Positions 1 through 64,000 of a stretch of DNA of 64,000 nt are shown one piece after another. Each line of letters begins with the position of its first letter. Positions within the stretch are counted from its first letter, which is position 1. A program made the position numbers and the translations under genes. The notes under the pieces were generated by a model. That model was not told the origin of the DNA. It worked only from the letters and a program-made list of their open reading frames with translations, and did no database searches. Location: the sequence record NC_020851.1; one strand, written 5' to 3'.

Positions 1-2331
1 AACTCGACTACTTCTATTGCACTTCTAGTAAATTTTTTAATTTTACTTTGAATTCCATTCTTTTTGAGAGTCGTGTTGACAACAACATTTGATCCATTGT
101 CCAATCCTTTAATGGTTACATTATTATTTGTCAAATTAAAAGAATCGGATGTGATTGTTCCAATTCCACCACCTGAAGCAGTAGTGTAATGTATAGAATA
201 TCTTTCTTGATCAAATGATTCGAAGAATGCACTTGTAATACCTGTTTTAGAAATATCAAAAGTTAAAGTATTGCCAGATACATTTAAATTATCACTTTGA
301 TCTATTTGTTTTGTTATTGCTAACTGTGAATTTGAAAGATCTACTAAAGAGATATTAGATTCTGGAAGATTTGCATAAAGAAATCCATTTTCACTATTTC
401 TTATTTGTGCTTTTCTAAGATTTGCTGTATAATCTCCATTAGAAATTGCGGTTCCAGTAAATACTCCATTAACACTAGGAATATTAGTAATAGTTAGTGA
501 TGCCAGATCTGAAGAAACGGTTACAACTCTATTATACCTCAAACTATTTCCTTGCACTACGCTAATTAAATCACCTTCTTTAACTCCGGAGAATAATTTT
601 CCTGGACTTGTTACAGTTGTAGAAGCAACATTAATTTCTGAAATTCCATTAGAGAACTTTTTAGAAATTAATACTGCATCTGCAGAGAAATCTGGAAAGT
701 TTGATATTCCTGTTTGTTTAACGGATTTGAGTTGGTCAATTGTATTTTGAGTAACACTTGCAATTGTCAATGCTGTTTCAATTCCATTAACAATTAGTTT
801 TTCTCCTGTTACAAAAGTTCCTGAAGTTTGACTGAGATCAAAAGATGTTGAAGAAGAACCAGAAACAACAAAACCACTCGCACCACTACTCTTTCCTTTT
901 ATAAAAGCAGATGTTAAGAGTGTTGTGCTTACATTAAAAATTACATTTGTATAAGTTTGAATATCATAAAGATATAAGTCCCACTGAGTTGCTGCACCAG
1001 AATATGCAGCATCAGTCAAATTAAATGTATATACTCTCGCAGCACCAATTTTTGTTCCTGCCGTCCCATCATCTTGAAGTTGATTATATAAATCTAAAGT
1101 TTCATTTTCTTTTGGAGCACCACTGACATTATTAACTCTAAGTAAATGCCCCATCTCAAATGGGATATTAGCACTACTTATACTTTCCGTATCTCTTGGT
1201 TTTTCTACATCTATAGCAGTTTCTGCGTCTATTGTGACATCATATCCATCAACATATGCTCTTCCAGGACTTACCTGTAGACACATTAAGTCATCTGATG
1301 GAGTATTTCCCTGTTCTGTAGTTTCTCCTTCTAAATATAAACCATCATTATCGATTTGATCATTTAATGAATTGAGTGCTTTAACATCAAACTCATCTAC
1401 GGTATAATGACCAGATTCATCAAATGTTCTTTCGGCAATATAATCCCTTATTAAATTATAGACAGGTTTATTTTCAATTTTTTAATTTTTCCTTCATCTA
1501 CTCTTAAAATCTCTACAAAATCAGTGTCTGTATTATTAGATATTTCTTTTTTGTAAGTGTTAGTGCTATTTTTAATCTATCTGCTCCTGGTGCCGCAAAA
1601 TTAGTAAAACCACTGGCATTATCATACAAAGATGAATCATCTTTTGCATTTACAATCGTTTCAGATATTTTTAATCCTACTCTATAAGAAGGAGTATTTG
1701 TATAATAGTCTAATATAAGTGTTTGCTTGGAAACCTCTACAAATGTTCCTCTAATAAAGTAAACTCCGTTATCAATAAATGCTGCTGAACCTGTAGATGT
1801 TGCTTCTTGAGAAATTAATGATGCAAAAGCAGTTCCTGCACTAATTGTAGTATTGCCATATGTAACATTTTCACTTGCAAATAACTGTTCCCCATCTTGA
1901 AATGTATCTACTTCTGCATCCTCTCCAGATTCTCCATATTTTACATAAATTGTAATGTCAGTTACTAAATCACTATCAGATGTAAGTGCAACTTCCTGAA
2001 TAGATGCTGTCACACCCGAAAGTTGTCCTGTAATCTTTTTTCCAATAAAATTCTTAATATAAACAGATATATCTATTCCTAAATTAACTGCATTTAATTT
2101 TACTGCAGAAAACTGATTATCAAAAGTTACAGATCCTGGAAGGACCATAGATCCTTCTTTAAAAATATTACCACCAAAAGACTCTACTTGATTCTGTAAG
2201 ATGGACTGGAGAGTTGTTAGTTCTCTAGCCTGAACTGGATATCCTGGTTTAAATAAAACTTTATAAAAGTTTTTATCCCCATCAAAATCATCATAGTATG
2301 GGCTGATATTTAAGTCGGTTTTTTGTGCCAT
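1..2331 (-). CDS. DUF4815/VrlC-like virion structural protein, runs off window edge; frame break at A-run ~1545
   Basis: N-terminus MAQKTDLNISPYYDDFD...VLFKPGYPVQARELTTLQSILQNQ is typical of this cyanomyovirus protein after gp8; adding one A restores TKKEISNNTDTDFVEIL...ERTFDESGHY. Confidence 0.8.
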
Positions 2332-2336
2332 CTTTT

Positions 2337-3851
2337 TTAAAATTCTAGAATGATTTTGATGTCTTCTTTTTGTCTAGAGTCTCTCTCGACAATGGGTCTA
2401 TTATCAATATAAATTATATCCCCTGTCTTTTTATTTATCTCCGGATTTGCAAGTCCATCCGTGAAATTAACTCCCAAATTAATCTGTTTATTATTAACAA
2501 CTACAACACTACCATCTAAGTTAGTATTAATACTTGCCGTTCCTCCACTCTGACTAAATTCAATAATATTAGTAGAATCGAATGCTATTATATTTGTTGT
2601 ACTGTTACTAAGTGTTTGATCTACCTTATTTCCAAAACATAAGGATCTGTCTTGATAATATTTCAAAACTTTAGTATCTTTATCAAATGATGCTACATAT
2701 CCTTTTGCTCCAGTTACACTTTGAGTTATTTGTTCACCAATAGTCACATCTCTAGATTCTGATAGTCCAATACCAGAAAGAGATGAGAATGTATTTCCAG
2801 TAAAAGTTACTCCTGCTCCAGAAAATGTTTCAGGATTTTTTATAATTCCAACTTGAGCAAATTTAGTATCTATTGGAAAATCTTTAGTTGAATCATCAAA
2901 TCTCGCATACATTAAAACTTTATCTGTTCCCAACTCCTCATAAATGTTATAACCATGACCTTTTGATGGGGGAATTATGGGTATTAATTTAGCCGGATTA
3001 CCAGTTGCAGGTAGATTGAGAATTCCATAAGTATATCCTTTTCCACCATTTGTAACCGTAACATTTGTTATAACCCCATTAGGTGCTGTAATTGAAACTT
3101 TACCTCCAGTTCCATCTCCTAAAATATCTGCAGTTGCACCATCACTATAACCATCTCCACCATCCTCAATATATACTACCTTTATTTGATTATTATTAGT
3201 ATCAGAGTTTCCTCCTTCTCTAATCGTCTGAATACTAGAATCCGTTGTGGTTAACCAATCATTAGGAACTGTAATATACTCTGTAGAATCAAATTTAATT
3301 ACATCTGATGGAGAAATACTGAATAGATATTTCCATCTATATCCATCAGACCCTGCAACAGATGGTTCTACATCAGTCTGTGTTGGTTCTATTGTTGATC
3401 CTGTAACAGTGGGATCATTGCCATCAGGAGTAGAAGAACCATTATCTATGCAAATATAAACTTTAAATTCACTTGTAAGAACGTAATAATTTGCATCATA
3501 TAATCTTACTGTTTTAGATACAGGAGATTCATTACCTTGTCTATAATCATGGCGATACATGTCGTAAGGAGTATTTGCGACCCATTCAACTTTTCTTATG
3601 ACTCTTCTAGCATTTTCTGATGTAATTTTCTTACCAAATAAACTAGTATCTCTATAATGCGACAAATATTCAAAATTATCTACAGGATTATTAGTTGTGC
3701 TTGTATTCCAATTAGGGTCTCTACCAAATGCAGGATCAGGACTAGTTGGATTTGATAACCCCAAGAAAGCATAATAAGAATTATTACTGATAGACTCTAC
3801 AAAAGAACCAGCATTCAATATTCTAAATTGATCTGTTACGAATGCGGACAT
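2337..3851 (-). CDS. gp8: baseplate wedge subunit gp8
   Basis: MSAFVTDQFRILNA start, DGYRWKYLFSI, IIYIDNRP...RQKEDIKIILEF end; synteny gp25-gp6-gp7-gp8. Confidence 0.85.
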   Translation of the reverse strand: MSAFVTDQFRILNAGSFVESISNNSYYAFLGLSNPTSPDPAFGRDPNWNTSTTNNPVDNFEYLSHYRDTSLFGKKITSENARRVIRKVEWVANTPYDMYRHDYRQGNESPVSKTVRLYDANYYVLTSEFKVYICIDNGSSTPDGNDPTVTGSTIEPTQTDVEPSVAGSDGYRWKYLFSISPSDVIKFDSTEYITVPNDWLTTTDSSIQTIREGGNSDTNNNQIKVVYIEDGGDGYSDGATADILGDGTGGKVSITAPNGVITNVTVTNGGKGYTYGILNLPATGNPAKLIPIIPPSKGHGYNIYEELGTDKVLMYARFDDSTKDFPIDTKFAQVGIIKNPETFSGAGVTFTGNTFSSLSGIGLSESRDVTIGEQITQSVTGAKGYVASFDKDTKVLKYYQDRSLCFGNKVDQTLSNSTTNIIAFDSTNIIEFSQSGGTASINTNLDGSVVVVNNKQINLGVNFTDGLANPEINKKTGDIIYIDNRPIVERDSRQKEDIKIILEF

Positions 3852-3868
3852 ATTAATAGTTTTTTATA

Positions 3869-3876
3869 TATTTATA
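3869..3876 (-). promoter_or_regulatory. T4-type late promoter TATAAATA
   Basis: exact TATAAATA 17 nt upstream of gp8 start. Confidence 0.75.
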
Positions 3877-3895
3877 AGACAATTTTAGTTTTCAA

Positions 3896-6800
3896 TTATA
3901 CTTCTCTTTTGGGTAATGCTCCAGTTTTTCTAATACCAATACCTCTTCTCTGAATTGTTGGATATGTTGTCAATCCAGATACAGTATTGCCAGTAACACC
4001 AATTGATATTGGATTTGCAGATCTTGTTCCTCCTTCTAATAATCCCCATGAGTATTTTCCAACAGGATTTAATATATTTCCAGTAGTTACAAGACCGACT
4101 ATATTAGAATTTGAATCTACATTACATGTAATAATTCCAATTGCATCATCGTTAGATATGGCGGAAACATAGTAAACATTGTCTAAGAAAGTAGTTCCAA
4201 TTCCAACAACTGCAGAATTTGAATCATCAATTGAAGTGACTCCACTACCAATTTGTGTATCGTAGATATAAATTGGATATCCTACTATTAAACCATTAAA
4301 ATAATTAGAAGTAACGTTATGTTGTACTTTAAATTCAAGTGCTAAAGGAACACCAATTCCAGTTGTTGTCGTAATACCAGTTACAATACCAGAGAAACCT
4401 TTAATATTATTGAATCCTGTGATTTTTTCAATAGATCCTGCAGATTCTGTAGAAATACCGTTAATAATGACTGCATCTAATGGAGTGGAAGAATCTGTAT
4501 AACCATTATCAGTTTCATATTCAAAAAGTTCTACATTATCAACAAATATTTCAGTGTCTGTTGTAGATACATCTTTAATAATTCTTGCAGTTGGGAAAAT
4601 TAAAGGTTCTAATACATCTCTTGATTTGTAAACATATTGACCGTTAATTTTCTTATCTGTTTTTTGTTTTGTCCAAGATAGTGGTTTATAATTAGTTTCA
4701 TCAACTCCTAATCCAGCATAACGATTAGTTTCAAATTTATCAGAGAAAGTTAAGTTATAAACTGTTCTTTCATCTTGTGTTATTGTATTTGGATAAATGT
4801 TATTACTTATAACTTGAACAATATCACCAGTTTCTATGGTTGGTATAATATCATCAACTAATACAGAATCAGTTCCCTCAACACCTTTATAGAAATAGAT
4901 TTCAATTTCATCTTGAGGTAGTGGTGCTCTTGTAAATACAAATGATGTTCCACCTTCAAAAATGTAATTTTCTATTGGTTTTTGTATTACTCCATTAACA
5001 AAAATTATAAGAATATTATTAATATTTTCTTCAATTGGAGAATTTTCTTGAGGTTCAAAACTCAAAAGTTCTGAATTGTAATTAAGTGGAAATCTAACTC
5101 TTGATCCATCTTGTAAGTTTTGAATTGAATCAATATAATCAAGTTCACCAAATTCCCAAGCAGCAAAATTATCAGAGTAAGTATCAATCACTGTAATCTC
5201 AAAATCTGATATTGGAGAAGATAAAGAACCATCAGTAACTAATCCAACTGGTTTGAATACATCACCTCTTCTGAAATTATATCCTGGTCTTGAAAACTTA
5301 ACTTCACTTACTTCAAATAAAGTAGATCCTATTCCCGTAGATCCACTAACTTTCAAATCTACTAATAATCCATTACCAGTATCAGTTGTTGCTCCAATTC
5401 CTAGCCTAGAAACACCAACCACTGGTAGATTACTATATGATGGATCTGAAACAAATATTTCCGGATTACTATATCCAGTTCCACCAGCACCAACATTAAA
5501 TGATAATGTTCCACCAGCACCAACAGATGCTGTTATTGTGGCAACATCTCCAGTATGTCCATCTTCATATACAGATATTCCGATAGAAACTAAACCATTA
5601 TATCCAGAACCATGTCCTGTCGTTCCTAGTCCAACAGATACAATAGAACCTCCAGCACCAACAACAGCAGTCACAGAAGCACCTACAAGTGGTGCAAACC
5701 CAAGTCCAGGTGTAGATCCATATGAAACTATAATTCCACCTCTAGGAACTTCATTTAGATTGACATCATAATCAGAAACGATATATTGAAGTGGGTCATT
5801 GAAACTTGTAATACCTGAGAATTCTACAGTTGTTATTCCTGCACTAGAGTCTTCTAAAATTTGATAATTAAATCTTGTTGGATTATTATCAGTTTTGGGT
5901 GATTGATAAATGTTATTAATAAATACTAAACCACTTGCACCTTCTGTTCCAATTCCTGTGGTATTTGCACCACCAACTTTTAGTGTGAATGTTCTTCCAA
6001 TTCCAGTAAATTCATCAGATAAATCATCATAAACTTTGTTATTATTATAATTAGATTTGAAAAATACTCTACCAGTAAATGATGATGTTTCAAAATCTAA
6101 ATTATTTTTGTTTTTTCAAGTTGTGGATTACCTCTTGGTGCTTCTGTGAAATAAATTTCACTGTCTTCAATATTAAATGATCCTTTATGAATTCTTACTA
6201 AGGTAGAATCTGTATGAGTTGATGCAGAAGAACCTACAAATCCTCTCTTAACTTCAACTAAATTTATAGTTCCATTATTTGTAATTGGTCCTACATTGGT
6301 TGTTCCTAATCCAACATTAGTAACACCCATATATTCATCATCAACTTTCAATATATCTCTTGGATTTATTGTAGAGATTCCACTTAAAGAAACAATAGTG
6401 CTACTATTGTTTAGAGAACCACCAACATTTCCACTCAAAGTATGTGTAATCTTAGTAGGTGCTATTGGATACTGAACTAATTCATCAACAGTTAAGATAC
6501 ACTTAGTGTTTCTTTCTTTCATAGTAAATCTATGAGCATTTCCTTCTCCAAGAGAAGTAAATGTTGTTCCAATTCCTGCAGATGCTGCTGTAGTTGTTGT
6601 TGCTACTTTGAAAGTATTTTCAGTTAATTTGATAGCATATACTGTTGATGGTAATTCTCCACTAGAAGTAACCACTGCACTAGTTCCAACGCCAACGATT
6701 GTGGAGTTTGGAGTATAGATTAATTCTTCTCCAGTAACAAAAAAGTGATTCTGGATTGTAAAAGTTCCAGTAGATGCATCCAATGCAGATGAATTTGGAT

Positions 6801-9800
6801 TAAATTTCTTAGAGAAAATTGGAATACCATTATCAGTTAATTCGAAACTATCTTTATTAATTCTACTAAGATTAATAGCATTATAGAATTTTTCATCAAT
6901 ACTTTCAGTTACAGCACCATATGATAAATCTAAAGGTTCATTAACAACATCTACTTCAGAATAGAATGATTTGCTGAATACTTCAATATCAATTTGACCT
7001 GTTTGATTTGAGTCTGGGAAGAATTTAAGTATTAAATCACTTCCAGATATTTCTCCACCAAATGTTCCAATACCAGAAGCATCATCTAATTCACTATCAT
7101 CATTAGATACTGAAAGGAAAGGTAATTGTTGTGTATAAGCATCAGTTCCTTCATCAATTAACATAACCTGATGAAGTGCTTTTGTAGAACCTATACTTAC
7201 TTGAACTAAAGATTTTGATGCATTAAATAAAGATCTATCTAAAGTTTGAATTGTTGTGGAAGAAGCACCTACTGTAGAATAATATCTAGAATCGTAAATT
7301 ATACTTCTTTCTTGACCATCAAATTGATCAGAAGATTTAAATCTATATGTACCAATTCCAGTAGATGTTGTTCCAAATCCAACAATATTAGTTCTTATCT
7401 TAAGTTGATCGGAAGAAGTATTTTCGTGTATTAGTGATAAAACACCACTTCCCAAGTCAGTGCAAGTGAATATACCTATTTGATTTCCTGTCGAAGAACT
7501 CAAAACATTGCTATCAATATAGTATTCTGATATGAAAGTATTTGTTCCAGCAATAGAAACATACAATCTCACATAATTCATATCATTAGTAACAGTATTA
7601 GTTACTTGTGCATTAACATAAAGAGATTCGAAATTATTAGAATCTAAAGAAATAATTGTTGTAGTTCCAATTCCCACACTAGTATTTTCTATATCAACAG
7701 AACCTGTCAGATTAATAAAACCTATAGATTGTGTTCCAACTCCCGATATATCTGAATTAAATATTTGCTTAATTACTTTTAAATCATAATTTGTATTCAA
7801 TGCATCATTAGGAACGAATCTTAAGAAAGTTTTTTCAGTTTCGTCTGTAAATAAGTCAAAAATACCATAATTAAATTCTTGTCCAGATATGGACTCATTT
7901 TCAACAATGACGGATTCTAATTCATTTTTTAAAATAGTAATATCTGTTAACTGAAGTTCAGTACCATCTTCACTAGACACTCTTAATAAGTAATTGAAAT
8001 ATGTTCTATTGTCAAGTTCGTCTACTAATAAAAATTCTGTAGATTCGGATTCTGAGTTTGAGAACTGATTTTGAAGATCATCAATTGTTAATACATTAAG
8101 ATTTTTTAATTCTGTATAATTTGTGAGTCTTTTACTTTTCAATTTTAAGAATTTTGATTTTGAATCTATAACATCAACATCAATAACATTATCAAAATTG
8201 TTGATAGTGTCTACTCTTTTCTCATCAATTACATCATAAATTATAGTAATTCCATCATTAGTAGTTGTTAAACCTGCACTAGTGTTTGAAGATATTCCAG
8301 TATCTGCAAAATTTTTCAATCCACTTGTATGAACTAAACTTTCTACTGGAGATTGCTGATCTTTATATGTTATTGAACTCTTTACGGAATATGATAAATT
8401 TTGATAGTAGTTATTGTCTGGAGTGACCTGAAAATCTTCGCTTAATTTTCCAGTTTCAGTATCCCAACCAATATCTTTAATATTGGAATAACCAACATTA
8501 AAAGTTCCTTCATTCAGATTCAAAGATTTAATTGTTGCAACAGAACCAGATTCATTTCCAGTAATAACTTCACCTACTGATAACTCATATGACCCTAAAA
8601 CTTTTAAAGAATCTCCATCACTTCCTGTAACTTCCAAATCTCTTATTATTTGATTTGAAGATAAAGTTTCTCCAATAAAAAATTTGGATGGTTCTTGAAC
8701 TATTTTAAATGTAGGATAATCATTTTTATTGATTATAACTCCACTAAAATCTTGAATTGTTTTTGCAATTCCAGTATTTGTAGTGAATTCTTCTACATTA
8801 ATTGTTACTGTATCATTAAGTCCCTCATTATCATAATTAGTTACTTTAAAGAATTTAAATCCATAATCTGAAGAATTAAATCCATCTCCATCAGAACTAA
8901 ATTTCGAAACACCTTCGATGAATACTTCATCTCCATCAGCAAATGGTGGAGTATTAAAAGTATTTCCAATACCAGGTGTTGATATAGTACATGTGAAAAT
9001 ACCAGTATTTGATGATTCTACTTTTTCAATTGCGACACCATTATTATTATTTGTTGAAAAAACTTCTACAGTTTCATCAGGTAAACCTTTTGGTTCAGTT
9101 TCAATTTCCACAGAAGAAATTGCAGATCCTGTTATTTTTGCTTCAATAAATCCAGAATCTATTATACTTCTTGTTGTGGGATTGATGAGAGTAATAAATG
9201 GTGGAGATACATAACCTTCACCTCCACTAATTACTGATATTTGACTCAGTGTATTTGAATCTTTTATTACAATATTTGGTGACACATTGACCTTAGGTCT
9301 TAAGGTTTTATCTGAAGAATAAGTAAATCTGTTATTGATAACTCTACTTTCTTTTATAGATCCTACATTTATTGATCTTGCATTTACAATTAAATCTACT
9401 CCGGAAGTAGAATTAGTAGATTTTAAAGTCGGTAATTTTTATATCCAGTTCCTGAAGATATAATACTTAAAGATTTAACTGGTCCAGATGGAGAAGTTGA
9501 TGTTGTTGAGTACTTTAATATGTCACATTCAGTTGAACCATAAGAAAGTTTTTCTGGTTTTTTCTCAATATTTACATTGAAAGTTGTTGCGGCAACACCA
9601 CTAATAGTGTATGAGTTATTATAGTCACTATTAATATACTTGATACTTGAATAGTTACTAACATCAGTGTCAGATTTGACTAATACTCCATCTTTTTCTA
9701 AGTTATAGAATAATTCACCAATTTGTGAGTTATAATCTAATGTAAGAGTTGCTGTAGATGTTACTCCAACAGTTCCTACCCCAGATACACTGAAAGTATT

Positions 9801-12800
9801 TGTAGAACCAGTAGAAACAAATTCATTATTAAACTCTTTGTCCTGATATAATCTCAGACTATAATTTACCAATGAAGAATCTGAAAGGTCAAATACTAAA
9901 TTATTATTTTTAACTGGTTGTAATTGTGGATTAATTAATGCTATTGTTTGTGAAGAACTTCCTGTAGAAGCAAAAGATACAACTGTTGGAGGATTTTGTT
10001 GAGAATCTATTAAAGTTTCACAGAGATTGATTCTATTTCTATTAATTTTGTAGACATAGTACTCACTATTAGTTAATGGTGATGGTCTAATAAATCTTCT
10101 AATAATATCATTACCACTAGAAGCAGCATAGAAATTTTCTTCGTCTGGGGAAACAGACATTACTGTTGGTGTATTTGGAGATCCCAAATCAATTCTATCT
10201 AATTCAGTGCCAGTAACAATGTCCCATGGTGTTGATAATTTATAAATGTAAATATTATCTGAACCAGCTCCGACCCAGTATACTAAGGTTCCAGAAGAAT
10301 TGATATGTATATCATTTGGATTTGTATCTGGAGGACTGACATCTAACCTACCCGTGCTATCTCCCGAATAGGATGCTGTTGTAATATCCCATGAGGTTGA
10401 AAGATCAAATTGGTAAATAAAATCTCCATTACTTCCAATTAAGTAAAGTACTGAACCATCATATTTAAAATAAAGTCCCGTTGGATTAATTTGTTGAGAG
10501 AATCCGTCAATAGAATTACCACTACCAACTAATAAACTTACATTATCATAACTTGCTGTGGTAAGATCCCATGCAGAAGTCATAGAATACTGATAAATTG
10601 TATCATTTTCATTACCGGTAATCCAGAACTTAAGACCATCCTCTCTGATATAAAGTCCAGTAGGACTGTTGTCTTCTGATGTAACATCAAACCTGTCCGT
10701 AAATACTGCCGTGCTCACACTCCAAGGTGTTGAAAGTGCATATTCATTGACTTCATCAGCAGAACTACCGAGAGCATACATTTTAGTTCCATCTGGTTTG
10801 AAACGTAATGATTGTAGACTACCATCTTGGGAACTAGTGTCTAATTGATCACTAGTTTCAATTAAGTATTCAAAATTATCATCTTCATAAAGAACTTTAT
10901 CACCAGTTACTAATTTATGATCTGTAATTGTGATTTCATTAGTTACTGTATTAATTCCTGTAGAGTTAAATCCAATTGGATTGACTACGATATTATCAAT
11001 TTCAGATTTATAAAGAACACGAACTGCTGTTGAAGTTCCAATACCCACTGAAAGATTTGGTTGAACATCTAATGTTACCGTATCTCCATTTTGAAGTTCA
11101 TGAGAAGTTGATACTGAAACGGTTACTACATTCTTATCCACATCTCCCAATATTTGAGTGTAATTAGATTCGAATGAATACTTATCACTATCATTTCCAT
11201 TATTATGGAAGAATAATTCTTCACCTGTAATTGCAGTCTTCAGTCCAATAATACTTGGACTTTTCTTAACAATAAAAAGATTACTTGGTATATTTACTGG
11301 GACAGATGTCCCATCAGTAGAAACAGTTAAGGTTGTTCCATTAGCAGTGTAAACAACTGGTTGATTTGTTACAAAAGGATGATTTTCGATGTAAATACCT
11401 TTTGTAGGAATACTTCTAGTTACAGTCGAAATATCACCAAATGTAAATGATGTACTATATCCAACCCCACTTATTGTCCCAACACCAACAGATTCTCTAG
11501 GATTGAAGAAAGCCTTATCATTTACTTTTGAATCAAATTTATCTACAGATTTGGCAATTGTAAATGAATCTGGTAAGAAAGATACTGCCGTTCCAACAGT
11601 ATGTGATACACCTGCCAAACCTCTTTCAATTCTGAGAATATTTTGGTTTTTAAATACTTCAAGAACTTTTAAAGTTTCTGTTCCAATATCAATACTACTA
11701 CCAACAGATACCTGTTCTGGAATTGGAGAAACATAAATTTCTGTCGTAAATCCTACAGATGCAGATGTTATTGTAGAAAGACATCTTCCATTTGCATAAG
11801 AAGGAACTGTGATTTGATGTGTTCCATTAAGTGCTGATAGATTTGTAGAAAATCCAGATACAGTTACATAATCTAGATTTAAAAGATCATGATTGGGTAA
11901 TATTGATACTTTTACTTTACTAGTAGATTCCCATGTAAAAATAGAATTTAAGTATTCAGTTGAATTTGTATTTAATTCTACGATACTCTTTCCCTTAATG
12001 GAAGCAACACTAACATCTAAACCACTTCCTGATGTGTCAGTGTTATCAAATATCAATCTATCTCCAACTTTATAATTGCTACCAGAATTTTCAATCTCTA
12101 TGGATTTTACAGAGTCTGATGTTACAGATACTACTTCTATTTTTTGATCTAGAACATCACTGGTTTCATTAATAAAATCATAATCAGCATTCAGTTCTGA
12201 TACTTTATATGGTAGTGTATTTCTTAATAAATTTGAATTATTGAAATCAAATGATTGGTCCAAATTAGAATCAGAAATTAATTTTGATTTATACTTATTA
12301 CCTATAAAATAGGGGAATTGATTTATCGTAGCATGATATACATAAACACCATTTGGATACTCTTCATTTTTTTCATATCTACCATTATATTCATCTAAAT
12401 CTCCATCTCCATTAAATTGATAATCCTCGACAAAAAATCCATCATCAAATCCAGAAGGTCTATCTACAACATTTGAAGAATCGAGAGTGTATCCAGATTC
12501 TAGTGTTTTTACTCCTGAAGGTATTGCAGGATCAGGATATCCATATGGACCGTAAATTGGATTTCCATCATATGCCCAACCAATAATCCCAGATCGTGAA
12601 GTTGCATCTTCTAAGAAAGCATTTCTCAAATCTTCAAAATACTTTGATACTGAATATTGGAGTTTATCTTTACCTTCTAGTAAAACTTCTCCTGTAGGAA
12701 ATCTTACAATATTATCATTAAGAGTTAATTTTCTGACTTGAGGATCAATAAAGGAATTATTTCCTGATGAAACAACTTGAATCTTTGTGTTTGATGCTGA

Positions 12801-15800
12801 ATATCCAATACCAGTATTCAGAACCTTAACTTCTGATATTTGACCATTATTAATTATTGCTCGTAATTCTGCACCGGTTCCAGAACCAGAAACAATCAAT
12901 TCCGGAACAGAATAATATTCACTCCCAACAAAACTTGTAAAAACACTAATTATTCTTCCATCAACAATAGATGGTGTTAATTGAGCAGATTTTCCATTTT
13001 TTATAGAAATTATTGGTTTTTTCTCTAAATTTAAAATTGTGGACCCATATCCAGTTCCAGATTCATAAACATAAGCATCAATAATGCTTCCTTTTACTAC
13101 TGGAGTTAATACTAAGTCTTGATACTCTTGAGTAGTAGTTCCAAATCCTACAGAATTATATTTAATTGAAACAGAAATGTCCGGATATTTGAAATATTGA
13201 TATCCACTTCCCGTACTATCAAATGTTTTATAATCTTGCCTTTCATAATTAGAAACAACTGTTCCCCCAATTCCGGCATCACATAATCTAAACGAATCGT
13301 CGTCAACTTTTAAAATAAAGTATTGATTTGCAGTTGTAATTCCAGATATCTGCCCAGATTCATAATCATATTCTACAATTTCACCATTATTAAATCCATG
13401 ATTCTTAAAGTTAATAGAGTTTTGTGTCGTAGATATTCCGGTAGGACTTACAATCAACTTTCTATTCGTATATCCTTCACCTTTGTCAATTACTTTTATG
13501 TAAGAAACTTGTCTTGAAGACGAAAGTGTTGAGAATTTATGTGATCCAATAGAACCTGTATAGATTCCTACAACATTTGTATCTGATTGTTGATCACTTA
13601 AATTATTATATAATTTTATTGCTTTATTGTTAGTAACACCAACAAAATAGGTTGAATTAGTAGGAAGATTGATATTATTTCCTGCAGTTCCAATTGCTAT
13701 TGGATCATTACCTAAAGGATTATAAATTACTTCTTGACCATTAACAAAGTTATGATCTGTTAAAAATACAATTTGATTCGTTGTTTCACTGACTCCCCCA
13801 CCACTAGAAAATTCATCTGCATCAAATAAAACTTCTCTGGGTTTTTTGATTATTACGGGTTCAATTACTGCACCACTACCATTTCCACCTGAAATATTAA
13901 TAGAGGTTATTTCTCCAATATTATAATCTTGCGAATCTACATATACTTTTTCAAAACCTCCACTAATGACTGGTTGAATTTTTGCAGTAATACCAGCACC
14001 AGTAGAAACATTAACTAATGGTAGATTAATTACATCAAAATTTTCACCACCAGAAAGAATATTTACTTTCTCAATTGGGCCATAATAAATTGCATCTTTA
14101 GATTTGTAATTATTAATTTCGACACCATTAATTAGCATTCCAGTAGTTCCCGGAATCGTTAAAGTTCCAGAACCATTTTCAATATTTTTTCTAATGGAAA
14201 CTTTCTTAAAAGTTTTTGTATTCCTAGATCAGTTTTTATTTGAGAGTTTAAAGTAAAAGTATGAGTTCCTATGCCAGAATTTGGTACTTGAAATGTTACA
14301 TTACTGTCCGAATTTAATAAAGAGGGTGTAGTATATAATTTAAATTTATTTGTAGATGTTACTTTTACATAATAATTGCCAGTTTGCAATCCAACCAAAG
14401 GTTCATCTTGTGGAAGATAATATATTTTATCTCCTGTTAAAAATGGAATAGAAGGATTGAATTCAATTGTATTATAAACATCTTCAAAAAAATCTACAAG
14501 ATTATTTGTGCTAGCAATACTTACTTTTTTAATACTAGTTTCAATATCAAGACGATAATTTATAATTTTTTCATCATCTTCGTCTAAAATTACTTCTGAT
14601 GGTAGTGAATTTGATGCAACATATGCATAATCATCTTTATCAGCATATACATTAAGAATGTCTGATAATACAGAACTACTCCCAAAATCTGAACCTGAAG
14701 ATTTTGTTTTATTTAATTTTCTTCTTATATCATATTCTTTACTTGGATCTAAAGTTGGTCTGTTTCCTAATGTTAAAGAATTTTGGGATTCATTAGTATT
14801 TTGGATATAAGTCGTATCATTAGAAAATACTATATTTTCACTTCCTCTTTCTAATATTTCAACCTTATCTCCAATTTTTAAACTGGATCTATCAATAGTA
14901 GATCCTAACTTAGTAGTATTATTATCTACAATTTCATATCTTGCACTTGTATTGTAGATAAAAGAATTTGCAAAAATTTCTTTCCAGGTTGAATTTCTAT
15001 TCTTAATCTTATCTCCAAGATTTTTGACTACAATTATATCGTTTTCATCTACTTTAAAGTCTTCATTTTCTTCTACTAAATCTTGTATTACTCCAAGTAA
15101 TATTAATTCAACTTTCTTGGAAGTATCGCCATCTTCATAGGAAAAATAAGTATCATCAGATCTAATATTTGATGCTGTAGATATTGTATCACTGATACCA
15201 GTACATCCAAAAAACTGATTAATACTTTTTCCAGTATAAGAAATAGTATTATTTCCAGAAACTAATGTTCCTGATTGTGGAAAACTTAAAGTAGAATCTA
15301 CAGTTAAGATGGTTGATCCCACTGATACACTTTCAATTAACTTTGTATTTGGTGTGATTTCAAAATTTCCTACAACTGATGAAGAATTCTCAGTATTTCC
15401 AATATAAAATTCAATTTTATGGAATGTTTTACCTTTTCTTGAAAATGGTTCTATTGCCGATATTGAAGCAGTTGTGTTCTCATCAGTGGTCTTTATAAGA
15501 GTTTGTCCGACAATCTTTGAGGGTTCTCCTGATATTACCTCTGCTATTGCAACTTCTCTTCTTACATAATTTGCAGAAGATGGTTTGATTAAATAATCTT
15601 CCAAATTTATAATTGAAGGTGTTTCCCCAAAAATAACTTTAAAAAGAATTTTTATTGCTTCATCTGTTCCTTTAGAAGCATAAAAATCTTTTGCTCTTCT
15701 GATGAAATTTCCAACATCAATTTCATCTACAAATTTAATATCTTCTAATCCTGGAGTAAAAGTATACTTCAGTTTTTTATAAAAATCCTTTAAAAATAAA

Positions 15801-16282
15801 GAACTTAAATTTTGTACAGATGAACTATCAGAATGTTCTGCTGCTGTTGATGTAGAAAAAACAAGTTCTTCTTTATTTAAATCTTGATGATAATCTGTAA
15901 CACCACTAAATCCGCGCACACAACCAGTAAAACTATTCGTAGTAATTCCTGTATATGTGATGATTTCATCATTAATTTTAAGGAGTCCATACTGATTAGG
16001 GAATCCTTTTGTGCTAGAGACATTAATTGTAGTGTCAGTAGATGTTATACTAGTACTAGTTGTCGTACTATCAACAATAACTTCGGGTTTTAAATTATCT
16101 AATTTTAAATACTGATCCAGATTATCACTAATATCAATAGGACCACCTTGATATTCTTGTGAAATATAATATTGTTTTAAAAATTCTACAGCATTTGGAC
16201 TTTCATCCAAGATAAACTCTGGAAGTTGATGATCAATTAGATCTTGTACTTTGATTCTAGATTCAAAACCAGTTTGTATCAT
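3896..16282 (-). CDS. gp7: giant baseplate wedge initiator gp7-like protein (~4130 aa), split by frame breaks at ~14188, ~9438, ~6107
   Basis: ORFs 14159-16282, 9423-14138, 6097-9285, 3896-5674 join when one base is added to each homopolymer; N-terminus LPEFILDESPNAVEFLKQYY; GWAYDGNPIYGPYG motif; lies between gp6 and gp8. Confidence 0.75.
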
Positions 16283-16283
16283 A

Positions 16284-18185
16284 TTACTTTCTTACTAAAT
16301 TTCCGTTTGAATAACTTGATGTATAGAAGTCGTTAACAAATCTGGTGCCAGATATTTCATCCCCAGAAGCAATCACATCCCTGACAATATTTATTGTACT
16401 TTTAGGAATGTTTAATGAGACATACAAGTCTCTTAGTCCAACAACATCATTAGATTCTGGGAATGCTTGTATTTCAATTAATCCGTTACTTAATGAAGTT
16501 GAAGTGATATTAACAGTTCCTAAAATTATTTCTCCTTTTAAGTAATCAACAGTTCCTGCAGATTTCACAACTACTCTTGTTTCATCAGATATTTGCTTTA
16601 CAATCGATAAAGTACCTGTTTTCAAATCTGCATTAGGAACATCTGTAAAATATACGGTATCGGTTTCTCCTGAAATTTTAAATCCTGTGGATTTGATATT
16701 AAGACCTTCAGATTTTACATTAAACCTATTTCCATAACATAGTTCATATTGAGCAAATTTATTGAGTACAGGCTTTAAATCTCTGCGAATAATAATTTTT
16801 GTAATATTTGATGTAATTGCAGTATCAGTATTATCAATAACTTGTTGTAATTTACTATATCTAAGTCTTCCACCAAATTTATTTAAATCTAAAGATTCTG
16901 AATATTTTTGAAGAGAGTTTGTAACAGAAGTTTTTAATGTATCTGAATTCGATACTTGTGAATAATTATAGTAAACAGAACTATTGAGTTCAACATAAAG
17001 AATTTTAAGGTCAGTTATCTTCTGATTTATTCCAGATACTGTAAATTGTTTTAGTTTTGACAAAATCTGAGTCTTATTGAAATCCGAAACAAAACTTCCG
17101 TTTTTTGGCTTAATACTAATTTGAACTGTACCAAACTGAGGAGGATCCATTTCCTCTCCACCAACTACAGATACTGATTCGGTATCTGGATATATTCTTT
17201 TTATAATTGCTTCGTAGTCTCTTGATGTAACCGCTCTATACTGAGAAGAATATAGTCTTGGTGCATAATACTTGATTGAATCTATTGGTTCAATATCACC
17301 ACCATTGATTGATGATTGATTAGTTGTAATCGTAACAGTTCCTGGATCAATAATTCCACCAGTCGCATTCTCTAATGTTCCAGAGAATGAAAAATTAGAA
17401 GCACCATTGCCATCTCTTCCATCCGTAATGATATAGTTGGCAGTAATTATAGTTCCATCAGAACCAACTTCATCACCCAGTTTCTTGCCAATCAGTCCGT
17501 CACCAAATCTCAATTCATATTTTTCATCTTGAACTTCATTAATAAAGAAGATTCTAGAGTTTTTATCTATATCAAAAATATTTTCTGAAAGAAAATATTC
17601 AATACCAACTCCAGATTGTTCAGTTTTTTTGATATAAACTTTAAGTGTTGATGTATCGATAAATGAATTATTTAAAACAAATCTTTGGTCTAATGAACCA
17701 TCATATTGAAATTGCTTGGTTAAGAATATTCCCTGATAAACATCAAGATTATTAAAAGATGCTATACCGTCCACAACGTTTGCTGTAACGTCTTCTGGGA
17801 CGGCAAAGGTGTATGTAGTGTCATTAGTACTCCCTACGCACACTATACCTGCCTTCAGGGTGAGTGTAGGAGTACCTGTGCTAGTTGTTACATTAAAGGA
17901 TATTTGTGCCGTTGATGCGACTCTGGAACGGGGGACATATCCAATGTTACCTGCCAGAGAAACTACATTCTCACGAAGAGTTGCAGAATCCAAAAAGGAT
18001 TCATTCACAACCATATTCGAATTGAATGCAGTAATGTAAGTATTATATGCTAACGTATCAATTAAAACTGAAAAGTTTGATCCTTCAAAATCAAAGTCCG
18101 TAAATGTAGAGTTGGCACGGAGATAATCTTTGATAGAAGTTTTTATCTGATCAAAATCTAAATTTGTATATTTTGTAAAAGGCAT
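16284..18185 (-). CDS. gp6: baseplate wedge subunit gp6
   Basis: LDFDQIKTSIK..FTDFDFEGSNFSVLIDTLAYNTY, QYRAVTSRDYEAII. Confidence 0.92.
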   Translation of the reverse strand: MPFTKYTNLDFDQIKTSIKDYLRANSTFTDFDFEGSNFSVLIDTLAYNTYITAFNSNMVVNESFLDSATLRENVVSLAGNIGYVPRSRVASTAQISFNVTTSTGTPTLTLKAGIVCVGSTNDTTYTFAVPEDVTANVVDGIASFNNLDVYQGIFLTKQFQYDGSLDQRFVLNNSFIDTSTLKVYIKKTEQSGVGIEYFLSENIFDIDKNSRIFFINEVQDEKYELRFGDGLIGKKLGDEVGSDGTIITANYIITDGRDGNGASNFSFSGTLENATGGIIDPGTVTITTNQSSINGGDIEPIDSIKYYAPRLYSSQYRAVTSRDYEAIIKRIYPDTESVSVVGGEEMDPPQFGTVQISIKPKNGSFVSDFNKTQILSKLKQFTVSGINQKITDLKILYVELNSSVYYNYSQVSNSDTLKTSVTNSLQKYSESLDLNKFGGRLRYSKLQQVIDNTDTAITSNITKIIIRRDLKPVLNKFAQYELCYGNRFNVKSEGLNIKSTGFKISGETDTVYFTDVPNADLKTGTLSIVKQISDETRVVVKSAGTVDYLKGEIILGTVNITSTSLSNGLIEIQAFPESNDVVGLRDLYVSLNIPKSTINIVRDVIASGDEISGTRFVNDFYTSSYSNGNLVRK

Positions 18186-18186
18186 T

Positions 18187-18588
18187 TTATCTGGTTGCCT
18201 CTAGGAGGAATGAATATTCTTGTGTCGGAAACTCTTGACCAATAATATCAAATATGACTGTTACATTAAATGTGTTTTCGTCTGCTATTGGATCTACCTG
18301 AACGATCAAATTTTCGACTCTATCTTCAAAATTATTAATTGCAATTTCAATTTGATCCTGAATCACTGATGCAGTACCAAAATCAACGAATTCAAATAAA
18401 CTTCTTCTTACATCAGATCCCAACAAAGAGTTAAAAAATCTCTCTGTTGGGATAGTTTCGACTATATTTCTTACGGAACGACGAATTGCGTTCTCATTTT
18501 TTAGAATCGGAAGGTCTTTTGTCACAGGATGGGGCTCAAAAGATAAACTAATGTCCTTAAATGCCCGTGATATCCTCTGAATTGCCAT
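18187..18588 (-). CDS. gp25: baseplate wedge subunit gp25
   Basis: FKDISLSFEPHPVTKDL...NAIRRSVRNIVETIPTERFF; upstream of gp6. Confidence 0.9.
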   Translation of the reverse strand: MAIQRISRAFKDISLSFEPHPVTKDLPILKNENAIRRSVRNIVETIPTERFFNSLLGSDVRRSLFEFVDFGTASVIQDQIEIAINNFEDRVENLIVQVDPIADENTFNVTVIFDIIGQEFPTQEYSFLLEATR

Positions 18589-18610
18589 TGTTAAAGAGTT
18601 TTCTTAATTA

Positions 18611-18618
18611 TATTTATA
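18611..18618 (-). promoter_or_regulatory. T4-type late promoter TATAAATA
   Basis: exact match 22 nt upstream of gp25 start. Confidence 0.75.
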
Positions 18619-18620
18619 CT

Positions 18621-18796
18621 CTATTCCTGAAGATTCTTCTGTCCTTTCTTCAAATCATCGTGCATAATCTCTTGAAGTACTTTTTCTTCTGGATCATTTG
18701 TTTTTTGGGTAATGACCAGTAATCTGTGGTCAAACTTGTTGTTCCCCACACTTCTTTCATGTAACTTGTACTTCTATCGACTGGTGAATTGCCCAT
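18621..18796 (-). CDS. small hypothetical protein (~58 aa, one homopolymer frame break)
   Basis: manual translation MGNSPVDRSTSYMKEVWGTTSL... Confidence 0.5.
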
Positions 18797-18854
18797 TTTG
18801 CTCCTGATTAGTGAAATCAGAACTTTTTGAGGGGTTACTATCCCTATTTTTTAT

Positions 18855-19571
18855 TTATTTTTCACCCACTTTGGAATTGATACATCGAGGATTACATGGA
18901 TTTGATCCACAATTGTCACATAATTTACGTTCCTGTGCAGTCTTCCAGAAATATTCGTCCTCACGTCCCATTCCAAGTCGTTCAAATCCATTTTCAACTT
19001 GATAATATTGAGTCGAAACCTTAAAATCTGGCATTTTTGGTTCGACAGGTGTCAAACTATTGTCAAAAATACGTAATCTATTGTTTGGATACAGTGCATA
19101 CTGTCCATTCTCAAGTTCAATCAGGTTATGAGATTTGTGTTCGGCAGGATTCTCACTAGTTGCCCAATCAACATAGTCAGGATCATGATGATAGTTATCA
19201 ATAGTACAGACATATGTACCTTTTACATTGCCAAAGTCCCGTGTATAACATTCAAAGTCCATTGAACCAATAAATTTCTTATCCACCGATACGACTCCAT
19301 AGTCCATACAATTCCAGAACTGTAGGTTCGGTAGGTTCATGTCCAGACTTGGGGTCTCAGGGTCTGCTACAAAGGCACTGATAGGCAATTTATCATACAT
19401 TGCAGCATATTCTGGTAGATAGGTCTCAAAATAAAAAGCACGTCCAGGAATCGATTTAACCGATACCCAAACGCCCTTTACAAATTCACCATGTCCACTT
19501 TGATGATCCGTTAGATATTCCTTACGAACCCATACTTCCTGTGATGGAAGATTTGCAATTAAACATGCCAT
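18855..19571 (-). CDS. conserved cyanophage hypothetical protein
   Basis: 238-aa ORF MACLIANLPSQEVWVRKEYL, same strand as neighbours. Confidence 0.75.
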   Translation of the reverse strand: MACLIANLPSQEVWVRKEYLTDHQSGHGEFVKGVWVSVKSIPGRAFYFETYLPEYAAMYDKLPISAFVADPETPSLDMNLPNLQFWNCMDYGVVSVDKKFIGSMDFECYTRDFGNVKGTYVCTIDNYHHDPDYVDWATSENPAEHKSHNLIELENGQYALYPNNRLRIFDNSLTPVEPKMPDFKVSTQYYQVENGFERLGMGREDEYFWKTAQERKLCDNCGSNPCNPRCINSKVGEK

Positions 19572-19599
19572 ATGGTGTCAATAAAACTACAATTATATA

Positions 19600-19752
19600 T
19601 TAACCCCGTCCTTGTCCACGATACATCTTACGCTTTCCATTACGAGAAGTCGCGGCATACTTCGTGTGCTTCCCATTACCTTGACGAGTTTTCTTCGGTT
19701 TTCCCTCTACAAAACCATCACCCATCAATCCAACCTTTGAACGTACTGCCAT
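19600..19752 (-). CDS. small basic protein (50 aa)
   Basis: manual translation MAVRSKVGLMGDGFVEGKPKKTRQGNGKHTKYAATSRNGKRKMYRGQGRG. Confidence 0.6.
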   Translation of the reverse strand: MAVRSKVGLMGDGFVEGKPKKTRQGNGKHTKYAATSRNGKRKMYRGQGRG

Positions 19753-19761
19753 AATAACTCC

Positions 19762-19923
19762 TTAATACTTTGTGATTCTTGTTTCTAAATCTTGTGGACT
19801 TGGAGAACCTTTCTGATAATACTCTACCGAAAGGTTCTCCATCTTATCAAAATATTCCTCCTCCGTTAAATTCTTATACAGAACTTTACCCTTATGGAGA
19901 ATTGTATATTCTGTCAGCACCAT
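19762..19923 (-). CDS. small hypothetical protein (53 aa)
   Basis: manual translation MVLTEYTILHKGKVLYKNLTEEEYFDKME... Confidence 0.5.
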   Translation of the reverse strand: MVLTEYTILHKGKVLYKNLTEEEYFDKMENLSVEYYQKGSPSPQDLETRITKY

Positions 19924-20680
19924 CAGATAACTCTTGTCTTCTCGTGTCCAACTCTGATACGTGGATCACACCAAATCTCAAAACCCGCTTCGATAGCATC
20001 GAGACAGAATGATACATCCTCTCCACACATATCCTGCACCTCTCCACTCTCAAAGACTTGCATCTTTGGTGCAAACCATGGATATTTAATACCTTTGTCC
20101 TCAAATACTCCGTGCTTAATTAGTAACCATCCAAATCCTGCATAGTCTACAGTAAACGGTTTACGACGCTTTGAAATACTCTCCCCAGTCTCATGATTCA
20201 TCACTCCACCACTCTTACGGAAATCTTCCTCATCTAACCAGTGTGCAACTGAAGTCGTCTTACCATCCTCAGTCATATACCATCCACTCGCAATGTCCTG
20301 ATCCATCAGTACCAATTGCCAAAACTTCTCTGAGTTAAACACAATATCACTGTCAATCCATAACTGCCAATCATACTGTAACTTACCATCCCATGGAATT
20401 TGATCCGGTCCTCTCAATACATTCGCACCTAAACATTTGCATCTTGCAAAGTTTACCATTGATGAATAATCCTGAGAAATCTGGATGCTGGCACCTGCCT
20501 GCACTAAATCAAAACAAAGTTGTACAAAGTTTTTGAGATACGTATAAGATACTCCTCTACCAGGTAAACAAAAACAATGGATTTGCCTTTTACCATTTCC
20601 TTTGCTTTCGCATAATCCCATTCTGGAGCACTCTCAGTTGCTTTGGGTGTCTTTGCTTTTACTGTAAATCCTTTAGCCAT
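19923..20680 (-). CDS. GT-A fold glycosyltransferase-like protein; real start 20680, frame break ~20572
   Basis: WIDSDIVF (DxD), GFGWLLIK, GEDVSFC motifs; adding one T gives MAKGFTVKAK...KSIVFCLPGRGVS. Confidence 0.7.
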
Positions 20681-20703
20681 AACTTTAAATGAACTACTTC
20701 ACT

Positions 20704-20732
20704 ATCATAACACTCTATCTATACTCAGTCAA
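20704..20732 (-). promoter_or_regulatory. sigma70-like promoter
   Basis: TTGACT-17-TATGAT upstream of the glycosyltransferase; the -35 lies in a duplicated 17-mer TACTCAGTCAAGACTTC. Confidence 0.65.
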
Positions 20733-20747
20733 GACTTCCTTCGGTAC

Positions 20748-20918
20748 TCAGTCAAGACTTCGAATTACAATACAATCATTCTCTACCTCGATGTTTACTT
20801 CTGTTCCCTCATACCACCCCTTCTCATCACATATCCATTCGGGTATCGTAATAATATGTTCCCCACTTACTGGGTCGATCTCTACAGTCGTAAAATTTTC
20901 CTGCGGATTTTTTTGCAT
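20748..20918 (-). CDS. AbrB/MazE/SpoVT-like DNA-binding protein (56 aa)
   Basis: manual translation MQKNPQENFTTVEIDPVSGEHIITIPEWICDEKGWYEGTEVNIEVENDCIVIRSLD fits the ITIP...GW.EG..V...I.I pattern. Confidence 0.6.
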   Translation of the reverse strand: MQKNPQENFTTVEIDPVSGEHIITIPEWICDEKGWYEGTEVNIEVENDCIVIRSLD

Positions 20919-21011
20919 ATCTTTGAACCTTGTGCCTTGTTTTTATATATGAAAACTTTTTTTATCTTCGTATTATTACTAACGCTCTTTGGGTCGTTTA
21001 TAGCTTAAAGT

Positions 21012-21069
21012 AGTAGGGGGTTTTTATATACGGGGGCATACAACATAAGGGGGCATATACCCCCCTACT
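21012..21069. repeat. 9-bp inverted repeat enclosing two GGGGGCATA direct repeats
   Basis: AGTAGGGGG...CCCCCTACT with GGGGGCATA at 21032 and 21049. Confidence 0.6.
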
Positions 21070-21098
21070 GCTGTATCACGAACGAATGACCCTATCTG

Positions 21099-21290
21099 TC
21101 AATTCTCTAGAACCCAGGTTCCCAGTTCCCCAGCATCTAAACGTTCATTCATCAGTTTCCAGTAGGGGGAGGCAATGAATTCATCTAGCAAACCCAGATG
21201 ATGAACAAACCGCAAACCCTGTAACCAAGAGACGGTGCCATCCCATTCGGCAGAGGTGAGAAACTCATTCCAGATAAGGTCAGAACGCAT
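21099..21290 (-). CDS. hypothetical protein
   Basis: 63-aa ORF downstream of an early promoter. Confidence 0.5.
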   Translation of the reverse strand: MRSDLIWNEFLTSAEWDGTVSWLQGLRFVHHLGLLDEFIASPYWKLMNERLDAGELGTWVLEN

Positions 21291-21332
21291 GAGAGAAAAT
21301 CGAAAAATAATTGACGGGGCAGGGTTGACGAC

Positions 21333-21518
21333 TTAGACAGGTGCTCCACTACGGATGCGACGGTTCGCATGACCTGCCTTTACGGAGGGTCTCCATGCTG
21401 TCTTGGCACCCCCGACCTGAGACATCGTTGCCTCACCCTTACGGGGTTTGCGAACTGGCAGACGGGTCACGGTGAATTTTCCCTCTGCGATTGCTGCGTT
21501 GAGTTCGATGGTCGTCAT
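21333..21518 (-). CDS. hypothetical protein
   Basis: 61-aa ORF MTTIELNAAIAEGKFTVTRLP directly behind promoter at 21544. Confidence 0.6.
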   Translation of the reverse strand: MTTIELNAAIAEGKFTVTRLPVRKPRKGEATMSQVGGAKTAWRPSVKAGHANRRIRSGAPV

Positions 21519-21543
21519 GAGGTGGGTTGCTTTGTTCTTTCAT

Positions 21544-21571
21544 ATTCTACAGCATCGCACCCCCCTGCCAA
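21544..21571 (-). promoter_or_regulatory. sigma70-like early promoter
   Basis: TTGGCA-16-TAGAAT (spacer contains a G-run, possibly shortened). Confidence 0.55.
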
Positions 21572-21610
21572 CCCCCTAAACGATAAGGGTTGCTGATGAG
21601 GGTGATAAGA

Positions 21611-22522
21611 TTATTTGTCTACACTTTGGAACTTATTGTTGCTGAAATTGGCATAACTGAACTGCTCACGATTAACCAACTTAAATGTACCGTACTCATT
21701 AGAGTAGACATAACCCTCACCACCGATTGGGGTCTGCCCGATGTATGCCTTTGGACCATTATTCCGACAGAGATAGATAGCATCTTCTTTTATCGACTTA
21801 ACTAACAACCAGAAACTGATGAGTTTCTCATTCATAAAGGTGGAAGCAATGACAGGACGATTCTCACGGATACAGGAATTGAGTTCCTGTTTAATCAGTT
21901 TGGCATCCTTATCTGATACAAACTCAATATTCTGTGCCATTACCTTAGCAAAAGAAATTACATCGTCTAAGTCATGGAATCTCTTCAGACCATCATCATA
22001 CAAACCAGAAGCAATCGTTGCTCTAGGTTTCACAAACTTACAATAGAATGTGTCGGTGATAGTGAAGTTCATCGGGTGTGCGATTGCGTCCCTTAAATCA
22101 CTCTCTGCTGTATAGTAAGTGTGAGGAGCAACAATTATTTCCTCTTCTATAATGTTATCGAACTGATAGGTGATTGTGTTCGGTGTGTATTCATCATTGC
22201 CACCGAATCCGATAAAGTCTCCCTGAAAGATACCTTCGGTTTGTGGAAGATAGTCAAGACACTTATGCAGAATTGTTGCAACGTTGCCCGTATGGTTAGC
22301 ATCAATATCCTGATGCGATTCGTTGATTTTGATCTTTACTTTGTTAAAAACTGACTTAGTACCAACGAAGAAATTACCAGTCGCAGGATTCTTTCCCCAT
22401 ACGATTGCAGGTGCTCCGTCCATTTTCACTGACAGATTGCCTTCGTTACGTAGACAATCAAGAGCACTTAAATCTCCGGTGAGAATAGAATCTTCGGGAT
22501 GTTCGATGTGCTTGTTTTGCAT
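21611..22522 (-). CDS. conserved phage protein (DUF6267-like) with RNA-ligase-type nucleotidyltransferase motifs
   Basis: HIEHPED N-terminus; VKMDG, FQGDFIG, EGYV, FKLV motifs. Confidence 0.6.
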   Translation of the reverse strand: MQNKHIEHPEDSILTGDLSALDCLRNEGNLSVKMDGAPAIVWGKNPATGNFFVGTKSVFNKVKIKINESHQDIDANHTGNVATILHKCLDYLPQTEGIFQGDFIGFGGNDEYTPNTITYQFDNIIEEEIIVAPHTYYTAESDLRDAIAHPMNFTITDTFYCKFVKPRATIASGLYDDGLKRFHDLDDVISFAKVMAQNIEFVSDKDAKLIKQELNSCIRENRPVIASTFMNEKLISFWLLVKSIKEDAIYLCRNNGPKAYIGQTPIGGEGYVYSNEYGTFKLVNREQFSYANFSNNKFQSVDK

Positions 22523-22595
22523 TTAGAGAATGATGAGAATGAGAATAATTGAGTAGAATTGGGCATAGATTGATGCCCATTCTTTTTAGTTTTAA

Positions 22596-22913
22596 TCATG
22601 CAAGACGCATACCGTCAAAGAAAGGAATTGGAGAACCTTGATAATTAACGAACCACTGAAAGTTCTTTTGAAAAACATATTCACCGTCCATTCCGAAGGC
22701 AGAAAGTAAAGCATTCAAACGTGACTTTGTGGTCTTTGATTGTCTGCCACCGTCAAAGATTTGAATCCAGGTGTCACCAACGGTTGCGATTTTGTTTCCG
22801 TGGAGATACACATCAGAGGTGCCTTCCCAACCGGGGATAACAGTCGTATTGGCAGATGACCATCGTTCATCATTCTGAACTGCTGTGATCATCTGGGTTT
22901 CGATCTTACGCAT
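22596..22913 (-). CDS. conserved cyanophage early protein
   Basis: 105-aa ORF with VYLHGNKIA, TTKSRLNALL; behind promoter cassette A. Confidence 0.7.
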   Translation of the reverse strand: MRKIETQMITAVQNDERWSSANTTVIPGWEGTSDVYLHGNKIATVGDTWIQIFDGGRQSKTTKSRLNALLSAFGMDGEYVFQKNFQWFVNYQGSPIPFFDGMRLA

Positions 22914-22971
22914 GAGAGGCAGGTAGAAAGGTCTGAGAGGTGTGGTGAGGTGCTCCCCCCTCCACTTCTAT

Positions 22972-23082
22972 AAGATACACGATTTTGGGGGTCTGTGCCG
23001 TTTTAGTGGACACTTTGGCCAACTGGCACAAGGTCGGCCGCTCTGAGTATCATTTAGTGATACTACAGTGAGTGTTACTTAG
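22972..23082 (-). promoter_or_regulatory. early promoter cassette A (-10, dyad operator, stem-loop)
   Basis: -10 TATCTT 22972-77; dyad 23009-27; AGTATCA-TTTAG-TGATACT hairpin; 40-bp block shared with cassette C. Confidence 0.7.
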
Positions 23083-23365
23083 TCTCCACCATTTCCTGCT
23101 GATACTGCACAAGTTGCTCCTCTACGACTTCATCTACACAATCTTGAATCATTGTGTAGATGTAATCTATTTGCCCAACATCATCAAAGATACGTGCAAT
23201 CAATGCAGGATCTTCTACGTTATTACCATAATCAGTGTTGCCATCTTCGTCCTTCAAATGACAATCATTCTTAGTATAAATCCATGCTGCACATTCTGCA
23301 TCTTCTCCCTGTTCTTTGATCATACTGTTAACACGGTCCGCAAGTTGCTTGAGAGTGTAGTTCAT
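23075..23365 (-). CDS. small acidic early protein
   Basis: 96-aa ORF flanked by repeated junctions. Confidence 0.7.
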   Translation of the reverse strand: MNYTLKQLADRVNSMIKEQGEDAECAAWIYTKNDCHLKDEDGNTDYGNNVEDPALIARIFDDVGQIDYIYTMIQDCVDEVVEEQLVQYQQEMVETK

Positions 23366-23406
23366 AATTTGAATGAGAGAGTGTTAGATAGTGCAGTGAG
23401 TAAGTG

Positions 23407-23559
23407 TTACTCAGGACGAAGTTTGACTGTAATAATCTCAAAGTTTGGATGCAATTCTTTGCATCTTGCGTATGCTTCGGCAGCAGTTTCTCTCATGTAA
23501 GAGAGCACATCGTGCATCTCTTTTTTGTTGTCGTAACCGTAGCAATTCCAGATAGGCAT
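23407..23559 (-). CDS. small early protein (50 aa)
   Basis: manual translation MPIWNCYGYDNKKEMHDVLSYMRETAAEAYARCKELHPNF. Confidence 0.6.
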   Translation of the reverse strand: MPIWNCYGYDNKKEMHDVLSYMRETAAEAYARCKELHPNFEIITVKLRPE

Positions 23560-23586
23560 GTGATTTAGTGGATGAATGAGTTAGTA

Positions 23587-23802
23587 TCAGTTACCGAAGA
23601 ACTCATCGTGACAATCTGCCACGAAATCTATCAGTTCGTCGGTGCAATTAAGACCGAAACGATCGCATACGAAATCGACACACATTTCAAGTGGAGGCAT
23701 CATCTCCAGCATGTAGTTTGCGAGGTCTGATGCAATCTCTTCCTTGAGACGGTTCATATCATTTTGCATGGCATAGGTGCAGGGGTCGGTGTAGGTTTGC
23801 AT
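23587..23802 (-). CDS. small acidic early protein, paralog family member 1 (real start 23802)
   Basis: MQTYTDP...LANYMLEMMPPLEMCVDFVCDRFG; start follows cassette B leader. Confidence 0.65.
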   Translation of the reverse strand: MQTYTDPCTYAMQNDMNRLKEEIASDLANYMLEMMPPLEMCVDFVCDRFGLNCTDELIDFVADCHDEFFGN

Positions 23803-23913
23803 TTGGTGAATTCCTGATGACTTAACTACAATACACGATTTTGAGGTCTGTGCCGAAACCTTGTGCCACTTTGTCCGACTGTCCACTCGCGGCTGACCTG
23901 AGTATCATTTAGT
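23803..23913 (-). promoter_or_regulatory. early promoter cassette B
   Basis: -10 TATTGT 23828-33; dyad 23865-83; near-identical to C/D/E. Confidence 0.75.
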
Positions 23914-23936
23914 GGGGAGATTGCCTCCCCTAAGTG

Positions 23937-24110
23937 TTAATTAACGACTGTGAGTTCTACATTCTTTGCCATCCAAATCTGTTCGATGATATCATCAAGA
24001 GTGGCAATCTGTTCATCGAAAGTATTATCTTTCGTAATAGAACTACACCTGATAAGTTCACCTCTACGGTCTACAAGTGCCATTCTTAAGTTAGTGCCAG
24101 AAATGTTCAT
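23937..24110 (-). CDS. small early protein (57 aa)
   Basis: manual translation MNISGTNLRMALVDRRGELIRCSSITKD... Confidence 0.55.
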   Translation of the reverse strand: MNISGTNLRMALVDRRGELIRCSSITKDNTFDEQIATLDDIIEQIWMAKNVELTVVN

Positions 24111-24146
24111 TAAGTGTTAGTTAGTGAGTGAATGAGTAGGTGTTAC

Positions 24147-24425
24147 TTACATAATGTGCTCTAGAGCAACTTTACCATAAACTTCGTAGAAACAATCCCA
24201 TGCCCAAATATCATGCACGAAAGAATTGCAACCTTCTACCTGTTCAACAATCCAATCGTATGCCATATCTAAATCAGCATCCATTTCACCCACAAAATCA
24301 TACAAACCTTCCATTGCTGATTTGAAATTAGGGTCTTCCATTAGTGATAATGCTGTCTTGCCAGTCTCATTATCACGAATAATCATTTGACCTTCGATGT
24401 TGTATGCTTTGGAGAATTGAGGCAT
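24147..24425 (-). CDS. small acidic early protein, paralog family member 2
   Basis: EGLYDFVGEMDADLDMAYDWIVEQ. Confidence 0.7.
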   Translation of the reverse strand: MPQFSKAYNIEGQMIIRDNETGKTALSLMEDPNFKSAMEGLYDFVGEMDADLDMAYDWIVEQVEGCNSFVHDIWAWDCFYEVYGKVALEHIM

Positions 24426-24471
24426 TTTGTTAGTTAAAGAATGAATGAGTAAGTGTTAAACAGTGAGTAAA

Positions 24472-24640
24472 TCAGTCTCCCAATTCGATTACTGTATGCC
24501 CGAGGTAATCTTCAACCCAGACAGTGGAATTAGACTCACTATACATCGAATAAGCAACATCGATGGCATGATCCTGAGAGGAGCAATTCTCAGTTTCGTT
24601 AAGTGCTGGACAGTGAACAGTGTAAAGCAAAATTGAACTC
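24472..24640 (-). CDS. small early protein, start uncertain
   Basis: LLYTVHCPALNETENCSSQDHAIDVAYSM... behind cassette C. Confidence 0.45.
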
Positions 24641-24657
24641 GTTTCTTTGACCCTTCT

Positions 24658-24767
24658 ACAATACACGATTTTGAGGTCTGTGCCGTGACCTTGTGACACT
24701 TTGTCCGACTGTCTACTCGCGGCTGACCTGAGTATCATTTAGTGATACTACAGTGAGTGTTACTTAG
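24658..24767 (-). promoter_or_regulatory. early promoter cassette C
   Basis: -10 TATTGT 24658-63; dyad 24695-713; stem-loop as in A. Confidence 0.75.
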
Positions 24768-25032
24768 TGAGAACTAATTCTTTGATCTCCAACTCATGCT
24801 CTACGCCAAACCTATCATTCAACTCATCATAAGTAGTTTTTTTGTATTCCCACTTCTTTGCAAGTTCTAAAAGACGAGGCATTTCCTTAACCTTCATCTC
24901 TTCAAGGTAATCCTCCGCTTCATTTAACGTAAGGAAAGTCTTAGTATGGTCTGAATCCAACATAGGAATTTCAAAGCTTTCATAATCATCGCATTCATAC
25001 TGGATTTCGAAAACTAGATAAACTGAAGTCAT
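24760..25032 (-). CDS. small acidic early protein
   Basis: 90-aa ORF behind cassette D. Confidence 0.7.
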   Translation of the reverse strand: MTSVYLVFEIQYECDDYESFEIPMLDSDHTKTFLTLNEAEDYLEEMKVKEMPRLLELAKKWEYKKTTYDELNDRFGVEHELEIKELVLTK

Positions 25033-25066
25033 TGTTGTTCCTTTGGTAAATTCCTTTGACTCTTTA

Positions 25067-25150
25067 ATAATACACTATTTTGAGGTCTGTGCCGTGACCT
25101 TGTGCCACTTTGTCCAACTGTCTACTCGCGGCTGACCTGAGTGTTACTTA
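25067..25150 (-). promoter_or_regulatory. early promoter cassette D
   Basis: -10 TATTAT 25067-72; dyad 25104-22; equals C minus the stem-loop segment. Confidence 0.75.
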
Positions 25151-25297
25151 GTAGTCTAATTTGCCGTTAATGTAACTTTCTACATCAAACTTCTTATCAT
25201 CTTCTCCCTCTTCCTTATATTCAATCACATCATAAATCTCACCGGGCATATCATTAATCTCAGAGAAAATGTCAGTGTCGAAAGTGTCGTAATCCAT
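25148..25297 (-). CDS. small acidic early protein (49 aa)
   Basis: manual translation MDYDTFDTDIFSEINDMPGEIYDVIEYKEEGEDD. Confidence 0.6.
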   Translation of the reverse strand: MDYDTFDTDIFSEINDMPGEIYDVIEYKEEGEDDKKFDVESYINGKLDY

Positions 25298-25338
25298 TTT
25301 AAAAAAGTGTTAGTTAGTGAGAGTTGAGTAAGTGTTAC

Positions 25339-25536
25339 TTATGAATTCATATCAGTCCAAGTTTCTTCACCATAGCAATCGATAATCTCCCCTTTCAACT
25401 CATCCATATTGTAATCTTTGAGATTCTGTTCAATACTTTCAACCGCAAAAGTAATCAACGAATCCATATCCATTCCTTCTACAATCATCTCTGCATAAGC
25501 ATTCTTCAGTTGATCGATTTGATTGAGAGTCATCAT
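25339..25536 (-). CDS. small acidic early protein
   Basis: 65-aa ORF between repeated junctions. Confidence 0.7.
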   Translation of the reverse strand: MMTLNQIDQLKNAYAEMIVEGMDMDSLITFAVESIEQNLKDYNMDELKGEIIDCYGEETWTDMNS

Positions 25537-25578
25537 TTGAAAAAAAGTGTTAGTTAGTGTGAGTTGAGTAAGTGTTAC

Positions 25579-25728
25579 TTAAGCAAGAAGATTATCAATC
25601 ACACGTTCAACATCTGCCGAAACTTCAATGCCTTGAGATTCACAATAATCAAGACACATTTGAAGGTCAGGTTGCATCTCCTCTACGAAATCATAGAGGG
25701 TTTCAAATACAGTTTGAGAACAAGTCAT
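25579..25728 (-). CDS. small acidic early protein, paralog family member 3 (49 aa)
   Basis: manual translation MTCSQTVFETLYDFVEEMQPDLQMCLDYCESQGIEV. Confidence 0.6.
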   Translation of the reverse strand: MTCSQTVFETLYDFVEEMQPDLQMCLDYCESQGIEVSADVERVIDNLLA

Positions 25729-25762
25729 AATGTTAGTTAGTGAGTGAATGAGTAAGGGTTAC

Positions 25763-26002
25763 TTAGTCTATAAGTTCTTTCATCATTTCGTTTACTTCTA
25801 TTCCGTTGATATTAACATCGTCCCACTTACAACTGTCTGGTGTTTCTTTACTTCCGGCATCGTGAATCATACTTACCAGATGTCCATAAGTTCCACCATC
25901 CCTTGCAACATCACATGCCAGTTCATACAAACCAGGATCATTTCCGATCCAGAGAGCAACATTCCAGGTCTCCCAATTTGTCCAACCGTTGTAACCTTGC
26001 AT
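25763..26002 (-). CDS. conserved phage early protein
   Basis: MQGYNGWTNWETWNVALWIGND, a motif common in phage early genes. Confidence 0.75.
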   Translation of the reverse strand: MQGYNGWTNWETWNVALWIGNDPGLYELACDVARDGGTYGHLVSMIHDAGSKETPDSCKWDDVNINGIEVNEMMKELID

Positions 26003-26082
26003 TTGGTGAATTCCTGATGACTTAACTACAATACACGATTTTGAGGTCTGTGCTCATTTATTGTGCCACTAATACTTTTGGC
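26003..26082 (-). promoter_or_regulatory. early promoter cassette E
   Basis: -10 TATTGT 26028-33; dyad 26065-82; leader identical to B. Confidence 0.75.
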
Positions 26083-26094
26083 ACATAGTATCAC

Positions 26095-26313
26095 TTACAC
26101 AGTACGAATCGTGATACTACACATTAACTCATGAGCAACATCGATAGAGTCATCTTCTCTCACAATTGGAAGATTAGTATCAACAAACTCCGAAGCAAGA
26201 TCCATCATTAACTCATGCATTCTTTCATCTCCTGCTGCAAACTCAGCAAACTCTTCAGAGAATCCGGATGCTAACCTACGAATTGCTTCGTCATGTACAT
26301 TGAGAACGGTCAT
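26095..26313 (-). CDS. small acidic early protein
   Basis: 72-aa ORF. Confidence 0.7.
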   Translation of the reverse strand: MTVLNVHDEAIRRLASGFSEEFAEFAAGDERMHELMMDLASEFVDTNLPIVREDDSIDVAHELMCSITIRTV

Positions 26314-26353
26314 TTTGAAAAAAAGTGTTAGTTAGTGAACGAATGAATGAATG

Positions 26354-26518
26354 TTACTTAGCAGGGAAATTCTTACACACAGCATCACATAAAATCTTCA
26401 CAAGTTCTTCATCATAATTGACATCATACTGTGCAAAGTAATCAGTGATGATACAATCAATGTCTTCCATCAATTGTTCACGACTAGTTAACATGTCAAG
26501 TGTGTCGTTGTTAATCAT
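26354..26518 (-). CDS. small acidic early protein (54 aa)
   Basis: manual translation MINNDTLDMLTSREQLMEDIDCIITDYF. Confidence 0.6.
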   Translation of the reverse strand: MINNDTLDMLTSREQLMEDIDCIITDYFAQYDVNYDEELVKILCDAVCKNFPAK

Positions 26519-26525
26519 TTTTAGG

Positions 26526-26605
26526 GTGAATTCCTGATGACTTAACTACAATACATGATTTTAGGGTCATGTGCTCATATAGTGTGCCACTTCCCCGACT
26601 GTCAC
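26526..26605 (-). promoter_or_regulatory. early promoter cassette F
   Basis: -10 TATTGT 26548-53; dyad 26586-603. Confidence 0.75.
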
Positions 26606-26680
26606 ACTCATAAGGTCTCTCTATGGGTCTTATAAGGTCTTCTAATGCCCTCTCGTGACAGTCGGGGAAGTGGCACACTA
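26580..26680. repeat. perfect 26-bp inverted repeat, 49-bp spacer
   Basis: TAGTGTGCCACTTCCCCGACTGTCAC (26580-605) and its reverse complement (26655-680). Confidence 0.95.
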
Positions 26681-26712
26681 ATACACGTCTACGGTCTCTC
26701 TGATGCTAATAT
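26657..26712 (+). promoter_or_regulatory. rightward copy of the early promoter
   Basis: dyad 26657-74 then 32 bp then TGc-TAATAT 26707-12, same spacing as cassette F. Confidence 0.5.
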
Positions 26713-26830
26713 CAACATTCTCGTCACCTTCCAGTCCTAAGATATCATTCCAATCAATATCTTTAAGATTTAAATCATCATAACACTCGATGTCTAATGT
26801 AACACTTATGATGCGTTTGTGTGCGTACAT
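26678..26830 (-). CDS. small acidic protein (50 aa)
   Basis: manual translation MYAHKRIISVTLDIECYDDLNLKDIDWNDILGLEGDENVDISIRETVDVY. Confidence 0.6.
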   Translation of the reverse strand: MYAHKRIISVTLDIECYDDLNLKDIDWNDILGLEGDENVDISIRETVDVY

Positions 26831-26906
26831 GTGTATCTCGTATGATGTGTGTTATAATGTGTTATGTGTACACATATCTCGTAATGTATACATGTATCTC
26901 GTAACG

Positions 26907-27110
26907 TTATGCGTAATGTTTATACGCAAGCTCTACGTAATCACATGTATCTCGTGCGTACTCATCATCTATCTCGTATGTATCCTGGGTGTTATGTGTA
27001 TCTCGTAGTGTATATGTATCTCGTGCATAATGCTCACACATCTCGTCTTTATAATACGTATAAGACTCGTTGTTATAATGATACTGTAACTCGTGGTCTT
27101 CGTAATACAT
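26907..27110 (-). CDS. Tyr/Asp-rich small protein overlapping the TCTCG array
   Basis: 67-aa ORF ending EYARDTCDYVELAYKHYA, resembling small ORFs I recall from other cyanomyoviruses. Confidence 0.5.
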   Translation of the reverse strand: MYYEDHELQYHYNNESYTYYKDEMCEHYARDTYTLRDTHNTQDTYEIDDEYARDTCDYVELAYKHYA

Positions 27111-27200
27111 GGGTCTCGTCGAGATTTGTATGTTACTTGTATATTATACAGACATCTCGCACGTATGTCAAGTATGATCTCGTGCGGCATTCATAAGCAT

Positions 27201-27208
27201 TATTTATA
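27201..27208 (-). promoter_or_regulatory. possible T4 late promoter TATAAATA
   Basis: exact match; a second at 27487-94; both in AT-rich context. Confidence 0.4.
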
Positions 27209-27257
27209 AGTCTCGACGAGAAAAATGTGTGGGTCTCAGAGTTTTTATGCGGGGTGC

Positions 27258-27286
27258 TTGACAAAACTGCCGTCTTGTGGTAGAGT
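27258..27286 (+). promoter_or_regulatory. rightward sigma70 promoter with no downstream ORF
   Basis: TTGACA-17-TAGAGT with extended -10 TG. Confidence 0.7.
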
Positions 27287-27308
27287 GCGGGTAAAGGTCA
27301 CAAGTCTC

Positions 27309-27412
27309 AGAAGGTTTATAAGAGTATTAGAGAAGGTTTATAAGAGTATTAGAGAAGGTTTATAAGAGTATTAGAGAAGGTTTATAAGAGTATTAGAGAA
27401 GGTTTATAAGAG
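27309..27412 (+). repeat. 22-bp tandem repeat x4.7 (iteron-like)
   Basis: AGAAGGTTTATAAGAGTATTAG at 27309, 27331, 27353, 27375 plus 16-bp partial at 27397. Confidence 0.95.
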
Positions 27413-27413
27413 G

Positions 27414-27464
27414 TTTTCCACACATAAAAGACACTTATCCACAGAAATAACCCACTTATCCACA
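27414..27464 (+). promoter_or_regulatory. three DnaA-box consensus sites at 21-bp spacing
   Basis: TTTTCCACA 27414-22, TTATCCACA 27435-43, TTATCCACA 27456-64. Confidence 0.75.
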
Positions 27465-27570
27465 GACTTGTTGGAAAACAGTTTTATATTTATAATCATA
27501 TTTAAAACCTATTTTTTAACTCATAATGTAACAATCGATACAAAATACATAGTTTAGTCATGTAATCAAT

Positions 27571-27600
27571 AGTATAAGGCATCTAGGAACACTTATGGGT
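27571..27600 (-). promoter_or_regulatory. leftward promoter facing the DnaA boxes
   Basis: TAGATGCCTTATACT, shared with promoters at ~28500 and ~28760. Confidence 0.45.
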
Positions 27601-27791
27601 TAGTTGACATGAATAGTTAGAGTTTTACCATCTGATGACAAACCTATGGAGCAGTGAGTGAGTTCCGGTCTAATCTCTCTATGACTAACAGTAGCACCCT
27701 TGTGATAATGGGACGAATGATCAACAACTAACTCTTCAACACTTGATAGTATTGTTGCATAGATTTCATTTGAATCAATTATGTACTTCAT
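27600..27791 (-). CDS. hypothetical protein
   Basis: 63-aa ORF overlapping upstream stop (ATGA). Confidence 0.6.
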   Translation of the reverse strand: MKYIIDSNEIYATILSSVEELVVDHSSHYHKGATVSHREIRPELTHCSIGLSSDGKTLTIHVN

Positions 27792-28510
27792 TTTTTATCA
27801 CCAAATAGTTTGTTCATATAATCAAGCACATCATCATTAACAGTATCATTAATAGATGCATCTACTACATCATCAATAGCATTACCTGTCAATACACTCT
27901 TAGTTGCAGAAGCAGTAATTAGAAATGCCTTAAGTTTATCCTTCGTCTTATCTTCTTTCTTCTTTCTTTTTATGGCAACGATTTCATCAATACGACTTTG
28001 AATCTTTTCATTCAGAGTAGAATTAAATCCTACCTTTGACATATCATGCAATCTGAGGAATTCCTCAGATAAAGTTTCTCTCAGAAAGATTGGTGAATTG
28101 ATATAACAATCAATCAGATCATCAGGAAGATGAACATTCAAATATAATTTTGGATGACATGTGTTTTCATCATTCATATATAAAAACCCAGAACGATGAG
28201 TATCATAAATGGCACGAAGGATTTCTTCATCATCAGATGTTTTTGCCCATTCACCAATTATTGTTCTATCTTCTTTCCAAACATAAAGCAAACAAATAGG
28301 TCCTCGCCTCTTAGAATACTGTGCTTTCCATTCAGGAAGAGAATGTTCTTTATAAATTTCTGACGTAATTGTTGCTTCTTTAATAACATACAGAATTAAT
28401 TCTTTTTCTGTTGCAAATAATGGGTCTGGGTCTGGAACTGAATTAGATTCGGTCTGATGAGAAAAGAAGTTAAACATGTGTTTGTTTTGTATGTGATTAT
28501 TATAGGGCAT
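27788..28510 (-). CDS. hypothetical protein (240 aa)
   Basis: long ORF behind TATAAT promoter at ~28499. Confidence 0.7.
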   Translation of the reverse strand: MPYNNHIQNKHMFNFFSHQTESNSVPDPDPLFATEKELILYVIKEATITSEIYKEHSLPEWKAQYSKRRGPICLLYVWKEDRTIIGEWAKTSDDEEILRAIYDTHRSGFLYMNDENTCHPKLYLNVHLPDDLIDCYINSPIFLRETLSEEFLRLHDMSKVGFNSTLNEKIQSRIDEIVAIKRKKKEDKTKDKLKAFLITASATKSVLTGNAIDDVVDASINDTVNDDVLDYMNKLFGDKK

Positions 28511-28541
28511 CTATGTGCCCTATGGTGGTTCAGTGGTCAGC

Positions 28542-28732
28542 TTATGAATTGGCAAGCATATGATATTGCAGAATGGTAAGAAATGTTATAAGAGGAAGAA
28601 ACATAATAATTCCTTGTAAGACCTGATTTTTAATCATTTCCATTACAAAAAAATCCATCCAACAACAAGACCGGTAAAAAACAGGACAACTGCCACATGA
28701 CCAATTGCCTGTAAAAGAATTCCAAAATCCAT
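28542..28732 (-). CDS. small two-TM membrane protein (frame break ~28650), paralog of 34045-34242
   Basis: MDFGILLQAIG...MIKNQVLQGIIMFLPLITF. Confidence 0.55.
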
Positions 28733-28757
28733 AATTGAGGTTGTTTGGTATGTAATG

Positions 28758-28813
28758 AGTATAAGGCATCTATGTGCCCTGTGGAACGTTAGGTGGACAG
28801 TTTAGGGATTGTC
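28758..28813 (-). promoter_or_regulatory. early promoter with dyad
   Basis: -10 TATACT 28758-63; dyad 28796-813. Confidence 0.65.
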
Positions 28814-28938
28814 TAATTTTGATTTCGTATCAGTTGACTATCATTTTTTTTACAATACCATTAAGAAAAAATCCAACGATAAAAAAGAATATGACCGAAA
28901 TTGGATCCATGATTGTTTGTTTGAACTGAAGTCATCAT

Positions 28939-28989
28939 ACAATAAAAACCACCCCTGTGAAAAGGTGGTGTGACAGTTCTTAATCTGTC
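28939..28989 (-). promoter_or_regulatory. early promoter with dyad
   Basis: -10 TATTGT; dyad GACAGTTCTTAATCTGTC 28972-89. Confidence 0.55.
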
Positions 28990-29228
28990 TCATAGATACT
29001 CTTTCGACTCTTTACATAAGTAAGATCCTTCCATTGATGCGGATAGCACAATAACAAAGTATGAATGAACTTATGTTTCTCCTCACGGGTATACTCACAG
29101 TTTGGTTTTGGTTTTACTCCTGTCTCAATCGTAATGTACAAACTATCAACAAAATAAACCCATCCTTCATGTATACTACCATTCTTATTCCATCTTACAT
29201 AATCATTCACCTTTGGTTGATAAGTCAT
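28980..29228 (-). CDS. conserved cyanophage hypothetical protein
   Basis: 82-aa ORF YQPKVNDYVRW...EGWVYF. Confidence 0.7.
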   Translation of the reverse strand: MTYQPKVNDYVRWNKNGSIHEGWVYFVDSLYITIETGVKPKPNCEYTREEKHKFIHTLLLCYPHQWKDLTYVKSRKSIYETD

Positions 29229-29503
29229 GAGAACAATAGTGCCTCTAATGGATTTAGGTTCTTTTGCATCGAACTATAAGGTGTCGTATCCTTAATAGAA
29301 ACTTCCTTACCTACCTTCTTTGAATTAATCGGAGCATAATACTTTCCCTTCTTTGATGAATAAAATCCCCATATTGACTTAGGTGGTGTATTCCTATAAG
29401 AGAACAATCCATGATTAATGATCCATATGGCATCATACCTTGCATTAAATGATTCAAATGAATAAGAAAAACCTTCGGGTGGTAGATGTGGGAAATCAAT
29501 CAT
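29225..29503 (-). CDS. conserved cyanophage hypothetical protein
   Basis: 92-aa ORF FPHLPPEGFSY...SIWGFY. Confidence 0.7.
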   Translation of the reverse strand: MIDFPHLPPEGFSYSFESFNARYDAIWIINHGLFSYRNTPPKSIWGFYSSKKGKYYAPINSKKVGKEVSIKDTTPYSSMQKNLNPLEALLFS

Positions 29504-29656
29504 GATACTTTGGTGATTTTAATTCTTTTGGGGTTAATACCATCATCTAATAAACTATTATAAATTTGCTCACATTCTTCCTTAGTAAGTGATGTTCTTA
29601 CTTCGTGCCATCCTGATGTTGATTCCTCTTCAATTTTGTATAACGGAGTTTCCATA

Positions 29657-29881
29657 CTATTCAGTAACCATTGCACTAATTATACCACATTCATAATCAT
29701 CCGACAACTTTAACTTGGATGCATTTGTAATCTCATTCATCAGTGCATCAGTATCACTCTCCTGAAACTTAATCTCAGGGTCTGCAATCACAAGAGAAAA
29801 TGCTCTCATATCATTCTCTGCAATTAATACAATTAACCCGGATAAAGACCAATGATCAATCAAATACACATACTTACTCAT
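29657..29881 (-). CDS. hypothetical protein
   Basis: 74-aa ORF in tightly packed operon. Confidence 0.6.
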   Translation of the reverse strand: MSKYVYLIDHWSLSGLIVLIAENDMRAFSLVIADPEIKFQESDTDALMNEITNASKLKLSDDYECGIISAMVTE

Positions 29882-30025
29882 AAGAACTCCTTCATAAGAT
29901 AATCAACCGTAACTTCCATCTTGGCAGCAGTATTCTCTAAAAATTCATCTAATACTTCAGGAGCATCTTCCTTAACTACATGATACCATGAATACCATAA
30001 CTCTGGATTCGTCTGTGGTGTGACT

Positions 30026-30241
30026 TTAGAAAGATTGGTCAACATAAGATTCATAATTGAGTTCGACGTTTGTTGTGTCTAATGTAGCATAATAATCATA
30101 CAACCGATCATACAAGGTGTCAATACTACCTGATGATCGATTGATCTGTATCTCATCAATACTCTCCACTAATTCAAGTGCCTTGAGTATAATATCCAAT
30201 TCATGTACATTCAGTTCGATGTTAACTTCTGTCTTTTTCAT
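30026..30241 (-). CDS. hypothetical protein
   Basis: 71-aa ORF. Confidence 0.6.
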   Translation of the reverse strand: MKKTEVNIELNVHELDIILKALELVESIDEIQINRSSGSIDTLYDRLYDYYATLDTTNVELNYESYVDQSF

Positions 30242-30388
30242 TCATTATCTCCTTTAATTGCCATATGGTTTCTTTCATTGTAGCCCGTGCATAACCAGTC
30301 GCATAAGGATAACCTTTGTTTTTATCCTTACCAACATCATAACATACTTGAATTGCATCTTCAAGTCTTTCAATCATATGAGATACAT

Positions 30389-30679
30389 TCATGAGTTTTC
30401 CTCCTGTTGTTCTTTCTTAAGTTTCTTGGCAAGTTTTGCAACCTTTCCCCATTCTTCAAAGTAAACAGCATCTGATAATTGTAAAAAGAGAGGGATTGGT
30501 TCTTTTGGTCCTCTCATTCCTTTCCACATTAGATCTCTAAATTCACCCATACCTCCTTCATCCTGTTGATCTAACCATCTAAGACATTCTTCCATTTGAT
30601 CTCCACGACCTTTGTCATATGCAGATCGTAGGTCATGAACGTCATATGAAGATCTGATGTTTTCAAAATTACACACCAT
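30389..30679 (-). CDS. hypothetical protein
   Basis: 96-aa ORF. Confidence 0.55.
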   Translation of the reverse strand: MVCNFENIRSSYDVHDLRSAYDKGRGDQMEECLRWLDQQDEGGMGEFRDLMWKGMRGPKEPIPLFLQLSDAVYFEEWGKVAKLAKKLKKEQQEENS

Positions 30680-30749
30680 CCCATTTGATCCTGAGTTGAA
30701 TATATTGGGGTCTAGGCAATCTACAATTTTTTGGGGTTTCGTCTAGTCA

Positions 30750-31070
30750 TCAGTTGTTCTCCTCGGTCACGTCTACCACTTCAGATTTATATTCAACGCG
30801 TCTTTTAGTGGACTCTTTGTTCCTCTCCCACCGGATAATATGTTGCAACCTGTGGCTGTAAGACATTGGGTCTTGTACAAAAAACTGCTCTATGGTCAGG
30901 TCAGCCAAGAGTTTTTCTGTTTCAGACCGTATCTCCTTTTCAAGTTGAAGGGTTAAATCTGTAACGACTACATCTGTAATTTTTTGTTTAATTAAATCTA
31001 GACATCTCTCAGTTGCTAAATCCAGAACAGAAAAAGTTTCTTGTGCCGATTGGTGTTGTTGATTAGTCAT
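30750..31070 (-). CDS. hypothetical protein
   Basis: 106-aa ORF, ATGA overlap. Confidence 0.6.
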   Translation of the reverse strand: MTNQQHQSAQETFSVLDLATERCLDLIKQKITDVVVTDLTLQLEKEIRSETEKLLADLTIEQFFVQDPMSYSHRLQHIIRWERNKESTKRRVEYKSEVVDVTEENN

Positions 31071-31321
31071 GATAATTCAATTGGTTGTGATTTGAAATAC
31101 AGTCCGGCAATTTGCATCATATCAATTAACTTTGATTGTATCTCCTCTAATTGTTCTGCATCTACATTATCATCCCAAAAATCTACAATCTCAAACTCAT
31201 CAAAGTTTAATACTAACTGGTCAAATGGAACACGGAATAATTCACCCTCACTACAAACCGTATACATGCAATCATGTTCCTCAACTGTTAAAAATACACC
31301 AGAAAAAGTTAAATCAGTCAT
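31067..31321 (-). CDS. hypothetical protein
   Basis: 84-aa acidic ORF. Confidence 0.6.
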   Translation of the reverse strand: MTDLTFSGVFLTVEEHDCMYTVCSEGELFRVPFDQLVLNFDEFEIVDFWDDNVDAEQLEEIQSKLIDMMQIAGLYFKSQPIELS

Positions 31322-31569
31322 TAGAAATCAAGAGCAAGTTGTTCAAATTCAAGATGGTCACAGCACGTATCATCATCGTGCAAATCAATCATGTCCGTGT
31401 CTGTGTGCTTAAAGAGTTTGTCAAACAAGTCATTCACGAACTCTTGATTCGATTGTTGTTGAGTCATAGTTCTGAAACAGTTTGGAATCACGTTGTGCTA
31501 AGAATAGCAAATAAACACTGAGAGCAAATGTAATACAAATGCCACTCAGCACATACTGAATTACTTTCA

Positions 31570-31839
31570 TCAACCTACTGCCATAGGAGCATACTCTGAA
31601 CGTGGCATTTGATCTAGGTTGAAGTCAGTTACCACCGCACCATTCGCAATACGTGTGTCCCACTCATTACGTGCCGTCAGTGCCGTCACAGTTGAATAAG
31701 ACTTGAGACCATTCTTATTAAATGTGACACGTTTCTGAAAACGTTTGACTGTTACAATCATTCCTTTGTCTTCATCTGCCTCGGCAATGAATGCCTCAGG
31801 AAAGAAATCAACCGTGGTGACGAGTGTGGTGAGTTGCAT
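31570..31839 (-). CDS. conserved cyanophage early protein
   Basis: 89-aa ORF MQLTTLVTTVDFFPEAF behind promoter 31869. Confidence 0.7.
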   Translation of the reverse strand: MQLTTLVTTVDFFPEAFIAEADEDKGMIVTVKRFQKRVTFNKNGLKSYSTVTALTARNEWDTRIANGAVVTDFNLDQMPRSEYAPMAVG

Positions 31840-31868
31840 GTGAGTGGTGTTCCCTTGTTTACCTCTAT

Positions 31869-31924
31869 ATTATAAGGCATACAGAGCACTCTCCAAGGGG
31901 TTCTGTGACAGTTCCTCATCTGTC
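31869..31924 (-). promoter_or_regulatory. early promoter with dyad, embedded in the MTase 3' end
   Basis: -10 TATAAT 31869-74; dyad GACAGTTCCTCATCTGTC 31907-24. Confidence 0.7.
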
Positions 31925-32793
31925 ATACGACCTCTTGCTATTTCTGTATAGTGTTCACTAAGATCTATACCAACAAAGTTTCTATATTGTCTTATGGCAG
32001 AGACTCCAGTGGTGCCACTACCACAAAATGGGTCAAGGACAATAGAATTGGCAGGAGAATAGATCTTAATAAGATATTCCATTAATGATACTGGTTTAAC
32101 TGTAGGATGATCATTATTTTCCCCCTTTTCTTTCTTTGTTGCTCTTGGTGCATAAAAATATTTTTGCTCAGAAGGTTGTACTTCACCAATAATATTCATT
32201 GGATAACGTCCTGCAGCATTACCACCGGTAGTTTCTTTTGGTATTGGTTCATTTGTAGATGGATCAATCCAATATTCTTCTTTAGTTTCAATATTACATG
32301 CCTTATTCTGAATACCACCAAATACTCTACGTTTCTCACCACCTTTGATCCATCCTGTTGGTGGTTTACCATCCCATGGCACTCTGCTATTCTCAATATC
32401 AATTAGACCACAACCCCATTTCTCATGATTCTCTTTGAGAGAACCTTCGTAAGGTTTCTGTCCTACTACAATCGGTTCGTGTGCTGGTTTCAATCTATTA
32501 TATTTTGCCATCTTTGTGGTTGTCATCCACATAATCTGATCTTTAATAACAAACCCGGCATCCTCTACATTACATGCCAATCGATGATATAATTCCGGAG
32601 AACAAAATGCAAGACAAAAAGCACCTGGTCGCAAAGTTCTATAAACCTCACGCCAGATGTCTACATCGGGAACAGAATGATCCCAATGATCCATACCCAT
32701 ACCATATGGGGGATCAGTGATACATGAATGGAAATAGTTCTCCCCATAAGTGGAGAGAACTTCTTTACAATTACCAGTTATAATTGAGTACAT
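31870..32793 (-). CDS. beta-class amino (N6-A/N4-C) DNA methyltransferase; probable start 32793
   Basis: motif IV DPPY near N-terminus, HPTVKP, motif I DPFCGSGTTG near C-terminus. Confidence 0.9.
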   Translation of the reverse strand: MYSIITGNCKEVLSTYGENYFHSCITDPPYGMGMDHWDHSVPDVDIWREVYRTLRPGAFCLAFCSPELYHRLACNVEDAGFVIKDQIMWMTTTKMAKYNRLKPAHEPIVVGQKPYEGSLKENHEKWGCGLIDIENSRVPWDGKPPTGWIKGGEKRRVFGGIQNKACNIETKEEYWIDPSTNEPIPKETTGGNAAGRYPMNIIGEVQPSEQKYFYAPRATKKEKGENNDHPTVKPVSLMEYLIKIYSPANSIVLDPFCGSGTTGVSAIRQYRNFVGIDLSEHYTEIARGRMTDEELSQNPLESALYAL

Positions 32794-33301
32794 TAGATTC
32801 GCACTGTTGACGTTCAAAGTGTTTGAAGTAGTCTTTTTTACCCGCACCATTTTGAACATACATGTTGCGGATATAAAAATCAAAACCACGGGAATCTTCC
32901 TGCCATTCTTCATCCATTTGATGAAGTTTCAGAACTGCATTCAATTCTTCAGTTAGATTATTGAACTGTTGACGTTTCTTGGTAGAAACTACATCATCGG
33001 CAAAGAAGATTGTTGTTTGATTATAACGATTACTGCTAAAGATGTAAACAACACCTCCTTTCGGCAATCCACCATTATAAGTGGGAAAAGTTTGCTTAGA
33101 AGACTTACACTCAATGTCAACGGTTTTACCGTTTTCAAGGAAAACTCGGAAGTCTGGTGAGTTGTGGGTTCCGTTAGGTTGAGCAATATATCGGAATCCG
33201 TGCTTAATCAACAGATCCTCTACCTGCTGTTCATGAAATGGATTGTCCTGAGAATTAGACTTGTAAGGGAGGAGCAGAACCTCTTGCCAGAATTTTTTCA
33301 T
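32771..33301 (-). CDS. PD-(D/E)xK restriction-endonuclease-like protein
   Basis: QPNGTHNSPDF-x11-IECKSS; stop overlaps MTase start by 23 nt. Confidence 0.7.
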   Translation of the reverse strand: MKKFWQEVLLLPYKSNSQDNPFHEQQVEDLLIKHGFRYIAQPNGTHNSPDFRVFLENGKTVDIECKSSKQTFPTYNGGLPKGGVVYIFSSNRYNQTTIFFADDVVSTKKRQQFNNLTEELNAVLKLHQMDEEWQEDSRGFDFYIRNMYVQNGAGKKDYFKHFERQQCESNVLNYNW

Positions 33302-33343
33302 GTTGAACTCGGACTTGATTGCCCGTTGTTTGTTTACCTTGTT

Positions 33344-33410
33344 ATTATAACCCCATATTGCCCGGAGGTCAAGGAGTTTTGGAAGAATTGACCCGGTTTG
33401 CCGACTGGCA
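33344..33410 (-). promoter_or_regulatory. sigma70 early promoter of the nuclease-MTase pair
   Basis: TTGACC-17-TATAAT; weak dyad upstream. Confidence 0.75.
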
Positions 33411-33414
33411 CACT

Positions 33415-33840
33415 CTATTTCTCATTTAACCACAGATCATATAGCCTTACTTCTTCTTCCCGTGCCTCAATTTCATGTGGTTGATCCTTATAATCGTAAT
33501 TTTGCACTGGTTCGAGTGAATAACACAATTTTCCATATCGGGATCGCAGGTCACCACGTATCCACTGTGCCAGATGGGTCAGTTCATGAAAAAGAGTTTT
33601 TACATACGTTTCCTTATCCATATGTGCCTGAAGTTCAATCAGGAAGTGTCGTGGTCGATAATATCCATCCATCACATCACAATACCCAACAACACCTTCA
33701 CGTTTCAGTCCTTTATGAATAATATCCACATCAATTTTATGTCGTGGAAAGTATTCATTCAAAAACCAAGAGGTAACATCCTCACAGATGATCTTAGAAT
33801 AACCGTATCCAAAATGGTAGATGCTAGACATGTTCCCCAA
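33415..33840 (-). CDS. zincin-like metallopeptidase
   Basis: LFHELTHLAQ (HExxH) and PHEIEA. Confidence 0.65.
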   Translation of the reverse strand: MGNMSSIYHFGYGYSKIICEDVTSWFLNEYFPRHKIDVDIIHKGLKREGVVGYCDVMDGYYRPRHFLIELQAHMDKETYVKTLFHELTHLAQWIRGDLRSRYGKLCYSLEPVQNYDYKDQPHEIEAREEEVRLYDLWLNEK

Positions 33841-34044
33841 TGTAAAAACCAGATAAAAGATGAGACGAATAAAAGTTTTTCTTTTGATGTCATGCTGGTG
33901 TTACACTCCATTCATCAGTTGGAACCATTGTGTCAATGACATGCTTAACATTTTCAATTCCGTAAACTACAACCTCCTGAGTTGAAGTGTAACCATTTTT
34001 CTTCTCACGTTTCCATGAGACAATCCATCGATCACAAGATACTT

Positions 34045-34242
34045 TCATTGTTGAACTGCGGCAATTGTGTGATAAAACATGTAGACACCAAATGATAGAA
34101 GAGGAAGAGGAACAATAACTCCTTGTAAGATAGGATTTTTAATCATATGGACACAAAACATAATCCATCCGACAAAAATACCAGCCGTGGCAACAATGAA
34201 TGCCATGGCACCAATTGCCTTAAGAAGAATACCAAAATCCAT
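34045..34242 (-). CDS. small two-TM membrane protein
   Basis: MDFGILLKAIG...MIKNPILQGVIVPLPLL. Confidence 0.6.
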   Translation of the reverse strand: MDFGILLKAIGAMAFIVATAGIFVGWIMFCVHMIKNPILQGVIVPLPLLSFGVYMFYHTIAAVQQ

Positions 34243-34244
34243 GA

Positions 34245-34634
34245 TCAAGCACCCTGATAGTATGCGTTGCGGTAGAGATATCCACCTGCCCAATCACAAT
34301 TCTCCAACACAAACTCACGTTCTTCGATGATTAGCAGATTGAAACGCACTCCTTTTGCTGGTGCTTTGATTGATGCTGCCTTGTATACTTCACCAGTTTT
34401 CTTATCAATGAAGGCATGAACTGATTCAGTTTGACCATCGACACACTGCATCACTTTGTGATACTTGCGACCAGAAATCAGTGCATAAGAATAGTTGCGA
34501 CCACTATTTGGATACTGACGTTGATGACTTTGCTGGAGAGCATCACAAAGCATCAGACCATACTTGGTGACATTCAACTGAATGGTGTTCTGAGCATCTT
34601 TCTGGGCAACGTAGTCGGTGAAGGTGGCAGTCAT
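34245..34634 (-). CDS. conserved phage early protein (start 34634)
   Basis: GRKYHKV...SVHAFIDKKTGEVYKAASIKAPAKGVRFNL. Confidence 0.75.
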   Translation of the reverse strand: MTATFTDYVAQKDAQNTIQLNVTKYGLMLCDALQQSHQRQYPNSGRNYSYALISGRKYHKVMQCVDGQTESVHAFIDKKTGEVYKAASIKAPAKGVRFNLLIIEEREFVLENCDWAGGYLYRNAYYQGA

Positions 34635-34655
34635 GGTGTTATCTGAACTGTGTTC

Positions 34656-34712
34656 AGTATAAAGGATTTTGGTGGGGTTTGGTAGAGCAATCATGACACT
34701 TTACTAACTGGC
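34656..34712 (-). promoter_or_regulatory. early promoter with dyad
   Basis: -10 TATACT 34656-61; dyad 34695-712. Confidence 0.65.
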
Positions 34713-34879
34713 ACAGAAAGAGTTGCTTCAACTTCTTTAATGTTCAAACCACAGAGTTGATTGTAAACTCGATTGACAATGAGATCGGTGGCTCTCTTAG
34801 CACGACTGGTCTCATACCAAATAGTCGTGCAACCATCATAAGTCTCAACACGAATACGGTAGGTCTTGGTGACAGTCAT
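34691..34879 (-). CDS. small early protein
   Basis: MTVTKTYRIRVETYDG. Confidence 0.6.
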   Translation of the reverse strand: MTVTKTYRIRVETYDGCTTIWYETSRAKRATDLIVNRVYNQLCGLNIKEVEATLSVPVSKVS

Positions 34880-34903
34880 GGGTGGTTTCCCTTGTATGAA
34901 TGT

Positions 34904-34959
34904 ATTATAGAGCATCCTGAGAGGGTTTCAGGATGCTGTGTGACACTTGCCTGACTGTT
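34904..34959 (-). promoter_or_regulatory. early promoter with dyad
   Basis: -10 TATAAT 34904-09; dyad 34942-59; core nearly identical to promoter at 35588. Confidence 0.7.
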
Positions 34960-35146
34960 ACATCGCAAGAGATGCGGCACAATCAGAGATTTCTTTCATT
35001 CCTTCCTTGTCAGTCTCTATGTAGAGAAGACCGCATTCATCAATCCACCACCCTTTGATGTAGGCAGTATCTATGTGCATGGTCACGTCGTTGTTGTTTT
35101 TGTTGCCGATTCCACTTGTGAATCCGATACCTTTTGAGTAACTCAT
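34958..35146 (-). CDS. hypothetical protein
   Basis: 62-aa ORF. Confidence 0.5.
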   Translation of the reverse strand: MSYSKGIGFTSGIGNKNNNDVTMHIDTAYIKGWWIDECGLLYIETDKEGMKEISDCAASLAM

Positions 35147-35562
35147 TAGACTGCCAGTGCTCCAGCAGGGATTTCCACAGGTTCTGGTGCTACCATATCT
35201 TCAAACTGATGCATGTCATAAGCAAACCAGTTACCATTACGGAAGATATAGGAGTATTCTTCACCATCAGAGAAAAACTCTTCCATATCTTTATCAAGAC
35301 GTGGTGCATTATCTTCAAGAGATTCACCACGCATAGTATAATACAGAGCACCAGTCTCAGGCAGAGTTTCATTACTCCAACCGGCATTAGTCCAGGTGCA
35401 GGACATATTACCACCGTCAATCAGTCCTTTTACTTTCTCAACGGTATCATAGTTATCACGCAGAACTTTACCATTGAACGCAGGATAACCATCATAATGA
35501 CAATAAACAGAAACGATGCTCTGATCTTGAAGTTCGATACCAATTCTGCTGCGGGTGCCCAT
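35146..35562 (-). CDS. conserved phage early protein
   Basis: MGTRSRIGI...VYCHYDGYP. Confidence 0.75.
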   Translation of the reverse strand: MGTRSRIGIELQDQSIVSVYCHYDGYPAFNGKVLRDNYDTVEKVKGLIDGGNMSCTWTNAGWSNETLPETGALYYTMRGESLEDNAPRLDKDMEEFFSDGEEYSYIFRNGNWFAYDMHQFEDMVAPEPVEIPAGALAV

Positions 35563-35587
35563 GGTGCCTTTGCTTGATTACCTCTAT

Positions 35588-35643
35588 ATTATAGAGCATC
35601 CTGAGAGGGTTTCAAGATGCTGTGTGCCACTAAAAGAACTGTT
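35588..35643 (-). promoter_or_regulatory. early promoter with dyad
   Basis: TTGAAA-16-TATAAT; dyad 35626-43. Confidence 0.7.
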
Positions 35644-36094
35644 CTACTCCCTGTGCTTCACCGAAACTGTAATCATATTTTAGAGCATCGTAGCAAATGT
35701 AGTGCGGGTGATCGACAGATACCCCCAGACGTTGACACATTTCAGCATGATTGTCTTCCATAAGCTCAACGGCATAGAGCATGTTGTTGATGATGTGATC
35801 ATAATCGTGATATTCAATCAGTTTATCACGCAGAGCAATCATAAAATTACCAGAACCAGCAGAATTATCAAGAAATGTAGACTCTGGGTTCTTCAGTCTT
35901 TCTTCTGGCAAACTATTTACCATTTGACGACATACTTCAATCGGTGTGAATACTTCTTGAGTAACTTTGATGCGTTCATCAGATCTCTCAATCGAAGATC
36001 CCACCTCCTGATTGTGTTTGTTTTTGGTATTCTTCGATGATTTCACCTTTTGAGACGTGGTTTCTTCCATTTGTGTTTGCACCAATTCTAACAA
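35630..36094 (-). CDS. stand-alone SAM-binding half of an N6-adenine MTase
   Basis: EVFTP (motif X), FLDNSAGSGNF (motif I), LYAVEL (motif II); no NPPY. Confidence 0.75.
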   Translation of the reverse strand: MLELVQTQMEETTSQKVKSSKNTKNKHNQEVGSSIERSDERIKVTQEVFTPIEVCRQMVNSLPEERLKNPESTFLDNSAGSGNFMIALRDKLIEYHDYDHIINNMLYAVELMEDNHAEMCQRLGVSVDHPHYICYDALKYDYSFGEAQGVEQFF

Positions 36095-37367
36095 GTTCTT
36101 CCTCCAATGATATCAAAGTTTCTACTACATTTTCATTCTTTGCCTGTATAAAGAAATGATCAAGTTGCTCACCTTTCTTAGGCAAATACTTCTCAAACTT
36201 AGACCTAATCATTCTACCAGCATTGCCAGAACGAATAATAACAAGATCTACCCGCACTTTACCAGTCACGACATCCTTATAATCAAGGAAATCAAAGTCT
36301 GGGTGATTAGTAATAATCTCAATTTTCTGCCTATGATTATCACCAATACGCCACTCTTGAATAGCAGCATGAATACCAACAGGGAAAGTGCCCTTCTCAC
36401 AGTCAACATCACTCACACACTCAAGATATGGATTACGTTTGATAATCTTGTTCTGACTACCATTCTTTCTCAAAGAGATAGGCACAATCTGAAGAATCAT
36501 ACCATCATCTTTCAGTGTTTCAGAGGACTTTGCCAGAAAATCTATAGCAAGATTGCCACCATTACCGTAAGGATAGTTACCAATAACTACATCAAACTTT
36601 TTCTTCATATCAAAAAACTCTTCTTCGGTAATAAGATTGATGTCATCAAATTTATTCCCCAACAGTTCTTTACATCCATAGAAATACTCATAGTCTTTTT
36701 CAGTATATATGTTACTGAAACCTTGCTGAACAAGGTAGTCACAGAACCGACCATAAGCATCCTTTGGAATATAAATCATAGCATCTTTCGGCAAATGTTG
36801 CAACTGATCGCACATATCATATACTGCAAAACGTTGTGGGATGCGAAACATATCCTCCTCACGTTTCTTTGCCTTCTTCTGCTCTATGCTAGGACTAATG
36901 CCAAACATCTTCTCAAAGTTATAGTAATAATCATTCAATTTCTGAATCTCATTACCAAGAATAAAGAGTGCTGTGTCAAGATCCTTAATATTAGCATTAG
37001 ATACTAGCTCTGGAGATCCACCATAAGGATTTTTAATAAAACCATATTTTCGCATAACTTCCCTAATCTCATGGTCTTTAAGATCTGGATGCACATCCCA
37101 AGAATCATGAAATATAGGTTTGTCTGGACATTTGGAATAATCACCATCAGAGAATCGACTCATACATTCACCTACAACCCTTTTTCCATTATCTCTAGCT
37201 GGGTCAGTTTGACCAATATAAAAACAAAAGTCCCTCAAACCAAGAGCAATTAGTTCAATCCAACTTTCAAATTGGTGACAATAGATTCGATTCTTTTTCT
37301 CAGTCATAGTCACATCAGAATAAAAAGGTTCATTCCCACGAATTACATCAACCAGTGCGTTAGACAT
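35988..37367 (-). CDS. GIY-YIG-like N-terminus fused to MTase catalytic/TRD region with degenerate motif I
   Basis: FYIGQT; IYIPKDAYGRF in place of motif I; FDVVIGNYPY (motif IV); LKDDG..LQIVP. Confidence 0.6.
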   Translation of the reverse strand: MSNALVDVIRGNEPFYSDVTMTEKKNRIYCHQFESWIELIALGLRDFCFYIGQTDPARDNGKRVVGECMSRFSDGDYSKCPDKPIFHDSWDVHPDLKDHEIREVMRKYGFIKNPYGGSPELVSNANIKDLDTALFILGNEIQKLNDYYYNFEKMFGISPSIEQKKAKKREEDMFRIPQRFAVYDMCDQLQHLPKDAMIYIPKDAYGRFCDYLVQQGFSNIYTEKDYEYFYGCKELLGNKFDDINLITEEEFFDMKKKFDVVIGNYPYGNGGNLAIDFLAKSSETLKDDGMILQIVPISLRKNGSQNKIIKRNPYLECVSDVDCEKGTFPVGIHAAIQEWRIGDNHRQKIEIITNHPDFDFLDYKDVVTGKVRVDLVIIRSGNAGRMIRSKFEKYLPKKGEQLDHFFIQAKNENVVETLISLEEELVRIGANTNGRNHVSKGEIIEEYQKQTQSGGGIFD

Positions 37368-37386
37368 TACAAAATTTCTTTCTACA

Positions 37387-37440
37387 ATTATACAATAAAA
37401 AAGACCCTGTAAGGGTCAGTGTGACACTTCTCAAACTGTC
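37387..37440 (-). promoter_or_regulatory. early promoter with dyad
   Basis: -10 TATAAT 37387-92; dyad 37423-40. Confidence 0.7.
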
Positions 37441-37444
37441 CCAA

Positions 37445-37672
37445 TCAGTCTTCATAAACTAGACATTCGGGTTCTGATGGATTGGCATCACAATACAGTT
37501 CTAATGGTGTCGGGTCATGATGATCACCTGCCTCAATCTCTGCCTTATGATGTTCTACATAATCTTCTAGTTCATGTAGTTCACCTTCAATATGTCTCCT
37601 TTGTTGTGGAGAAATTGTTGGGTTTTCAAGGATTTCTTTGTCCTTTGCGATATGGGTTTCGATATTTTCCAT
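37445..37672 (-). CDS. cp12: CP12 Calvin-cycle inhibitor (auxiliary metabolic gene)
   Basis: 75 aa ending LELYCDANPSEPECLVYED, the CP12 C-terminal Cys pair. Confidence 0.9.
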   Translation of the reverse strand: MENIETHIAKDKEILENPTISPQQRRHIEGELHELEDYVEHHKAEIEAGDHHDPTPLELYCDANPSEPECLVYED

Positions 37673-37693
37673 TGTGTTATTGTTTTTCTGTTT

Positions 37694-37891
37694 TTATTTA
37701 TTTTGCTTTTTTACTTTTTCTACCAAATAATCAGCAAGAGCTTCCATTCTTTCTGGGTGAATCGCACGAATACCTGCCTCTTTTAGGGCAATTTTCATGC
37801 TTTTTTCTTCATTTTCGGTCAATTTCCTGCCGTTTTTTGGTAAAGTCATAGATTTCTTGTGAAGTGTTGATATTCTAACATTAGAATCCAA
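37694..37891 (-). CDS. hypothetical protein
   Basis: ORF with KIALKEAGIRAIHPERMEALA. Confidence 0.6.
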   Translation of the reverse strand: MDSNVRISTLHKKSMTLPKNGRKLTENEEKSMKIALKEAGIRAIHPERMEALADYLVEKVKKQNK

Positions 37892-37923
37892 TAGTATCTA
37901 GGAATTTAAGAATTTATTTACAA

Positions 37924-38154
37924 TTATTCATCAGTATTAAACCAAGAACCAAACATACCACTGTCTCCGGGTTTACGATTTTCAAATTTATCGAGAATTT
38001 CATCAGTTTGGATGACTGATTCTATTTTACCAATCATATCTGCAATAGTGCTACAAACCATTGGTCTTTCTTGTCTTGCAGCAAATGCAAGTGCATTACG
38101 AAGTGATTGTTCTGCATCTCTAAGTGATGCTTCGACTGATTGTGAGAGTGCCAT
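37924..38154 (-). CDS. conserved cyanophage hypothetical protein
   Basis: MALSQSVEASLRDAEQSLRNALAFAARQERP. Confidence 0.7.
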   Translation of the reverse strand: MALSQSVEASLRDAEQSLRNALAFAARQERPMVCSTIADMIGKIESVIQTDEILDKFENRKPGDSGMFGSWFNTDE

Positions 38155-38156
38155 AA

Positions 38157-38375
38157 TTACTTCTTAAATGGATTTGGTCTGTTTAAATCATTACGATTAT
38201 AATCATAATAATATTTTGAATGTAATTCTTTTTCTGTTGTCAGTGGTTCAATTTCTTCCATTTCATTCCATATCTTTTCAAGATCTTCAGAACTCCATTC
38301 GTCATAAAAGTTCCAAAAATCCTCCCAATCTTTTGGGGAATTGGTAACATCTTCATTCATGAGAATTAAGTTCAT
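38157..38375 (-). CDS. hypothetical protein
   Basis: 72-aa ORF. Confidence 0.55.
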   Translation of the reverse strand: MNLILMNEDVTNSPKDWEDFWNFYDEWSSEDLEKIWNEMEEIEPLTTEKELHSKYYYDYNRNDLNRPNPFKK

Positions 38376-38506
38376 CTTTAATTGCTTGTTCCATGAAAGA
38401 TTGAATTTCTTTACTGGTCATTGTATTTAACCAACTCCAGTTAGGATCTTCTTTATCCCATTCAATATCAAATGAACCATCTTTATTTTGATTAACTTTA
38501 AGAGAA

Positions 38507-38692
38507 TCAGCACTCATCTTTCTTAAATTGTTTACGACACTTTTTTACTTCCTTGAGTTCATCTTTTATCATTTTATATGCATCATCTGGACTAATGCGT
38601 TTTGATACTTCCATAGCAGTAATGATTTCTACTCTTGTACCAAAATGCTTTAATGCTTCTTCAAAGCAGTTCAGCTCGGAATACATAATCAC
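38507..38692 (-). CDS. conserved cyanophage hypothetical protein
   Basis: FEEALKHFGTRVEIITAME. Confidence 0.7.
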   Translation of the reverse strand: MIMYSELNCFEEALKHFGTRVEIITAMEVSKRISPDDAYKMIKDELKEVKKCRKQFKKDEC

Positions 38693-38943
38693 AAATCCTT
38701 ATAGGATCCTCCACCAGAAACAACTATTGTATGATTATCTAGGGTTCCATCCTGCTCACATTTGAGATGAAATCTTGTCATAATGATTACATTATCCCTA
38801 ACAGCACCAGTGAGCATTTGACGACCTTGTTTAGTCATCGAAGAAAACAAACCGTAACGAGTTTCCCAAACATAGAAACACTCATCAATAAGTTCAGCAC
38901 CTTCTGGTATAATGACTTCTGGTTTTGTATCAGTCTGAATCAT
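38689..38943 (-). CDS. hypothetical protein
   Basis: IDECFYVWETRYGLFSS. Confidence 0.65.
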   Translation of the reverse strand: MIQTDTKPEVIIPEGAELIDECFYVWETRYGLFSSMTKQGRQMLTGAVRDNVIIMTRFHLKCEQDGTLDNHTIVVSGGGSYKDL

Positions 38944-39157
38944 TGTTCTCTTCCGGTGGTTTTTTATTAAATCCAAATGGTCCTACTTTAGTTTCAGACC
39001 TTTTCTTCATAACAACACCAGCAAGAGACTCCATAATTTTAAGGATGTCTTCTGCCTTAGCACCTTCACCAAGTTCTTTGGCAACATAAAAATACTTATC
39101 AAAGAACTCTTGACTGTGCTCTTTATAGTCTTCGACTGTGATTGGTTGGTCTTTCAT
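38930..39157 (-). CDS. hypothetical protein
   Basis: 75-aa ORF. Confidence 0.65.
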   Translation of the reverse strand: MKDQPITVEDYKEHSQEFFDKYFYVAKELGEGAKAEDILKIMESLAGVVMKKRSETKVGPFGFNKKPPEENNDSD

Positions 39158-39416
39158 TTTCCTCCTGTATCATAGTTTAGTTGATCATCTTGTGCTTTCA
39201 GATTAGCACGTCTTGCTCTATCATGAAGTTGCTTGAGTGCTTCAGTAACCTCAGGAGTTTCCTCCCAATCCCAAGTTTCACCACCCTTTCCAGTAAATTC
39301 TTTTTAGTCATGGATTTAAAGTTTTGTAGACAGCAGAGATACTCATGTGCCCGTGAATGTATCCTGCGAGTATTATAGCAAAGACGGACAGAAATATCAA
39401 GCCCGTTGTAATTAAG

Positions 39417-39674
39417 TTAGGCAACGGTGAGGTCATTAATTGTGTATTTGTTTTTTCTGAGTTTGTATCGCTTGATGTGTGCTTCTCTGTGTTCATTACA
39501 ATCAAAATGGCAGATTCGATCTTCATTTCCGTCCCTATACTCTAAACGATAAGGGAATGCTTTGAATGGATGCATTTCTTCAGGAGTTAGTTTCTTTTTC
39601 TTGAGAGTTTTTGTTGAACTCTTTGCCTTCACTTTGCGAGTTGTAGTATTCTTCTTTGCTGGCATTCTTCTCAA
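39417..39674 (-). CDS. basic hypothetical protein
   Basis: FPYRLEY...CHFDCNEH. Confidence 0.6.
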   Translation of the reverse strand: MRRMPAKKNTTTRKVKAKSSTKTLKKKKLTPEEMHPFKAFPYRLEYRDGNEDRICHFDCNEHREAHIKRYKLRKNKYTINDLTVA

Positions 39675-39722
39675 TCATTTTTTCATGTTGTTGAGCACCT
39701 AAGTTGTCTAAAAAATCATTAA

Positions 39723-39935
39723 TCATTTGAAACCTTTTACTTCTTTTTTATCTAATACATCAATATGAGAGAGAAAAGATGATGGAGTATTCCACCACAA
39801 TGATTGTGCTTCTCCCCATGATTCTACTGTAAGAGACATACCATTAGTTTTTATAATTTGATAGTGATGTCGATCATAAGGTTCACTGGATGATTCTGTA
39901 AAGAACAATGGGTCAGAGGGATCAATTAAACTCAT
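39723..39935 (-). CDS. hypothetical protein
   Basis: 70-aa ORF. Confidence 0.6.
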   Translation of the reverse strand: MSLIDPSDPLFFTESSSEPYDRHHYQIIKTNGMSLTVESWGEAQSLWWNTPSSFLSHIDVLDKKEVKGFK

Positions 39936-40345
39936 GGCATTTTCATAATTTGGGTTGTAACTTCTTGATGTCTTAGATACAATTTAATAAAGCATCTTGC
40001 CATTACTTTCATTGTATCAAGATCTTCACAGTTCTCAATCTCTCTGGATAGTTTTTCATATTCAAAGAGTTTAGATGTGGTCTCTAACTGTATGCTATCT
40101 GGATCCATGTCTTTTAGATATTCTAAACTACTATTTACCCCAGAATGTTTCAGTTTAAAGCACACTGAGTTAAACCATCCTACTTTATTATAGAGTTTGA
40201 TTTTTGTATGTTGAGAATGAACATCTACCTTCTCAATTGTATACTCTTTACCAACTACAAGAGATAAAGTAGGATCATCATTGTTTCCCCATCTTATCTG
40301 TTCTTGAGAGCATCCTGTATATTCTACGACATTATTCTTTTCCAT
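39932..40345 (-). CDS. hypothetical protein
   Basis: 137-aa ORF. Confidence 0.65.
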   Translation of the reverse strand: MEKNNVVEYTGCSQEQIRWGNNDDPTLSLVVGKEYTIEKVDVHSQHTKIKLYNKVGWFNSVCFKLKHSGVNSSLEYLKDMDPDSIQLETTSKLFEYEKLSREIENCEDLDTMKVMARCFIKLYLRHQEVTTQIMKMP

Positions 40346-40703
40346 TTGTAATCATGCGATCTATTGCGATTAAAGTATCATAAGGAATCCATGCAGGATT
40401 TTCATCATCAAACTGAACCTGAACTTCTTTCACACTCTTTTCTAAGAACTTAGAATAAGAAGTTCTGGTGTTCTTTACATAAGAGATTGGATTAATCATA
40501 TTACTTAAACAAAGGAAAGAGGGGAGGAGCACTATCATAGTATCCCATATTATACCAATAACAATCAATCAATCTCAATTTTTCACTGACTGTATTATTA
40601 TCATTATAGGGATTAATTAATGTAAAATCCTTACAGATTCTCACAATCTCTGGTGGAACCTGTATTGTTGTCCATGTGTTCGGATCATCAACAAAAACTG
40701 GAA

Positions 40704-40946
40704 TCATACTACCACCTGTTTCCATGCTTTCTTAAAGTTTTTATCCCAGTTTTCAGTATAAACTGGAAGGAAAGAGTTTAGTGCATAACAAATGTCAACA
40801 ATTTTCATTTGATTTTGTTCATCTACAGCCTCTTGCAATTCATCCAACATAAATTCTACCGTAGAAATCCGGGAAAATGATTGTTCAAGATTGTTCATGA
40901 CTGTCCAAGTTTCATCAGGCATCAGGTTTCTCTTGTTTATACCCAT
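40704..40946 (-). CDS. hypothetical protein
   Basis: 80-aa ORF. Confidence 0.55.
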   Translation of the reverse strand: MGINKRNLMPDETWTVMNNLEQSFSRISTVEFMLDELQEAVDEQNQMKIVDICYALNSFLPVYTENWDKNFKKAWKQVVV

Positions 40947-41130
40947 ATTCTATCACAATTTCCTTGTGTGTACTCACTTTATCTGATAAGGATCTCTGAT
41001 GTATTTTGTAGTCATGACCTTCTTGACCCAATTCTTTTGCAAACTGATGCAATAAGTTCCAATTTAAGTTCTGATCCATTGCTTTCATGCAACTTGTGTT
41101 ATATTTAACACTATGGATTTCTTGGGTCAA
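40915..41130 (-). CDS. hypothetical protein
   Basis: 71-aa ORF. Confidence 0.55.
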   Translation of the reverse strand: MTQEIHSVKYNTSCMKAMDQNLNWNLLHQFAKELGQEGHDYKIHQRSLSDKVSTHKEIVIEYGYKQEKPDA

Positions 41131-41234
41131 TACCTAAACTTTCAAGATATTGAACCCACCAATCTTGGTCTTTCACATATCTCCAATTAGGAACTGGTTT
41201 ACCTTGTTCTATCGTATAATACTGATAAAGTGCA

Positions 41235-41444
41235 TCATCGATAATCTGTGCGGTCTCCATATTCTTCTTCCGCCTCATCAACGTCTTCATATGGATTTTC
41301 CACAAATCCTGATCGGACTCTGAATTTTTCTCCTGCGACATAAGTTTTCTCGGAATTAACAGCAGACACCCACACAGAAAGTTTCATTATAATAAAAATA
41401 ATAATCAGTGGAGTAAAGCAACCAATTAAAATTACTGAAGTCAT
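41235..41444 (-). CDS. small membrane-anchored protein
   Basis: hydrophobic N-terminus, acidic C-terminus. Confidence 0.6.
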   Translation of the reverse strand: MTSVILIGCFTPLIIIFIIMKLSVWVSAVNSEKTYVAGEKFRVRSGFVENPYEDVDEAEEEYGDRTDYR

Positions 41445-41635
41445 TACAGTTCTTTCGTTATAAAATTATCTATATCAGTATTTTTCCAGATAAGTTGATG
41501 TGCTAACTTATCTCTCAATTCATTAATTCTTTCCTCATCATAAGAATCAAAGTTCCCTCTCTTATCAACTTTCTTATAATAATGAAGAGCATTCAGTATG
41601 ATAGTATAATCTTCTAATGACAACTCAAAATTCAT
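41444..41635 (-). CDS. hypothetical protein
   Basis: 63-aa ORF. Confidence 0.6.
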   Translation of the reverse strand: MNFELSLEDYTIILNALHYYKKVDKRGNFDSYDEERINELRDKLAHQLIWKNTDIDNFITKEL

Positions 41636-41868
41636 ACAAACATCCCTTGCTCATTCATATACTGAAGTGCCTCTTTCATACTACCAATGTGATGATAACC
41701 GATTGCGACTTGAGGATATGTTGCATTTGATCCAAATTCTGCCTCAAATGCCTTATCATCAAAGTCAATACCTAAAACATATTCATGAAAATCATCACCA
41801 AGAGATTTAAGAAGAGATATCATTCTCTCACACTCTTGACTTCCGTTGCTGTAAATTACTGCTTGCAT
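41632..41868 (-). CDS. glutaredoxin-like protein with SQEC in place of CxxC
   Basis: AVIYSNGSQEC...ATYPQV..G..HIG. Confidence 0.7.
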   Translation of the reverse strand: MQAVIYSNGSQECERMISLLKSLGDDFHEYVLGIDFDDKAFEAEFGSNATYPQVAIGYHHIGSMKEALQYMNEQGMFV

Positions 41869-42104
41869 TTTAGTCACGTTGCCTCCTTTTTTTTGCAAAT
41901 ATTTCATAATAAGCAGAGATCATATAATCATTCCATGGATCAGGTAAACTGTCTCCTTTACCTAAACGAGTTTCCATTCTAGATAATTTATCAATAGGTA
42001 ATTCCATAACATCAGGATCATTGAGAATTTCTGACAATTTAGATTTCTCATTATGATTGCGGAAATTACGAAGAGGATACCTGTTAGGTAAATTACGATT
42101 AGTT

Positions 42105-42419
42105 CTAGTCACGTTGCCTCCAATCATCAGGTTTATCTTGCTGAAACCAATTCTTAATGTCATCAGCATCAGTAAATCCCGTTTTATATTCAGATGGGTC
42201 GGGATTACCTAACCCCATCCGATTAAGAAAATCATCCATACTACCTTCCTCAATATCTTGTGAAGATTGTCTTCGTGCTTTCTTCAACATTTCTTGAGCA
42301 GAAGTATTTGCTTTCGAAAGTTTCTGTGCCCATACCATATCATCAAGTTTCACTTCTTCTTTATTTGCAATACATTTACAAATAAATTCTAACCGAAGAC
42401 GGTATTTCGTAGATAGCAT
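42105..42419 (-). CDS. conserved cyanophage hypothetical protein
   Basis: MLSTKYRLRLEFICKCI...DDWRQRD. Confidence 0.75.
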   Translation of the reverse strand: MLSTKYRLRLEFICKCIANKEEVKLDDMVWAQKLSKANTSAQEMLKKARRQSSQDIEEGSMDDFLNRMGLGNPDPSEYKTGFTDADDIKNWFQQDKPDDWRQRD

Positions 42420-42420
42420 A

Positions 42421-42669
42421 TTACTCTTTTGCCTCTAGATGCTTATTTATTTTTGCAGTAAGTTCTTCTGCAAGTTTGAGATTTTTACGGTACATCATAT
42501 ATTTTACCACAGGATTAGCAGGATTATTTTTTAACCACCACAATTCCCTTCTAATATTTGTATTCACTAACTTTAGAACATAATCAAATGCTCTTGCGAC
42601 ATTTGGATCAGTGACTATCGCATATAATATAACTCCAAATACCAAAAAAAGCACATATTGTGCCGTCAT
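42421..42669 (-). CDS. membrane-anchored hypothetical protein
   Basis: N-terminal hydrophobic helix. Confidence 0.65.
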   Translation of the reverse strand: MTAQYVLFLVFGVILYAIVTDPNVARAFDYVLKLVNTNIRRELWWLKNNPANPVVKYMMYRKNLKLAEELTAKINKHLEAKE

Positions 42670-42848
42670 TGGTGAAACTCCTGATTTCTACGACGGTCAA
42701 GATACTCTAAAATTTCTGCTCGCCATTCCATCAACTCAAAGAAACATTCTTGATTGTGAGCACATTTTCTGAGTTCATGGTCTGGTTTCAATACACTTTC
42801 ATAAAAAAGTCCAAGTGCATCTTTGCGCTTTTGTTGTTTATCAGTCAT
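42666..42848 (-). CDS. conserved cyanophage hypothetical protein
   Basis: FYESVLKPDHELRKCAHNQECF. Confidence 0.7.
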   Translation of the reverse strand: MTDKQQKRKDALGLFYESVLKPDHELRKCAHNQECFFELMEWRAEILEYLDRRRNQEFHQ

Positions 42849-43099
42849 AGAAATTGTTCAAGAGAAGAGGTTGCTTTCTTTTTGATTTTAGAATACTTTT
42901 TGATATAATCAAGTGCTTGTTTATACGTTTTTACACTATGCACTTGACTACCATTATGTATAATACAGAACCCTTTCTTCTTTCCTGCTAATGGAACAGC
43001 AGCCCACATTCCATCATTCGATACAAAACCATCAGGATCTCCTGATTTTGGGTTCAGGAGACTCTGATTATGAACATGTGGTTTGAGAAACTTAGTCAT
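42845..43099 (-). CDS. hypothetical protein
   Basis: 84-aa ORF. Confidence 0.65.
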   Translation of the reverse strand: MTKFLKPHVHNQSLLNPKSGDPDGFVSNDGMWAAVPLAGKKKGFCIIHNGSQVHSVKTYKQALDYIKKYSKIKKKATSSLEQFL

Positions 43100-43599
43100 G
43101 AGTTGTCCTCCATTTGGTTGAATGCGTCAATCAGTTCCTGGCTGCCTGATTCTGTGATTAGTCGTTGAAGTTTGTCTTTAGGCGTTTCGATAAACGCCCA
43201 CTTACGACCGTTGATTTCGCCCTCGACATCGCCACCGACAGTGCCATAGACATTGCCTTTGACATCGCCATAGACATGGCCATCGACCTCGCCTCCGATA
43301 CTGCCTTTGACACTGCCTATGACACCGCCACCGACATTGCCATGGACAATGCCATAGACGTTGCCTCCGATTCCGCCTTCGACATTGCCTCCGATATTAC
43401 TTTTGATATCGCCATCGACAGCGCCATAGATATTGTCCTTGACATCGCCATAGATACTGCCCTCGACATCGCCTTTGACATCGCCTCTGACACCGCCATT
43501 GACAGTGCCATTGACAGTGTGGATTCTCCAGCCACAGACATCCGTGTGATAGAAACCAACAAGCTTTAGAGCTTCTCTAAGTGTTATTTGTTTGGTCAT
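43096..43599 (-). CDS. G-x-V-x repeat (beta-helix-like) protein
   Basis: ~25 tetrapeptide repeats GDVK/GDVE/GNVY. Confidence 0.7.
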   Translation of the reverse strand: MTKQITLREALKLVGFYHTDVCGWRIHTVNGTVNGGVRGDVKGDVEGSIYGDVKDNIYGAVDGDIKSNIGGNVEGGIGGNVYGIVHGNVGGGVIGSVKGSIGGEVDGHVYGDVKGNVYGTVGGDVEGEINGRKWAFIETPKDKLQRLITESGSQELIDAFNQMEDNS

Positions 43600-43808
43600 T
43601 AGTGCGCCTTCTCTTTACTTTGAATAGCAGTTCCACAAACACGACAATCAACTTTTGGGAAGTATGCTCCATAGTAATCATCCCATACTGCTTTAGTGTC
43701 ATCAATCGTCTCTCCTCCGTATTCATCATCTTTCCATACATCTTTTGGAAAATGTAGGACGGCAGCATCGTAAACAACGCCACATCCTGAACAAGTGATT
43801 AAATTCAT
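43599..43808 (-). CDS. small zinc-ribbon-like protein
   Basis: CSGC ... CRVC. Confidence 0.55.
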   Translation of the reverse strand: MNLITCSGCGVVYDAAVLHFPKDVWKDDEYGGETIDDTKAVWDDYYGAYFPKVDCRVCGTAIQSKEKAH

Positions 43809-44050
43809 TAGTTGTCCTCCTGTGTTGGGCGCATTGCTTTCTTTAAGTCACCCTCTAACTTGTACAAAGGCGAAAGGTCACCGAGGTAATCATCGTCGGT
43901 GTAGTTGCTGAGGTTTTCGTCTAACCATTTCATCACTTGCTCCAACTGCCAATCAGCAGCGGTACACATGTCATCCTTTCGTGTATCGATTATGTAGGGG
44001 CGATTAGTTATTTCAAGGCAGATTTCGTCAGTCAGTGGGTGTTCAGTCAT
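43808..44050 (-). CDS. hypothetical protein (start 44050)
   Basis: MTEHPLTDEIC...AADWQLEQVMKWL. Confidence 0.6.
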   Translation of the reverse strand: MTEHPLTDEICLEITNRPYIIDTRKDDMCTAADWQLEQVMKWLDENLSNYTDDDYLGDLSPLYKLEGDLKKAMRPTQEDN

Positions 44051-44486
44051 CAAGTGCTCCAAGAATAAGAACGATAAAGAAGAAACCAAAGATAAGACCA
44101 ACAAGAAGTTGTGGTGACATAAATGGAATCCAAGAGAATAAACCCCAAGACCATTGTGCAGCACCTACAATCCACTGCCAAGCAGTCATAACAACAGCAG
44201 AACCCAACTTCCATGCTTCCCATGCTAACCATCCACCAAGTGCTAGAACTGCAAGTCCACCAAGTCCACTAGAAGAACTAGAGGAGGAAGAATAATCTTC
44301 ATTATATGATGTATCTTCTGTCCAAGAAGTATCATGATCAGGTTGATCAAAAATAGCAGTGGTGCTTACAATTGTAGACCCAGGATTACGTGCAAGTGCT
44401 TTCTGATTTGCTTGCTGATAATCACGAGCAATGACAACCTCTTCAAAAGTTGTTCCAGATTCATAAAGAGTCACTGCAACTTTCAT
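44043..44486 (-). CDS. membrane protein with Ser-rich linker
   Basis: soluble N-domain, SSSSSSS, several hydrophobic Trp-rich helices. Confidence 0.65.
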   Translation of the reverse strand: MKVAVTLYESGTTFEEVVIARDYQQANQKALARNPGSTIVSTTAIFDQPDHDTSWTEDTSYNEDYSSSSSSSSGLGGLAVLALGGWLAWEAWKLGSAVVMTAWQWIVGAAQWSWGLFSWIPFMSPQLLVGLIFGFFFIVLILGALDD

Positions 44487-44509
44487 GGTGTTCCTTTGAT
44501 TACCTTTGT

Positions 44510-44565
44510 ATTATAGCAGAGTGGAGCAGGTGATCTGCTCCTGGTGGACAGTTCAGCAAGTGGTC
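44510..44565 (-). promoter_or_regulatory. early promoter with dyad
   Basis: TGc-TATAAT 44510-15; dyad 44547-65. Confidence 0.7.
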
Positions 44566-45757
44566 AACGACGGATAACAGATACTGCTGCCTCACCACGA
44601 TTGAATACGGTGTCAACGACTGCCTGAACGGACTTGGCAGTGCTGATGCCCACTTTATCGTAGACTGGAACACAGACCAGTCCAAAGGTCTTCTGGGGAC
44701 CACCCAACCTAATGACCCGTCCAATACTTTGCGAAATACCGATATAATCCATGTTTCTCATGAACAATACTGCCTCAAGTCCACTGACGTTGATACCCTC
44801 GGACAAAATAGAGTGATGAAGAACAACAAACTTTTTGCTAGGATCTTTGCCCCATGCATTCAGAGTATCAAAGAATACCTCACGATTGACTTTCTGACCA
44901 TCAATAATAGCACCAGTCTTGGATGTAATATACAAACAAGAATAACCACGTTCAGACAACTCTTTGCGAAAGTCAGATTGACTCAGAAGTTTGATAATCT
45001 GTTTGGTAGAACGTGCGGCAATCAGAATCTTATCCAGTGAGTTCTCATCAATTGTCTCAATCAGATTCTGACAATCACGGTCGGCAATCATCTGCTTGTC
45101 CTGAACCATATCCAGTTGCTTTACAACAACCTTAGGTGGCAGAATGTATCCTTGCTCTACTAATGTAGGAGCAGGAATGTTACAGATGACTTTACCGTAG
45201 ACCTCATAGTCATTCATCCCTGGTTTGTAAATAGAGAGAGAATGCTTAGGAGTAGCAGTGAAGAAATAACACCGATCAGCATCAGCAGAAAAGTGCTCCG
45301 TAGCAGGGAAAAAGTTACGTTGGACTGAGTTATGTGCTTCATCAAAGTAAATCGTATTGACTTCGATATCTGCTTCTACAAGACGATGTAGAGAGTGATA
45401 TGTGGTAAAGATTACTACATTCTCACCAGCAGTTCTTGCTGTATTTACAAACAGATTGATCTTTTCTGCTTTTGTTGTAGAGAAGTGTGAAGTCTCACCA
45501 CTATGAACATGCATAATATGGGTATGAGTTGTATCGATTACCTCAAGAAACTCACTACAAAGTTGTTCAGCAAGTAGAATACGAGGAGCAACAACAACAA
45601 AAGTTTGCCCATGATGTCTGACTTCCATATTGGTAATGGCATCATCAATCATACAAATAGTCTTGCCACCACCCGTAGGAATGATTACCTGACCTTTGTT
45701 GTTCTGCCACATCGCATTGACTGCTTCATGCTGGTGAGGACGAAGAGTGATGGTCAA
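44564..45757 (-). CDS. SF2 DEAH helicase (ResIII-like)
   Basis: PTGGGKT, DEAH, TAT, QSIGRVIR. Confidence 0.9.
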   Translation of the reverse strand: MTITLRPHQHEAVNAMWQNNKGQVIIPTGGGKTICMIDDAITNMEVRHHGQTFVVVAPRILLAEQLCSEFLEVIDTTHTHIMHVHSGETSHFSTTKAEKINLFVNTARTAGENVVIFTTYHSLHRLVEADIEVNTIYFDEAHNSVQRNFFPATEHFSADADRCYFFTATPKHSLSIYKPGMNDYEVYGKVICNIPAPTLVEQGYILPPKVVVKQLDMVQDKQMIADRDCQNLIETIDENSLDKILIAARSTKQIIKLLSQSDFRKELSERGYSCLYITSKTGAIIDGQKVNREVFFDTLNAWGKDPSKKFVVLHHSILSEGINVSGLEAVLFMRNMDYIGISQSIGRVIRLGGPQKTFGLVCVPVYDKVGISTAKSVQAVVDTVFNRGEAAVSVIRR

Positions 45758-45780
45758 AGGTCTCCCTCGATTACCTTCTT

Positions 45781-45834
45781 ATTATAGCAGAAAACCGTCC
45801 CCAGTGCGACCCAGTAGACGGTTCTTAATGTGTC
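45781..45834 (-). promoter_or_regulatory. early promoter with dyad
   Basis: TGc-TATAAT 45781-86; dyad 45817-34. Confidence 0.7.
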
Positions 45835-45879
45835 TTATAGCTTCCTCTTCAACCCTAACAAAGGTAGTCTACAGGGTTT

Positions 45880-47523
45880 TTACGATAGTGTCAAGCTTGT
45901 GCTTCCAACTCCAACAACATTAAAGGTTAATGTAGAACCAGTGACTGATATTTGGACTGGAGTTGTTACTCCAATACCACTTGTAAATCCTTGTGCTGCT
46001 GTTATTGATCTAGTTGTTGTTACAATCCCGGCAAAATTAGCTGTACAAATTCCTGTTATTGATTTGCCATTAAGATTTAAATTGCCACCTAACTCAGGGG
46101 AAGTATCTTCTACAACGTTTTGGAGTGCAGATGTCAAATATGTAGAAGAATCTATACTTCCATCTGCCTTTAAGAATTGAGATGATGTTCCAGTGGTAGT
46201 AGAAATAGAACCAGCAGTAATATTTCCAACAGAAACAATATTACCAGTAGCAGCAATATTACCAACAACATCTAATTTTTCTGTTGGTATGGTAGAATTA
46301 ATTCCAATATTTCCACCAGATCCTAATATTAGATTATTCGTAAGATTAAGATTATTACCAAATTCTACATCTCCACTTACATAAGCAGTACCAACAACTT
46401 GTAGTTTATATAAGGGATTTGTAATTCCCACTCCAAGATTTCCTGCACTAGTAAGTGCCATTAATCTTTGAGTTTCTTTATGCCAGTAGAATCCTCCAGT
46501 TGTTCCTACAATTTCGGACGGATTCAGGTAAAAATTAAGATTACCTGTTCCATAATTCATTATATCCAGAGAATATGGATCACTAAATTGAGAAAATGCT
46601 GAATCAGTATTTCCATATCTCAATACACCATTATATCCAGTAATACTTTCACTTCTACCCAGACCAATTAGAGATGCATTTGAATCACTCGTAACCTGAA
46701 TTTCCGTTTGAATATTTTTTCTTACATGAATATCACTCGAAGGTGTGGTCGTATTGACACCTATTTTATTAAAGTATGAAGTTCCAGAAAGAATATTAAT
46801 ATTTGATGTGATTAAATCAGGTAATCTATCATCATCAATAGTTCCGGTCGTTATATTTGCACCATCTGCTAAATTAGTGGCAGTTGTAGCAGTTCCAGTT
46901 ACATCACCAGTAAGATTTCCTATAAATGTAGTTGCCGTTATAATACCGACAGACATCGTAATTGCTGTTCCGACTTTAAGTTCAGTAAAAGTAGAAACTC
47001 CACTCGAATTTAAATCACCAGTTACATTACCAGAAAAAGTGGTTGCAGTTATAACACCAGTAACATCAACATTACCAGTCACAGAAAGTTCGGGATCAGA
47101 TGCACCAGGACTTGTTGTGGTATTGATACCAATCTTTGATGTTGTATGAAGACCTACTCCACCATTATCAGTAATAAATGTAGTTCTTGCAAAACCAATT
47201 AAATTATCAACAGTCTCTCCATTTGTCAGTTTAAGTGTTGCTGCCGTAAGAGCACCACCAACATTTACACCATTCGCAATATCTATACTACTTGCGGTTA
47301 ATACTCCAACGGTCGTTACACCAATTACCTCAACATTTTGAGTTACATATAAATCTCGTGTCGTGGTTAATCCAGTAGTTCTCGTATCCCCATATACATT
47401 TAACAAATAGTTTTGTGGAATGGAAGTTCCAATTCCTACAAGACCATTTGCATTAATTACGAAATTATCATTATCAACTTGAAGACCAGACCTAAAATTA
47501 AATGACTTCCTAATATTTGCCAT
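45880..47523 (-). CDS. tail fibre-like structural protein
   Basis: VGIGT/KIGINT repeats, VVEDTSPELGGNL. Confidence 0.7.
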   Translation of the reverse strand: MANIRKSFNFRSGLQVDNDNFVINANGLVGIGTSIPQNYLLNVYGDTRTTGLTTTRDLYVTQNVEVIGVTTVGVLTASSIDIANGVNVGGALTAATLKLTNGETVDNLIGFARTTFITDNGGVGLHTTSKIGINTTTSPGASDPELSVTGNVDVTGVITATTFSGNVTGDLNSSGVSTFTELKVGTAITMSVGIITATTFIGNLTGDVTGTATTATNLADGANITTGTIDDDRLPDLITSNINILSGTSYFNKIGVNTTTPSSDIHVRKNIQTEIQVTSDSNASLIGLGRSESITGYNGVLRYGNTDSAFSQFSDPYSLDIMNYGTGNLNFYLNPSEIVGTTGGFYWHKETQRLMALTSAGNLGVGITNPLYKLQVVGTAYVSGDVEFGNNLNLTNNLILGSGGNIGINSTIPTEKLDVVGNIAATGNIVSVGNITAGSISTTTGTSSQFLKADGSIDSSTYLTSALQNVVEDTSPELGGNLNLNGKSITGICTANFAGIVTTTRSITAAQGFTSGIGVTTPVQISVTGSTLTFNVVGVGSTSLTLS

Positions 47524-47544
47524 TATTGCAACTTTTAGAGTTAT

Positions 47545-47991
47545 TTATGAAGTTCTCATAATATAAGCAAGAGAGTAATATGGGGGTAGGTTTGCATTGG
47601 TTCCTGTTTGTGTATTTGAAGAACTTCCTGCCGCATTGATGCCGGTAGTTGATGTTGGTTGATTAGGCAAAGCTCCATCATTAATCGGACTAGGACCTCC
47701 GGTTACATTATTTTGTCCTTGAGCATTTGTCCTATTTGTATAAGTATGGTTATGAGCAATCAGAACAGCATTAGCACTACCACCAGTAGCATCAACAGCA
47801 TAATTATTTCCGGCACCAACTACAAACCTATCTTGTAAATTTGGAGTTCCATTAGATCCATTACATAATGCCCATCCATCAGGAATAGATCCAGTAGATC
47901 CCGACCATAGAATAATACCTCCAATTGGAATAGTTCCAGTCGATGCGGTTCCTAATGAATCAGCAAGTAATTGTGCGTTTGTTTGTGACAT
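47545..47991 (-). CDS. tail collar-domain / short fibre protein
   Basis: IPIGGIILWSG...GWALCNG...NLPPYYSLAYIM. Confidence 0.75.
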   Translation of the reverse strand: MSQTNAQLLADSLGTASTGTIPIGGIILWSGSTGSIPDGWALCNGSNGTPNLQDRFVVGAGNNYAVDATGGSANAVLIAHNHTYTNRTNAQGQNNVTGGPSPINDGALPNQPTSTTGINAAGSSSNTQTGTNANLPPYYSLAYIMRTS

Positions 47992-48008
47992 TAACTTATT
48001 CCTTTATA

Positions 48009-51000
48009 TTAGTATTTAATAATTGGACGCATTCCAAGATATGGTGGTAGGTTTTTATTGGTTGCAGAAGAACCTTGATTACCGGCAGTTCCACTGACAG
48101 TATGAGTATGTCGAGTATCCAATCTTAACTGAACACCATTATTAAAATCAGTTTCCTCACCATCACCTACATTACCTTCATCGAATAATATCACATCACC
48201 ACCACCATGTGTTACACTGGGGCTTGGAGTAGCAGGTCTCCATCTAGCAATTCCACCTCTTTGATTTGTAGATCCAGTAACGGTGTGACTATGAGAAACT
48301 AATGTGGCATTAGCACTACCACCAGTATTACCAGGTGTTGCAGAATAACCTGCAAATCTATTCACTAAATTGGGAAGAGTTCCCGTTGCTCCATATGATG
48401 TGCCCAATAAAGTGCGAAGGTCTTGTAATAATGATGCAGCAATGCCTTGGAACGTTCCTGATGTTGGAATTCTAGTACCATCACAATACAAATACCCTGC
48501 TGGTGTTGTTGCTGTTGCCACGTAAAATACAGAACCACGAGGCACTGATGGTTGCCAACTCACTCCGGTAGTTTGATTACTATCGGCAGTTAAAGCATAT
48601 CCATTCTGCCCAACCTGAACTTTTGCAGCAGAATTATTTCCGGTTGCTACAATAATTTCACCTTTAGTATCCCAATCAAGATTACTAATTAAACTTCCTT
48701 GTCCACCAAGTCCAATAATAAAAGCACTTGTTCCAGATAAAGGTGCTGTCGTGAACCTTATTGTATTTGTGTTTTCTCCTCCAGATTGAACAATAAAATA
48801 ATCAGACCCTGGTTTTTGAATAACTCCACCAAGAGAAACAATTAAGTTTGCAGAACTTCCGGCAGGTATAAATGCGGCACTAGCACGAAGTAATGCAAAA
48901 TCTGTAAGAGTTCCATTAAATTGTGATGAAATATCATCAACTACAATAGAGTTGCCAAGAGGAAAATCTCCAGTAATTGATCCAATCGAAGCAGGAGTAA
49001 ATCCAAGTGCATTTGTAACTTCTCCACTTGTTATGAGACCTTGAGTTCCATTGGAACGCAACATATGATATATGTCGTTTCCATTTATATTTGTGAATGA
49101 TGGTGTTGTTGCAATAAACTGATCTGCTGTGATAGATCCATCAACATCAACATTATCATTAATAGGTAGAATATTTGTGGTTGATGAAAGATTTTTTAAT
49201 TTAGTGTCACCAGTAACTTTAAGTTCTTCTTTGATTCTTACATCTTTATCAAAAGTAACAGGACCACCAAATTGTGAGAGAACCTGTCCAGAATCTCCAC
49301 CTTCTACAACTAATCTTTCTTTAATTGTAACTTCATCAAATACTGCACTTAATCTTGATGGGTCTTCACCAGTCACAGTCGGAACTGGAATATCAAAATT
49401 AGTTTCTTCACCAGTTGCAGATGATTTCTTCTGATTTCCAATATAGAAATCACCTTTGTTATTCATACCAGTATAAACAACGAGACCAGAAGACCTTTCC
49501 TGTGCCTGTGACAAGAACTCTTCTCTTTCTGTGATTGTTCTGTCCTGAACCTGTGGAAGACCCGTAGAATAGTTTCCAGGACCATATCCAAGATACTCAA
49601 ATGTATGACCAGAAGCACGAATAATTGATGGTCTATGGAACTCAATTGAAGGAACTTTAATCTTTCTAATTGTTGAATTCTCAACGTGTGTTACGGGTGA
49701 AGTAGCAAGTGCTCCACGAATAACGGTAATTTCATCTGTAGGAGTTCCACTCAGAGAATCACTCGCAATTCTCATAATTTCATTATCAATCTGAATATAA
49801 GAACCTAATGGGAACCTTGTCATAGTTCCGGCAATACCAGGACTACTTACAGAGAATGCTGTTGAAGTAGCATCAATACCACCAGATTCAGAAAGAGTTA
49901 ATGTTTCTCCATCAAAAACAGTAATTGCTCTTGACTGAAGATTTTCATTTGACCTATCAGAAACACCACTATTTGATGATAATCCGTGCTTCAGAATAAA
50001 TCCTGATGCTGTTCCAATTCCACCAGTAACTTCAAATTCATTAAGTGTGGAGGATTCAACAATATAATCTCCAAAATTACTAGTGTTAATACCGATTACT
50101 CTAAACTTATTACCGACTACTAATCCATGACCAGGGGCAGTAACAACATCCCCAGAAGCAGTAAATGCAACAGAAGGTGCCGTTATAAATGCATAATTAT
50201 CTGAAGTAATTACCGGATCACCAGTTGTTCTTGCAATTGAAATACTATTTCTACCAGTGACACTATCAATACGATGATAAGTATCAGTTCCTATTCCAAC
50301 ACCAGTAAACTGAACTACATCTCCAATATGAGATGAAATATCAGCAGAAGTGACCGTAAATGTATTAGGAGTTCCTGCTCCGATTACACCAGTATCTAAG
50401 AAATATGTTCCGTCAGAATAATTAGAACCTCCGTTCATTATTTCTACAGAATTTATAGTAGTTCCGGCAACAGAAACTTTTGCCGTTGCTCCATTCCATT
50501 GGGTCAATCCTATATTATTGTAAATTTTTACATTAAAATAAGTTCCTGGAGTAAACCCTGATGTTGCACCAAGAGTTCCAGTTACAATACTATTAAAGTT
50601 GTGATTTCTATCAAAAGTAATAGTTGGTGTTGTTGATGTTGGATTTGTGACTGATGCAATATCAAGACCAATGCCGAGTGATGTTAGTAATAAGTTGGCA
50701 CTTTCTCTTGTAATACTCTTTTTAAGGTCATCTGTCTGAACTTCTCCAATTGGAGACCTTAAGGCATATGTGGTTGCTGAATTGGGGTCATCATTAGGAT
50801 TATCTCTATCAAGTTGTGGATACAAATCAGTTACATTTTGACTATATTCGAGATTTGTAAATTCATTCTGAATTGCATTATTAGAATTCAGCGTATAAAG
50901 GTGATACACACCATTTGAATCTCCATCACTATATTCAGAGATTATCTCGTTCCTATAAACATAAAGATTTGACTGTAGGTCAGTTCTCTCAAATCTTGGA

Positions 51001-53714
51001 AGTGATGTTGTTCTTTCATTTACATTATTTGTAAATGTTCCTGGAGTTGATGTTGTTGTATATGTAAATTCTAAATCATTTGTTGCAGAAACACTATCGA
51101 CATTATATGTTCCATTATATCCCTTATCAATTAATCCAGTCGTGTTTGTGGAATCAGTTACATTTTTAATAGTGACTGAATCTCCAACTTTTAAACTGTG
51201 AGGTAATTCTGTAATAACAGTGACTGTATCTGTTGGGTTTGAGAATGAACAAGTGCTAATGAATCTTGGGTTACGATTGTAATCATAATTAGTAGAATCG
51301 ATAGTAGTTCTATTCGTATCAGCAGTTCCTACATATCCAGTTGTGCTAGATTCTTGAAGAACAAATCCTGCTTCTGGTGTCTTTGCATTTGAAAGTTGAC
51401 TTGGAACTACAACTCTAACTTTATAAATTTTCTCATCTAAACTTCTATTATCTGGTGTTCTCTTAATAATAGTTGGTTCTGTCGCACCAGATAGGGAATT
51501 TATGGCTGATGCCATAGTACCGGCATTAGTTACATTAATATACCATTGACTTCCATCCCACTGAACTGGGTGTCCGGCATCACCAGATTGTTTATCAGAA
51601 ACTCTCGTAAGAATTTTTAGATTTGTTCCACCATATACTGTAATTGGTTCATCTGCAAGTGCTTCTGCTTCTGATGCGGCAAGTTTAACAGTCGTATTAT
51701 TTGGAGCAATTGCATAATAAACTGTGTTAGTTCTTAAATTTTCTGGTAGATCTCCATCATCACTAATAATGATAACTTTTTCACCTGTTACTATTCCATG
51801 TGTTCCTGTCGTGAATATATTTGATGAAGGTCCAGAAGTTACCGGATACTCTTTGAATGATGAAGAACCATCCGACATTAAAATATCTGCCGAATATTCT
51901 GTTCCTCCAACAGTAAGGAAAAGTTTATCATTTACTTTTGCACCAACACGATAACCTTGTGTAAGAATTGGTGGTTTTACATCCTCATTATCAAATCCAA
52001 AGAGATATAATTTAGTTGAAGTATTTGTTGCATCCTGATCAAGAGTCAACCAATCAATATCCTCTTCAATTGAATGTAATGCTCTTGGAGGAATAATATG
52101 AGTAATAAATGCCTTATTATCCTTCTCAAATGCTTCTTTCTTAAATCCTTCAGAGATTAGTGATAATTGACCAAAGTTGGAGTTTGAGTTGGTTACAGAG
52201 GCATCTCCACCACTCTGTGCCTCAAAGTGCTTGTTATATCCAATCGCAAAAACTGAAACAATTTGAACAATTGCATCATTGCTCATCTTAATATGAGTTT
52301 GTTCCCATCCTTTTCTATAGATTGCATCAGAATCTAAATGGTATACAATTCCACTAGATGAAGATTTTGAAGATAATACTGAACCAGTTTGTGTTGTTCC
52401 TGATGAATAAAAATCATTTCTATATTCTCTAGATGATGGAATATACTTTACAAAGGCTCTATCATCTTTTTGAAGACTAATCCCAGTAAATTGAGCCACG
52501 ACCATACTACGGAATCCAGTTGCTTTGGATCCATCAGTATGCATTCCATTCATACCCCATACAGAACGCATAGAGATATTAAAGATGTAAGGAGAAGCAC
52601 CAGAAACAGTATCAGTTTCAATTGTTACGGTTCCTTCGTTTGGTGTTGCTGTAGGTGAAATTAGTGCTGGATCAGATGATATAGTATAGAAAAAGATATT
52701 ATCACTAATAGTACTAACTTCTGTAACTCTAGTTGAAATATTATACTGAGAATCTGATACATCCTTAATACGAATTGGTGTTCCTACATCTAATCCATGA
52801 GGAACTTGTGTTGTGACAGTAATTGTTCTTGTTGGTGTTGCACCATCACCTGATATAATTGATGTGATTACAATAGGATCTGATGCAAATGCACCAACAA
52901 TCTCAAACTCTGGTCTTACTGAAGTAAACCCTTCTTTATTTCCAGGGAATCTATCTAAAGGATCAACTTCTCGACCTGATCCGGCACTATATGCTTTTGA
53001 TAGTTTTGCATAATACATCGCAAGGTCTGTTACACCTTGAGTGCCGACATCATTTACACCATCGGCATATTCAAATACCGTAAGTTTATGGTGTGAAAAT
53101 GTTGGAGTTGATTTAAGTTCAAAATTATCTGGTTGTGTATAAACTGTTCCAAATTCATCTCCATCAAAAATAGAGAACTGCCAGAGATAACATGCTCCAG
53201 TAATTCTAAATATTGCAGAATTTAGTACATCATCATCAGTTGGATTCGGAACATAAAGAGGGCGTATCTTGGTCTTTCTTAAATCAAGACCGACAATTGA
53301 AGTTCCACGAGGAACAATTACACCACCATTTACACTATTAAACTTATAAAGGTCATTATCTTTTTGTGTTAAGTCAAAAACGGAATCCAATGTTAACTGA
53401 TAATCCCTTATCGCAGTTCCATCAGGAGTGCTTGTTGTTCCACTACTATTAATAGAATAACCTGGACGATTATCAACTACATGATTACCAGGCATCAAGA
53501 GAATTGTAGTTTTCTCTGTTTCGTCGTTATTATTTCCCTTTACATATGAAAATCTCGCAGACTCAATTAATGCTCTCTGAATTGTCTTAAACGGACGAGC
53601 AAGTGAGTTTCCTTGATTACTAATACTATCAGTCGAGTCTAAATCTGATGGACTTACATATAATATACGACCTTCAGTGTTCTTAATAATAGAATCTAGT
53701 TTATTCAATGGCAT
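48009..53714 (-). CDS. long tail fibre protein (1901 aa) with C-terminal tail collar domain
   Basis: GNSLARPFKTIQRAL N-terminus; PRGSVFYVATATTPAGYLYCDG...NLPPY C-terminus. Confidence 0.8.
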   Translation of the reverse strand: MPLNKLDSIIKNTEGRILYVSPSDLDSTDSISNQGNSLARPFKTIQRALIESARFSYVKGNNNDETEKTTILLMPGNHVVDNRPGYSINSSGTTSTPDGTAIRDYQLTLDSVFDLTQKDNDLYKFNSVNGGVIVPRGTSIVGLDLRKTKIRPLYVPNPTDDDVLNSAIFRITGACYLWQFSIFDGDEFGTVYTQPDNFELKSTPTFSHHKLTVFEYADGVNDVGTQGVTDLAMYYAKLSKAYSAGSGREVDPLDRFPGNKEGFTSVRPEFEIVGAFASDPIVITSIISGDGATPTRTITVTTQVPHGLDVGTPIRIKDVSDSQYNISTRVTEVSTISDNIFFYTISSDPALISPTATPNEGTVTIETDTVSGASPYIFNISMRSVWGMNGMHTDGSKATGFRSMVVAQFTGISLQKDDRAFVKYIPSSREYRNDFYSSGTTQTGSVLSSKSSSSGIVYHLDSDAIYRKGWEQTHIKMSNDAIVQIVSVFAIGYNKHFEAQSGGDASVTNSNSNFGQLSLISEGFKKEAFEKDNKAFITHIIPPRALHSIEEDIDWLTLDQDATNTSTKLYLFGFDNEDVKPPILTQGYRVGAKVNDKLFLTVGGTEYSADILMSDGSSSFKEYPVTSGPSSNIFTTGTHGIVTGEKVIIISDDGDLPENLRTNTVYYAIAPNNTTVKLAASEAEALADEPITVYGGTNLKILTRVSDKQSGDAGHPVQWDGSQWYINVTNAGTMASAINSLSGATEPTIIKRTPDNRSLDEKIYKVRVVVPSQLSNAKTPEAGFVLQESSTTGYVGTADTNRTTIDSTNYDYNRNPRFISTCSFSNPTDTVTVITELPHSLKVGDSVTIKNVTDSTNTTGLIDKGYNGTYNVDSVSATNDLEFTYTTTSTPGTFTNNVNERTTSLPRFERTDLQSNLYVYRNEIISEYSDGDSNGVYHLYTLNSNNAIQNEFTNLEYSQNVTDLYPQLDRDNPNDDPNSATTYALRSPIGEVQTDDLKKSITRESANLLLTSLGIGLDIASVTNPTSTTPTITFDRNHNFNSIVTGTLGATSGFTPGTYFNVKIYNNIGLTQWNGATAKVSVAGTTINSVEIMNGGSNYSDGTYFLDTGVIGAGTPNTFTVTSADISSHIGDVVQFTGVGIGTDTYHRIDSVTGRNSISIARTTGDPVITSDNYAFITAPSVAFTASGDVVTAPGHGLVVGNKFRVIGINTSNFGDYIVESSTLNEFEVTGGIGTASGFILKHGLSSNSGVSDRSNENLQSRAITVFDGETLTLSESGGIDATSTAFSVSSPGIAGTMTRFPLGSYIQIDNEIMRIASDSLSGTPTDEITVIRGALATSPVTHVENSTIRKIKVPSIEFHRPSIIRASGHTFEYLGYGPGNYSTGLPQVQDRTITEREEFLSQAQERSSGLVVYTGMNNKGDFYIGNQKKSSATGEETNFDIPVPTVTGEDPSRLSAVFDEVTIKERLVVEGGDSGQVLSQFGGPVTFDKDVRIKEELKVTGDTKLKNLSSTTNILPINDNVDVDGSITADQFIATTPSFTNINGNDIYHMLRSNGTQGLITSGEVTNALGFTPASIGSITGDFPLGNSIVVDDISSQFNGTLTDFALLRASAAFIPAGSSANLIVSLGGVIQKPGSDYFIVQSGGENTNTIRFTTAPLSGTSAFIIGLGGQGSLISNLDWDTKGEIIVATGNNSAAKVQVGQNGYALTADSNQTTGVSWQPSVPRGSVFYVATATTPAGYLYCDGTRIPTSGTFQGIAASLLQDLRTLLGTSYGATGTLPNLVNRFAGYSATPGNTGGSANATLVSHSHTVTGSTNQRGGIARWRPATPSPSVTHGGGDVILFDEGNVGDGEETDFNNGVQLRLDTRHTHTVSGTAGNQGSSATNKNLPPYLGMRPIIKY

Positions 53715-53749
53715 TGTATTACTGCGTCTATGCTATTTCTATGACTTAT

Positions 53750-54058
53750 TTATCTCAGTAAATCTTCTTCTCCATTATAAAAACTTTGTATTTCTTCTGG
53801 TAAGTTTTCGGGATTTAATATTTCAATATCATCAAAGCAAGGATGACAATTTTCTAATATCAAATAATTAGAACCCTTGTAAATATCTTCTACCGAATAA
53901 TCTTTGTTACTATATGCCTCTCTTACTATTTCCCGATCATAAAGATATCCCACAGGTAAATCATCAAACGTAAATGGGACATCATTTAAGAAGAACATTT
54001 TGACTATCATCCTATAGTCATTATACCAACATTTCTTAGTGGTTACTGCGTAAGACAT
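53750..54058 (-). CDS. conserved cyanophage hypothetical protein
   Basis: VKMFFLNDVPFTFD...EECHP-like ENCHPCF. Confidence 0.7.
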   Translation of the reverse strand: MSYAVTTKKCWYNDYRMIVKMFFLNDVPFTFDDLPVGYLYDREIVREAYSNKDYSVEDIYKGSNYLILENCHPCFDDIEILNPENLPEEIQSFYNGEEDLLR

Positions 54059-54090
54059 AATATTATTCTTTCTTTTTATTTATTTTCATA

Positions 54091-54121
54091 AAAAAAAGGT
54101 TCCCGCACCACCAGGAACCTC
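54091..54121 (-). terminator. intrinsic terminator of the tRNA operon
   Basis: AGGTTCC-tggtggtgcg-GGAACCT followed by T7. Confidence 0.8.
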
Positions 54122-54127
54122 ATGTTA

Positions 54128-54215
54128 TTCACTCACCAAAGAAAAACCCTATCATATAATCTTCATTTCTCGCAGAGTGACTTTACATCTAGTGGGGCTA
54201 ACTCCTTCCCCTTCC
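54128..54215 (-). ncRNA. putative structured RNA between tRNA-Leu and terminator
   Basis: GGGG/CCCC, TCACTC/GAGTGA and AGAAA/TTTCT stems; no ORF. Confidence 0.35.
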
Positions 54216-54217
54216 AA

Positions 54218-54292
54218 TACCCGTGATCGGACTCGAACCGATACTGTCGAAATTTTAAGTTTCGTGTCTACTGCCAATTGGACTACACGGGC
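54218..54292 (-). tRNA. tRNA-Leu(UAA), short variable loop, no CCA
   Basis: GCCCGTG/CACGGGT acceptor, CGAAA-CTTAAAA-TTTCG, TTCGAGT T-loop, A73. Confidence 0.85.
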
Positions 54293-54296
54293 ATAA

Positions 54297-54430
54297 CATT
54301 ACACTTATCCGTATGCTATGTGGGCATCACACCCAGTATACTGACAGTTTGTAATGGAGCAAAAAGAAAGTAACCAACTCTCTAGATCACAGTGTGGTTA
54401 GCACCGTCGCGGGCGAGCTCATTCCCCGTC
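54297..54430 (-). ncRNA. structured ncRNA inside the tRNA cluster (possibly manA motif)
   Basis: TAACCA/TGGTTA and CATTACA/TGTAATG stems with nested hairpins; manA identity is from memory only. Confidence 0.5.
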
Positions 54431-54433
54431 TAA

Positions 54434-54506
54434 TGCAGGTTGTGGGAATTGAACCCACCTTCGCCGTTTTATGAGAACGGTCCATTCACCAGATTGGTAA
54501 ACCTGC
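54434..54506 (-). tRNA. tRNA with CAU anticodon (elongator Met or Ile2)
   Basis: GCAGGTT/AACCTGC, CCGTT-CTCATAA-AACGG, TTCAATT. Confidence 0.85.
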
Positions 54507-54509
54507 AGA

Positions 54510-54597
54510 TACTCGTGGATCGATTTGAACGATCTCAAAGGCACTAATCGGGTGCAAAGAGTTTATAAGACTCCCCTGACTACCAAGTCTCACGAGC
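54510..54597 (-). tRNA. atypical tRNA with UAU (Ile) anticodon and long variable arm
   Basis: GCTCGTG/CACGAGT, GGAGT-CTTATAA-ACTCT, GCAC/GTGC variable stem, GATCG-TTCAAAT-CGATC. Confidence 0.7.
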
Positions 54598-54607
54598 AGA
54601 TGATGAA

Positions 54608-54781
54608 CTACTGAGCTTCGTTATTGTCGTCAGTATGTATTCTTATTAGTTCATCATCTGCAGGCATCATGACTGCTGCCTTACCATCTTCTCTTACAAT
54701 ACCTATGGTTTCACCGTTTTCAACTCTCTCCATAAGGTCATCAAAATTGTCTTCCCATTCTTTCAGGGTAAAAACTTCCAT
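54608..54781 (-). CDS. Phd/YefM-like antitoxin homolog (57 aa)
   Basis: manual translation MEVFTLKEWEDNFDDLMERVENGETIGIVREDGKAAVMMPA. Confidence 0.6.
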   Translation of the reverse strand: MEVFTLKEWEDNFDDLMERVENGETIGIVREDGKAAVMMPADDELIRIHTDDNNEAQ

Positions 54782-54970
54782 TTACACCTCCAATGGTTCT
54801 GCATAAAATAAAGCATCTTCTGGACAAGTATTACGAATGACCTCAAGAACATTCATGAACTGATCCACAGTATCACAAACAATTTCTTTGGTGTCTCCTT
54901 CACTAGAATAGATGTAGAATATGCGTTTGGTAGGGTCTACAACACATCGTGTGAGAAACTCGTCTTGCAT
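54782..54970 (-). CDS. conserved cyanophage hypothetical protein
   Basis: MQDEFLTRCVVDPTKRIFYIYSSEGD. Confidence 0.7.
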   Translation of the reverse strand: MQDEFLTRCVVDPTKRIFYIYSSEGDTKEIVCDTVDQFMNVLEVIRNTCPEDALFYAEPLEV

Positions 54971-54994
54971 CTTGCCTTGGTTGCTTACCTTGTT

Positions 54995-55045
54995 ATTATA
55001 ACGCATCTGAGTGCTGGTGTCAAGTGTGCCGGTTGGGGAAGTGGT
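54995..55045 (-). promoter_or_regulatory. consensus sigma70 promoter of the tRNA operon, with dyad
   Basis: TTGACA-17-TATAAT; dyad-like 55028-45. Confidence 0.85.
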
Positions 55046-55666
55046 TTAATTCACCACAAAGACCTGAACACAAAAGTCAATCGCATCATCAGTACCCTCA
55101 AGCATACAAATCCAAGAAGAATTGCCATAATTTGCAAAAACCTGCTCCCATGCACCACCACTTTTAATCCATCCACTTTCACATTCTTTCCAAACTCCAT
55201 TATCTTTTATAAACAGATTGCCAACATTTTTCCAACTTCCCCCATCCTTAACTCCCAAATTGAATGCATTATTTAAATATCCATCACCGGGATATGCATA
55301 ACCTCCCCAGGTTAAAGATTCTCCACCCAAATAAAATGCTGTTCCAGGTCCACTAGAAGTGAAAGAAAGTAGATAATCATCAACTCCGGGTGTTGTTCTA
55401 GAATATGTGATAGTGGTTTCTGTCCCCGAAAATCCATTATTATTCAAACTTAAACCAGAAGGAACAGGATCTACACTTGTGGTGTAACCATCTTGACTTT
55501 TTGTTACTCTTACAGTTCCATCAACACTAAATGTATACGTGTTACTTGATTCAGATACTGCAGCAAATTTTACTTGAGTGGTATTTCCATCCAATCTCAT
55601 ATAAAAATTGCCATCTGATTTTTTAATAAATTTTGCTCCCATAATTTTTAACTCACTTGATACCAA
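55046..55666 (-). CDS. hypothetical structural protein
   Basis: 206-aa ORF downstream of gp5 module. Confidence 0.6.
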   Translation of the reverse strand: MVSSELKIMGAKFIKKSDGNFYMRLDGNTTQVKFAAVSESSNTYTFSVDGTVRVTKSQDGYTTSVDPVPSGLSLNNNGFSGTETTITYSRTTPGVDDYLLSFTSSGPGTAFYLGGESLTWGGYAYPGDGYLNNAFNLGVKDGGSWKNVGNLFIKDNGVWKECESGWIKSGGAWEQVFANYGNSSWICMLEGTDDAIDFCVQVFVVN

Positions 55667-56052
55667 ACATCACCGTTATTTCCTTCTGTTGTTGGAGTAT
55701 AAGTTTCAACAAATCTAGTTCCGTAAGCATTACTGGTAGATGGAATACTTATAGTTGAAATGCCTGCAGATTCGGATGTTGTAATTGGATTTGTTCCATC
55801 ATATGATGTTTGTTTTACATCTACACCAGAAAGAATTCCACCACTACCATCTGAAGATGCTGCGATGGTGAATTGTGTACCAGAATTTCTTGTGACGGTA
55901 ACATTACTTCCACCAATTATTGTGATATCATCATTAGTTGTTCCATCAACGTCTAGATTACCACCAATCTTTACATTCCTAAAAAATGTTACATCATCAT
56001 TAAAATAAGTTTCTTCTCCAAATACATTAATATTGAGTGAATCTCTTGACAT
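55648..56052 (-). CDS. hypothetical structural protein
   Basis: 134-aa ORF ending GNNGDVWYQ. Confidence 0.6.
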   Translation of the reverse strand: MSRDSLNINVFGEETYFNDDVTFFRNVKIGGNLDVDGTTNDDITIIGGSNVTVTRNSGTQFTIAASSDGSGGILSGVDVKQTSYDGTNPITTSESAGISTISIPSTSNAYGTRFVETYTPTTEGNNGDVWYQVS

Positions 56053-56056
56053 TTTT

Positions 56057-56647
56057 CTAAAAGATTGAGGAAACGGCAGGACCCACTATAGGAAGATCTC
56101 CTATACCAGTAACTGCACCAGCAGTTTTAAGAAAATCTAATCCTACATAAGAACCATCAGTAACTCTTTGTAACCAACTACCAACAGTCATTTCTACCAT
56201 ATTTCCTGTAAGTCCGTTTACATCTACTGATTGTCCATCAAGATTAATTTTCCCATTTTTAGATACTATATTACAATTTCTACCTGCTTTTAAATCAATA
56301 TCTTCGTCTGCCTGTATCATAATATTTTGACCCTTAATTTTTACATTACCATTATTCATACAAGTAATTGTAATATCACCATTAATAGTTGCTAAAACAA
56401 AACTAACATCTTTTGCCGAATTTTTTGTTCCGGCAATCATTTCTATACATTTATCATTATGTTGATGAAAAATTCCACTTTCAGAAAATAATTTTAAATC
56501 TACATCCTTATTTTCAGTATAAGCATAAAATCCTGCAATTGATGGTCCATCACCATTCATTTGAGGATCAGAAATACTAAAACTATAATTGGGTCCGTAA
56601 GAATCGTAAGAACGTAATTCTATATTTTGATTCGGTCTTTCTGCCAT
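56057..56647 (-). CDS. gp5 C-terminal beta-helix (spike)-like protein
   Basis: repeating NVKIKG/NIMIQA/DIDLKAG strands; follows gp5 N-terminal gene. Confidence 0.6.
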   Translation of the reverse strand: MAERPNQNIELRSYDSYGPNYSFSISDPQMNGDGPSIAGFYAYTENKDVDLKLFSESGIFHQHNDKCIEMIAGTKNSAKDVSFVLATINGDITITCMNNGNVKIKGQNIMIQADEDIDLKAGRNCNIVSKNGKINLDGQSVDVNGLTGNMVEMTVGSWLQRVTDGSYVGLDFLKTAGAVTGIGDLPIVGPAVSSIF

Positions 56648-56651
56648 TTTA

Positions 56652-58664
56652 TTATACGCAATCTATAACACTAATAATTTCATTCTGTGGAGGTTGTGGG
56701 GGAATAAATGTTCCTATTATTGGTTTTATAAGTGCTCCAATACCAGTTTCTGTACTAATTGTAATTATCGGCAACTGAGTTACTTTCAATCTATTTATCG
56801 GAGATGCTGATATAATTTTTCCATCTTCGATAGTAAGATCATACTCTTCTCCATTATCATCAGTTGCGGTATCTCCAGGATCATATCCAGTTCCTGGATA
56901 AAGAACTATTGTATCTACAATCGAACCATCATCTAATTCTATTTCAGAACCTTCGAGTGTATCTTCTACAGGATAATTTTCACCCTCCGAAACCATATAA
57001 ACACCTGTAATTTGTCCATAGGTTGAAGAATTTTTGTCGTAATCAACAATTGCTCTTCCAACTGCACCGTATCCAAGACCACAAGAATCTTCAAAAGTAA
57101 CCATTGGTGGAGCATAAGTATATTTAGAACCTGGATCTGTAATCTCGACTCCAATAATACTTCCAGTTCTTGCAACAGAAGATGTTATTTCTCCTAAACC
57201 ATCAGTATTATTGACAATTCCGCCCATAATTACTTTACCAGCACCACCTATACCATTTCCACCGAAGAATGATACTGTTGGTCCTCCACAACTTGTTGGA
57301 GTTCCACAATCAGGTTTACTATATGGTGAAGTTAGTGTTGTTATGCCAGACAAAGCATTTGAAATATTTGCAAATTCCAAGGCATTATCTAAAATATCAT
57401 TCACTTTTGCTTTATTTTTTGGACCATATCCAATTGTCCATTCCTTAACACCATCACATTTATCTGCAGTTTGATTACAACTAAAGAAATTTTGAATAGA
57501 TTTTATTACATCAACAGAACTACGAAGAAAATCTACAATTTTAAATCCTGGACTTGCCAATTCTAAAATCTTACTAATTCCACCTATAACAGAATCTAAT
57601 CCGGACGATATTTCATCAATAATACCATTCAAGAAAGATCCAATAAATTGTTCTGCCGTACAAACTCCAAAATTAACAACCTCTAAAACAGTTGATTCAA
57701 TTAAATCTTTGAGTGTATCTCCAAGACCATTAATAATTTTTGCAGAAACACATGCAATTGCATCTTGTGCTGCTTTTAATGGAGGAACCATCGATTCTTG
57801 TGCGGCAACACCAGCTAAATGTGCCGCAACTGGATTTCCTGTTGAAGCAAGAACTGCAGCATAAACCTGTTTATATAAAAGATCTAATCCACTTTTTAAA
57901 ATTGGAATTAATGCGGTATATAATGAGTTGAATAAAGTTCCTACAAACTGATTAGCAAGAACCTGTATTTTTTTAACTGCATTTTGAATGTCTTGAAGAA
58001 AATCAGTTCCTTCACTAATAATATTAATTAGATTTCCTAATATTCCAGTAACTTCTGTAGCAAAATTATCTTCACAAGTATCAGCAAAAGTTATAACATT
58101 TCCTGTTGCACTAGATGCTTTTACTTCTCTTGCTTTACCTTTCTCTTTATTGTTTTCATTTAGAGGATCAACATTTTCTATATTTCTAGGTTGTTTTTGA
58201 TCCTGTGAACTTTGTCCTGTTGATTCTCGATCACTTTTTGTATCCGGTCTTTTTATATTTGTAGTATAACCAGTAAATGGAACAAAAGGATTTGATGGTT
58301 CAAGTGATGGTGTAAATTGTGTTTTTCCAAAAGCACCCATAATCACCGGAATTTGTGCATCATCACCATCAAGAAAAAACCCTACAACAATATCTCCCTG
58401 ATTAATCCTAGCACTTTGAGCAAATCCACCACCACCACTTCCTGCGGTTGTGGGCATCATAACTCCTGCCCAAGGAAGATCTTCATCAGAAAGTTCGATG
58501 TAATTATCAGGGTGATATCCTAATATTCTAACCTTATATCTGAATGCCCAACCTTCTCCATTTGCTTGTTCTGGTGCAGAAGCAGTTTGTGCAATTTGAC
58601 CAATCCACCAACGAAATCCGTCTCGTCCAATAAAATTGCTTTTGAGTGTAGATTCTTCTATCAT
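56652..58664 (-). CDS. gp5: baseplate hub gp5 (OB-fold N-terminus)
   Basis: FRWWIGQI, YKVRILGYH, LPWA, GDIVVGFFLDG..AQIPVIMG. Confidence 0.8.
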   Translation of the reverse strand: MIEESTLKSNFIGRDGFRWWIGQIAQTASAPEQANGEGWAFRYKVRILGYHPDNYIELSDEDLPWAGVMMPTTAGSGGGGFAQSARINQGDIVVGFFLDGDDAQIPVIMGAFGKTQFTPSLEPSNPFVPFTGYTTNIKRPDTKSDRESTGQSSQDQKQPRNIENVDPLNENNKEKGKAREVKASSATGNVITFADTCEDNFATEVTGILGNLINIISEGTDFLQDIQNAVKKIQVLANQFVGTLFNSLYTALIPILKSGLDLLYKQVYAAVLASTGNPVAAHLAGVAAQESMVPPLKAAQDAIACVSAKIINGLGDTLKDLIESTVLEVVNFGVCTAEQFIGSFLNGIIDEISSGLDSVIGGISKILELASPGFKIVDFLRSSVDVIKSIQNFFSCNQTADKCDGVKEWTIGYGPKNKAKVNDILDNALEFANISNALSGITTLTSPYSKPDCGTPTSCGGPTVSFFGGNGIGGAGKVIMGGIVNNTDGLGEITSSVARTGSIIGVEITDPGSKYTYAPPMVTFEDSCGLGYGAVGRAIVDYDKNSSTYGQITGVYMVSEGENYPVEDTLEGSEIELDDGSIVDTIVLYPGTGYDPGDTATDDNGEEYDLTIEDGKIISASPINRLKVTQLPIITISTETGIGALIKPIIGTFIPPQPPQNEIISVIDCV

Positions 58665-59985
58665 TGATCTTTCTTATTGATTCCAAAATTATCTCTAACC
58701 AATTTCAAAGAAGTATAAGAACTGTTAGGTTCGAAATGATGGCATAATTCCTTTATTATATATGCTCCACTTACTTCACTATCTAATTCATTTTCATCTT
58801 CTGATGAAATTTTTGGAAATTTGCAATCAATTACATCACCGGCACTCAGATTAGTATTGCATGGAATCATCATACTTACAGTTTGAGTTAAAAGTGCATT
58901 ATATCTCATAAGAGATTGTGATTTATATTTTTCTGGATCAGCATTGTTTGCTGTTGAAATTCCTTTATCTAATGTTCCAATATCAAGAATTCCAGATATA
59001 ATTCTTGTAGGTATCTCTGCAAGAGAAGTATCAGATCCTTCACCTGTTGTTGGTAATTTAAATTCGTTTGCCCCTAAACTTTCTGTCTTACCTTTATATT
59101 TTGATAATGTGAATGTATTATTACTAATATTAAAATTTAATGGATTAAAAAACATATTTCGACTTGCATATGCTCCTAATCTTAATTTTTCAATTAAGTT
59201 TTGATTTTTATCGGTAAAATAATTTAAAATTTTAAAGTCATTATTTGTTTCGGTTTCATTTACATTAACTTCTGTATAATAATAAGGTGTATTTTTATTT
59301 TTGGTTCTTGTTTCATTAAACCATCAATAGATTTAAATTTAAATCCATCTTTTGTCTGATAAAAAACAAATCCTGCAGTGGTATCTCCAGAAGACACCGG
59401 AACTGCTTTTGATGCTAACCAAATTAAAGTAGTAAAAGGTTTTTTTAGATTTCCAATAAATGAATATGGATTTTGTGATTTTTCTATATCATCACTATCA
59501 AATTTTGTGGTTTGTAAAACATCTTTTAAAATTTTTGATACTGACTGGTCAATTGTTCCTGTATATTTTCTCGCAACTCTTGTAGTTTCATTTGTGATTG
59601 CCTCTCTTGAAACTAGATTAAGTAGAAAACTTTCTGTCTGAGATTCAGAAATTACATCAGTAATACTAGAAACAAAAAGATACTTACTTGAATTTGATGC
59701 AAAATCAAGACCTTTCTTTCCATCACCTCTGTCCAAAACTTTCATACGAACTCTTTCACCACCCCTTAAAGGAAGACCATTATATATCGATTGTAATTTA
59801 CCACTTTTCTCACCTTCTATTGAATCCCCAGTATTAATCACTCTTATTTTAGCAGTGATTGCTGGAGAAAAAATATCCTCATAATAATCAATCGAAACAG
59901 CACCTAACTTTAGATCAACAGTTTTCTGTTTATCATTAGATTCTAATATTAGTATTTCGTATAGTGAAGATCCGGATGCTGACAT
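58661..59985 (-). CDS. baseplate hub / tail protein; frame break ~59295
   Basis: ORFs 59260-59985 and 58661-59155 join by adding one A; YYEDIFSPAITA, YIIKELCHHF. Confidence 0.65.
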
Positions 59986-61627
59986 TTAAGTATATGCTAA
60001 ATCTGTTAGAAATTTTCTTTTCATAATACTATTTAACGAGGCACCCATAACAATAACTGGAGAGGATCCTCCAGATTGTCCCATCATCATTGGTGGTGGT
60101 GCTTCTTCTTCTATAATTATGATTGTATTTTGTGGTCCTGTTGAATATCCAATATCAGGCATTACTCCCGGAGATCGAGAGACTGCACTTGATCCATGTC
60201 CTAATCCTGCACCACCAAATCCAGCATTTGTTAATACTTGCCTTACTCTTGCAGAACCATTATATTCTCGTTGTCCGATTGCACCACTACCACCCCATTG
60301 TGCTCCAGGAACATCAATTGCCAAGTTTGCTCCGTGCCATCCAGGATCTCCCGGTCTATATTCACTACCTACTTGTATTCCTGCCGCACGTAATGCTGCC
60401 TTTGCTCTTTCTTTATCTTGGAGAGTTTTAAATGCAATGTGCTCATGATAATTTGATTCTCTTCCATGACCATTATATTCAAAGTTTGGGTGCCTTCTAT
60501 CTCCTGTAATATATTCTACAACATTTCCTCCTCCACCACCATATTTTCCACCACTACCACCCATTTCTCCAGAAAGGTTTGCTTTCTTTAACCATTGTCT
60601 TTGATTTACATCTCTAGTATTTCTAAGTCCTTCACTGGGTCTTTCATAATTTCTCATAAACCAGTTTGCAGCATCACCACCAGAAGAAAAATTCTTCCCC
60701 ATATATTCTGGACCTCTGTCTGTTTGTAGAGCATGATCTATTTGACCTTTCCAATTAGTTTTCCAATTTGGAACTGCCCTCTGCAAAGCTATGCCACGTT
60801 CAGCTTTCATTTGAAATAATCCACCAGAACCACCATCATCTCCCGATGCAACTCCAGGTCTAAATCCAGATTCAAATTTGATATTAGCAACAATTCCTTC
60901 TGCTTTATTTTCTGTCATTCCTTCTTTAGTCATTAAATAATCATACATCTGTTTTGCTATAGCAGATTCTCCTCCAGATATTGGACCACTCTCTCCCGTT
61001 ACTTCACCAGAAGTTTCTCCACTTATATCTCCAGTTATCGCTTTTTGGGCATTATCAAAATCATTTGACATTCCTATAAATGCTTTCTCCAAATCATCCA
61101 TTGACTTTTTAATCTTTCCAGATTGATCTGTAAAATCAAAACTTTTTATATTTTCAAATCGTGCAACAATATTATCTTTTAATGCCGTAAACCAACTTCC
61201 AAGATTTTTAACAAAACTTTTTAAACTATCAATAAGAAGATTTATTCTTTTAATTAAATCTTGAACAAACTTTATAATTTTTGGAAGATTATTAAATAAC
61301 CACCCAAGAAATAAAGTTCCAATAAAATCTAAAATTTTCTCAAAAAAACTTTTACCCGGAATTGATCCAAGTCTAGGTTTTTTATACTAAAAGTTTCTAT
61401 AGTTTTTCTTTTTGTCTTCTCTTATTTCTCTCCATAAGTTTTTTATTAAAACTTTTACTTCTTGCAATATTTTCTCTTTTTACCTTAGATTTTTTAAGAA
61501 CTGCTCTACGAAGCATTCCTCCACTTCTACCAACTCCCCTTGCTCCACCAGAAAGAACTGAACCAGCACCTTTGGCAAACATTGAACCTATTCTAAGTGC
61601 TCCTGCCGCGATTGCTCCTACTGCCAT
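59986..61627 (-). CDS. tail/hub protein with phage-tail-lysozyme and peptidase-like domains; frame breaks ~61380, ~61405
   Basis: GIVANIKFESGF...GGLFQM lysozyme-like motif; HEH and HGANLAID motifs. Confidence 0.65.
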
Positions 61628-61628
61628 C

Positions 61629-63513
61629 TTAACCTACCACATTATAGAGAAGTTGAGAATACATCGTATAGAAATTGCTTGGATCTGCCGAAGCAATTAA
61701 TGGGACATCAGTCGCAGATCCACTCTTAAGTGATTGCCCCTGCATTTGTCCTCCAGAACCTCCAACTTTCTTATAAATTACGGTTGTATTTCCACCACCA
61801 GATACTGGTCCTGGTGCTGACATTGATGGAGAAGATGGAGAAGAAACTTGTGCAGCAGACATTGCTCCTGCAGGCATTTCTCCTGGTACTGGTGTTGTCA
61901 CTGGTGTTGGTGTTGTAGCTGCCGGTGATACTTTTGCTTTTGGTTGCTCTGGCTTTTTACCAAGAACCATATTTAATATATCTCCAAGATTTGGAAGTTT
62001 TGATGTTATACCCTCGGCACTTTTAACAAATTTTCCTAATCCAAGATTTCCTAATAATTTTTCTTCATTTTCTTTAATTCCGGGCATAAAATCCCTAGCA
62101 AGTAAAAATGCATCAAGTGCAGTAGATAATGGCCATAATCCACCAATATCTAGCAAACCAGATATCGCTTCTAGTCCTCCACCAATCAGATCTCCATTTG
62201 CCATCCTATCATAGGCAAACATAAAGTTTACAAGTCCACCTATAAAGGGAAGAGCTTTTGATCCTAGTATTCCACCAGCTTTTCCTACACTTTTTGCATT
62301 TTTAACAGAATTTATACCTTGAGCTTTTAAAAATTTATTAAGTCCGGGTATTTTACTCGCAATTCCTACAATTTGATTTCCTAATGCTTTTGCTCCTCCT
62401 AAAAGTGGTTTTATTAAAGGATCCGTAACTTTTTTCAATCCTCCTATTACAAAATCTTTTGTTTTACCTGCAAAATTCTTCAATCCACCAAACATTTCCC
62501 CAAGTTTAAATGCAAGTCCTTTTGGTTTTGGAGCAGACATGCGAGGAAGTCCTGGTATTTGCTTAGAACCTCTCATACCACCTTGAAAAAGATTATTAAA
62601 TCTTTTTACTCCTGCGGGAAGTTTATCATAAAGTTTTGATGCCATACCTCCAGTTCTAGCAGCATTAACTGTTGTTTTAATCTTTGTCTTTCCTAAAGAT
62701 TCTGCAGCTTGCTGAGAAATTGAAGAACCTGCAGCACCTACGGCACGAGCTCCTCCTCCTCCTATGTTAGCATTTGGGACATTTGCCTTTGGAATTTTAG
62801 GATTAAAAATTCTTCCAAGTGATCTTCTCCATAAAAATCCACCAATCTTAAGAGCTAATGCACCAATAAGACCTCCAATTATTGCAAAACCACCATTCAA
62901 TAATAAAAATATTCCACCAACAGTTATAAGAGTTTTTCCAACTTCTTCTGCTATTGATTCTAATTTACCAATATTACCTTCTGCATTTGCTCTTATTGCC
63001 TCTAATCCTTGATTTGTTAACCACCCTCCAAGGAGAGTCATAAAAACTTCTACCAGGTTCCCAAGAACTCCTCCTGCTTTTTTCCTACTGCTTTTACTGG
63101 AGAAATTAGTCCTTTGGTTATTTTTTCTCTAATTTTTTCTCTTCACCACTTCTAAGTTTCTTTTCTTCTACTTTTCCTACATCTTTTTCATATTGTTTCT
63201 GTGCCTTTCTCTCAAGGTCTGCTTCCTTATTTAATGCCTTTGCCAGAAAAGAAACATCATTTTCTAATATAGAAACTCTTTTAGATAAACTTGATGTATC
63301 AACATTAGAAGTGATCGCAGATGGTGTTGTTTTTACAAGTGCTCCCGATTTCTTAAAAACATTTGCAGAACTTACATTTCTTTTGAATATTAATTTTCTT
63401 TCTCCAGCAGATAAGTACTCTCCCGTATAAGGATTTGTCCCAGTATTAGCAATCTTATTAGGAGAAATATTACCTCTCCTCATATTTAATTGTGGTGTGT
63501 TATTAATTGCCAC
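61629..63513 (-). CDS. tail/hub-associated protein (gp29-like position); frame break ~63130
   Basis: coiled-coil N-terminus, hydrophobic Gly/Ala-rich middle, Pro/Ser tail; synteny after gp51. Confidence 0.55.
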
Positions 63514-63682
63514 TGTTTTGCTGCTGTTTTAATTTTTCTTCTTCAATATATTGCTCTAATAAAGTGAGGTAGATGTCCTTCTCCCAGGGTATCATATTTT
63601 CTAACTCTGTTAAGCTATATTTATGATGCTGCATCAGGGCAAATGTTATTTGGTAGTATGACGCAAGATCAGTGTGCGCCAT
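63503..63682 (-). CDS. gp51: baseplate hub assembly protein gp51-like (59 aa)
   Basis: manual translation MAHTDLASYYQITFALMQHHKYSLTELENMIPWEKDIYLTLL. Confidence 0.75.
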   Translation of the reverse strand: MAHTDLASYYQITFALMQHHKYSLTELENMIPWEKDIYLTLLEQYIEEEKLKQQQNSGN

Positions 63683-63684
63683 AC

Positions 63685-64000
63685 CTATGCGAAAAAACTG
63701 GATAGACCTTCCAATACAACATCACTTTCGACCCCAGTATTTGGATTTTTTAGTTTTACAGTATGTGAAAGTTTTGGCATTGTCTCAAAGAAATTCTCAA
63801 CTTCTTTAAATTGTTTGGAACTCAATTGCTCAATAAAATCAAGCATTTCCTTCTTACTACAATCAGAAGAATTCCATGACTCTTCCTCATTATAAATTTG
63901 CTCTACAGAAGAAGCAATTAGTTGGAATGATTCATCGACACCAAACTTACCATCAAAACTAAAATTGGATTTAATGAACTCATCTAGAGAAGGATACTTC
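63685..64000 (-). CDS. gp26: baseplate hub subunit gp26, C-terminal part
   Basis: KYPSLDEF...QFKEVENFFETMPKLSHTV...VLEGLSSFFA. Confidence 0.8.
   Translation of the reverse strand, partial: KYPSLDEFIKSNFSFDGKFGVDESFQLIASSVEQIYNEEESWNSSDCSKKEMLDFIEQLSSKQFKEVENFFETMPKLSHTVKLKNPNTGVESDVVLEGLSSFFA

Follow-up and report, generated by a model that had tools for sequence, protein, structure and literature searches.

Organization of the locus

The window analyzed here is a 64,000-nucleotide stretch of the genome of Synechococcus phage S-SKS1 (record positions 124001-188000), and coordinates are window coordinates throughout. S-SKS1 is a T4-like cyanomyovirus of the genus Llyrvirus that infects marine Synechococcus, and almost every one of its genes lies on the minus strand. 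The designation of this DNA as a T4-like cyanophage in the initial annotation is essentially correct, as the genome carries T4-type replication and structural genes; annotated replication genes include gp43, gp41, gp61, gp59, gp32, and UvsW, and the UvsW_N domain of the last was confirmed. The locus and its flanks contain the following features:

26580-26605 and 26655-26680, no strand: inverted repeat with perfect 26-nt arms and a 49-nt spacer, between two minus-strand genes
26678-26830, minus strand: 50-aa gene SWZG_00190, annotated in the record, downstream of the 67-aa gene (phrog_12516, E 8e-24)
26836-27045, plus strand: eight (T/C)ATCTCGT half-sites in direct orientation, partly within the 67-aa gene
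26907-27110, minus strand: 67-aa gene SWZG_00191, acidic and Tyr-rich, the first gene downstream of P_left
27114-27124, no strand: operator-like palindrome TCTCGTCGAGA, immediately downstream of the P_left start
27171 to 27143, minus strand: predicted promoter P_left, TTGACA-17-TATAAT, a perfect 12/12 sigma70-type match
27211-27221, no strand: second palindrome, TCTCGACGAGA, between P_left and P_right
27258-27286, plus strand: predicted promoter P_right, TTGACA-17-(TG)TAGAGT, 10/12 with an extended -10, antisense to all neighboring genes
27293-27413, plus strand: non-coding, purine-rich, nearly C-free leader (33 G, 4 C; GC skew +0.78)
27309-27412, plus strand: 22-bp tandem repeat AGAAGGTTTATAAGAGTATTAG, 4.7 copies, 100% identical, with core GGTTTATAAG
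27414-27464, plus strand: three DnaA boxes with 21-bp phasing, TTTTCCACA at 27414 and TTATCCACA at 27435 and 27456
27481-27552, no strand: AT-rich tract of low stability, a candidate DNA unwinding element, with TATAAATA on the minus strand (27494 to 27487)
27600-28510, minus strand: 63-aa and 240-aa genes, earlier candidates for a Rep protein, judged to lie outside the element

Inverted repeat, palindromes, and promoters

At the left end, an inverted repeat with divergent promoters had been described. The perfect 26-nt arms bear out the repeat, but support for its promoters is weaker: a consensus scan found no sigma70 pair there, only a -10-like hexamer about 28-29 nt after each arm. Each arm is a copy of an upstream motif, ACAGTCGGGGAAGTGGCACA (ACAGTyGG..AAGTGGCACA), with five further copies in the genome, and several minus-strand genes have ACAGTyGG..AAGTGGCACA upstream. 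The arms co-vary among relatives, reading CACTTCCCCGACTG in S-SKS1 versus CAGTTCCTCTACTG in L010 and L078.

The TCTCG array reported to the right of this repeat is real, comprising 14 plus-strand copies between 26651 and 27211 and two on the minus strand, against a genome mean of 0.2 per 500 bp; GTATCTCGT occurs five times in 208 kb, every time at this locus. As a purely DNA-level iteron array it was partly rejected, since six copies fall within the conserved 67-aa gene, where the (T/C)ATCTCGT motif encodes R-D on the minus strand. That gene is a conserved neighbor of the locus: 53 IMG/VR loci encode full-length homologues with 46-100% identity, and its ORF is intact in L007 at 72% DNA identity. 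What relatives conserve from the array is the palindrome TCTCGWCGAGA around P_left, which is flanked by two to three copies in relatives; the palindrome occurs twice in the 208 kb of S-SKS1, both times at this locus.

P_left itself, which did not appear in the initial annotation, is kept in L007, L010, L070, L109, and L273-L300. The leftward promoter proposed instead beyond the AT-rich tract reaches at best 8/12 (TTGATT-16-TATTTT), under the scan threshold. The rightward sigma70 promoter at 27258-27286 was confirmed and is conserved in relatives, its sequence being retained in every allele type; downstream of it, there is no plus-strand ORF of at least 30 aa.

Leader and tandem repeat

The leader downstream of P_right is compositionally extreme: the seven 100-bp segments with the highest GC skew in the whole 64-kb window all lie within it, and its purine fraction is 0.68. 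The predicted fold of its RNA is less stable than those of shuffled sequences (z = +2.2). These sequence proxies for R-loop formation (GC skew, purine fraction, and unstructured RNA) hold in close relatives and fail in L044 and L094. A structured non-coding RNA from P_right was considered and rejected because of this poor folding and the variable length of the repeat region. An Rfam search of 25500-28600 found no known RNA family, only sub-threshold miRNA and snoRNA models matching the long hairpin.

The 22-bp tandem repeats within the leader are likewise real. Relatives have one to five copies of only an 8-10-bp core, and their repeat units range from 11 to about 70 bp, so that neither copy number nor unit length is conserved, while the TTTATAAG core is kept between P_right and the boxes in all of them. 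By this comparison, the 22-bp array of S-SKS1 is a recent, lineage-specific expansion of the short TTTATAAG core.

DnaA boxes

The three DnaA boxes are as first described: consensus in sequence, on the same strand, and spaced by exactly 21 bp. Two are perfect TTATCCACA boxes and one is TTTTCCACA, consensus boxes of the kind found in the unwinding module of bacterial oriC. The analytic expectation for such a phased triplet is 5e-6 per genome, none arose in 300 simulated genomes, and the triplet is the only DnaA-box cluster in 208 kb. Boxes counted singly show no enrichment (9 in the window versus 12.4 expected; 21 in the genome versus about 38 simulated).

Comparison of S-SKS1 with L008, L263, L267, and L305, loci collected through their proteins and not their boxes, found 26 of 27 box positions identical and 13 of 25 spacer positions (Fisher p = 2.6e-4). 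Over seven sequences, 25 of 27 box columns and 8 of 25 spacer columns are invariant (p = 7e-6), and the variable box position is only the one at which the consensus allows A or T. Judged by these comparisons, the boxes are non-random and under selective retention. The spacers are only 52% identical, far more diverged than the flanks (about 90%), which is evidence of mosaic recombination.

At least 23 contigs with genes in common with S-SKS1 carry phased arrays, which represent 19 distinct box/spacer haplotypes, and in 22 of 23 loci the boxes point against the genes, as in S-SKS1. Some of these contigs are as far from S-SKS1 as recognized Kyanoviridae genera. The search of relatives suggested in the initial annotation has thus returned boxes that stay intact while spacers diverge, and the array-bearing contigs, at least 23 besides S-SKS1, belong to T4-like cyanophages. 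Among cultured phages, a distant BLAST search found no homologous element outside S-SKS1, and no box clusters lie beside the SWZG_00171 homologue in P-SSM2, S-SSM7, or S-T4; box pairs are present in S-MbCM100 and P-TIM68.

The boxes are of host type. Cyanobacterial DnaA domain IV bound both TTTTCCACA- and TTATCCACA-type boxes in EMSA, and TTTTCCACA is the cyanobacterial DnaA box (PMC4674748). Most arrays with 21-22-bp phasing come from cyanobacteria, including a Nostoc array in the dnaN-dnaA interval. A phased TTTTCCACA array as a strict mark of oriC was rejected: only two of six cyanobacterial loci checked are at dnaA/dnaN, so the array is not exclusive to oriC. Viral contigs with phased DnaA-box triplets number more than 117 and differ widely in base composition; phages may thus recruit DnaA more often than is appreciated.

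The likely binder of the S-SKS1 boxes is host DnaA, since the phage appears to have none of its own: tblastn and phmmer searches with two cyanobacterial DnaA queries against all S-SKS1 ORFs found no DnaA or DnaA domain IV below E = 0.3. Some cyanobacteria can replicate without DnaA (PMC7198777). Our literature search found no paper connecting cyanophages with DnaA boxes.

AT-rich tract

The AT-rich tract was also confirmed. Over the 70 bp from 27482 it is 84% A+T and ranks with the least stable DNA of S-SKS1 (top 0.07% of genome windows for A+T, top 0.09% for low duplex stability). It begins about 190 nt past the predicted P_right transcript start, placing a candidate unwinding element downstream of a promoter. 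Its sequence is conserved in L010, L032, L047, L050, L130, L263, L267, L299, and L303, and every examined allele without a homing endonuclease has a tract of 81-87% A+T, including those with another inverted-repeat site in place of the DnaA boxes. In the more distant relatives L038, L056, L079, L095, L097, L104, and L129, no AT tract follows the boxes.

The tract lies 3' of the 5'-TTATCCACA-3' boxes, which therefore face the putative unwinding region. In E. coli oriC, box R1 is arranged in this way, as are boxes 6/7 of B. subtilis incC. Box orientation has been documented as important (PMC6669920). DnaA-trio elements are defined by at least three NAN trios beginning no more than 16 bp from a box (PMC8287927); read by eye, box 3 of S-SKS1 is followed after 2 bp by only two trios, and a run of seven lies 18 bp away, unremarkable within 84% A+T.

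Variation at the locus among relatives

The DnaA-box locus is optional within the lineage. Among 35 distinct relatives sampled through the neighboring 67-aa gene, without regard to boxes, the array is present in only 6, and a homing endonuclease gene in antisense orientation occupies the position in 21. At least four classes of allele occur at this hotspot. DnaA boxes, the other inverted-repeat site (ATTCTCAAT..ATTGAGAAT), and three kinds of homing endonuclease make up the allelic series. In most relatives, the slot is occupied by a Seg-like GIY-YIG or HNH homing endonuclease or by a different site module. The endonuclease genes are invariably downstream of P_right and in its orientation, and a GIY-YIG type beginning MAYIYSITNN co-occurs with boxes located between promoter and gene. 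More distant relatives carry five to nine boxes without the AT tract. The common layout combines divergent sigma70-type promoters and their TCTCGWCGAGA palindromes with a C-poor leader containing repeats, an exchangeable protein-site module, and the AT tract.

A candidate transcript-primed origin

Taken together, boxes that are non-random, maintained, of host type, and facing an unstable AT tract downstream of a conserved promoter leave an origin or DnaA-control element, as originally proposed, as the best class of explanation. The locus is best explained as a cis-acting element, modular and non-coding, situated among the early small genes of a T4-like cyanophage. Within that class, we tentatively favor, at somewhat less than even chances, an accessory early transcript-primed origin of the T4 oriE/oriF type that would recruit host DnaA; DnaA binding, promoter activity, R-loop formation, and replication initiation at the locus are what we infer from its layout.

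P_right, running against every neighboring gene, would transcribe the C-poor, repeat-bearing, unstructured leader, and transcription would run into three helically phased consensus boxes that face the AT tract. The transcript, made by host RNA polymerase, could then provide a primer or R-loop at the downstream unwinding element, where recruited host DnaA would open the AT tract or keep it open. Alternatively, DnaA might help to load the helicase before phage proteins accumulate. We know of no need for DnaA in T4-type initiation and of no link between DnaA and gp59 or gp41.

Several features of S-SKS1 resemble those of T4 origins. Its T4-type replisome includes UvsW, a helicase that acts on T4-type transcript-primed (R-loop) origins, and the predicted order of a host-polymerase-type promoter, direct repeats, and an AT-rich tract is shared, as is the character of a non-coding, individually dispensable element; individual T4 origins are themselves dispensable. 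The sole divergence near the S-SKS1 locus is the local P_left/P_right pair. To our knowledge, however, T4 origins have no DnaA boxes and no DnaA requirement, the S-SKS1 repeats are not conserved in number, and its AT tract lies about 190 nt from the transcript start, whereas a minimal T4 origin spans about 100 bp. The ColE1/pBR322 origin offers a second parallel: RNA II forms an R-loop primer there, and a nearby DnaA box aids helicase loading. Transcript priming (proposed for S-SKS1), a DnaA box downstream of the promoter, and a G-rich, C-poor transcript region of the type that favors a persistent RNA-DNA hybrid are common to both, but pBR322 has a single box instead of a phased triplet, RNA II is highly structured while the S-SKS1 transcript would be unusually unstructured, and the replisomes differ. 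With cyanobacterial oriC (TTTTCCACA arrays next to dnaN/dnaA), the locus shares the box type and direct arrays phased at 21-22 bp that face an AT-rich region; it differs in being on a phage and not beside dnaA/dnaN, in having only three boxes, in the lack of clearly present DnaA-trios, and in the promoter and repeat leader upstream.

The whole-genome GC skew, which had been suggested as a check, provides no support for an origin. Cumulative skew falls monotonically with no inflection at 151.4 kb, the record position of the locus. This counts against an origin, but skew tracks gene orientation and, in a genome transcribed almost entirely one way, is at best weakly informative about origins. The only published statement that we found on where T4-like cyanophage replication starts is the prediction of a single theta origin in Syn9 (PMC2984593).

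Alternative explanations

The chief competitors of such an origin are antisense transcription under DnaA control and a DnaA sink. In the first, the conserved promoter would serve whatever occupies the variable slot. In such a DnaA-controlled antisense transcription unit, DnaA on the boxes would be a repressor or roadblock that limits or times transcription from P_right, or that, with the slot unoccupied, keeps it from reaching the convergent 63-aa and 240-aa genes. Retention of P_right in all allele types, the consistent position and orientation of the endonucleases behind it, the GIY-YIG alleles with intervening boxes, and the nearly fixed orientation of boxes relative to transcription (22 of 23 loci) all fit this arrangement, and DnaA-box complexes in E. 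coli block transcription in an orientation-dependent manner. We nevertheless consider it rather unlikely: it leaves the conserved, extreme AT tract and the C-poor repeat leader unexplained, an intrinsic terminator would do the job more simply, S-SKS1, L010, L263, and L267 have nothing downstream that would need regulation, and box-less alleles have no equivalent block. The boxes could also act as a DnaA decoy or sink like E. coli datA, hundreds of replicated phage copies titrating or inactivating host DnaA and halting new rounds of host chromosome replication. Like datA and other DnaA-titrating loci, S-SKS1 has a cluster of boxes outside the chromosomal origin that are high-affinity by consensus, here of the host kind; its accessory, polymorphic nature is what a host-takeover function predicts, and the more distant relatives with five to nine boxes and no AT tract would suit a sink. 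Three boxes, however, make a small sink that would be effective only after phage replication starts, and a sink does not account for fixed orientation, 21-bp phasing, an upstream promoter, or an adjacent AT tract. datA, moreover, needs IHF, promotes DnaA-ATP hydrolysis, and has no promoter or unwinding element; we know of nothing comparable to it in cyanobacteria, and T4-like cyanophages already have other ways of degrading host DNA or shutting it off. A sink is thus, to us, improbable.

There is a similarly slim chance that a protein other than DnaA recognizes the 9-mers, or that they are a functionless by-product of homing-endonuclease traffic or of host DNA captured at a recombination hotspot. 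Neutral remnants would be expected to decay, but the exact DnaA consensus persists across at least 19 haplotypes with near-random spacers, varying only at the permitted A/T position, and the phage encodes no DnaA-like protein; what speaks for such an origin of the boxes is the hotspot itself, with its many allele classes, its mosaic spacers, and alleles that hold ATTCTCAAT..ATTGAGAAT at the same place. A plasmid-type iteron origin, at which a phage Rep would bind the 22-bp repeats and open the AT tract with DnaA, as at P1 oriR, F oriS, R6K, and RK2, appears highly improbable. Direct repeats, DnaA boxes, and an AT-rich region do lie together within about 300 bp, as in those origins and that of pSC101, in an order that resembles RK2 oriV and R6K gamma, and the TTTATAAG core kept in all relatives may be bound by some protein. 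The analogy to P1, F, and R6K drawn in the initial annotation nonetheless fails in this lytic T4-like phage, where the repeats vary in number and unit length, their perfect copies point to recent expansion instead of conserved iterons, and no cognate Rep gene accompanies them. Its observation of no recognizable Rep gene stands, with no Rep family among nine neighboring ORFs by Pfam and PHROGs, and the 63-aa and 240-aa ORFs that it offered as candidates lack any Rep-like family, sequence, or fold match. The 240-aa protein, modeled by AF2 as all-alpha (pLDDT 68), has no PDB sequence match and no Foldseek match at E <= 0.001, and has paralogues in phages without the element. Neither ORF is a conserved neighbor: both are missing at the equivalent position in L123 and L098, and the 63-aa gene is elsewhere in L010.

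A broader version of the transcript-primed origin would treat the locus as a modular, exchangeable origin cassette. Some alleles would be DnaA-recruiting origins at which the level of host DnaA gates the start of phage DNA synthesis, and others would depend on a different binder or on double-strand breaks made by the homing endonucleases. We think this unlikely. In marine picocyanobacteria, dnaA expression follows a daily cycle and peaks ahead of S phase (PMC2921402).

Implications

T4-like cyanophages rank among the most abundant ocean viruses, and this locus provides a precise candidate site for the start of their replication. It looks like a case of DnaA use at a replication origin, judging from its arrangement, and T4-type phages are not known for host-protein initiation of this kind. 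The allelic series at a single site amounts to a natural experiment through which function could be dissected. Finally, given the conserved array of host-type DnaA boxes, a T4-type phage might use, sense, or disable the initiator of its host; if true, infection dynamics would be tied to the cell cycle of the host and to the day-night rhythm.

Phage identity and genomic setting

The window matches Synechococcus phage S-SKS1 (NC_020851.1; 208,007 bp; genus Llyrvirus; host Synechococcus WH7803) at 100% identity, record positions being window positions plus 124,000. S-SKS1 encodes T4-type replication and recombination proteins (gp43, gp41, gp61, gp44/62, gp45, gp32, gp59, UvsX/Y/W and gp46/47) and further T4-type proteins, structural ones included (gp55, gp33, gp23, gp18 and gp6). 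Its gp6 is 50-59% identical to those of recognised Kyanoviridae, about the distance found among those Kyanoviridae themselves; the label "T4-like cyanophage" in the initial annotation is therefore fair. Nearly all genes lie on the minus strand, and the locus sits within a ~25-kb block of small hypothetical genes.

Elsewhere, two ~7-kb stretches among the baseplate genes (window 1-2336 and 9286-16283; record 118976-126336 and 133286-140283) carry no annotated gene, and the record's numbering there lacks locus tags 00161 and 00165; these stretches could represent structural genes that are interrupted or of very large size. ARAGORN called three adjacent tRNA genes at window 54217-54598, Leu-TAA, Met-CAT and Ile-TAT (a 91-nt call), of which the public record annotates tRNA-Leu only.

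Architecture of the locus

Every sequence feature described in the initial annotation (inverted repeat, TCTCG array, rightward promoter, 22-bp repeat, DnaA boxes and AT tract) is present, and its promoter list stood in part: the rightward promoter (P_right) held up, the ones proposed for the inverted repeat and on the right-hand side of the AT tract are weak, and a perfect leftward promoter (P_left) had been overlooked.

Features of the locus (window positions)
26580-26680: inverted repeat with perfect 26-nt arms
Plus strand: TCTCG array, 14 copies in ~560 bp, against 0.2 per 500 bp on average
27114-27124 and 27211-27221: palindrome TCTCGWCGAGA, the only two sites in 208 kb
27171->27143: P_left, perfect 12/12 leftward promoter
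27258-27286: P_right, sigma70-type promoter
22-bp repeat: 4.7 identical copies
27414, 27435 and 27456, plus strand: DnaA boxes, exactly 21 bp apart
AT tract: 84% A+T; by both A+T content and low duplex stability within the top 0.1% of the genome

The 26-nt inverted repeat comprises two inverted copies of the motif ACAGTyGG..AAGTGGCACA, which is followed ~28 nt downstream by a -10-like hexamer ahead of several small minus-strand genes (minus-strand copies end at window 23870, 25109, 26070, 26591 and 35631). The arms co-vary at four positions in relatives, as would be expected from selection for a hairpin or cruciform, or from gene conversion between the two arms. The TCTCG array falls partly within the neighbouring 67-aa gene and specifies Arg-Asp there; the truly conserved element of this type is the palindrome TCTCGWCGAGA, which looks like an operator for a dimeric regulator.

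The S-SKS1 stretch that P_right would transcribe contains 33 G and 4 C and holds all seven of the most G-skewed 100-bp windows in the 64 kb. No coding potential was found in this stretch, and its RNA has less structure than shuffled sequences. Inside the AT tract, a perfect T4-type late-promoter octamer, TATAAATA (window 27487-27494, minus strand, gene-ward), could be a chance match in AT-rich DNA.

A conserved frame with exchangeable contents

Relatives share the order P_left, P_right, repeats, a "site module" and an AT tract (81-87% A+T). In all of them two to three copies of TCTCGWCGAGA flank P_left, a predicted promoter with a conserved gene for a 67-aa acidic protein downstream. P_right, ~90 bp from P_left and antisense to every neighbouring gene, is followed by a conserved AAGGTCACAAG/GATCACAAG start region and then by one to five repeats around TTTATAAG or TTTATGAG. 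Since repeat length and number differ in every lineage, the 22-mers were rejected as conserved iterons, and the five perfect copies in S-SKS1 reflect a recent expansion.

Among 35 distinct relatives sampled via the 67-aa gene, six carry the three-box array, one or two boxes occur in four, and the other 25 lack boxes. In 21 of the 35, an antisense ORF of 179-345 aa begins shortly beyond P_right and the repeats. Of five representative ORFs, Pfam assigned three to GIY-YIG (one also SegE-like) and one to HNH, and the MSQGIIY-type ORF had no Pfam match; the remainder were classed by N-terminal sequence motifs. One GIY-YIG type occurs together with boxes; the other types replace them. The slot after P_right is a homing-endonuclease hotspot, in which GIY-YIG genes of at least two types and HNH genes of one type invariably run opposite to the genes around them (for example, in relatives' loci L019 6150-6960, L017 330-1145, L007 7540-8080 and L008 ~6770-7805; also L264-L311), and S-SKS1 carries the "empty" allele.

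Relatives with neither endonuclease nor boxes still have the two promoters, the repeats and the AT tract. At the DnaA-box position, these box-less alleles carry a different inverted repeat, ATTCTCAAT..ATTGAGAAT (upstream of the 67-aa homologue in L273, L281, L284, L288, L292, L295, L298 and L300), and their AT tract often consists of four to five TTTTTAAT-like 11-mers in helical phase at a spacing of 10-12 bp, so that intrinsic bending of the DNA is expected. Two further loci, L299 and L303, share the AT tract of S-SKS1 and carry a pair of degenerate boxes. The DnaA array is thus a single interchangeable module within a conserved frame, and the lineage can do without it.

DnaA boxes as probable binding sites

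Single DnaA boxes showed no enrichment. The phased triplet is expected ~5e-6 times per genome, appeared in 0 of 300 simulated genomes and is the sole such cluster in S-SKS1; the initial observation was real and non-random. Relatives for comparison were retrieved via the neighbouring 240-aa and 67-aa proteins, blind to boxes. Array-bearing relatives have kept the boxes while the spacers diverged: between S-SKS1 and any of four of them (L008, L263, L267 or L305), box positions are identical at 26/27 and spacer positions at 13/25 (p = 2.6e-4), the sole box difference being A -> T where the consensus permits either. Among seven sequences, 25 of 27 box columns show no variation, versus 8 of 25 spacer columns (p = 7e-6).

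An IMG/VR pattern scan for phased triplets returned at least 117 stretches (contig GC 0.19 to 0.70). At least 23 of these contigs share genes with S-SKS1, representing 19 distinct box/spacer haplotypes with near-random spacers (38% identity); the boxes are oriented against the genes in 22 of the 23, as in S-SKS1, and several contigs are as far from S-SKS1 as other cyanomyovirus genera. Most of the at least 117 (L020-L136) are unrelated to S-SKS1, and some arrays have six to nine boxes.

The sequence TTTTCCACA is the cyanobacterial DnaA box, and in EMSA a cyanobacterial DnaA domain IV bound both TTTTCCACA-type and E. coli-type boxes (PMC4674748). Triplets of TTTTCCACA at 21-22 bp occur mostly in cyanobacterial genomes, including one between dnaN and dnaA in a Nostoc genome, and S-SKS1 encodes no DnaA-like protein. 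Box retention, the cyanobacterial box type and the lack of a phage DnaA together make it very probable that these are real binding sites, with host DnaA the likely binder. A non-DnaA binder, or a remnant array, seems quite improbable beside that retention.

Possible functions

The initial annotation had likened the locus to iteron plasmid origins and named the adjacent 240-aa and 63-aa ORFs as Rep candidates. For the 240-aa protein, searches of families, PDB sequences and folds gave no match; its AF2 model consists of helices only (pLDDT 68), and phages lacking the element encode paralogues of it. Neighbours are not constant: in contigs L123 and L098 the boxes are flanked by homologues of the 82-aa SWZG_00194 on one side and of the 67-aa gene on the other, and the 63-aa gene is sited elsewhere in L010. 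Despite its repeats and boxes, a Rep-iteron origin is thus very unlikely and the plasmid analogy falls away; the broader class, an origin or DnaA-control element, stands. The 240-aa ORF (window 27788-28510) probably starts at an internal MFNFF 11 codons later, as in homologues, and is part of a multi-paralogue family whose C-terminus is conserved (KKKEDKTK...LTGN.IDDVV...VLDYMNKLF).

The layout, including retention of the AT tract whenever the slot holds no endonuclease, is that expected of an origin and matches T4 precedents: oriF and oriG combine a promoter, an A+T-rich unwinding element and a persistent R-loop primer, and oriE an early promoter and direct repeats (PMC3016281). We therefore tentatively rank first an accessory origin primed by the P_right transcript, whose C-poor leader should favour an RNA-DNA hybrid, and to which host DnaA would be recruited at initiator-type sites oriented to the very unstable AT tract. 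The nearest known combination of transcript primer and DnaA box is the pBR322/ColE1 origin. Against the origin reading, a GC skew signal is absent, the array is optional among the 35 relatives, more distant relatives have no AT tract after the boxes, and we know of no DnaA requirement in T4-type initiation.

Bound DnaA could instead repress antisense transcription from P_right or stand in its way as a roadblock, with boxes lying downstream of that promoter; this appears unlikely. That the boxes serve as a DnaA sink is more doubtful still. Prochlorococcus dnaA expression is diel, rising just before S phase (PMC2921402), and cyanobacteria differ in DnaA dependence (PMC7198777). In T4, single origins are dispensable and UvsW turns R-loop origins off late in infection (PMC3016281).

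Full-text literature searches found no paper linking cyanophages to DnaA boxes; a few unrelated lytic phages have Ori-Finder-style DnaA-box predictions, and the sole origin mentioned in a review of T4-like cyanophages is a single theta origin predicted for Syn9 (PMC2984593). From sequence comparison, the locus is well supported as a DnaA-binding cassette, and a replication origin is plausible but unproven. Two cultured Kyanoviridae carry convergent perfect box pairs in non-coding gaps upstream of baseplate genes: S-MbCM100 (TTTTCCACA-N14-TGTGGAAAA, L261, record ~44581-44613) and P-TIM68 (TTTTCCACA-ggtat-TGTGGAAAA, L262, record ~58194-58216). DnaA boxes may therefore be more widespread among T4-like cyanophages.

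Follow-up and report, generated by a model that had tools for sequence, protein, structure and literature searches.

A perfect inverted repeat between small genes of the T4-like cyanophage S-SKS1: a possible RNA hairpin joined to a phage promoter module

A long, perfect inverted repeat lying between tiny genes of a phage genome raises the question of what it does there, and whether it does so as DNA or as RNA. The repeat considered here is found in a 64-kb stretch (hereafter the window, 64,000 nucleotides of record NC_020851.1) that is identical to Synechococcus phage S-SKS1 (HQ633071 / NC_020851, 208,007 bp), record positions being those of the window plus 124,000. The replication, late-transcription and virion genes of S-SKS1 are T4-like, and almost all of its genes are carried on the minus strand of the window, i.e., they are read leftward. 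The repeat is set among very small genes without assigned function. A preliminary description of this DNA viewed the repeat as a pair of mirror-image divergent promoters, the rightward one producing an antisense or replication-priming RNA.

The repeat stands exactly where that description placed it, with arms of 26 nt at 26580-26605 and 26655-26680 that are 100% complementary and 49 nt apart. No other perfect inverted repeat in the window is as long, and 100 shuffles yielded no match. Read on the minus strand, the distal arm (26655-26680) starts with the TAG stop codon of SWZG_00190 (26678-26680), and the proximal arm (26580-26605, minus strand) is the promoter-proximal one, which doubles as the upstream module of the predicted leftward promoter of SWZG_00189. 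Between them lies the spacer, or loop (26606-26654, 49 nt), which is near-identical in close relatives and is also conserved in a more distant group; it contains an 8-bp palindrome, CTTATAAG, related to DnaA-box-like sites to the right. The dyad claimed within both arms is a near-dyad, the outer 7 nt (TGTGCCA / TGTCACA) matching as an inverted pair at six of seven positions. Outside the outer end of each arm, at 26 nt, is a -10-like hexamer, and the claimed distance of 32 bp (the 26 nt gap plus the hexamer, measured to its far edge) is exact on both sides, in perfect mirror symmetry.

The preliminary description allowed that the repeat might be a fold-back artefact of the raw reads, and a small mobile element with terminal inverted repeats is a further explanation that the form alone (26-bp terminal repeats around 49 bp) would fit. 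In Logan's separate assembly of the source run, a contig over 26526-27338 shows no difference. An unrelated library of marine RNA (unstranded) gives a contig that has 5 differences over 26527-26754, a contig from a metagenome extends over 26603-26807, and the same repeat structure is present in many IMG/VR contigs, dozens of which have it at the orthologous site. An assembly artefact is excluded by this independent assembly and these independent samples. A MITE-like element is excluded by the orthologous position across contigs and by the single arm pair in the window, even with up to 3 mismatches allowed; moreover, the exact 8-9-nt core sub-motifs of the arm each occur once only on the plus strand of the whole phage genome, and no target-site duplication was seen. 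Artefact and mobile element together are left with a vanishingly small probability.

Three small minus-strand genes define the setting. The unit that ends at the repeat opens with SWZG_00191 (26907-27110), which encodes an acidic, Tyr-rich protein of 67 aa; a PHROG search gave no match for it, and its reading frame is kept among relatives by way of in-frame 6-nt indels. SWZG_00190 (26678-26830; 50 aa, annotated), whose 3' end abuts the predicted hairpin, matches phrog_12516 (8e-24), has 111 relatives in IMG/VR and shows substitutions that fit a coding pattern; it is a real conserved gene. SWZG_00189 (26354-26518; 54 aa, annotated) matches phrog_2584 (2e-25), would be the gene served by the leftward promoter, and has orthologues downstream of the repeat in relatives too. 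Both SWZG_00191 and SWZG_00190 lie downstream of a sigma-70 consensus promoter on the minus strand (27143-27171; TTGACA-17 nt-TATAAT, consensus score 12/12), both hexamers of which are invariant in six related sequences. With the SWZG_00190 stop codon on one side and the SWZG_00189 promoter on the other, the repeat thus constitutes the whole junction between two leftward units.

Several other features of this neighborhood deserve mention in their own right. A 13-bp palindrome, GTCTCG(A/T)CGAGAC, occurs on either side of the 27143-27171 consensus promoter (at about 27113-27125 and 27210-27222), one copy lying just before the SWZG_00191 ATG, and a small hairpin around the -35 box of this promoter changes on both sides between S-SKS1 (CGCACG...CGTGCG) and the relative L074 (CTAGA...TCTAG); from its sequence, the segment 27107-27228 resembles a pair of operators or a structured promoter. 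Exact late promoter motifs of the T4 type (TATAAATA) are found on the minus strand at 27201-27208 and 27487-27494. The former is a short way upstream of the early consensus promoter, so the two genes that follow, SWZG_00191 and SWZG_00190, may be transcribed at late as well as early times. The sequence ACGAGATA is present in 7 copies within 190 bp (window 26834-27024), all on the minus strand, out of only 10 minus-strand copies and 0 on the other strand in the whole 208 kb genome; copies occur both within SWZG_00191, where they encode a repeated RDT peptide, and in the non-coding gap, and their number differs among relatives. Elsewhere in the window (54433-54598, minus strand), ARAGORN predicts a tRNA-Met (CAT) and a 91-nt tRNA-Ile (TAT) beside tRNA-Leu, which is the only one of the three annotated there in the GenBank record.

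Examined for sequence content, each arm is a copy of a promoter-upstream module, as judged from its recurrence, with the general form across lineages of about TGTGNCA-N10-TGNCACA. The seven leftward copies of the module in S-SKS1 fall into two parts of the window, 23.8-26.6 kb and 34.9-35.6 kb, where they lie among genes that encode 50-90 aa. These minus-strand promoter cassettes include copies at window 23883, 24713 and 25122, a partial copy at 26070, and copies with a different spacer near 34960 and 35631; the same module is found upstream of other leftward S-SKS1 genes. The distal arm is the only module copy on the other strand in S-SKS1. In IMG/VR the exact pattern GACAGTYGGNNNAAGTGKCACA has 87 matches in 66 contigs, where about 2 would be expected by our own calculation, and a looser definition of the module collects 107 unique contexts that fall into 27 clusters with unrelated spacers. 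Most of the 107 contexts have a -10-like hexamer 28-31 nt after the module, and this near-constant distance in 27 unrelated spacer contexts makes module and -10 look like a functional pair. In several copies of the family, module and -10 are separated by a GC hairpin or by a terminator of canonical form that includes a T-run. When defined more broadly, the module has 102 matches across 596 Gb of bacterial genomes, against about 104 expected by our estimate; the matches are in scattered unrelated taxa, with none in picocyanobacteria. Being enriched in viral contigs and at chance level in bacterial genomes, the module appears to be phage-specific.

Known regulatory sites were compared with the module. 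A sigma-54 reading of TGGCAC was rejected by eye, the -12 element being missing; picocyanobacteria are not known to have sigma-54. NtcA, CRP, LexA, Pho and HLR1 sites showed no fit in an informal comparison with their consensus sequences. In the literature covered on S-SKS1 and on cyanophage promoter motifs, no account of the element was found. Two other minus-strand promoters of S-SKS1 (window 34900-34960 and 35560-35631) have the same module with a TATAAT -10, and between the two elements a conserved hairpin (GAGCATCC...GGATGCT), which is the classic layout of promoter/stem-loop cassettes (PeSLs). In a second group of viral contigs in IMG/VR (L007, L008, L012, L016, L018 and others), the module, as GGTGGACAGTYGG...AAGTGGCACA, precedes quite another sequence, richer in GC and with motifs of the GGTTAT type about 42 nt downstream; the module would accordingly serve in two or more promoter contexts, or phage groups, that are unrelated to one another.

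The leftward promoter proposed in the preliminary description therefore stands as a predicted member of a repeated promoter family. Its -10 is TATTGT (plus-strand ACAATA; 26548-26553, minus strand), conserved in the cassettes of both S-SKS1 and the IMG/VR contigs, where the family -10 is either TATTGT or TATAAT, and the module ends about 30 nt before it. A consensus scan finds no -35 match in the leftward unit. Neither this unit nor the rightward one has a -35 box, and the consensus sigma-70 scan accordingly lists neither.

A module of this type might simply be a protein binding site, and the two arms a pair of operators that bind the same putative phage-specific dimeric protein, giving looping or cooperative control of the SWZG_00189 promoter. 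The near-dyad form of each arm (TGTGNCA-N10-TGNCACA), the 75 bp between arm centers (about 7.1 helical turns, and thus the same face of the helix), and the viral enrichment of the module over its bacterial background all agree with such an arrangement, as do other lineages in which the modules are only 40 bp apart or in direct orientation. Module spacing, however, ranges from 40 to more than 100 bp among lineages, and the inner 10 nt co-vary between the two arms but differ from those of the other module copies in the genome, which recognition by a protein does not predict. An operator pair as the explanation of the repeat is therefore considered improbable.

The co-variation just mentioned is central to what the repeat is likely to be. 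Approximately 60 distinct sequences downstream of SWZG_00190 homologues were compared, and about 35 of them have a long inverted repeat at the same place, so that the repeat is kept in many cyanophages of the ocean; the arms occur in at least 8 sequence versions, and the opposite arm matches in every version. RNAalifold, applied to an alignment of 23 distinct sequences, gave a 19-pair helix with both-sided changes at 7 pairs. The covariation score of the specified structure is 0.218, compared with 0.102 for shuffles (0 of 500 reach the observed value) and 0.02-0.06 for slid pairings, and a separate count agrees with it. In S-SKS1 the inner sequence of the arms is GTCGGGGAAG, and that of the other copies (P1-P3) is GTCGGACAAAG or GTTGGACAAAG; contig 3300027996_000667 has arms with GTAGAGGAAC and other modules with GTCGGACAAAG. 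Since the arms track each other and not the other modules within a genome, the covariation is not accounted for by co-evolution with a binding protein. What the alignments leave is selection on pairing or arm-to-arm conversion, and gene conversion between the arms could keep them alike without any selection on pairing.

The relatives also indicate how the stem is used and lost. In the core helix, read on the minus strand, 6 cells are G.U and 0 are A.C, an asymmetry that rests on about 4-5 independent events and weakly favors a leftward (minus-strand) RNA; over all loci, including weak stems, the counts are 12 versus 7 and are uninformative. Four relatives (L083, L108, L111 and L113) have a single module and no long stem, from which it follows that the hairpin is dispensable. 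In some lineages two modules lie 40 bp apart and form a 10-bp stem. In two others (L125 and L144) the modules are directly repeated, and a canonical terminator separates them, a pattern that, in these two lineages only, fits a terminator-like role for the long stem where there is no canonical terminator. Among cultured phages, S-T4 has the same layout and S-CAM7 a single module. The same repeat and promoter precede different genes or UTRs in relatives (e.g., L084, L141-L156).

Taken together, these comparisons make it most likely that the repeat is a selected stem that would form in the leftward transcript as an RNA hairpin. Both candidate start sites being outside the repeat, no transcript other than a leftward read-through one would contain both arms, and the arms are kept complementary, for which two independent promoters have no need. 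The folding energy predicted for the RNA is -62.3 kcal/mol (z = -9.6). A transcript would start at the 27143-27171 promoter and cover SWZG_00191 and SWZG_00190; the RNA stem would begin at the SWZG_00190 stop codon, and its 3' arm would double as the upstream module of the SWZG_00189 promoter. With the stem at the stop codon and its 3' arm shared with the next promoter, the element would be a composite of 3'-end hairpin and promoter. The hairpin may attenuate or terminate read-through, or it may mark a site of processing or stabilization (3'-end protection), and a 26-bp duplex would be long enough for RNase III processing. We infer its action as RNA, and its effect on the transcript, from these comparisons, and on the more specific proposal of a PeSL-like hairpin/promoter composite acting on the leftward transcript our confidence is evenly divided.

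If the hairpin terminates transcription, it does not appear to do so in the usual manner. A consensus terminator scan finds no intrinsic terminator at the repeat, and the lack of a U-tract after the stem (2 U in the following 8 nt) together with the 49-nt loop means that it is not a canonical one. The RNA-library contig described above (26527-26754) crosses the hairpin, so that termination, if any, would be incomplete, unless that contig represents DNA carry-over. An Rfam search gave no match at gathering score, only sub-threshold matches to miRNA precursors (29.9 bits versus 99), which reflect the long hairpin and nothing more.

How, then, does the rightward half of the proposed divergent pair fare? 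In that explanation the distal arm is an oppositely oriented module that drives a rightward extended -10 promoter, the candidate being TGC TAATAT on the plus strand (26704-26712), at the mirrored spacing and with a predicted start near 26719. The modules are identical, and each has the same 26-nt gap to a -10-like hexamer, as a divergent pair should have. The chance of finding TAnnnT at one fixed position in the window is 2.6%, or 0.2% with TG in front, and the constancy of the module to -10 distance across the 27 unrelated spacer clusters lends the pairing weight. The two promoters need no complementarity between the arms, yet the arms stay complementary, and the rightward unit, too, has no -35 match.

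Conservation gives some further support to the rightward promoter. The codons that lie under the antisense TGnTAANAT are the most conserved synonymous run in the last 30 codons of SWZG_00190 among 50 distinct homologues: the third position is T in 49/50 at the I/V codon (entropy 0.14), T in 46/50 at the D/H/N codon (0.48), and C in 43/50 at the S/T codon (0.67). Other I/V codons of the same last 30 codons are varied, three of the four having mostly C (entropy 1.2-1.56). This synonymous-site comparison, which was made post hoc on related sequences with kinship ignored, is suggestive of a rightward promoter, and the location of the hexamer inside coding sequence confounds its conservation as a -10.

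Of the mirror-image pair as first described, then, the repeat, the symmetry and the leftward promoter are borne out, and the rightward promoter is plausible, on the strength of its mirrored spacing, which is unlikely by chance, and of the conserved synonymous sites. The rightward unit is indeed without a credible ORF, the plus-strand ORFs of the region looking like antisense shadows, and it would run antisense through two genes, SWZG_00190 and SWZG_00191, that both appear to be real. Its product would be a candidate non-coding RNA antisense to SWZG_00190 and possibly SWZG_00191, although this RNA would meet the consensus promoter at 27143-27171 head-on. Divergent promoters as the main account of the locus are a tentative possibility, short of probable. 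A rightward promoter can coexist with the hairpin reading, and a two-way node can be envisaged in which the leftward RNA closes the immediate-early SWZG_00191-00190 unit and the arms as DNA recruit one putative factor, which would fire SWZG_00189 leftward and an OOP-like antisense RNA rightward, beside a candidate DnaA-box origin. Such a node is rather unlikely as a whole; if it exists, the module would be the missing upstream element of a cyanophage promoter class that lacks a -35 box.

The candidate origin lies to the right of these genes. At 27309-27464 there is a 22-bp tandem repeat in four to five copies, each of which includes CTTATAAA as read on the minus strand; after them come the DnaA-box-like sequences TTTTCCACA, TTATCCACA and TTATCCACA, at intervals of 21 bp. 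These repeats have a bearing on a DNA-level function for the locus, either a cruciform formed by the arms or replication primed by a rightward transcript, which would form an R-loop at the tandem-repeat and DnaA-box region (27258-27537). The perfect arms have a predicted single-strand DNA fold of -34.3 kcal/mol (z = -10), and about 600 bp rightward are the 22-bp tandem repeat, the DnaA-box-like sites (27414-27464) and T4-type late promoter motifs. Against this, G.U-type cells are tolerated in the stem, and a cruciform is unlikely at this repeat, its 49-bp spacer making extrusion kinetically unfavorable. The role as primer or R-loop put forward in the preliminary description also appears unlikely: the transcript would have to cross two conserved genes and the head-on promoter before reaching the candidate origin, and a closer rightward promoter (27258-27286) already faces the tandem repeats. 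A DNA structure or origin function is thus regarded as very improbable.

The hairpin and promoter, if they work as proposed, would be of more than local relevance. T4-like cyanophages are, to our knowledge, without MotA and AsiA, and the timing of their early and middle transcription is poorly known. The family described here offers a concrete plan for a promoter, in which a near-dyad module of 24 bp stands about 30 nt ahead of the -10; the module is common in ocean viral contigs and does not exceed chance in bacterial genomes. The S-SKS1 repeat is a clear case of a covarying hairpin welded to such a module promoter, and would extend to marine cyanophages the PeSL idea of cassettes that both regulate and shuffle small genes. 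The antisense promoter, if true, would add a simple form of cis-antisense control of immediate-early genes beside a candidate origin.

Comparison with better-known systems helps to place the element. Like an intrinsic terminator, it has a strong predicted hairpin right after a stop codon at the end of a unit; unlike one, it has a loop of 49 nt (3-8 nt is usual) and no U-run, and it was not called by the terminator scan. The R-loop origins of T4, oriF and oriG, consist of a promoter with a downstream unwinding element. The rightward unit resembles them as a T4-like phage promoter (here a candidate) whose transcript has no ORF, and differs in that no AT-rich unwinding element is found, the sequence downstream of 26712 being the conserved coding sequence of SWZG_00190. 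It differs further in that its transcript would cross coding genes and a head-on promoter, with a separate promoter/DnaA-box module present at 27258-27537. The OOP RNA of phage lambda is short, comes from a promoter that closely follows cII, and is antisense to the 3' end of that gene. The rightward promoter, if real, would be comparable in following a small early gene and being aimed into its 3' end; the promoter type differs, and no terminator that would give a short RNA was found here.

Among known systems, the closest is the PeSL (promoter-early stem-loop) cassette found in T4-type phages (Arbiol et al. 2010; Comeau et al. 2014). PeSLs are repeated promoter/stem-loop composites of hyperplastic genome regions that serve as terminators and as recombination points (PMC2839356, PMC4122927), and in their commonest layout the hairpin lies between an upstream promoter element and the -10 (PMC2839356, Arbiol et al. 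2010). A 2015 paper found no dense PeSLs in cyanophage S-PM2 and stated that a high density was unreported in cyanophages (PMC4503421). The S-SKS1 element shares with PeSLs the nature of a repeated composite in a region of tiny ORFans, in which a stem-loop is joined to the promoter of the next gene and acts on upstream transcription, both functions being predicted in the S-SKS1 case. Its seven leftward copies are clustered in a hyperplastic region of small ORFs, and the cassettes lie at break points of gene shuffling, as seen from the different genes that follow them and from the single-module deletion forms; other copies of the S-SKS1 family even have the hairpin between module and -10. There are differences as well. 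A 24-bp phage-specific module about 30 nt before the -10 would take the place of the sigma-70 -35 box, which is absent. The stem at this junction is upstream of the promoter, with which it shares only its 3' arm, and it is built from the module and an inverted copy, giving 19-26 bp, much longer than in PeSLs, and a loop of 38-54 nt. Finally, the host of the phage that carries it is a cyanobacterium.

Follow-up and report, generated by a model that had tools for sequence, protein, structure and literature searches.

What role does a perfect 22-bp tandem repeat play in a non-coding gap of a T4-like cyanophage, next to a cluster of host-type DnaA boxes? The window, that is, the whole 64,000-nucleotide stretch of DNA that was analysed, matched positions 124001–188000 of Synechococcus phage S-SKS1 (NC_020851, 208,007 bp) with 100% identity. 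On the best reading of the sequence comparisons, the array arose recently, in this lineage only, by tandem amplification of a motif composed of GGTTTATAAG and TATTAGAGA, located in the predicted leader of a rightward promoter. It would form the variable, promoter-proximal part of a conserved module that consists of this promoter, the repeats, the DnaA boxes, an inverted box and an AT-rich tract. Positions are those of the window unless stated otherwise.

Genome setting

S-SKS1 infects WH7803, which is also the host of S-BM3. Its annotation shows a T4-type gene set, with genes almost always on the minus strand, and the array neighbourhood is a block of small early-type genes. The record annotation includes a T4-type replisome with a helicase loader: the replication and recombination genes are gp43, gp41, gp61, gp45, gp44/62, gp32, a gp59-like loader and UvsX and UvsY homologues, and a primase-helicase, gp46/47 and the late factors gp55 and gp33 are listed as well. 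GC skew was monotonic in S-SKS1 and uninformative as an origin marker because nearly all genes lie on one strand. Near-consensus sigma-70 promoters (at most one mismatch) were found on the minus strand, with the genes, in 33 of 39 cases, a strong strand bias. They are probably genuine early promoters.

In the baseplate region, two stretches of about 7 kb each (record 118975–126337 and 133285–140284; window 1–2337 and 9285–16284) have no annotated CDS, and the locus tags SWZG_00161 and SWZG_00165 are absent from the annotation. The two stretches may be large genes that were broken or left unannotated.

The 22-bp tandem array

The features at the centre of the locus are as follows.

27309–27412, plus strand: 22-bp array of 4.7 perfect copies (TRF, unit search, k-mer depth)
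26907–27110, minus strand: SWZG_00191, a small acidic Tyr/Asp-rich protein of 67 aa, the first gene after the leftward promoter P_left (conserved ORFs)

SWZG_00191 has conserved ORFs in L006 and AG-345-L05 (BLASTP E=6e-12). Because this ORF is a real gene, the non-coding gap that holds the array extends over 27111–27599 (489 bp). The array consists of four copies of AGAAGGTTTATAAGAGTATTAG and a 16-nt partial copy. TRF called a period of 22 with 4.7 copies, 100% matches and no indels (score 208), in agreement with the preliminary description, which had reported 4.7 perfect 22-bp copies at this position. The unit gave 4 matches at no more than 3 mismatches versus 0 in 100 shuffles. It joins the core GGTTTATAAG to the 9-mer TATTAGAGA and has no C on the plus strand; alternatively, it can be read as a spacer AGGTTTATAAGAG followed by the same 9-mer. 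Only G27413 stands between the array and the first DnaA box, TTTTCCACA at 27414, so the reported distance of 1 bp is exact.

The array had been described as the only perfect tandem array in the window and as non-coding. By TRF, it is the only perfect non-coding tandem array even across the whole 208,007-bp genome, and all arrays with a higher score fall within structural genes. The sole overlapping ORF (27225–27365, plus strand) begins upstream of the rightward promoter, and its frame is broken by the 22-bp units. A coding repeat was rejected on this ORF start, on a period that is no multiple of 3 and on stop codons within the unit. A CRISPR array was also rejected, as the copies are contiguous and have no spacers. 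A dispersed operator was discarded too: GGTTTATAAG occurs 7 times in the S-SKS1 genome, with 5 of these occurrences in the array. A repeat of another kind, imperfect and with a 12/36-bp period (about 25 × 12 bp, 67% matches), lies at 43217–43516 inside the minus-strand gene SWZG_00239 and is therefore a coding repeat. A similar repeat sits upstream of the homologue of the neighbouring 240-aa protein in L006.

For the copy number, k=31 contigs from the sequencing run of S-SKS1 itself were examined; at either end of the array they break off 30 nt into it. Two repeat-internal contigs were present, one of 44 nt with 14 k-mers at depth 33 and one of 38 nt with 8 k-mers at depth 42.3; the k-mer depth of the flanks was 13.7 and 11.2. 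A 104-bp array predicts exactly 14 k-mers in three copies and 8 in four copies, which corresponds to an observed depth of 11.0 and 10.6 per copy. The depth supports 4.7 copies and not the one or two that the preliminary description had named as the sign of an assembly artefact. Because the k-mer depth matches a 104-bp array, an artefact was rejected.

The preliminary description had further proposed that sites repeated at about two helical turns would face the same side of the helix. As 22 bp amounts to 2.1 turns, successive array sites rotate by about 34 degrees and are not strictly on the same side; the DnaA boxes, spaced 21 bp apart, do share a face. The part of the proposal that holds is the phase relation with the boxes. 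The TATTAGAGA 9-mers and the DnaA boxes form one series with starts at 27325, 27347, 27369, 27391, 27414, 27435 and 27456, giving spacings of 22, 22, 22, 23, 21 and 21 bp, and judged from these positions the idea of phasing is stronger than first stated. The 9-mer found no support as a weak DnaA box: it differs at 4 positions, and 12% of random genomic 9-mers come equally close. Spacers between phased DnaA boxes were also compared in unrelated viral contigs; of 168 distinct 12-nt sequences, three were one mismatch from GGTTTATAAGAG.

DnaA boxes and AT-rich tract

Three further features follow the array.

27414–27464, plus strand: three DnaA boxes TTTTCCACA, TTATCCACA and TTATCCACA in the same orientation, 21-bp spacing (motif scan)
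27469–27478, minus strand: degenerate inverted DnaA box TTTTCCAACA, head-to-head with box 3 (read from the sequence)
27480–27520, no strand assigned: AT-rich tract, a candidate unwinding element (stability scan)

The box TTTTCCACA starts at 27414, and the two TTATCCACA boxes start at 27435 and 27456. The pattern TTWTCCACA has only 9 sites in the 208 kb of S-SKS1, three of them within the 51 bp of 27414–27464, which is the sole cluster. In the relatives, 1 of 27 box columns varied versus 4 of 12 spacer columns (p=0.025). Where boxes are present in relatives they are perfect, while the spacers change in sequence and length. S-SKS1 thus has what an oriC-like element would require, a cluster of host-consensus DnaA boxes under selection. 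In vitro binding has been described for TTTTCCACA, the cyanobacterial DnaA box (PMC4674748). Phased TTTTCCACA triplets in genomes were cyanobacterial in about 60 of 80 cases among the matches listed. Two chromosomal loci with such triplets were checked for a dnaN-adjacent oriC, and neither was visibly beside dnaN. The inverted box has the counterpart TGTGGAAAA in S-BM3 and L051 and TGTGGAGAA in S-SM2.

The AT-rich tract includes a conserved 19-mer, TTTAAAACCTATTTTTTAA, at 27501–27519. It belongs to the least stable 0.04–0.09% of windows genome-wide and ranks about 21st among the unstable loci. Its sequence is conserved in SynMITS9220M01, S-SM2, S-BM3 and AG-345-L05. All variants with 21/21 box spacing place the tract 87 bp from box 1; this is the fixed geometry between boxes and unwinding element that would be expected of an oriC-like element.

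Promoters and palindromes

The left part of the gap carries the following elements.

27258–27286, plus strand: P_right, predicted promoter TTGACA-17-TAGAGT with extended -10 TG (consensus score 10/12)
27221–27249, no strand assigned: conserved block AAAAATGTGTGGGTCTCAGAGTTTTTATG just upstream of the P_right -35 (six aligned relatives)
27143–27171, minus strand: P_left, perfect TTGACA-17-TATAAT, predicted early promoter, divergent from P_right (score 12/12)
27114–27124, no strand assigned: palindrome TCTCGTCGAGA just downstream of the P_left start site (sequence)
27211–27221, no strand assigned: palindrome TCTCGACGAGA between P_left and P_right (sequence)

P_right points into the array and opposite to all neighbouring genes. 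Its -35 and the TGnTA...T pattern are invariant in six relatives despite a diverged or replaced promoter spacer, and the block at 27221–27249, invariant in 6/6 aligned relatives, is the best-conserved part of the region. A counterpart of P_right precedes plus-strand ORFs in L008, L018, L006 and S-BM3. P_left is one of 8 perfect promoter sites in the S-SKS1 genome, all of which lie on the minus strand. The two palindromes are the only TCTCGNCGAGA sites in the genome.

Around P_left, ten direct ATCTCGT/GTCTCGT copies, all on the plus strand, were counted at 26835–27183 versus 4 in the remaining window. This cluster lies partly outside and partly within SWZG_00191, which holds most of it and encodes ARDT/LDE-like repeats there, and it has the TCTCG half-site in common with the palindromes flanking P_left. 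S-BM3 carries an analogous cluster of ATCTAGACTAGA palindromes at the corresponding place. P_right, the inverted box and the AT tract at fixed distance, all omitted from the preliminary description, carry most of the functional signal.

The predicted transcript

The leader and array together are 68% purine with 4 C in 121 nt, a composition in the top 0.024% of genome windows. The predicted P_right RNA is less structured than shuffled sequences (fold z-score +2.18; worse than 199 of 200 shuffles), and no Rfam match was found on the array, so a structured non-coding RNA was rejected. Purine-rich, C-poor transcripts favour RNA–DNA hybrids, and the composition of this leader together with its low RNA structure would likewise favour such a hybrid.

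Marine metatranscriptome contigs cover parts of the region; they are strandless and also include the promoter, and for these reasons do not establish the P_right transcript. In metatranscriptome run X20, the summed contig depth was 435 over 27192–27266, the bin of the conserved block upstream of P_right, versus 35–47 in the neighbouring bins, which may reflect summing over many related phages and not expression.

Variation among environmental relatives

No cultured phage sharing the S-SKS1 gap was found. Uncultured relatives were therefore retrieved via the neighbouring 240-aa protein and via the 22-mer itself. Among 16 environmental relatives, at least 12 different arrangements of the core GGTTTATAAG were observed, with about 1 to at least 9 core copies per relative, and copy number and period (11 or 22 bp) differed in almost every one. 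Examples of the repeat tract are listed here.

L136: 2 units
L009: two 11-mers and two 22-mers
L144: 4 units
L138: at least seven tandem 11-mers and two 22-mers, abutting the box as in S-SKS1
L008: three tandem 11-mers, which are missing from its near-twin L007

A fixed iteron array, as implied by the preliminary description, does not agree with these contigs. The perfect copies and the copy-number differences among relatives are those of a variable-number tandem repeat arranged head to tail. Since the repeat tract varies and the spacing from boxes to AT tract is fixed, the S-SKS1 array is a recent local amplification of a composite unit, and the perfect identity of its copies also indicates a recent origin. 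As the repeat number runs from about 1 to at least 9, the array itself is dispensable. The relatives of the S-SKS1 group all keep at least one core copy, including those without boxes. Between the P_right -35 and box 1, the distance ranged over 113–169 bp among variants with no conserved helical phase, and phasing between promoter and boxes was rejected on this ground. Taken on sequence conservation, the DnaA boxes and the AT tract are the rigid core of the module.

Some relatives carry a plus-strand ORF in this region. L006, L018 and L146 have it downstream of the promoter and have lost the DnaA boxes; L008 has it downstream of the boxes. Read on the minus strand of each locus, these ORFs lie at about 2250–2325 in L008, 6700–6960 in L018 and 7900–8075 in L006. 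By eye, their N-termini look like those of GIY-YIG (MAYIYSITNNLNGKQYIGKTT; MKQGTIYLIINKVNGHKYVGQTT) or HNH homing endonucleases. S-SKS1 and the L009 type have no rightward ORF, yet retain promoter, boxes and AT tract. The last ~30 nt of L140 (OJET01000724.1), inside its repeat tract, read CTGTCTCTTATACACATCT..., which we take to be the Nextera transposase adapter; this contig end is artefactual.

Related modules in viral contigs and cultured Kyanoviridae

Triple DnaA boxes in phase are frequent in viral contigs (more than 115 among the matches listed). In several groups with TTTTCCACA boxes, motifs of the TTTATAAG or TTTATGAG type precede the boxes and a similar AT tract follows them, and the L050 group has a single CACATTTATAAGG at the position of the array. 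S-SM2 has a perfect leftward promoter and an opposed TTGACA-17-TAGAAT, followed by the leader GCTTAGATCAC, the boxes and the AT tract. Its boxes are TTTTCCACA, TTATCAACA and TTTTCCACA at 10–11-bp spacing, with an inverted box. S-BM3 has the same layout, followed by plus-strand genes. Simpler versions of the S-SKS1 module are thus present, as judged from layout and motifs, in the cultured cyanomyoviruses S-SM2 and S-BM3.

Bellamy and SynMITS9220M01 have the promoter, the leader and the AT tract, and other short repeats replace the DnaA boxes. In SynMITS9220M01 (L149, 880–960), two copies of ATATCACC occupy the box position, and in AG-345-L05 (L135, 3210–3300), four copies of (C)TATTGAGAA do so at 20–25-bp spacing, which suggests that the box region of the scaffold is modular. 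No tandem array is present at this position in S-SM2, Bellamy or SynMITS9220M01. The Kyanoviridae leader aligns by eye with that of the S-SKS1 group, and GGTTTATAAG then matches the single CACATTTATAAGG of the L050 group.

Neighbouring genes and the search for an initiator

The remaining genes around the gap are given below.

26678–26830, minus strand: SWZG_00190, a small acidic protein of 50 aa, phrog_12516 (family match)
27600–28510, minus strand: two converging genes of 63 aa and 240 aa with no functional match (context only)

Genes of S-SM2 and Bellamy at the same position next to the module resemble SWZG_00190 (by eye, unscored). Close by, a perfect 26-bp inverted repeat (26580–26605 and 26655–26680, 49-nt loop) overlaps the minus-strand ORF 26511–26678; its sole Rfam matches were weak, miRNA-like hairpins well below threshold. 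On the other side, the minus-strand gene at 27600–27791 converges on the module.

No Rep family was found in the 8 flanking ORFs by Pfam, PHROGs and atlas searches. The 240-aa neighbour gave no family match, no PDB match in a profile search and no Foldseek fold match; its AlphaFold model is all-helical (pLDDT 66.5). L012 carries a homologue of this protein with no module. The 240-aa protein was therefore rejected as a Rep partner of iterons, on the lack of matches, the all-helical model and the break of synteny in L012. The neighbouring-gene searches identified no binding protein or Rep-like gene for the array.

Comparison with known systems

T4 origins consist of a promoter and an AT-rich unwinding element and act through an R-loop; in oriE, an early promoter is found together with direct repeats at even spacing, whose role is undefined (PMC3016281). 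S-SKS1 is likewise a T4-type phage with an early-mode sigma-70 promoter, evenly spaced direct repeats and opposed transcription. The S-SKS1 repeats, however, have no similarity in sequence to oriE and a unit of 22/11 bp versus 12 nt, and the origin role in S-SKS1 is a prediction. The likeness to oriF and oriG lies in a promoter followed by an AT-rich tract, in the gp59-type loader and T4-type replisome, and in the purine-rich unstructured transcript of S-SKS1. The T4 promoters of this kind are MotA-dependent middle promoters and have the unwinding element within a minimal origin of about 100 bp, whereas in S-SKS1 the repeats and DnaA boxes come first and the AT tract is reached only about 190–230 nt from the predicted start. 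The AT-rich downstream unwinding element of a T4-type origin is present, but farther from the start site than in T4. We know of no host DnaA boxes at T4 origins; S-SKS1 has them.

The origins of iteron plasmids (pPS10, R6K gamma, RK2 oriV, P1 oriR, F oriS) have direct repeats of about 22 bp beside DnaA boxes and an AT-rich region. S-SKS1 also has direct repeats with a period of about 22 bp beside DnaA boxes and an AT-rich region, and its 4.7 × 22 bp agree with an iteron set of at least three direct repeats of about 17–22 bp at ~22-bp spacing. It differs in having neither a cognate Rep gene nearby nor inverted half-iterons in a rep promoter. Number and arrangement of the repeats, which should be conserved among close relatives in an iteron origin, are hypervariable here (at least 12 arrangements in 16 contigs), and the element is found in a lytic T4-like phage. 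A comparison of R6K with the T4 repeats has been made (PMC3016281).

With bacterial oriC, the module has in common host-consensus boxes of the TTTTCCACA type, phased and in both orientations, and an AT tract at a fixed distance. It differs in having only 3–4 boxes and no recognised DnaA-trio, and in lying in a phage genome behind a strong promoter. The iss region of T5, whose function is itself hypothetical, is also a conserved non-coding region of a lytic phage with direct repeats (nine copies of one in T5), palindromes and DnaA boxes, and some members of both groups have an inserted homing endonuclease. In T5, however, paired boxes 3 bp apart lie within long inverted repeats in the terminal repeat, whereas the three boxes of S-SKS1 are spaced at 21 bp and stand behind a promoter, and two-step injection is not known in S-SKS1.

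Interpretation of the module

The reading ranked first, with a probability of about 0.4, is that the module is a cis-acting element for the initiation of phage DNA replication, similar to T4 oriE or oriF but equipped with host DnaA boxes. The repeats would then be a phased extension of the DnaA box array, a part of the reading that is held just as tentatively. It is ranked first because all parts of a T4 origin are present, the host boxes are fixed to the AT tract and the transcript is purine-rich and C-poor. Transcription by host RNA polymerase would start at P_right and run across the repeats, which are C-free and purine-rich. The AT tract would open with the help of host DnaA that binds at the boxes and might also spread over the in-phase repeats, and the transcript or the opened DNA would let the phage T4-type replisome load, as at T4 oriE, oriF and oriG. 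Also counted in favour were the unique array, the conserved P_right, the sole box cluster, the 87-bp geometry, the unstable AT tract, the in-phase 9-mers, the near-GGTTTATAAGAG spacers elsewhere, the T4 replisome and the recurring scaffold. Counted against it were the uninformative GC skew, the lack of an initiator gene in the searches and the variation of the repeat number from about 1 to at least 9. The AT tract is only about 21st among the unstable loci, homing-endonuclease insertions have cost some relatives the boxes and the AT tract, and in Bellamy, SynMITS9220M01 and AG-345-L05 other short repeats take the place of DnaA boxes. To our knowledge, T4 itself does not use DnaA.

P_right could simply be an mRNA promoter, because it precedes ordinary ORFs in S-BM3 and in the homing-endonuclease contigs, and a regulatory leader is the main rival for the same reason. 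P_right would then serve as a normal early promoter of a short rightward unit whose cargo varies (homing endonucleases, small ORFs or, in S-SKS1, antisense RNA). Acting as operators, pause sites or roadblocks, the boxes and repeats would couple its output to host DnaA or to a phage regulator. Sigma-dependent pausing could result from the -10-like TATAAG/TATTAG on the non-template strand. The plus-strand ORFs behind P_right in L008, L018, L006 and S-BM3 fit such a leader, as do the divergent promoter pair with palindromes between, which resembles a control region, the position of the repeats at about +15 to +120 of the predicted transcript and the tolerated variation in promoter–box spacing. 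S-SKS1 and the L009 type, however, keep promoter, boxes and AT tract with no rightward ORF to control; a roadblock needs neither the rigid 87-bp spacing nor a head-to-head inverted box, and GGTTTATAAG, with five of seven copies in the array, is no operator elsewhere in the genome. We consider a leader of this kind a serious candidate that is nevertheless somewhat unlikely. A transcript that acts as RNA, for instance by sequestering an RNA-binding protein or by antisense pairing with the converging genes, and whose repeats are reiterated binding motifs, has in its favour the strong conserved promoter with no downstream ORF in S-SKS1, an SD-like AGAAGGU in the unit and the metatranscriptome contigs. 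But these contigs lack strand information and also carry the promoter, the RNA is less well folded than nearly all shuffles and has no Rfam match on the array, a DnaA box is an element of DNA, and the number of repeats is unconserved. This makes an RNA function highly improbable.

For the array alone, replication slippage or unequal recombination in a recombination-rich T4-like phage could be the source of the copies. Only a single leader motif copy, or none, would then matter, and 4.7 copies would be a neutral expansion. The diversity of arrangements in related contigs points this way, as does the clean loss of three 11-mers between the near-identical L008 and L007. So do the single CACATTTATAAGG of the L050 group and the lack of a tandem array in S-SM2, Bellamy and SynMITS9220M01. 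Against a purely neutral history, every relative of the S-SKS1 group, box-less ones included, keeps at least one core, expansions recur independently at 11- and 22-bp periods, and the 9-mers remain in phase with the boxes. A functionless expansion is unlikely. It concerns the array only and is compatible with either a replication or a leader role of the module; the array may be largely neutral in length. The boxes, multiplied by the number of phage genome copies, might instead absorb host DnaA and block host initiation, with the repeats as accessory bending or binding sites, or, by analogy with a proposal for the T5 injection-stop region, might tether incoming DNA to membrane-bound DnaA. Strong host-type boxes in a lytic phage with no obvious need for DnaA would be explained by either role, and the conserved non-coding region of T5 combines repeats, palindromes and 8 DnaA boxes (bioRxiv 10.1101/866236). 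Three boxes are a small sink, however, several relatives replaced or lost them, and the conserved promoter, the fixed AT tract and the inverted box are left unexplained. A DnaA trap or tether is accordingly very unlikely, and it, like an RNA function, is less likely than a replication origin or a regulatory leader.

Extended to the family, the replication-origin reading would hold that T4-like cyanophages (Llyrvirus and several Kyanoviridae) share a promoter-linked origin that recruits host DnaA through modular boxes, the array being a second, non-DnaA set of initiator sites in phase with them. Some lineages would have swapped the boxes for phased 8- or 9-mers (TATTGAGAA, ATATCACC and, in S-SKS1, TATTAGAGA) read by some phage or host factor. 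Motif comparisons across the contigs leave room for such a shared origin and for the swap of boxes, each of which we regard as possible but doubtful.

Significance for T4-like cyanophages

Searches of the literature on cyanophages together with DnaA, DnaA boxes or replication origins gave no description of this module, and the papers that mention S-SKS1 do not address it. Each kind of element, that is, direct repeats, DnaA boxes, an AT tract and a promoter-primed origin, is well known; their combination in T4-like cyanophages looks new. T4-like cyanophages are among the most abundant viruses of the ocean, and we know of no replication origin defined for any of them, in the literature searched or otherwise. 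The module of about 300 bp is a precise, conserved and experimentally tractable origin candidate, with cultured phages and culturable hosts at hand (S-SKS1 and S-BM3 on WH7803). The natural repeat-number variants are a ready allelic series for the function of the repeats, including any role beyond that of a spacer, a question that is also open for the iterons of T4 oriE. If the module is merely a regulatory leader, it would still be a case of conserved use of host DnaA boxes by lytic phages, beside that of T5. If host DnaA is used for initiation, its recruitment would go beyond what T4 biology would predict; phage replication would be tied to the initiator of the host cell cycle, and this could be relevant to the way in which cyanophage replication depends on light and on the cell cycle.

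Follow-up and report, generated by a model that had tools for sequence, protein, structure and literature searches.

The box region of S-SKS1 and its surroundings

The window analyzed here is a stretch of 64,000 nucleotides from the genome of phage S-SKS1 (record NC_020851/HQ633071, 208,007 bp; genus Llyrvirus; host Synechococcus WH7803). Window coordinates equal record coordinates minus 124,000, which places the site discussed below at about 151.4 kb in the record. S-SKS1 carries an annotated T4-type gene set that includes gp23, the tail sheath, the gp43 polymerase, gp41/gp61, gp45 and gp44/62, as well as gp32, the loader gp59, UvsX/UvsY, gp46/47, gp55 and gp33. Nearly all genes of the phage are coded on the - strand. 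Amid a long run of small hypothetical early-type genes lies a 490-bp stretch without annotation (27111-27599), within which three DnaA boxes are found (Table 1). The first conserved gene downstream of the leftward promoter, coding for a protein of 50 aa, serves as a syntenic marker of the whole element and is the only gene linked to it throughout; its homologues lie at the identical offset from the element in every lineage. The protein is represented in 247 metagenome protein clusters, some of them from contigs of ~200 kb. Among eight neighboring ORFs no match to a Rep, winged-helix, initiator or DNA-binding family was obtained in Pfam or PHROGs.

Table 1. Features in and around the DnaA-box region of S-SKS1, in window coordinates
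Feature	Position	Strand	Remarks
Anchor gene, 50-aa acidic early protein, phrog_12516	26678-26830	-	PHROG match 8e-24
Nine ATCTCGT motifs	26835-27183	+	Repeat search; overlap annotated ORF SWZG_00191 (26907-27110, -)
Palindrome TCTCGWCGAGA, two copies	27114-27124, 27211-27221		Inverted repeat; copies bracket the leftward promoter
Leftward promoter TTGACA-17-TATAAT	27143-27171	-	12/12 match to sigma70 consensus
T4-type late-promoter motif TATAAATA	27201-27208, 27487-27494	-	Motif search
Rightward promoter TTGACA-17-TAGAGT	27258-27286	+	sigma70-type; extended -10 TG
Iteron-like perfect tandem repeat AGAAGGTTTATAAGAGTATTAG	27309-27412	+	22 bp x 4.7; unique in genome
DnaA box 1, TTTTCCACA	27414-27422	+	Exact TTWTCCACA match
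DnaA box 2, TTATCCACA	27435-27443	+	Exact TTWTCCACA match
DnaA box 3, TTATCCACA	27456-27464	+	Exact TTWTCCACA match
Decayed inverted fourth box, TGTTGGAAAA	27469-27478	-	4 nt after box 3; two mismatches or one indel
AT-rich tract, candidate unwinding element	27478-27560		Begins ~15 nt past box 3
Three tandem 12-mers within the AT-rich tract	27485-27496, 27497-27508, 27509-27520		Match at 9/12 and 7/12, read from sequence

A stretch of ~750 bp concentrates four repeat types of the 208-kb genome, namely ATCTCGT, the palindrome, the 22-mer and the DnaA trio. Nine of the genome's 14 + strand copies of ATCTCGT are located here. The palindrome TCTCGWCGAGA has no further copies in S-SKS1 and many more in related phages; by appearance the two copies look like operators. 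Eight promoters of the genome match the consensus perfectly, every one of them on the coding (-) strand; the leftward promoter belongs to these eight and is retained in relatives. Genome-wide, the late-promoter motif occurs 21 times on the - strand and never on the + strand. The rightward promoter faces the repeats, the DnaA boxes and the AT-rich tract, with the boxes ~120-170 nt into the region transcribed from it and the tract ~190 nt away. On its + strand the 22-bp array contains 29 G and 0 C, a GC skew of +1.0 that was matched by no control window of 100 nt. The AT-rich tract that the initial annotation had noted after the boxes was confirmed: at 82.5% AT over 80 bp it is the most AT-rich sequence locally and belongs to the top 0.14% of genome windows.

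A terminator scan returned no terminator, the sole terminator-like hairpin being weak (-6.9 kcal/mol). The putative rightward RNA of 233 nt folds less stably than shuffled versions of itself (z = +1.5), which makes a structured non-coding RNA unlikely, and at a permissive threshold Rfam gave only spurious microRNA/snoRNA matches, none of them over the boxes.

The three boxes and their conservation among relatives

The initial annotation had described three consensus 9-mers at exact 21-bp intervals, and the start-to-start distances are indeed 21 and 21 bp, with gaps of 12 bp, so that three exact matches to TTWTCCACA fall within 51 bp. It had also taken TTTTCCACA for a box of the cyanobacterial type, with which we agree, as the 9-mer equals the cyanobacterial DnaA-box consensus (PMC4674748). 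The genome-wide count that it proposed gave a divided answer. The motif total is not enriched, with 9 copies in 208,007 bp against 7.9 +/- 2.4 in Markov-1 simulations (6 against 2.8 expected in the window), but the clustering is exceptional. The trio is the only TTWTCCACA cluster in the genome, the other six copies being singletons, and in none of 40 simulated genomes did two copies fall within 60 bp of each other. Same-strand triples at spacings that are helical multiples are expected by chance at ~2.7e-7. The claim that unrelated sequence separates the boxes was overstated: the spacers CATAAAAGACAC and GAAATAACCCAC match at 7/12 positions (58%), a 14-mer, CACTTATCCACAGA, is common to boxes 2 and 3, and TRF reports the box region as a 21-bp repeat with 81% matches. 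Because the spacers within the window resemble each other, selection and tandem duplication are not separable from the window alone. The question is settled by relatives, in which the boxes are conserved while the spacers diverge.

Relatives were collected in two independent ways. A box-anchored scan of IMG/VR for three boxes at 21-bp spacing gave at least 115 contigs; by sequence the matches listed group into 45 clusters, and S-SKS1 is related to four of them. A gene-anchored sample was built from an alignment of the 50-aa protein, which yielded 80 of 215 relatives; in 66 of the 80 the sequence extends for 750 bp or more on the side in question. A perfect trio is present in 29 of these 66, at centre-to-centre spacings of 21/21, 22/21 or 31/21, and one relative has four boxes at 21/22/21. 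Boxes and spacing, whose lack of conservation the initial annotation had named as speaking against its reading, are thus both maintained in 29 perfect trios at 21, 22 or 31 bp. As the spacing changes only by approximately whole helical turns, it points to a protein that contacts the double helix from one side.

Across 20 distinct trio variants, differences in the boxes are confined to A/T at position 3 while the spacers have diverged; in the nine 12/12 variants, boxes are 95.9% identical between lineages and spacers 45.7%. On this comparative evidence the 9-mers are selected as such, as had been suspected initially, since they are invariant except at the W position in 20 variants with diverged spacers. 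The TRF repeat and the 58% identity of the spacers within the window would fit a functionless chance product of recent tandem duplication. That explanation has next to no chance of being correct. Judged by the relatives it is already contradicted: perfect boxes are kept across lineages with ~46% spacer identity, decayed trios are not seen, and only ~3e-7 chance triples are expected.

The same variants bear on whether the 9-mers might instead be bound by a phage protein, or act as an RNA motif of the rightward transcript, their identity with DnaA boxes being coincidental. They do lie in a transcribed region, the flanking repeat families presumably bind phage factors, and boxes 2 and 3 share sequence beyond the 9-mer. 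However, the 20 variants keep the DnaA consensus and vary only where DnaA tolerates A/T, helical phasing is a property of duplex DNA, the transcript has neither a stable fold (z = +1.5) nor an Rfam match, and the same trio of 9-mers is common in cyanobacterial genomes. We regard such a coincidence as highly improbable.

The features around the boxes are conserved to different degrees. A rightward promoter-like site (a TTGACA/T hexamer and a -10-like element) is found at the equivalent position in all 66 gene-anchored relatives and also in the isolates S-SRM01, S-T4 and S-SCSM1. Ahead of the boxes, the repeats are variable in their unit and in the number of copies, but they retain a core resembling AGGTTTAT or AGGAGGT and a period of 11, 12, 22, 23 or 33 bp. 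GC skew of the repeat array is positive in 39 of 50 distinct relatives (mean +0.17 versus a background of -0.12). In the four clusters related to S-SKS1 among the box-anchored matches listed, the AT-rich tract always lies 3' of the boxes, with an AT fraction of 0.78-0.80 against a background of 0.58-0.64. The imperfect inverted box that had been placed at ~27469 is itself two mismatches or one indel away from a box, but it is homologous to a perfect TGTGGAAAA located 4 nt past box 3 in one lineage (L038, L048 and L061); L068, L081 and L086 have the perfect form at this position as well. Across the variants the inverted box is found 3-4 nt past box 3 and varies in quality, with forms of one or two mismatches outside the perfect lineage; its slot reads TGTTGAAAA in L087 and L088, and in L122 it has been lost.

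The other 37 of the 66 relatives contain no trio, even with as many as two mismatches allowed in each box and spacings anywhere between 19 and 33, and no decayed trio. Among them are L132 and L133, whose flanks are ~95% identical, and absence from 37/66 relatives that include such close phages means that the trio is dispensable. In 13 of the 37 its slot is filled by a palindrome, ATTCTCAAT..ATTGAGAAT, for which a literature search returned unrelated primer-type matches only. Downstream of the promoter, 16 of the 22 relatives with neither trio nor palindrome have an ORF of 110 aa or more on the + strand; where inspected by eye, it begins right behind promoter and repeats and codes for a homing endonuclease of the GIY-YIG or HNH type. 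In several relatives (~8-10), inspection by eye showed degenerate xxTCCACAG repeats that recur every 11 nt. A + strand ORF of the same minimum length also occurs, at a greater distance, in at most 12 of the 29 trio loci (GIY-YIG confirmed in L122 and L123), and presence of the trio is uncorrelated with presence of an endonuclease gene. On this comparison, replacement of the trio is wholesale and not by decay, and is often associated with homing-endonuclease genes.

Isolated phages that carry the anchor gene reflect the same range. At the homologous place S-SCSM1 has TTCTCCACA, 3 nt, TTTTCCACA, then TGTTAGAAAA and an AT-rich tract, that is, two adjacent boxes of which one is exact and one has one mismatch. 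S-SRM01 contains the palindrome cassette and S-T4 a partial one. S-CAM7, which among isolates is nearest in DNA sequence, has a comparable layout of promoter, tandem repeats and HNH gene but lacks the boxes.

Similar trios and known DnaA-binding loci

Genome contigs were scanned for the TTTTCCACA trio at 21-bp spacing, yielding at least 120 contigs. The matches listed are mostly from cyanobacteria, for example Microcoleus and Pseudanabaena. Among the matches listed from IMG/VR there are unrelated viral contigs whose trios read (G)TTATCCACA(G), again phased at 21 bp. The cyanobacterial and viral trios are identical to that of S-SKS1 in motif, number of copies and 21-bp phasing, whereas their flanks and neighboring genes are unrelated to it. 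The cyanobacterial trios were considered as dnaN-linked origins and rejected as such; in four complete or long records they are sited away from dnaN, either ~200-260 bp behind guaA on its 3' side or close to a PPO-like gene. This location argues that the trio is a generic high-affinity DnaA module rather than the mark of an origin. The 111 ORFs beside trios of 37 unrelated viral clusters gave heterogeneous Pfam matches (ERF, RusA, terminases, portals and one RepA_C), so viral trios have no general gene association. No rule for the polarity of AT-richness around the trio emerged in the unrelated contigs listed (15 versus 21, p = 0.31); among the viral contigs listed it is consistent in the S-SKS1 family only.

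Chromosomal origins offer the first comparison. In oriC of E. coli, box R1 and the unwinding element have the same polarity as the boxes and AT-rich tract of S-SKS1. The S-SKS1 boxes match the cyanobacterial consensus and point to an AT-rich tract, in likeness to oriC and the BUS; they differ from oriC in being 21 bp apart, in not adjoining dnaA or dnaN and in that no skew switch is seen. Cumulative GC skew is monotonic over the window and over the whole genome and uninformative, as nearly all genes are on one strand. At fourfold-degenerate sites, binned by 10 kb, both GC and AT skew are noisy and show no switch at 150-160 kb. The BUS rule calls for at least three DnaA-trios (NAN) starting within 16 nt of a box (PMC8287927). 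A run of three or more within 16 nt of the last box is missing in 11 of 12 variants, S-SKS1 included, which have at most two, while 60% of shuffled flanks hold three or more, a higher share than in the real variants. As for tandem boxes no more than 3 bp apart, the gaps in S-SKS1 are 12 bp, and a 3-bp gap is found in the isolate S-SCSM1 only. Because the two defining features, DnaA-trios and closely spaced tandem boxes, are both absent, the element is not of the oriC/BUS class. The initial annotation is consequently supported with respect to selection, phasing and consensus; its comparison with oriC boxes makes the site a candidate origin at most, as DnaA-trios are lacking, no skew switch is seen and the trio is optional.

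Closer in layout are the iteron theta origins. The origins of the plasmids and plasmid prophages RK2, P1, F and pSC101 combine DnaA boxes, direct repeats and an AT-rich region with 12-13-mers (PMC4980987). S-SKS1 resembles RK2 oriV, P1 oriR, F oriS and the pSC101 origin in its boxes, ~22-bp direct repeats and AT-rich 12-13-mers, and its perfect 22-bp x 4.7 tandem repeat corresponds to about two helical turns per unit. It differs from them in that the phage is a lytic T4-like virus with its own replisome, that the repeats vary among close relatives, that the boxes are dispensable and that a conserved promoter transcribes through the region. Since no Rep gene was found nearby, the element belongs only partly to this class.

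S-SKS1 also shares features with origins activated by transcription. The T4 origins oriF and oriG, described by Kreuzer and colleagues, are R-loop origins, and ColE1 is likewise of the transcription-activated/R-loop type. As in oriF/oriG, the S-SKS1 promoter fires into a downstream candidate unwinding element, and gp59, gp41, gp32 and gp43 are encoded; R-loops would be favored because the rightward transcript is G-rich and C-free. T4 origins, however, are not known to contain DnaA boxes and use MotA-dependent middle promoters, whereas the S-SKS1 promoter is of the host sigma70 type and ~190 nt from the AT-rich tract. Phage lambda is temperate, uses host DnaB and encodes an initiator, O, whose gene contains the iterons; its DnaA sites are weak and are not known to form a phased consensus trio. 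Lambda resembles the arrangement proposed for S-SKS1 in that the initiator of the host affects a phage promoter, transcription from which activates ori-lambda close by (PMC3017604).

The position of the boxes inside a transcribed region raises a second possibility, that of a DnaA-dependent transcription switch. Bound boxes would block or modulate RNA polymerase that has started at the rightward promoter, and perhaps also polymerase from the late promoter that reads leftward at 27487-27494, so that antisense read-through into the - strand genes is lessened or expression of the homing-endonuclease genes lying downstream in relatives is set by the DnaA state of the host. DnaA is known to form roadblocks to transcription in E. 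coli, and Glinkowska et al. (2003) reportedly found that it regulates the lambda pR promoter. The boxes are ~120-170 nt inside the transcribed region behind a promoter-like site present in 66/66 relatives, and the operator-like palindrome occupying the same slot in relatives suggests interchangeable factor-binding sites. Up to 12 of the 29 trio loci have a downstream + strand ORF of 110 aa or more (GIY-YIG in two), and cyanobacterial chromosomes carry the trio outside a dnaN-linked origin. S-SKS1 itself, however, has no + strand gene downstream of the boxes available for control, a roadblock requires neither strict helical phasing nor a constantly adjoining AT-rich tract, and trio and endonuclease gene are uncorrelated. 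We consider a switch rather unlikely. The origin and transcription-switch readings are not mutually exclusive.

The inverted box brings to mind the loci that govern the DnaA pool in E. coli. The DARS and datA layouts have adjacent boxes and IHF/Fis sites, which is unlike S-SKS1. DARS1/DARS2 and datA are similar to the phage element in being clusters of three to five boxes that include an opposed pair a few bp apart, the DARS core consisting of three boxes of which two are opposed at 5 bp (PMC6868365). The three direct boxes of the phage, with an opposed box 4 bp away that is perfect in one lineage, recall this core. The element could then be a datA-like sink or effect DARS-like nucleotide exchange, multiplied by phage replication and disturbing host initiation, and a dispensable, polymorphic trio is what might be expected of an accessory function in host takeover. 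Against this, DARS and datA are chromosomal and differ in spacing and accessory sites, a phage genome supplies only 3-4 sites, the inverted box has decayed in most lineages including S-SKS1, and the conserved AT-rich tract, promoter and neighboring repeats are left unexplained. Manipulation of the host DnaA pool thus seems improbable.

A candidate DnaA-assisted origin

Taken from sequence comparison, the three boxes and the decayed inverted fourth most likely form a candidate DnaA platform in the main repeat-dense control region of the genome. S-SKS1 probably recruits host DnaA, most likely at a replication origin. The reading that we favor, with a probability of roughly 45%, is that the boxes are part of a phage origin that is assisted by host DnaA and activated by transcription. 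Such an origin would be optional or one of several, as close relatives are without the boxes.

In this origin, host RNA polymerase would initiate at the conserved rightward promoter and transcribe the G-rich, C-free array, whose RNA would be prone to persist as an R-loop on the template. DnaA bound to one helix face at 21-bp intervals would help to open, or to hold open, the AT-rich tract. The phage proteins gp32, gp59 and gp41/gp61 could then load at this tract, and gp43 could extend the RNA. DnaA binding, R-loop formation, unwinding and initiation are what we infer from the anatomy of the site.

Several observations favor an origin. The cluster is unique in the genome and beyond chance, its boxes are far better conserved than its spacers, are helically phased and follow the cyanobacterial consensus, and in the S-SKS1 family the AT-rich tract is always 3' of the boxes read as TTATCCACA. 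The promoter-like site occurs in 66/66 relatives and would drive an unstructured RNA through a G-rich, C-free array in a phage encoding gp59, gp41 and gp32. Direct repeats of 11, 22 or 33 bp lie beside the boxes, four repeat types share one 750-bp region, and S-SCSM1 has two boxes and an AT-rich tract at the homologous place. On the other side, the trio is absent in 37/66 relatives, with a palindrome cassette or homing-endonuclease gene in its stead; no Rep gene was recognized nearby, no skew switch is seen, and the DnaA-trio rule does not describe the site. Cyanobacterial trios lie away from dnaN, and unrelated viral trios are without a common neighbor or AT polarity. To our knowledge, moreover, a T4-type replisome needs neither DnaA nor DnaB.

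In the usual view, T4-like phages do not depend on the initiator of their host, and for cyanomyoviruses hardly any replication origins have been mapped. A single predicted theta origin, that of Syn9, is the only cyanomyovirus origin mentioned in one review (PMC2984593). Our literature search found no paper linking DnaA boxes to cyanophages; for other lytic phages, in-silico predictions of DnaA-box origins exist (e.g. PMC11512268). The 750-bp locus is a concrete target for the mapping of an origin and of early control circuitry, and the natural variants with and without boxes permit a comparative test. The all-or-none swapping of cassettes beside homing-endonuclease genes illustrates cleanly how non-coding control DNA can evolve by modules.

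More speculatively, and with the odds against it, a widespread lineage of T4-like cyanophages (S-SKS1-like phages and the two-box S-SCSM1) may use host DnaA at a transcription-primed origin of the R-loop type. Phage replication would then be gated by the DnaA status of the host and hence by its light and cell-cycle state, and at this locus several cassettes for host factors, the DnaA module among them, would be interchangeable and possibly shuffled by homing endonucleases. A strongly selected putative platform for host DnaA in abundant marine phages suggests that phage development is linked directly to the control of replication in the host.

Alternative contents of the DnaA-box slot

The slot that holds the three DnaA boxes in S-SKS1 is occupied in 13 of the 66 relatives (loci anchored on the neighbouring 50-aa gene, phrog_12516, with at least 750 bp on the relevant side) by a different cassette that consists of the inverted repeat ATTCTCAAT(N)ATTGAGAAT. 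Two isolates also carry it, one in partial form, and a role of this cassette as a terminator was ruled out on both strands. Many relatives contain free-standing homing-endonuclease genes 3' of the rightward promoter, on a strand that is otherwise empty. In some of them the DnaA boxes are replaced by such genes, and one HNH variant retains a single 8/9 box remnant, ATTTCCACA.

The isolate S-SCSM1 (NC_070962; reverse strand of locus L338) contains two neighbouring boxes approximately 280-305 nt upstream of gp004, in the order TTCTCCACA, a 3-nt gap and TTTTCCACA. After the boxes come TGTTAGAAAA and an AT tract, and before them lie four to five degenerate repeats whose period is 11 nt. Together the repeats and boxes resemble low-affinity DnaA-site arrays nucleated by a strong site.

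Features of the S-SKS1 window and of other loci (L numbers)
Feature	Location	Strand	Remarks
SWZG_00191	26907-27110	-	annotated 67-aa ORF overlapping ATCTCGT array
TCTCGWCGAGA palindrome	27114-27124; 27211-27221		flanks perfect leftward promoter on both sides
TATAAATA	27201-27208; 27487-27494	-	intergenic region of the boxes; n=2
Perfect inverted repeat	26580-26605 / 26655-26680		26 nt, 49-nt spacer; between small genes
Imperfect long tandem repeat	43217-43516		12/36 bp (25 and 8 copies); within large tail-fibre gene region (record 172009-177714)
tRNA cluster	54217-54598		Leu-taa, Met-cat and 91-nt call labelled tRNA-Ile(tat)
Cassette, relatives	L294, L311, L315, L317, L318, L320, L323, L324, L327, L328, L330, L332, L334		n=13
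Cassette, isolates	S-SRM01 (L335); S-T4 (L336)		S-T4 partial
Homing-endonuclease genes, metagenomic loci	L121 4850-6200; L122 4760-5800; L133 4150-4960		GIY-YIG or HNH, read by eye
HNH genes, isolates	S-CAM7 (L134 4444-5142); S-SRM01 (L335 1403-1984)		record annotation
Cyanobacterial TTTTCCACA trios	L173 6140-6190; L194 3446-3496		beyond guaA 3' end

Repeats and promoter motifs beside the boxes

The 208-kb S-SKS1 genome has just two copies of the palindrome TCTCGWCGAGA, which is far more numerous in relatives, where it surrounds the equivalent leftward promoter. The pair looks like an operator at which a repressor of early transcription would act. The heptamer ATCTCGT has 9 of its 14 genome copies (+ strand) within 26835-27183, in a single orientation throughout, with neighbouring copies irregularly spaced by 18-53 bp. 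A family search with the 67-aa product of SWZG_00191 returned no match, and this ORF may be a spurious call over the array. The T4 late-promoter motif TATAAATA is found 21 times on the coding (-) strand of the whole S-SKS1 genome and not once on the + strand; the second of the two copies near the boxes lies within the adjoining AT tract.

Other repeats and tRNAs in the window

The left flank of the 26-nt inverted repeat is found again at two other intergenic sites (26005-26070 and 23805-23888), with several copies in relatives too, and the element may be a repeated hairpin, a terminator or a small mobile element. Within the tRNA cluster, tRNA-Leu is the sole tRNA annotated in the record, and the tRNA-Ile(tat) call has an unusual anticodon position.

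Box trios in cyanobacterial chromosomes

Three copies of TTTTCCACA at 21-bp spacing lie approximately 200-260 bp past the 3' end of guaA in Limnothrix and Capilliphycus, two different genera. This guaA-side trio suggests that cyanobacteria possess a conserved DnaA site outside the dnaN-linked origin.
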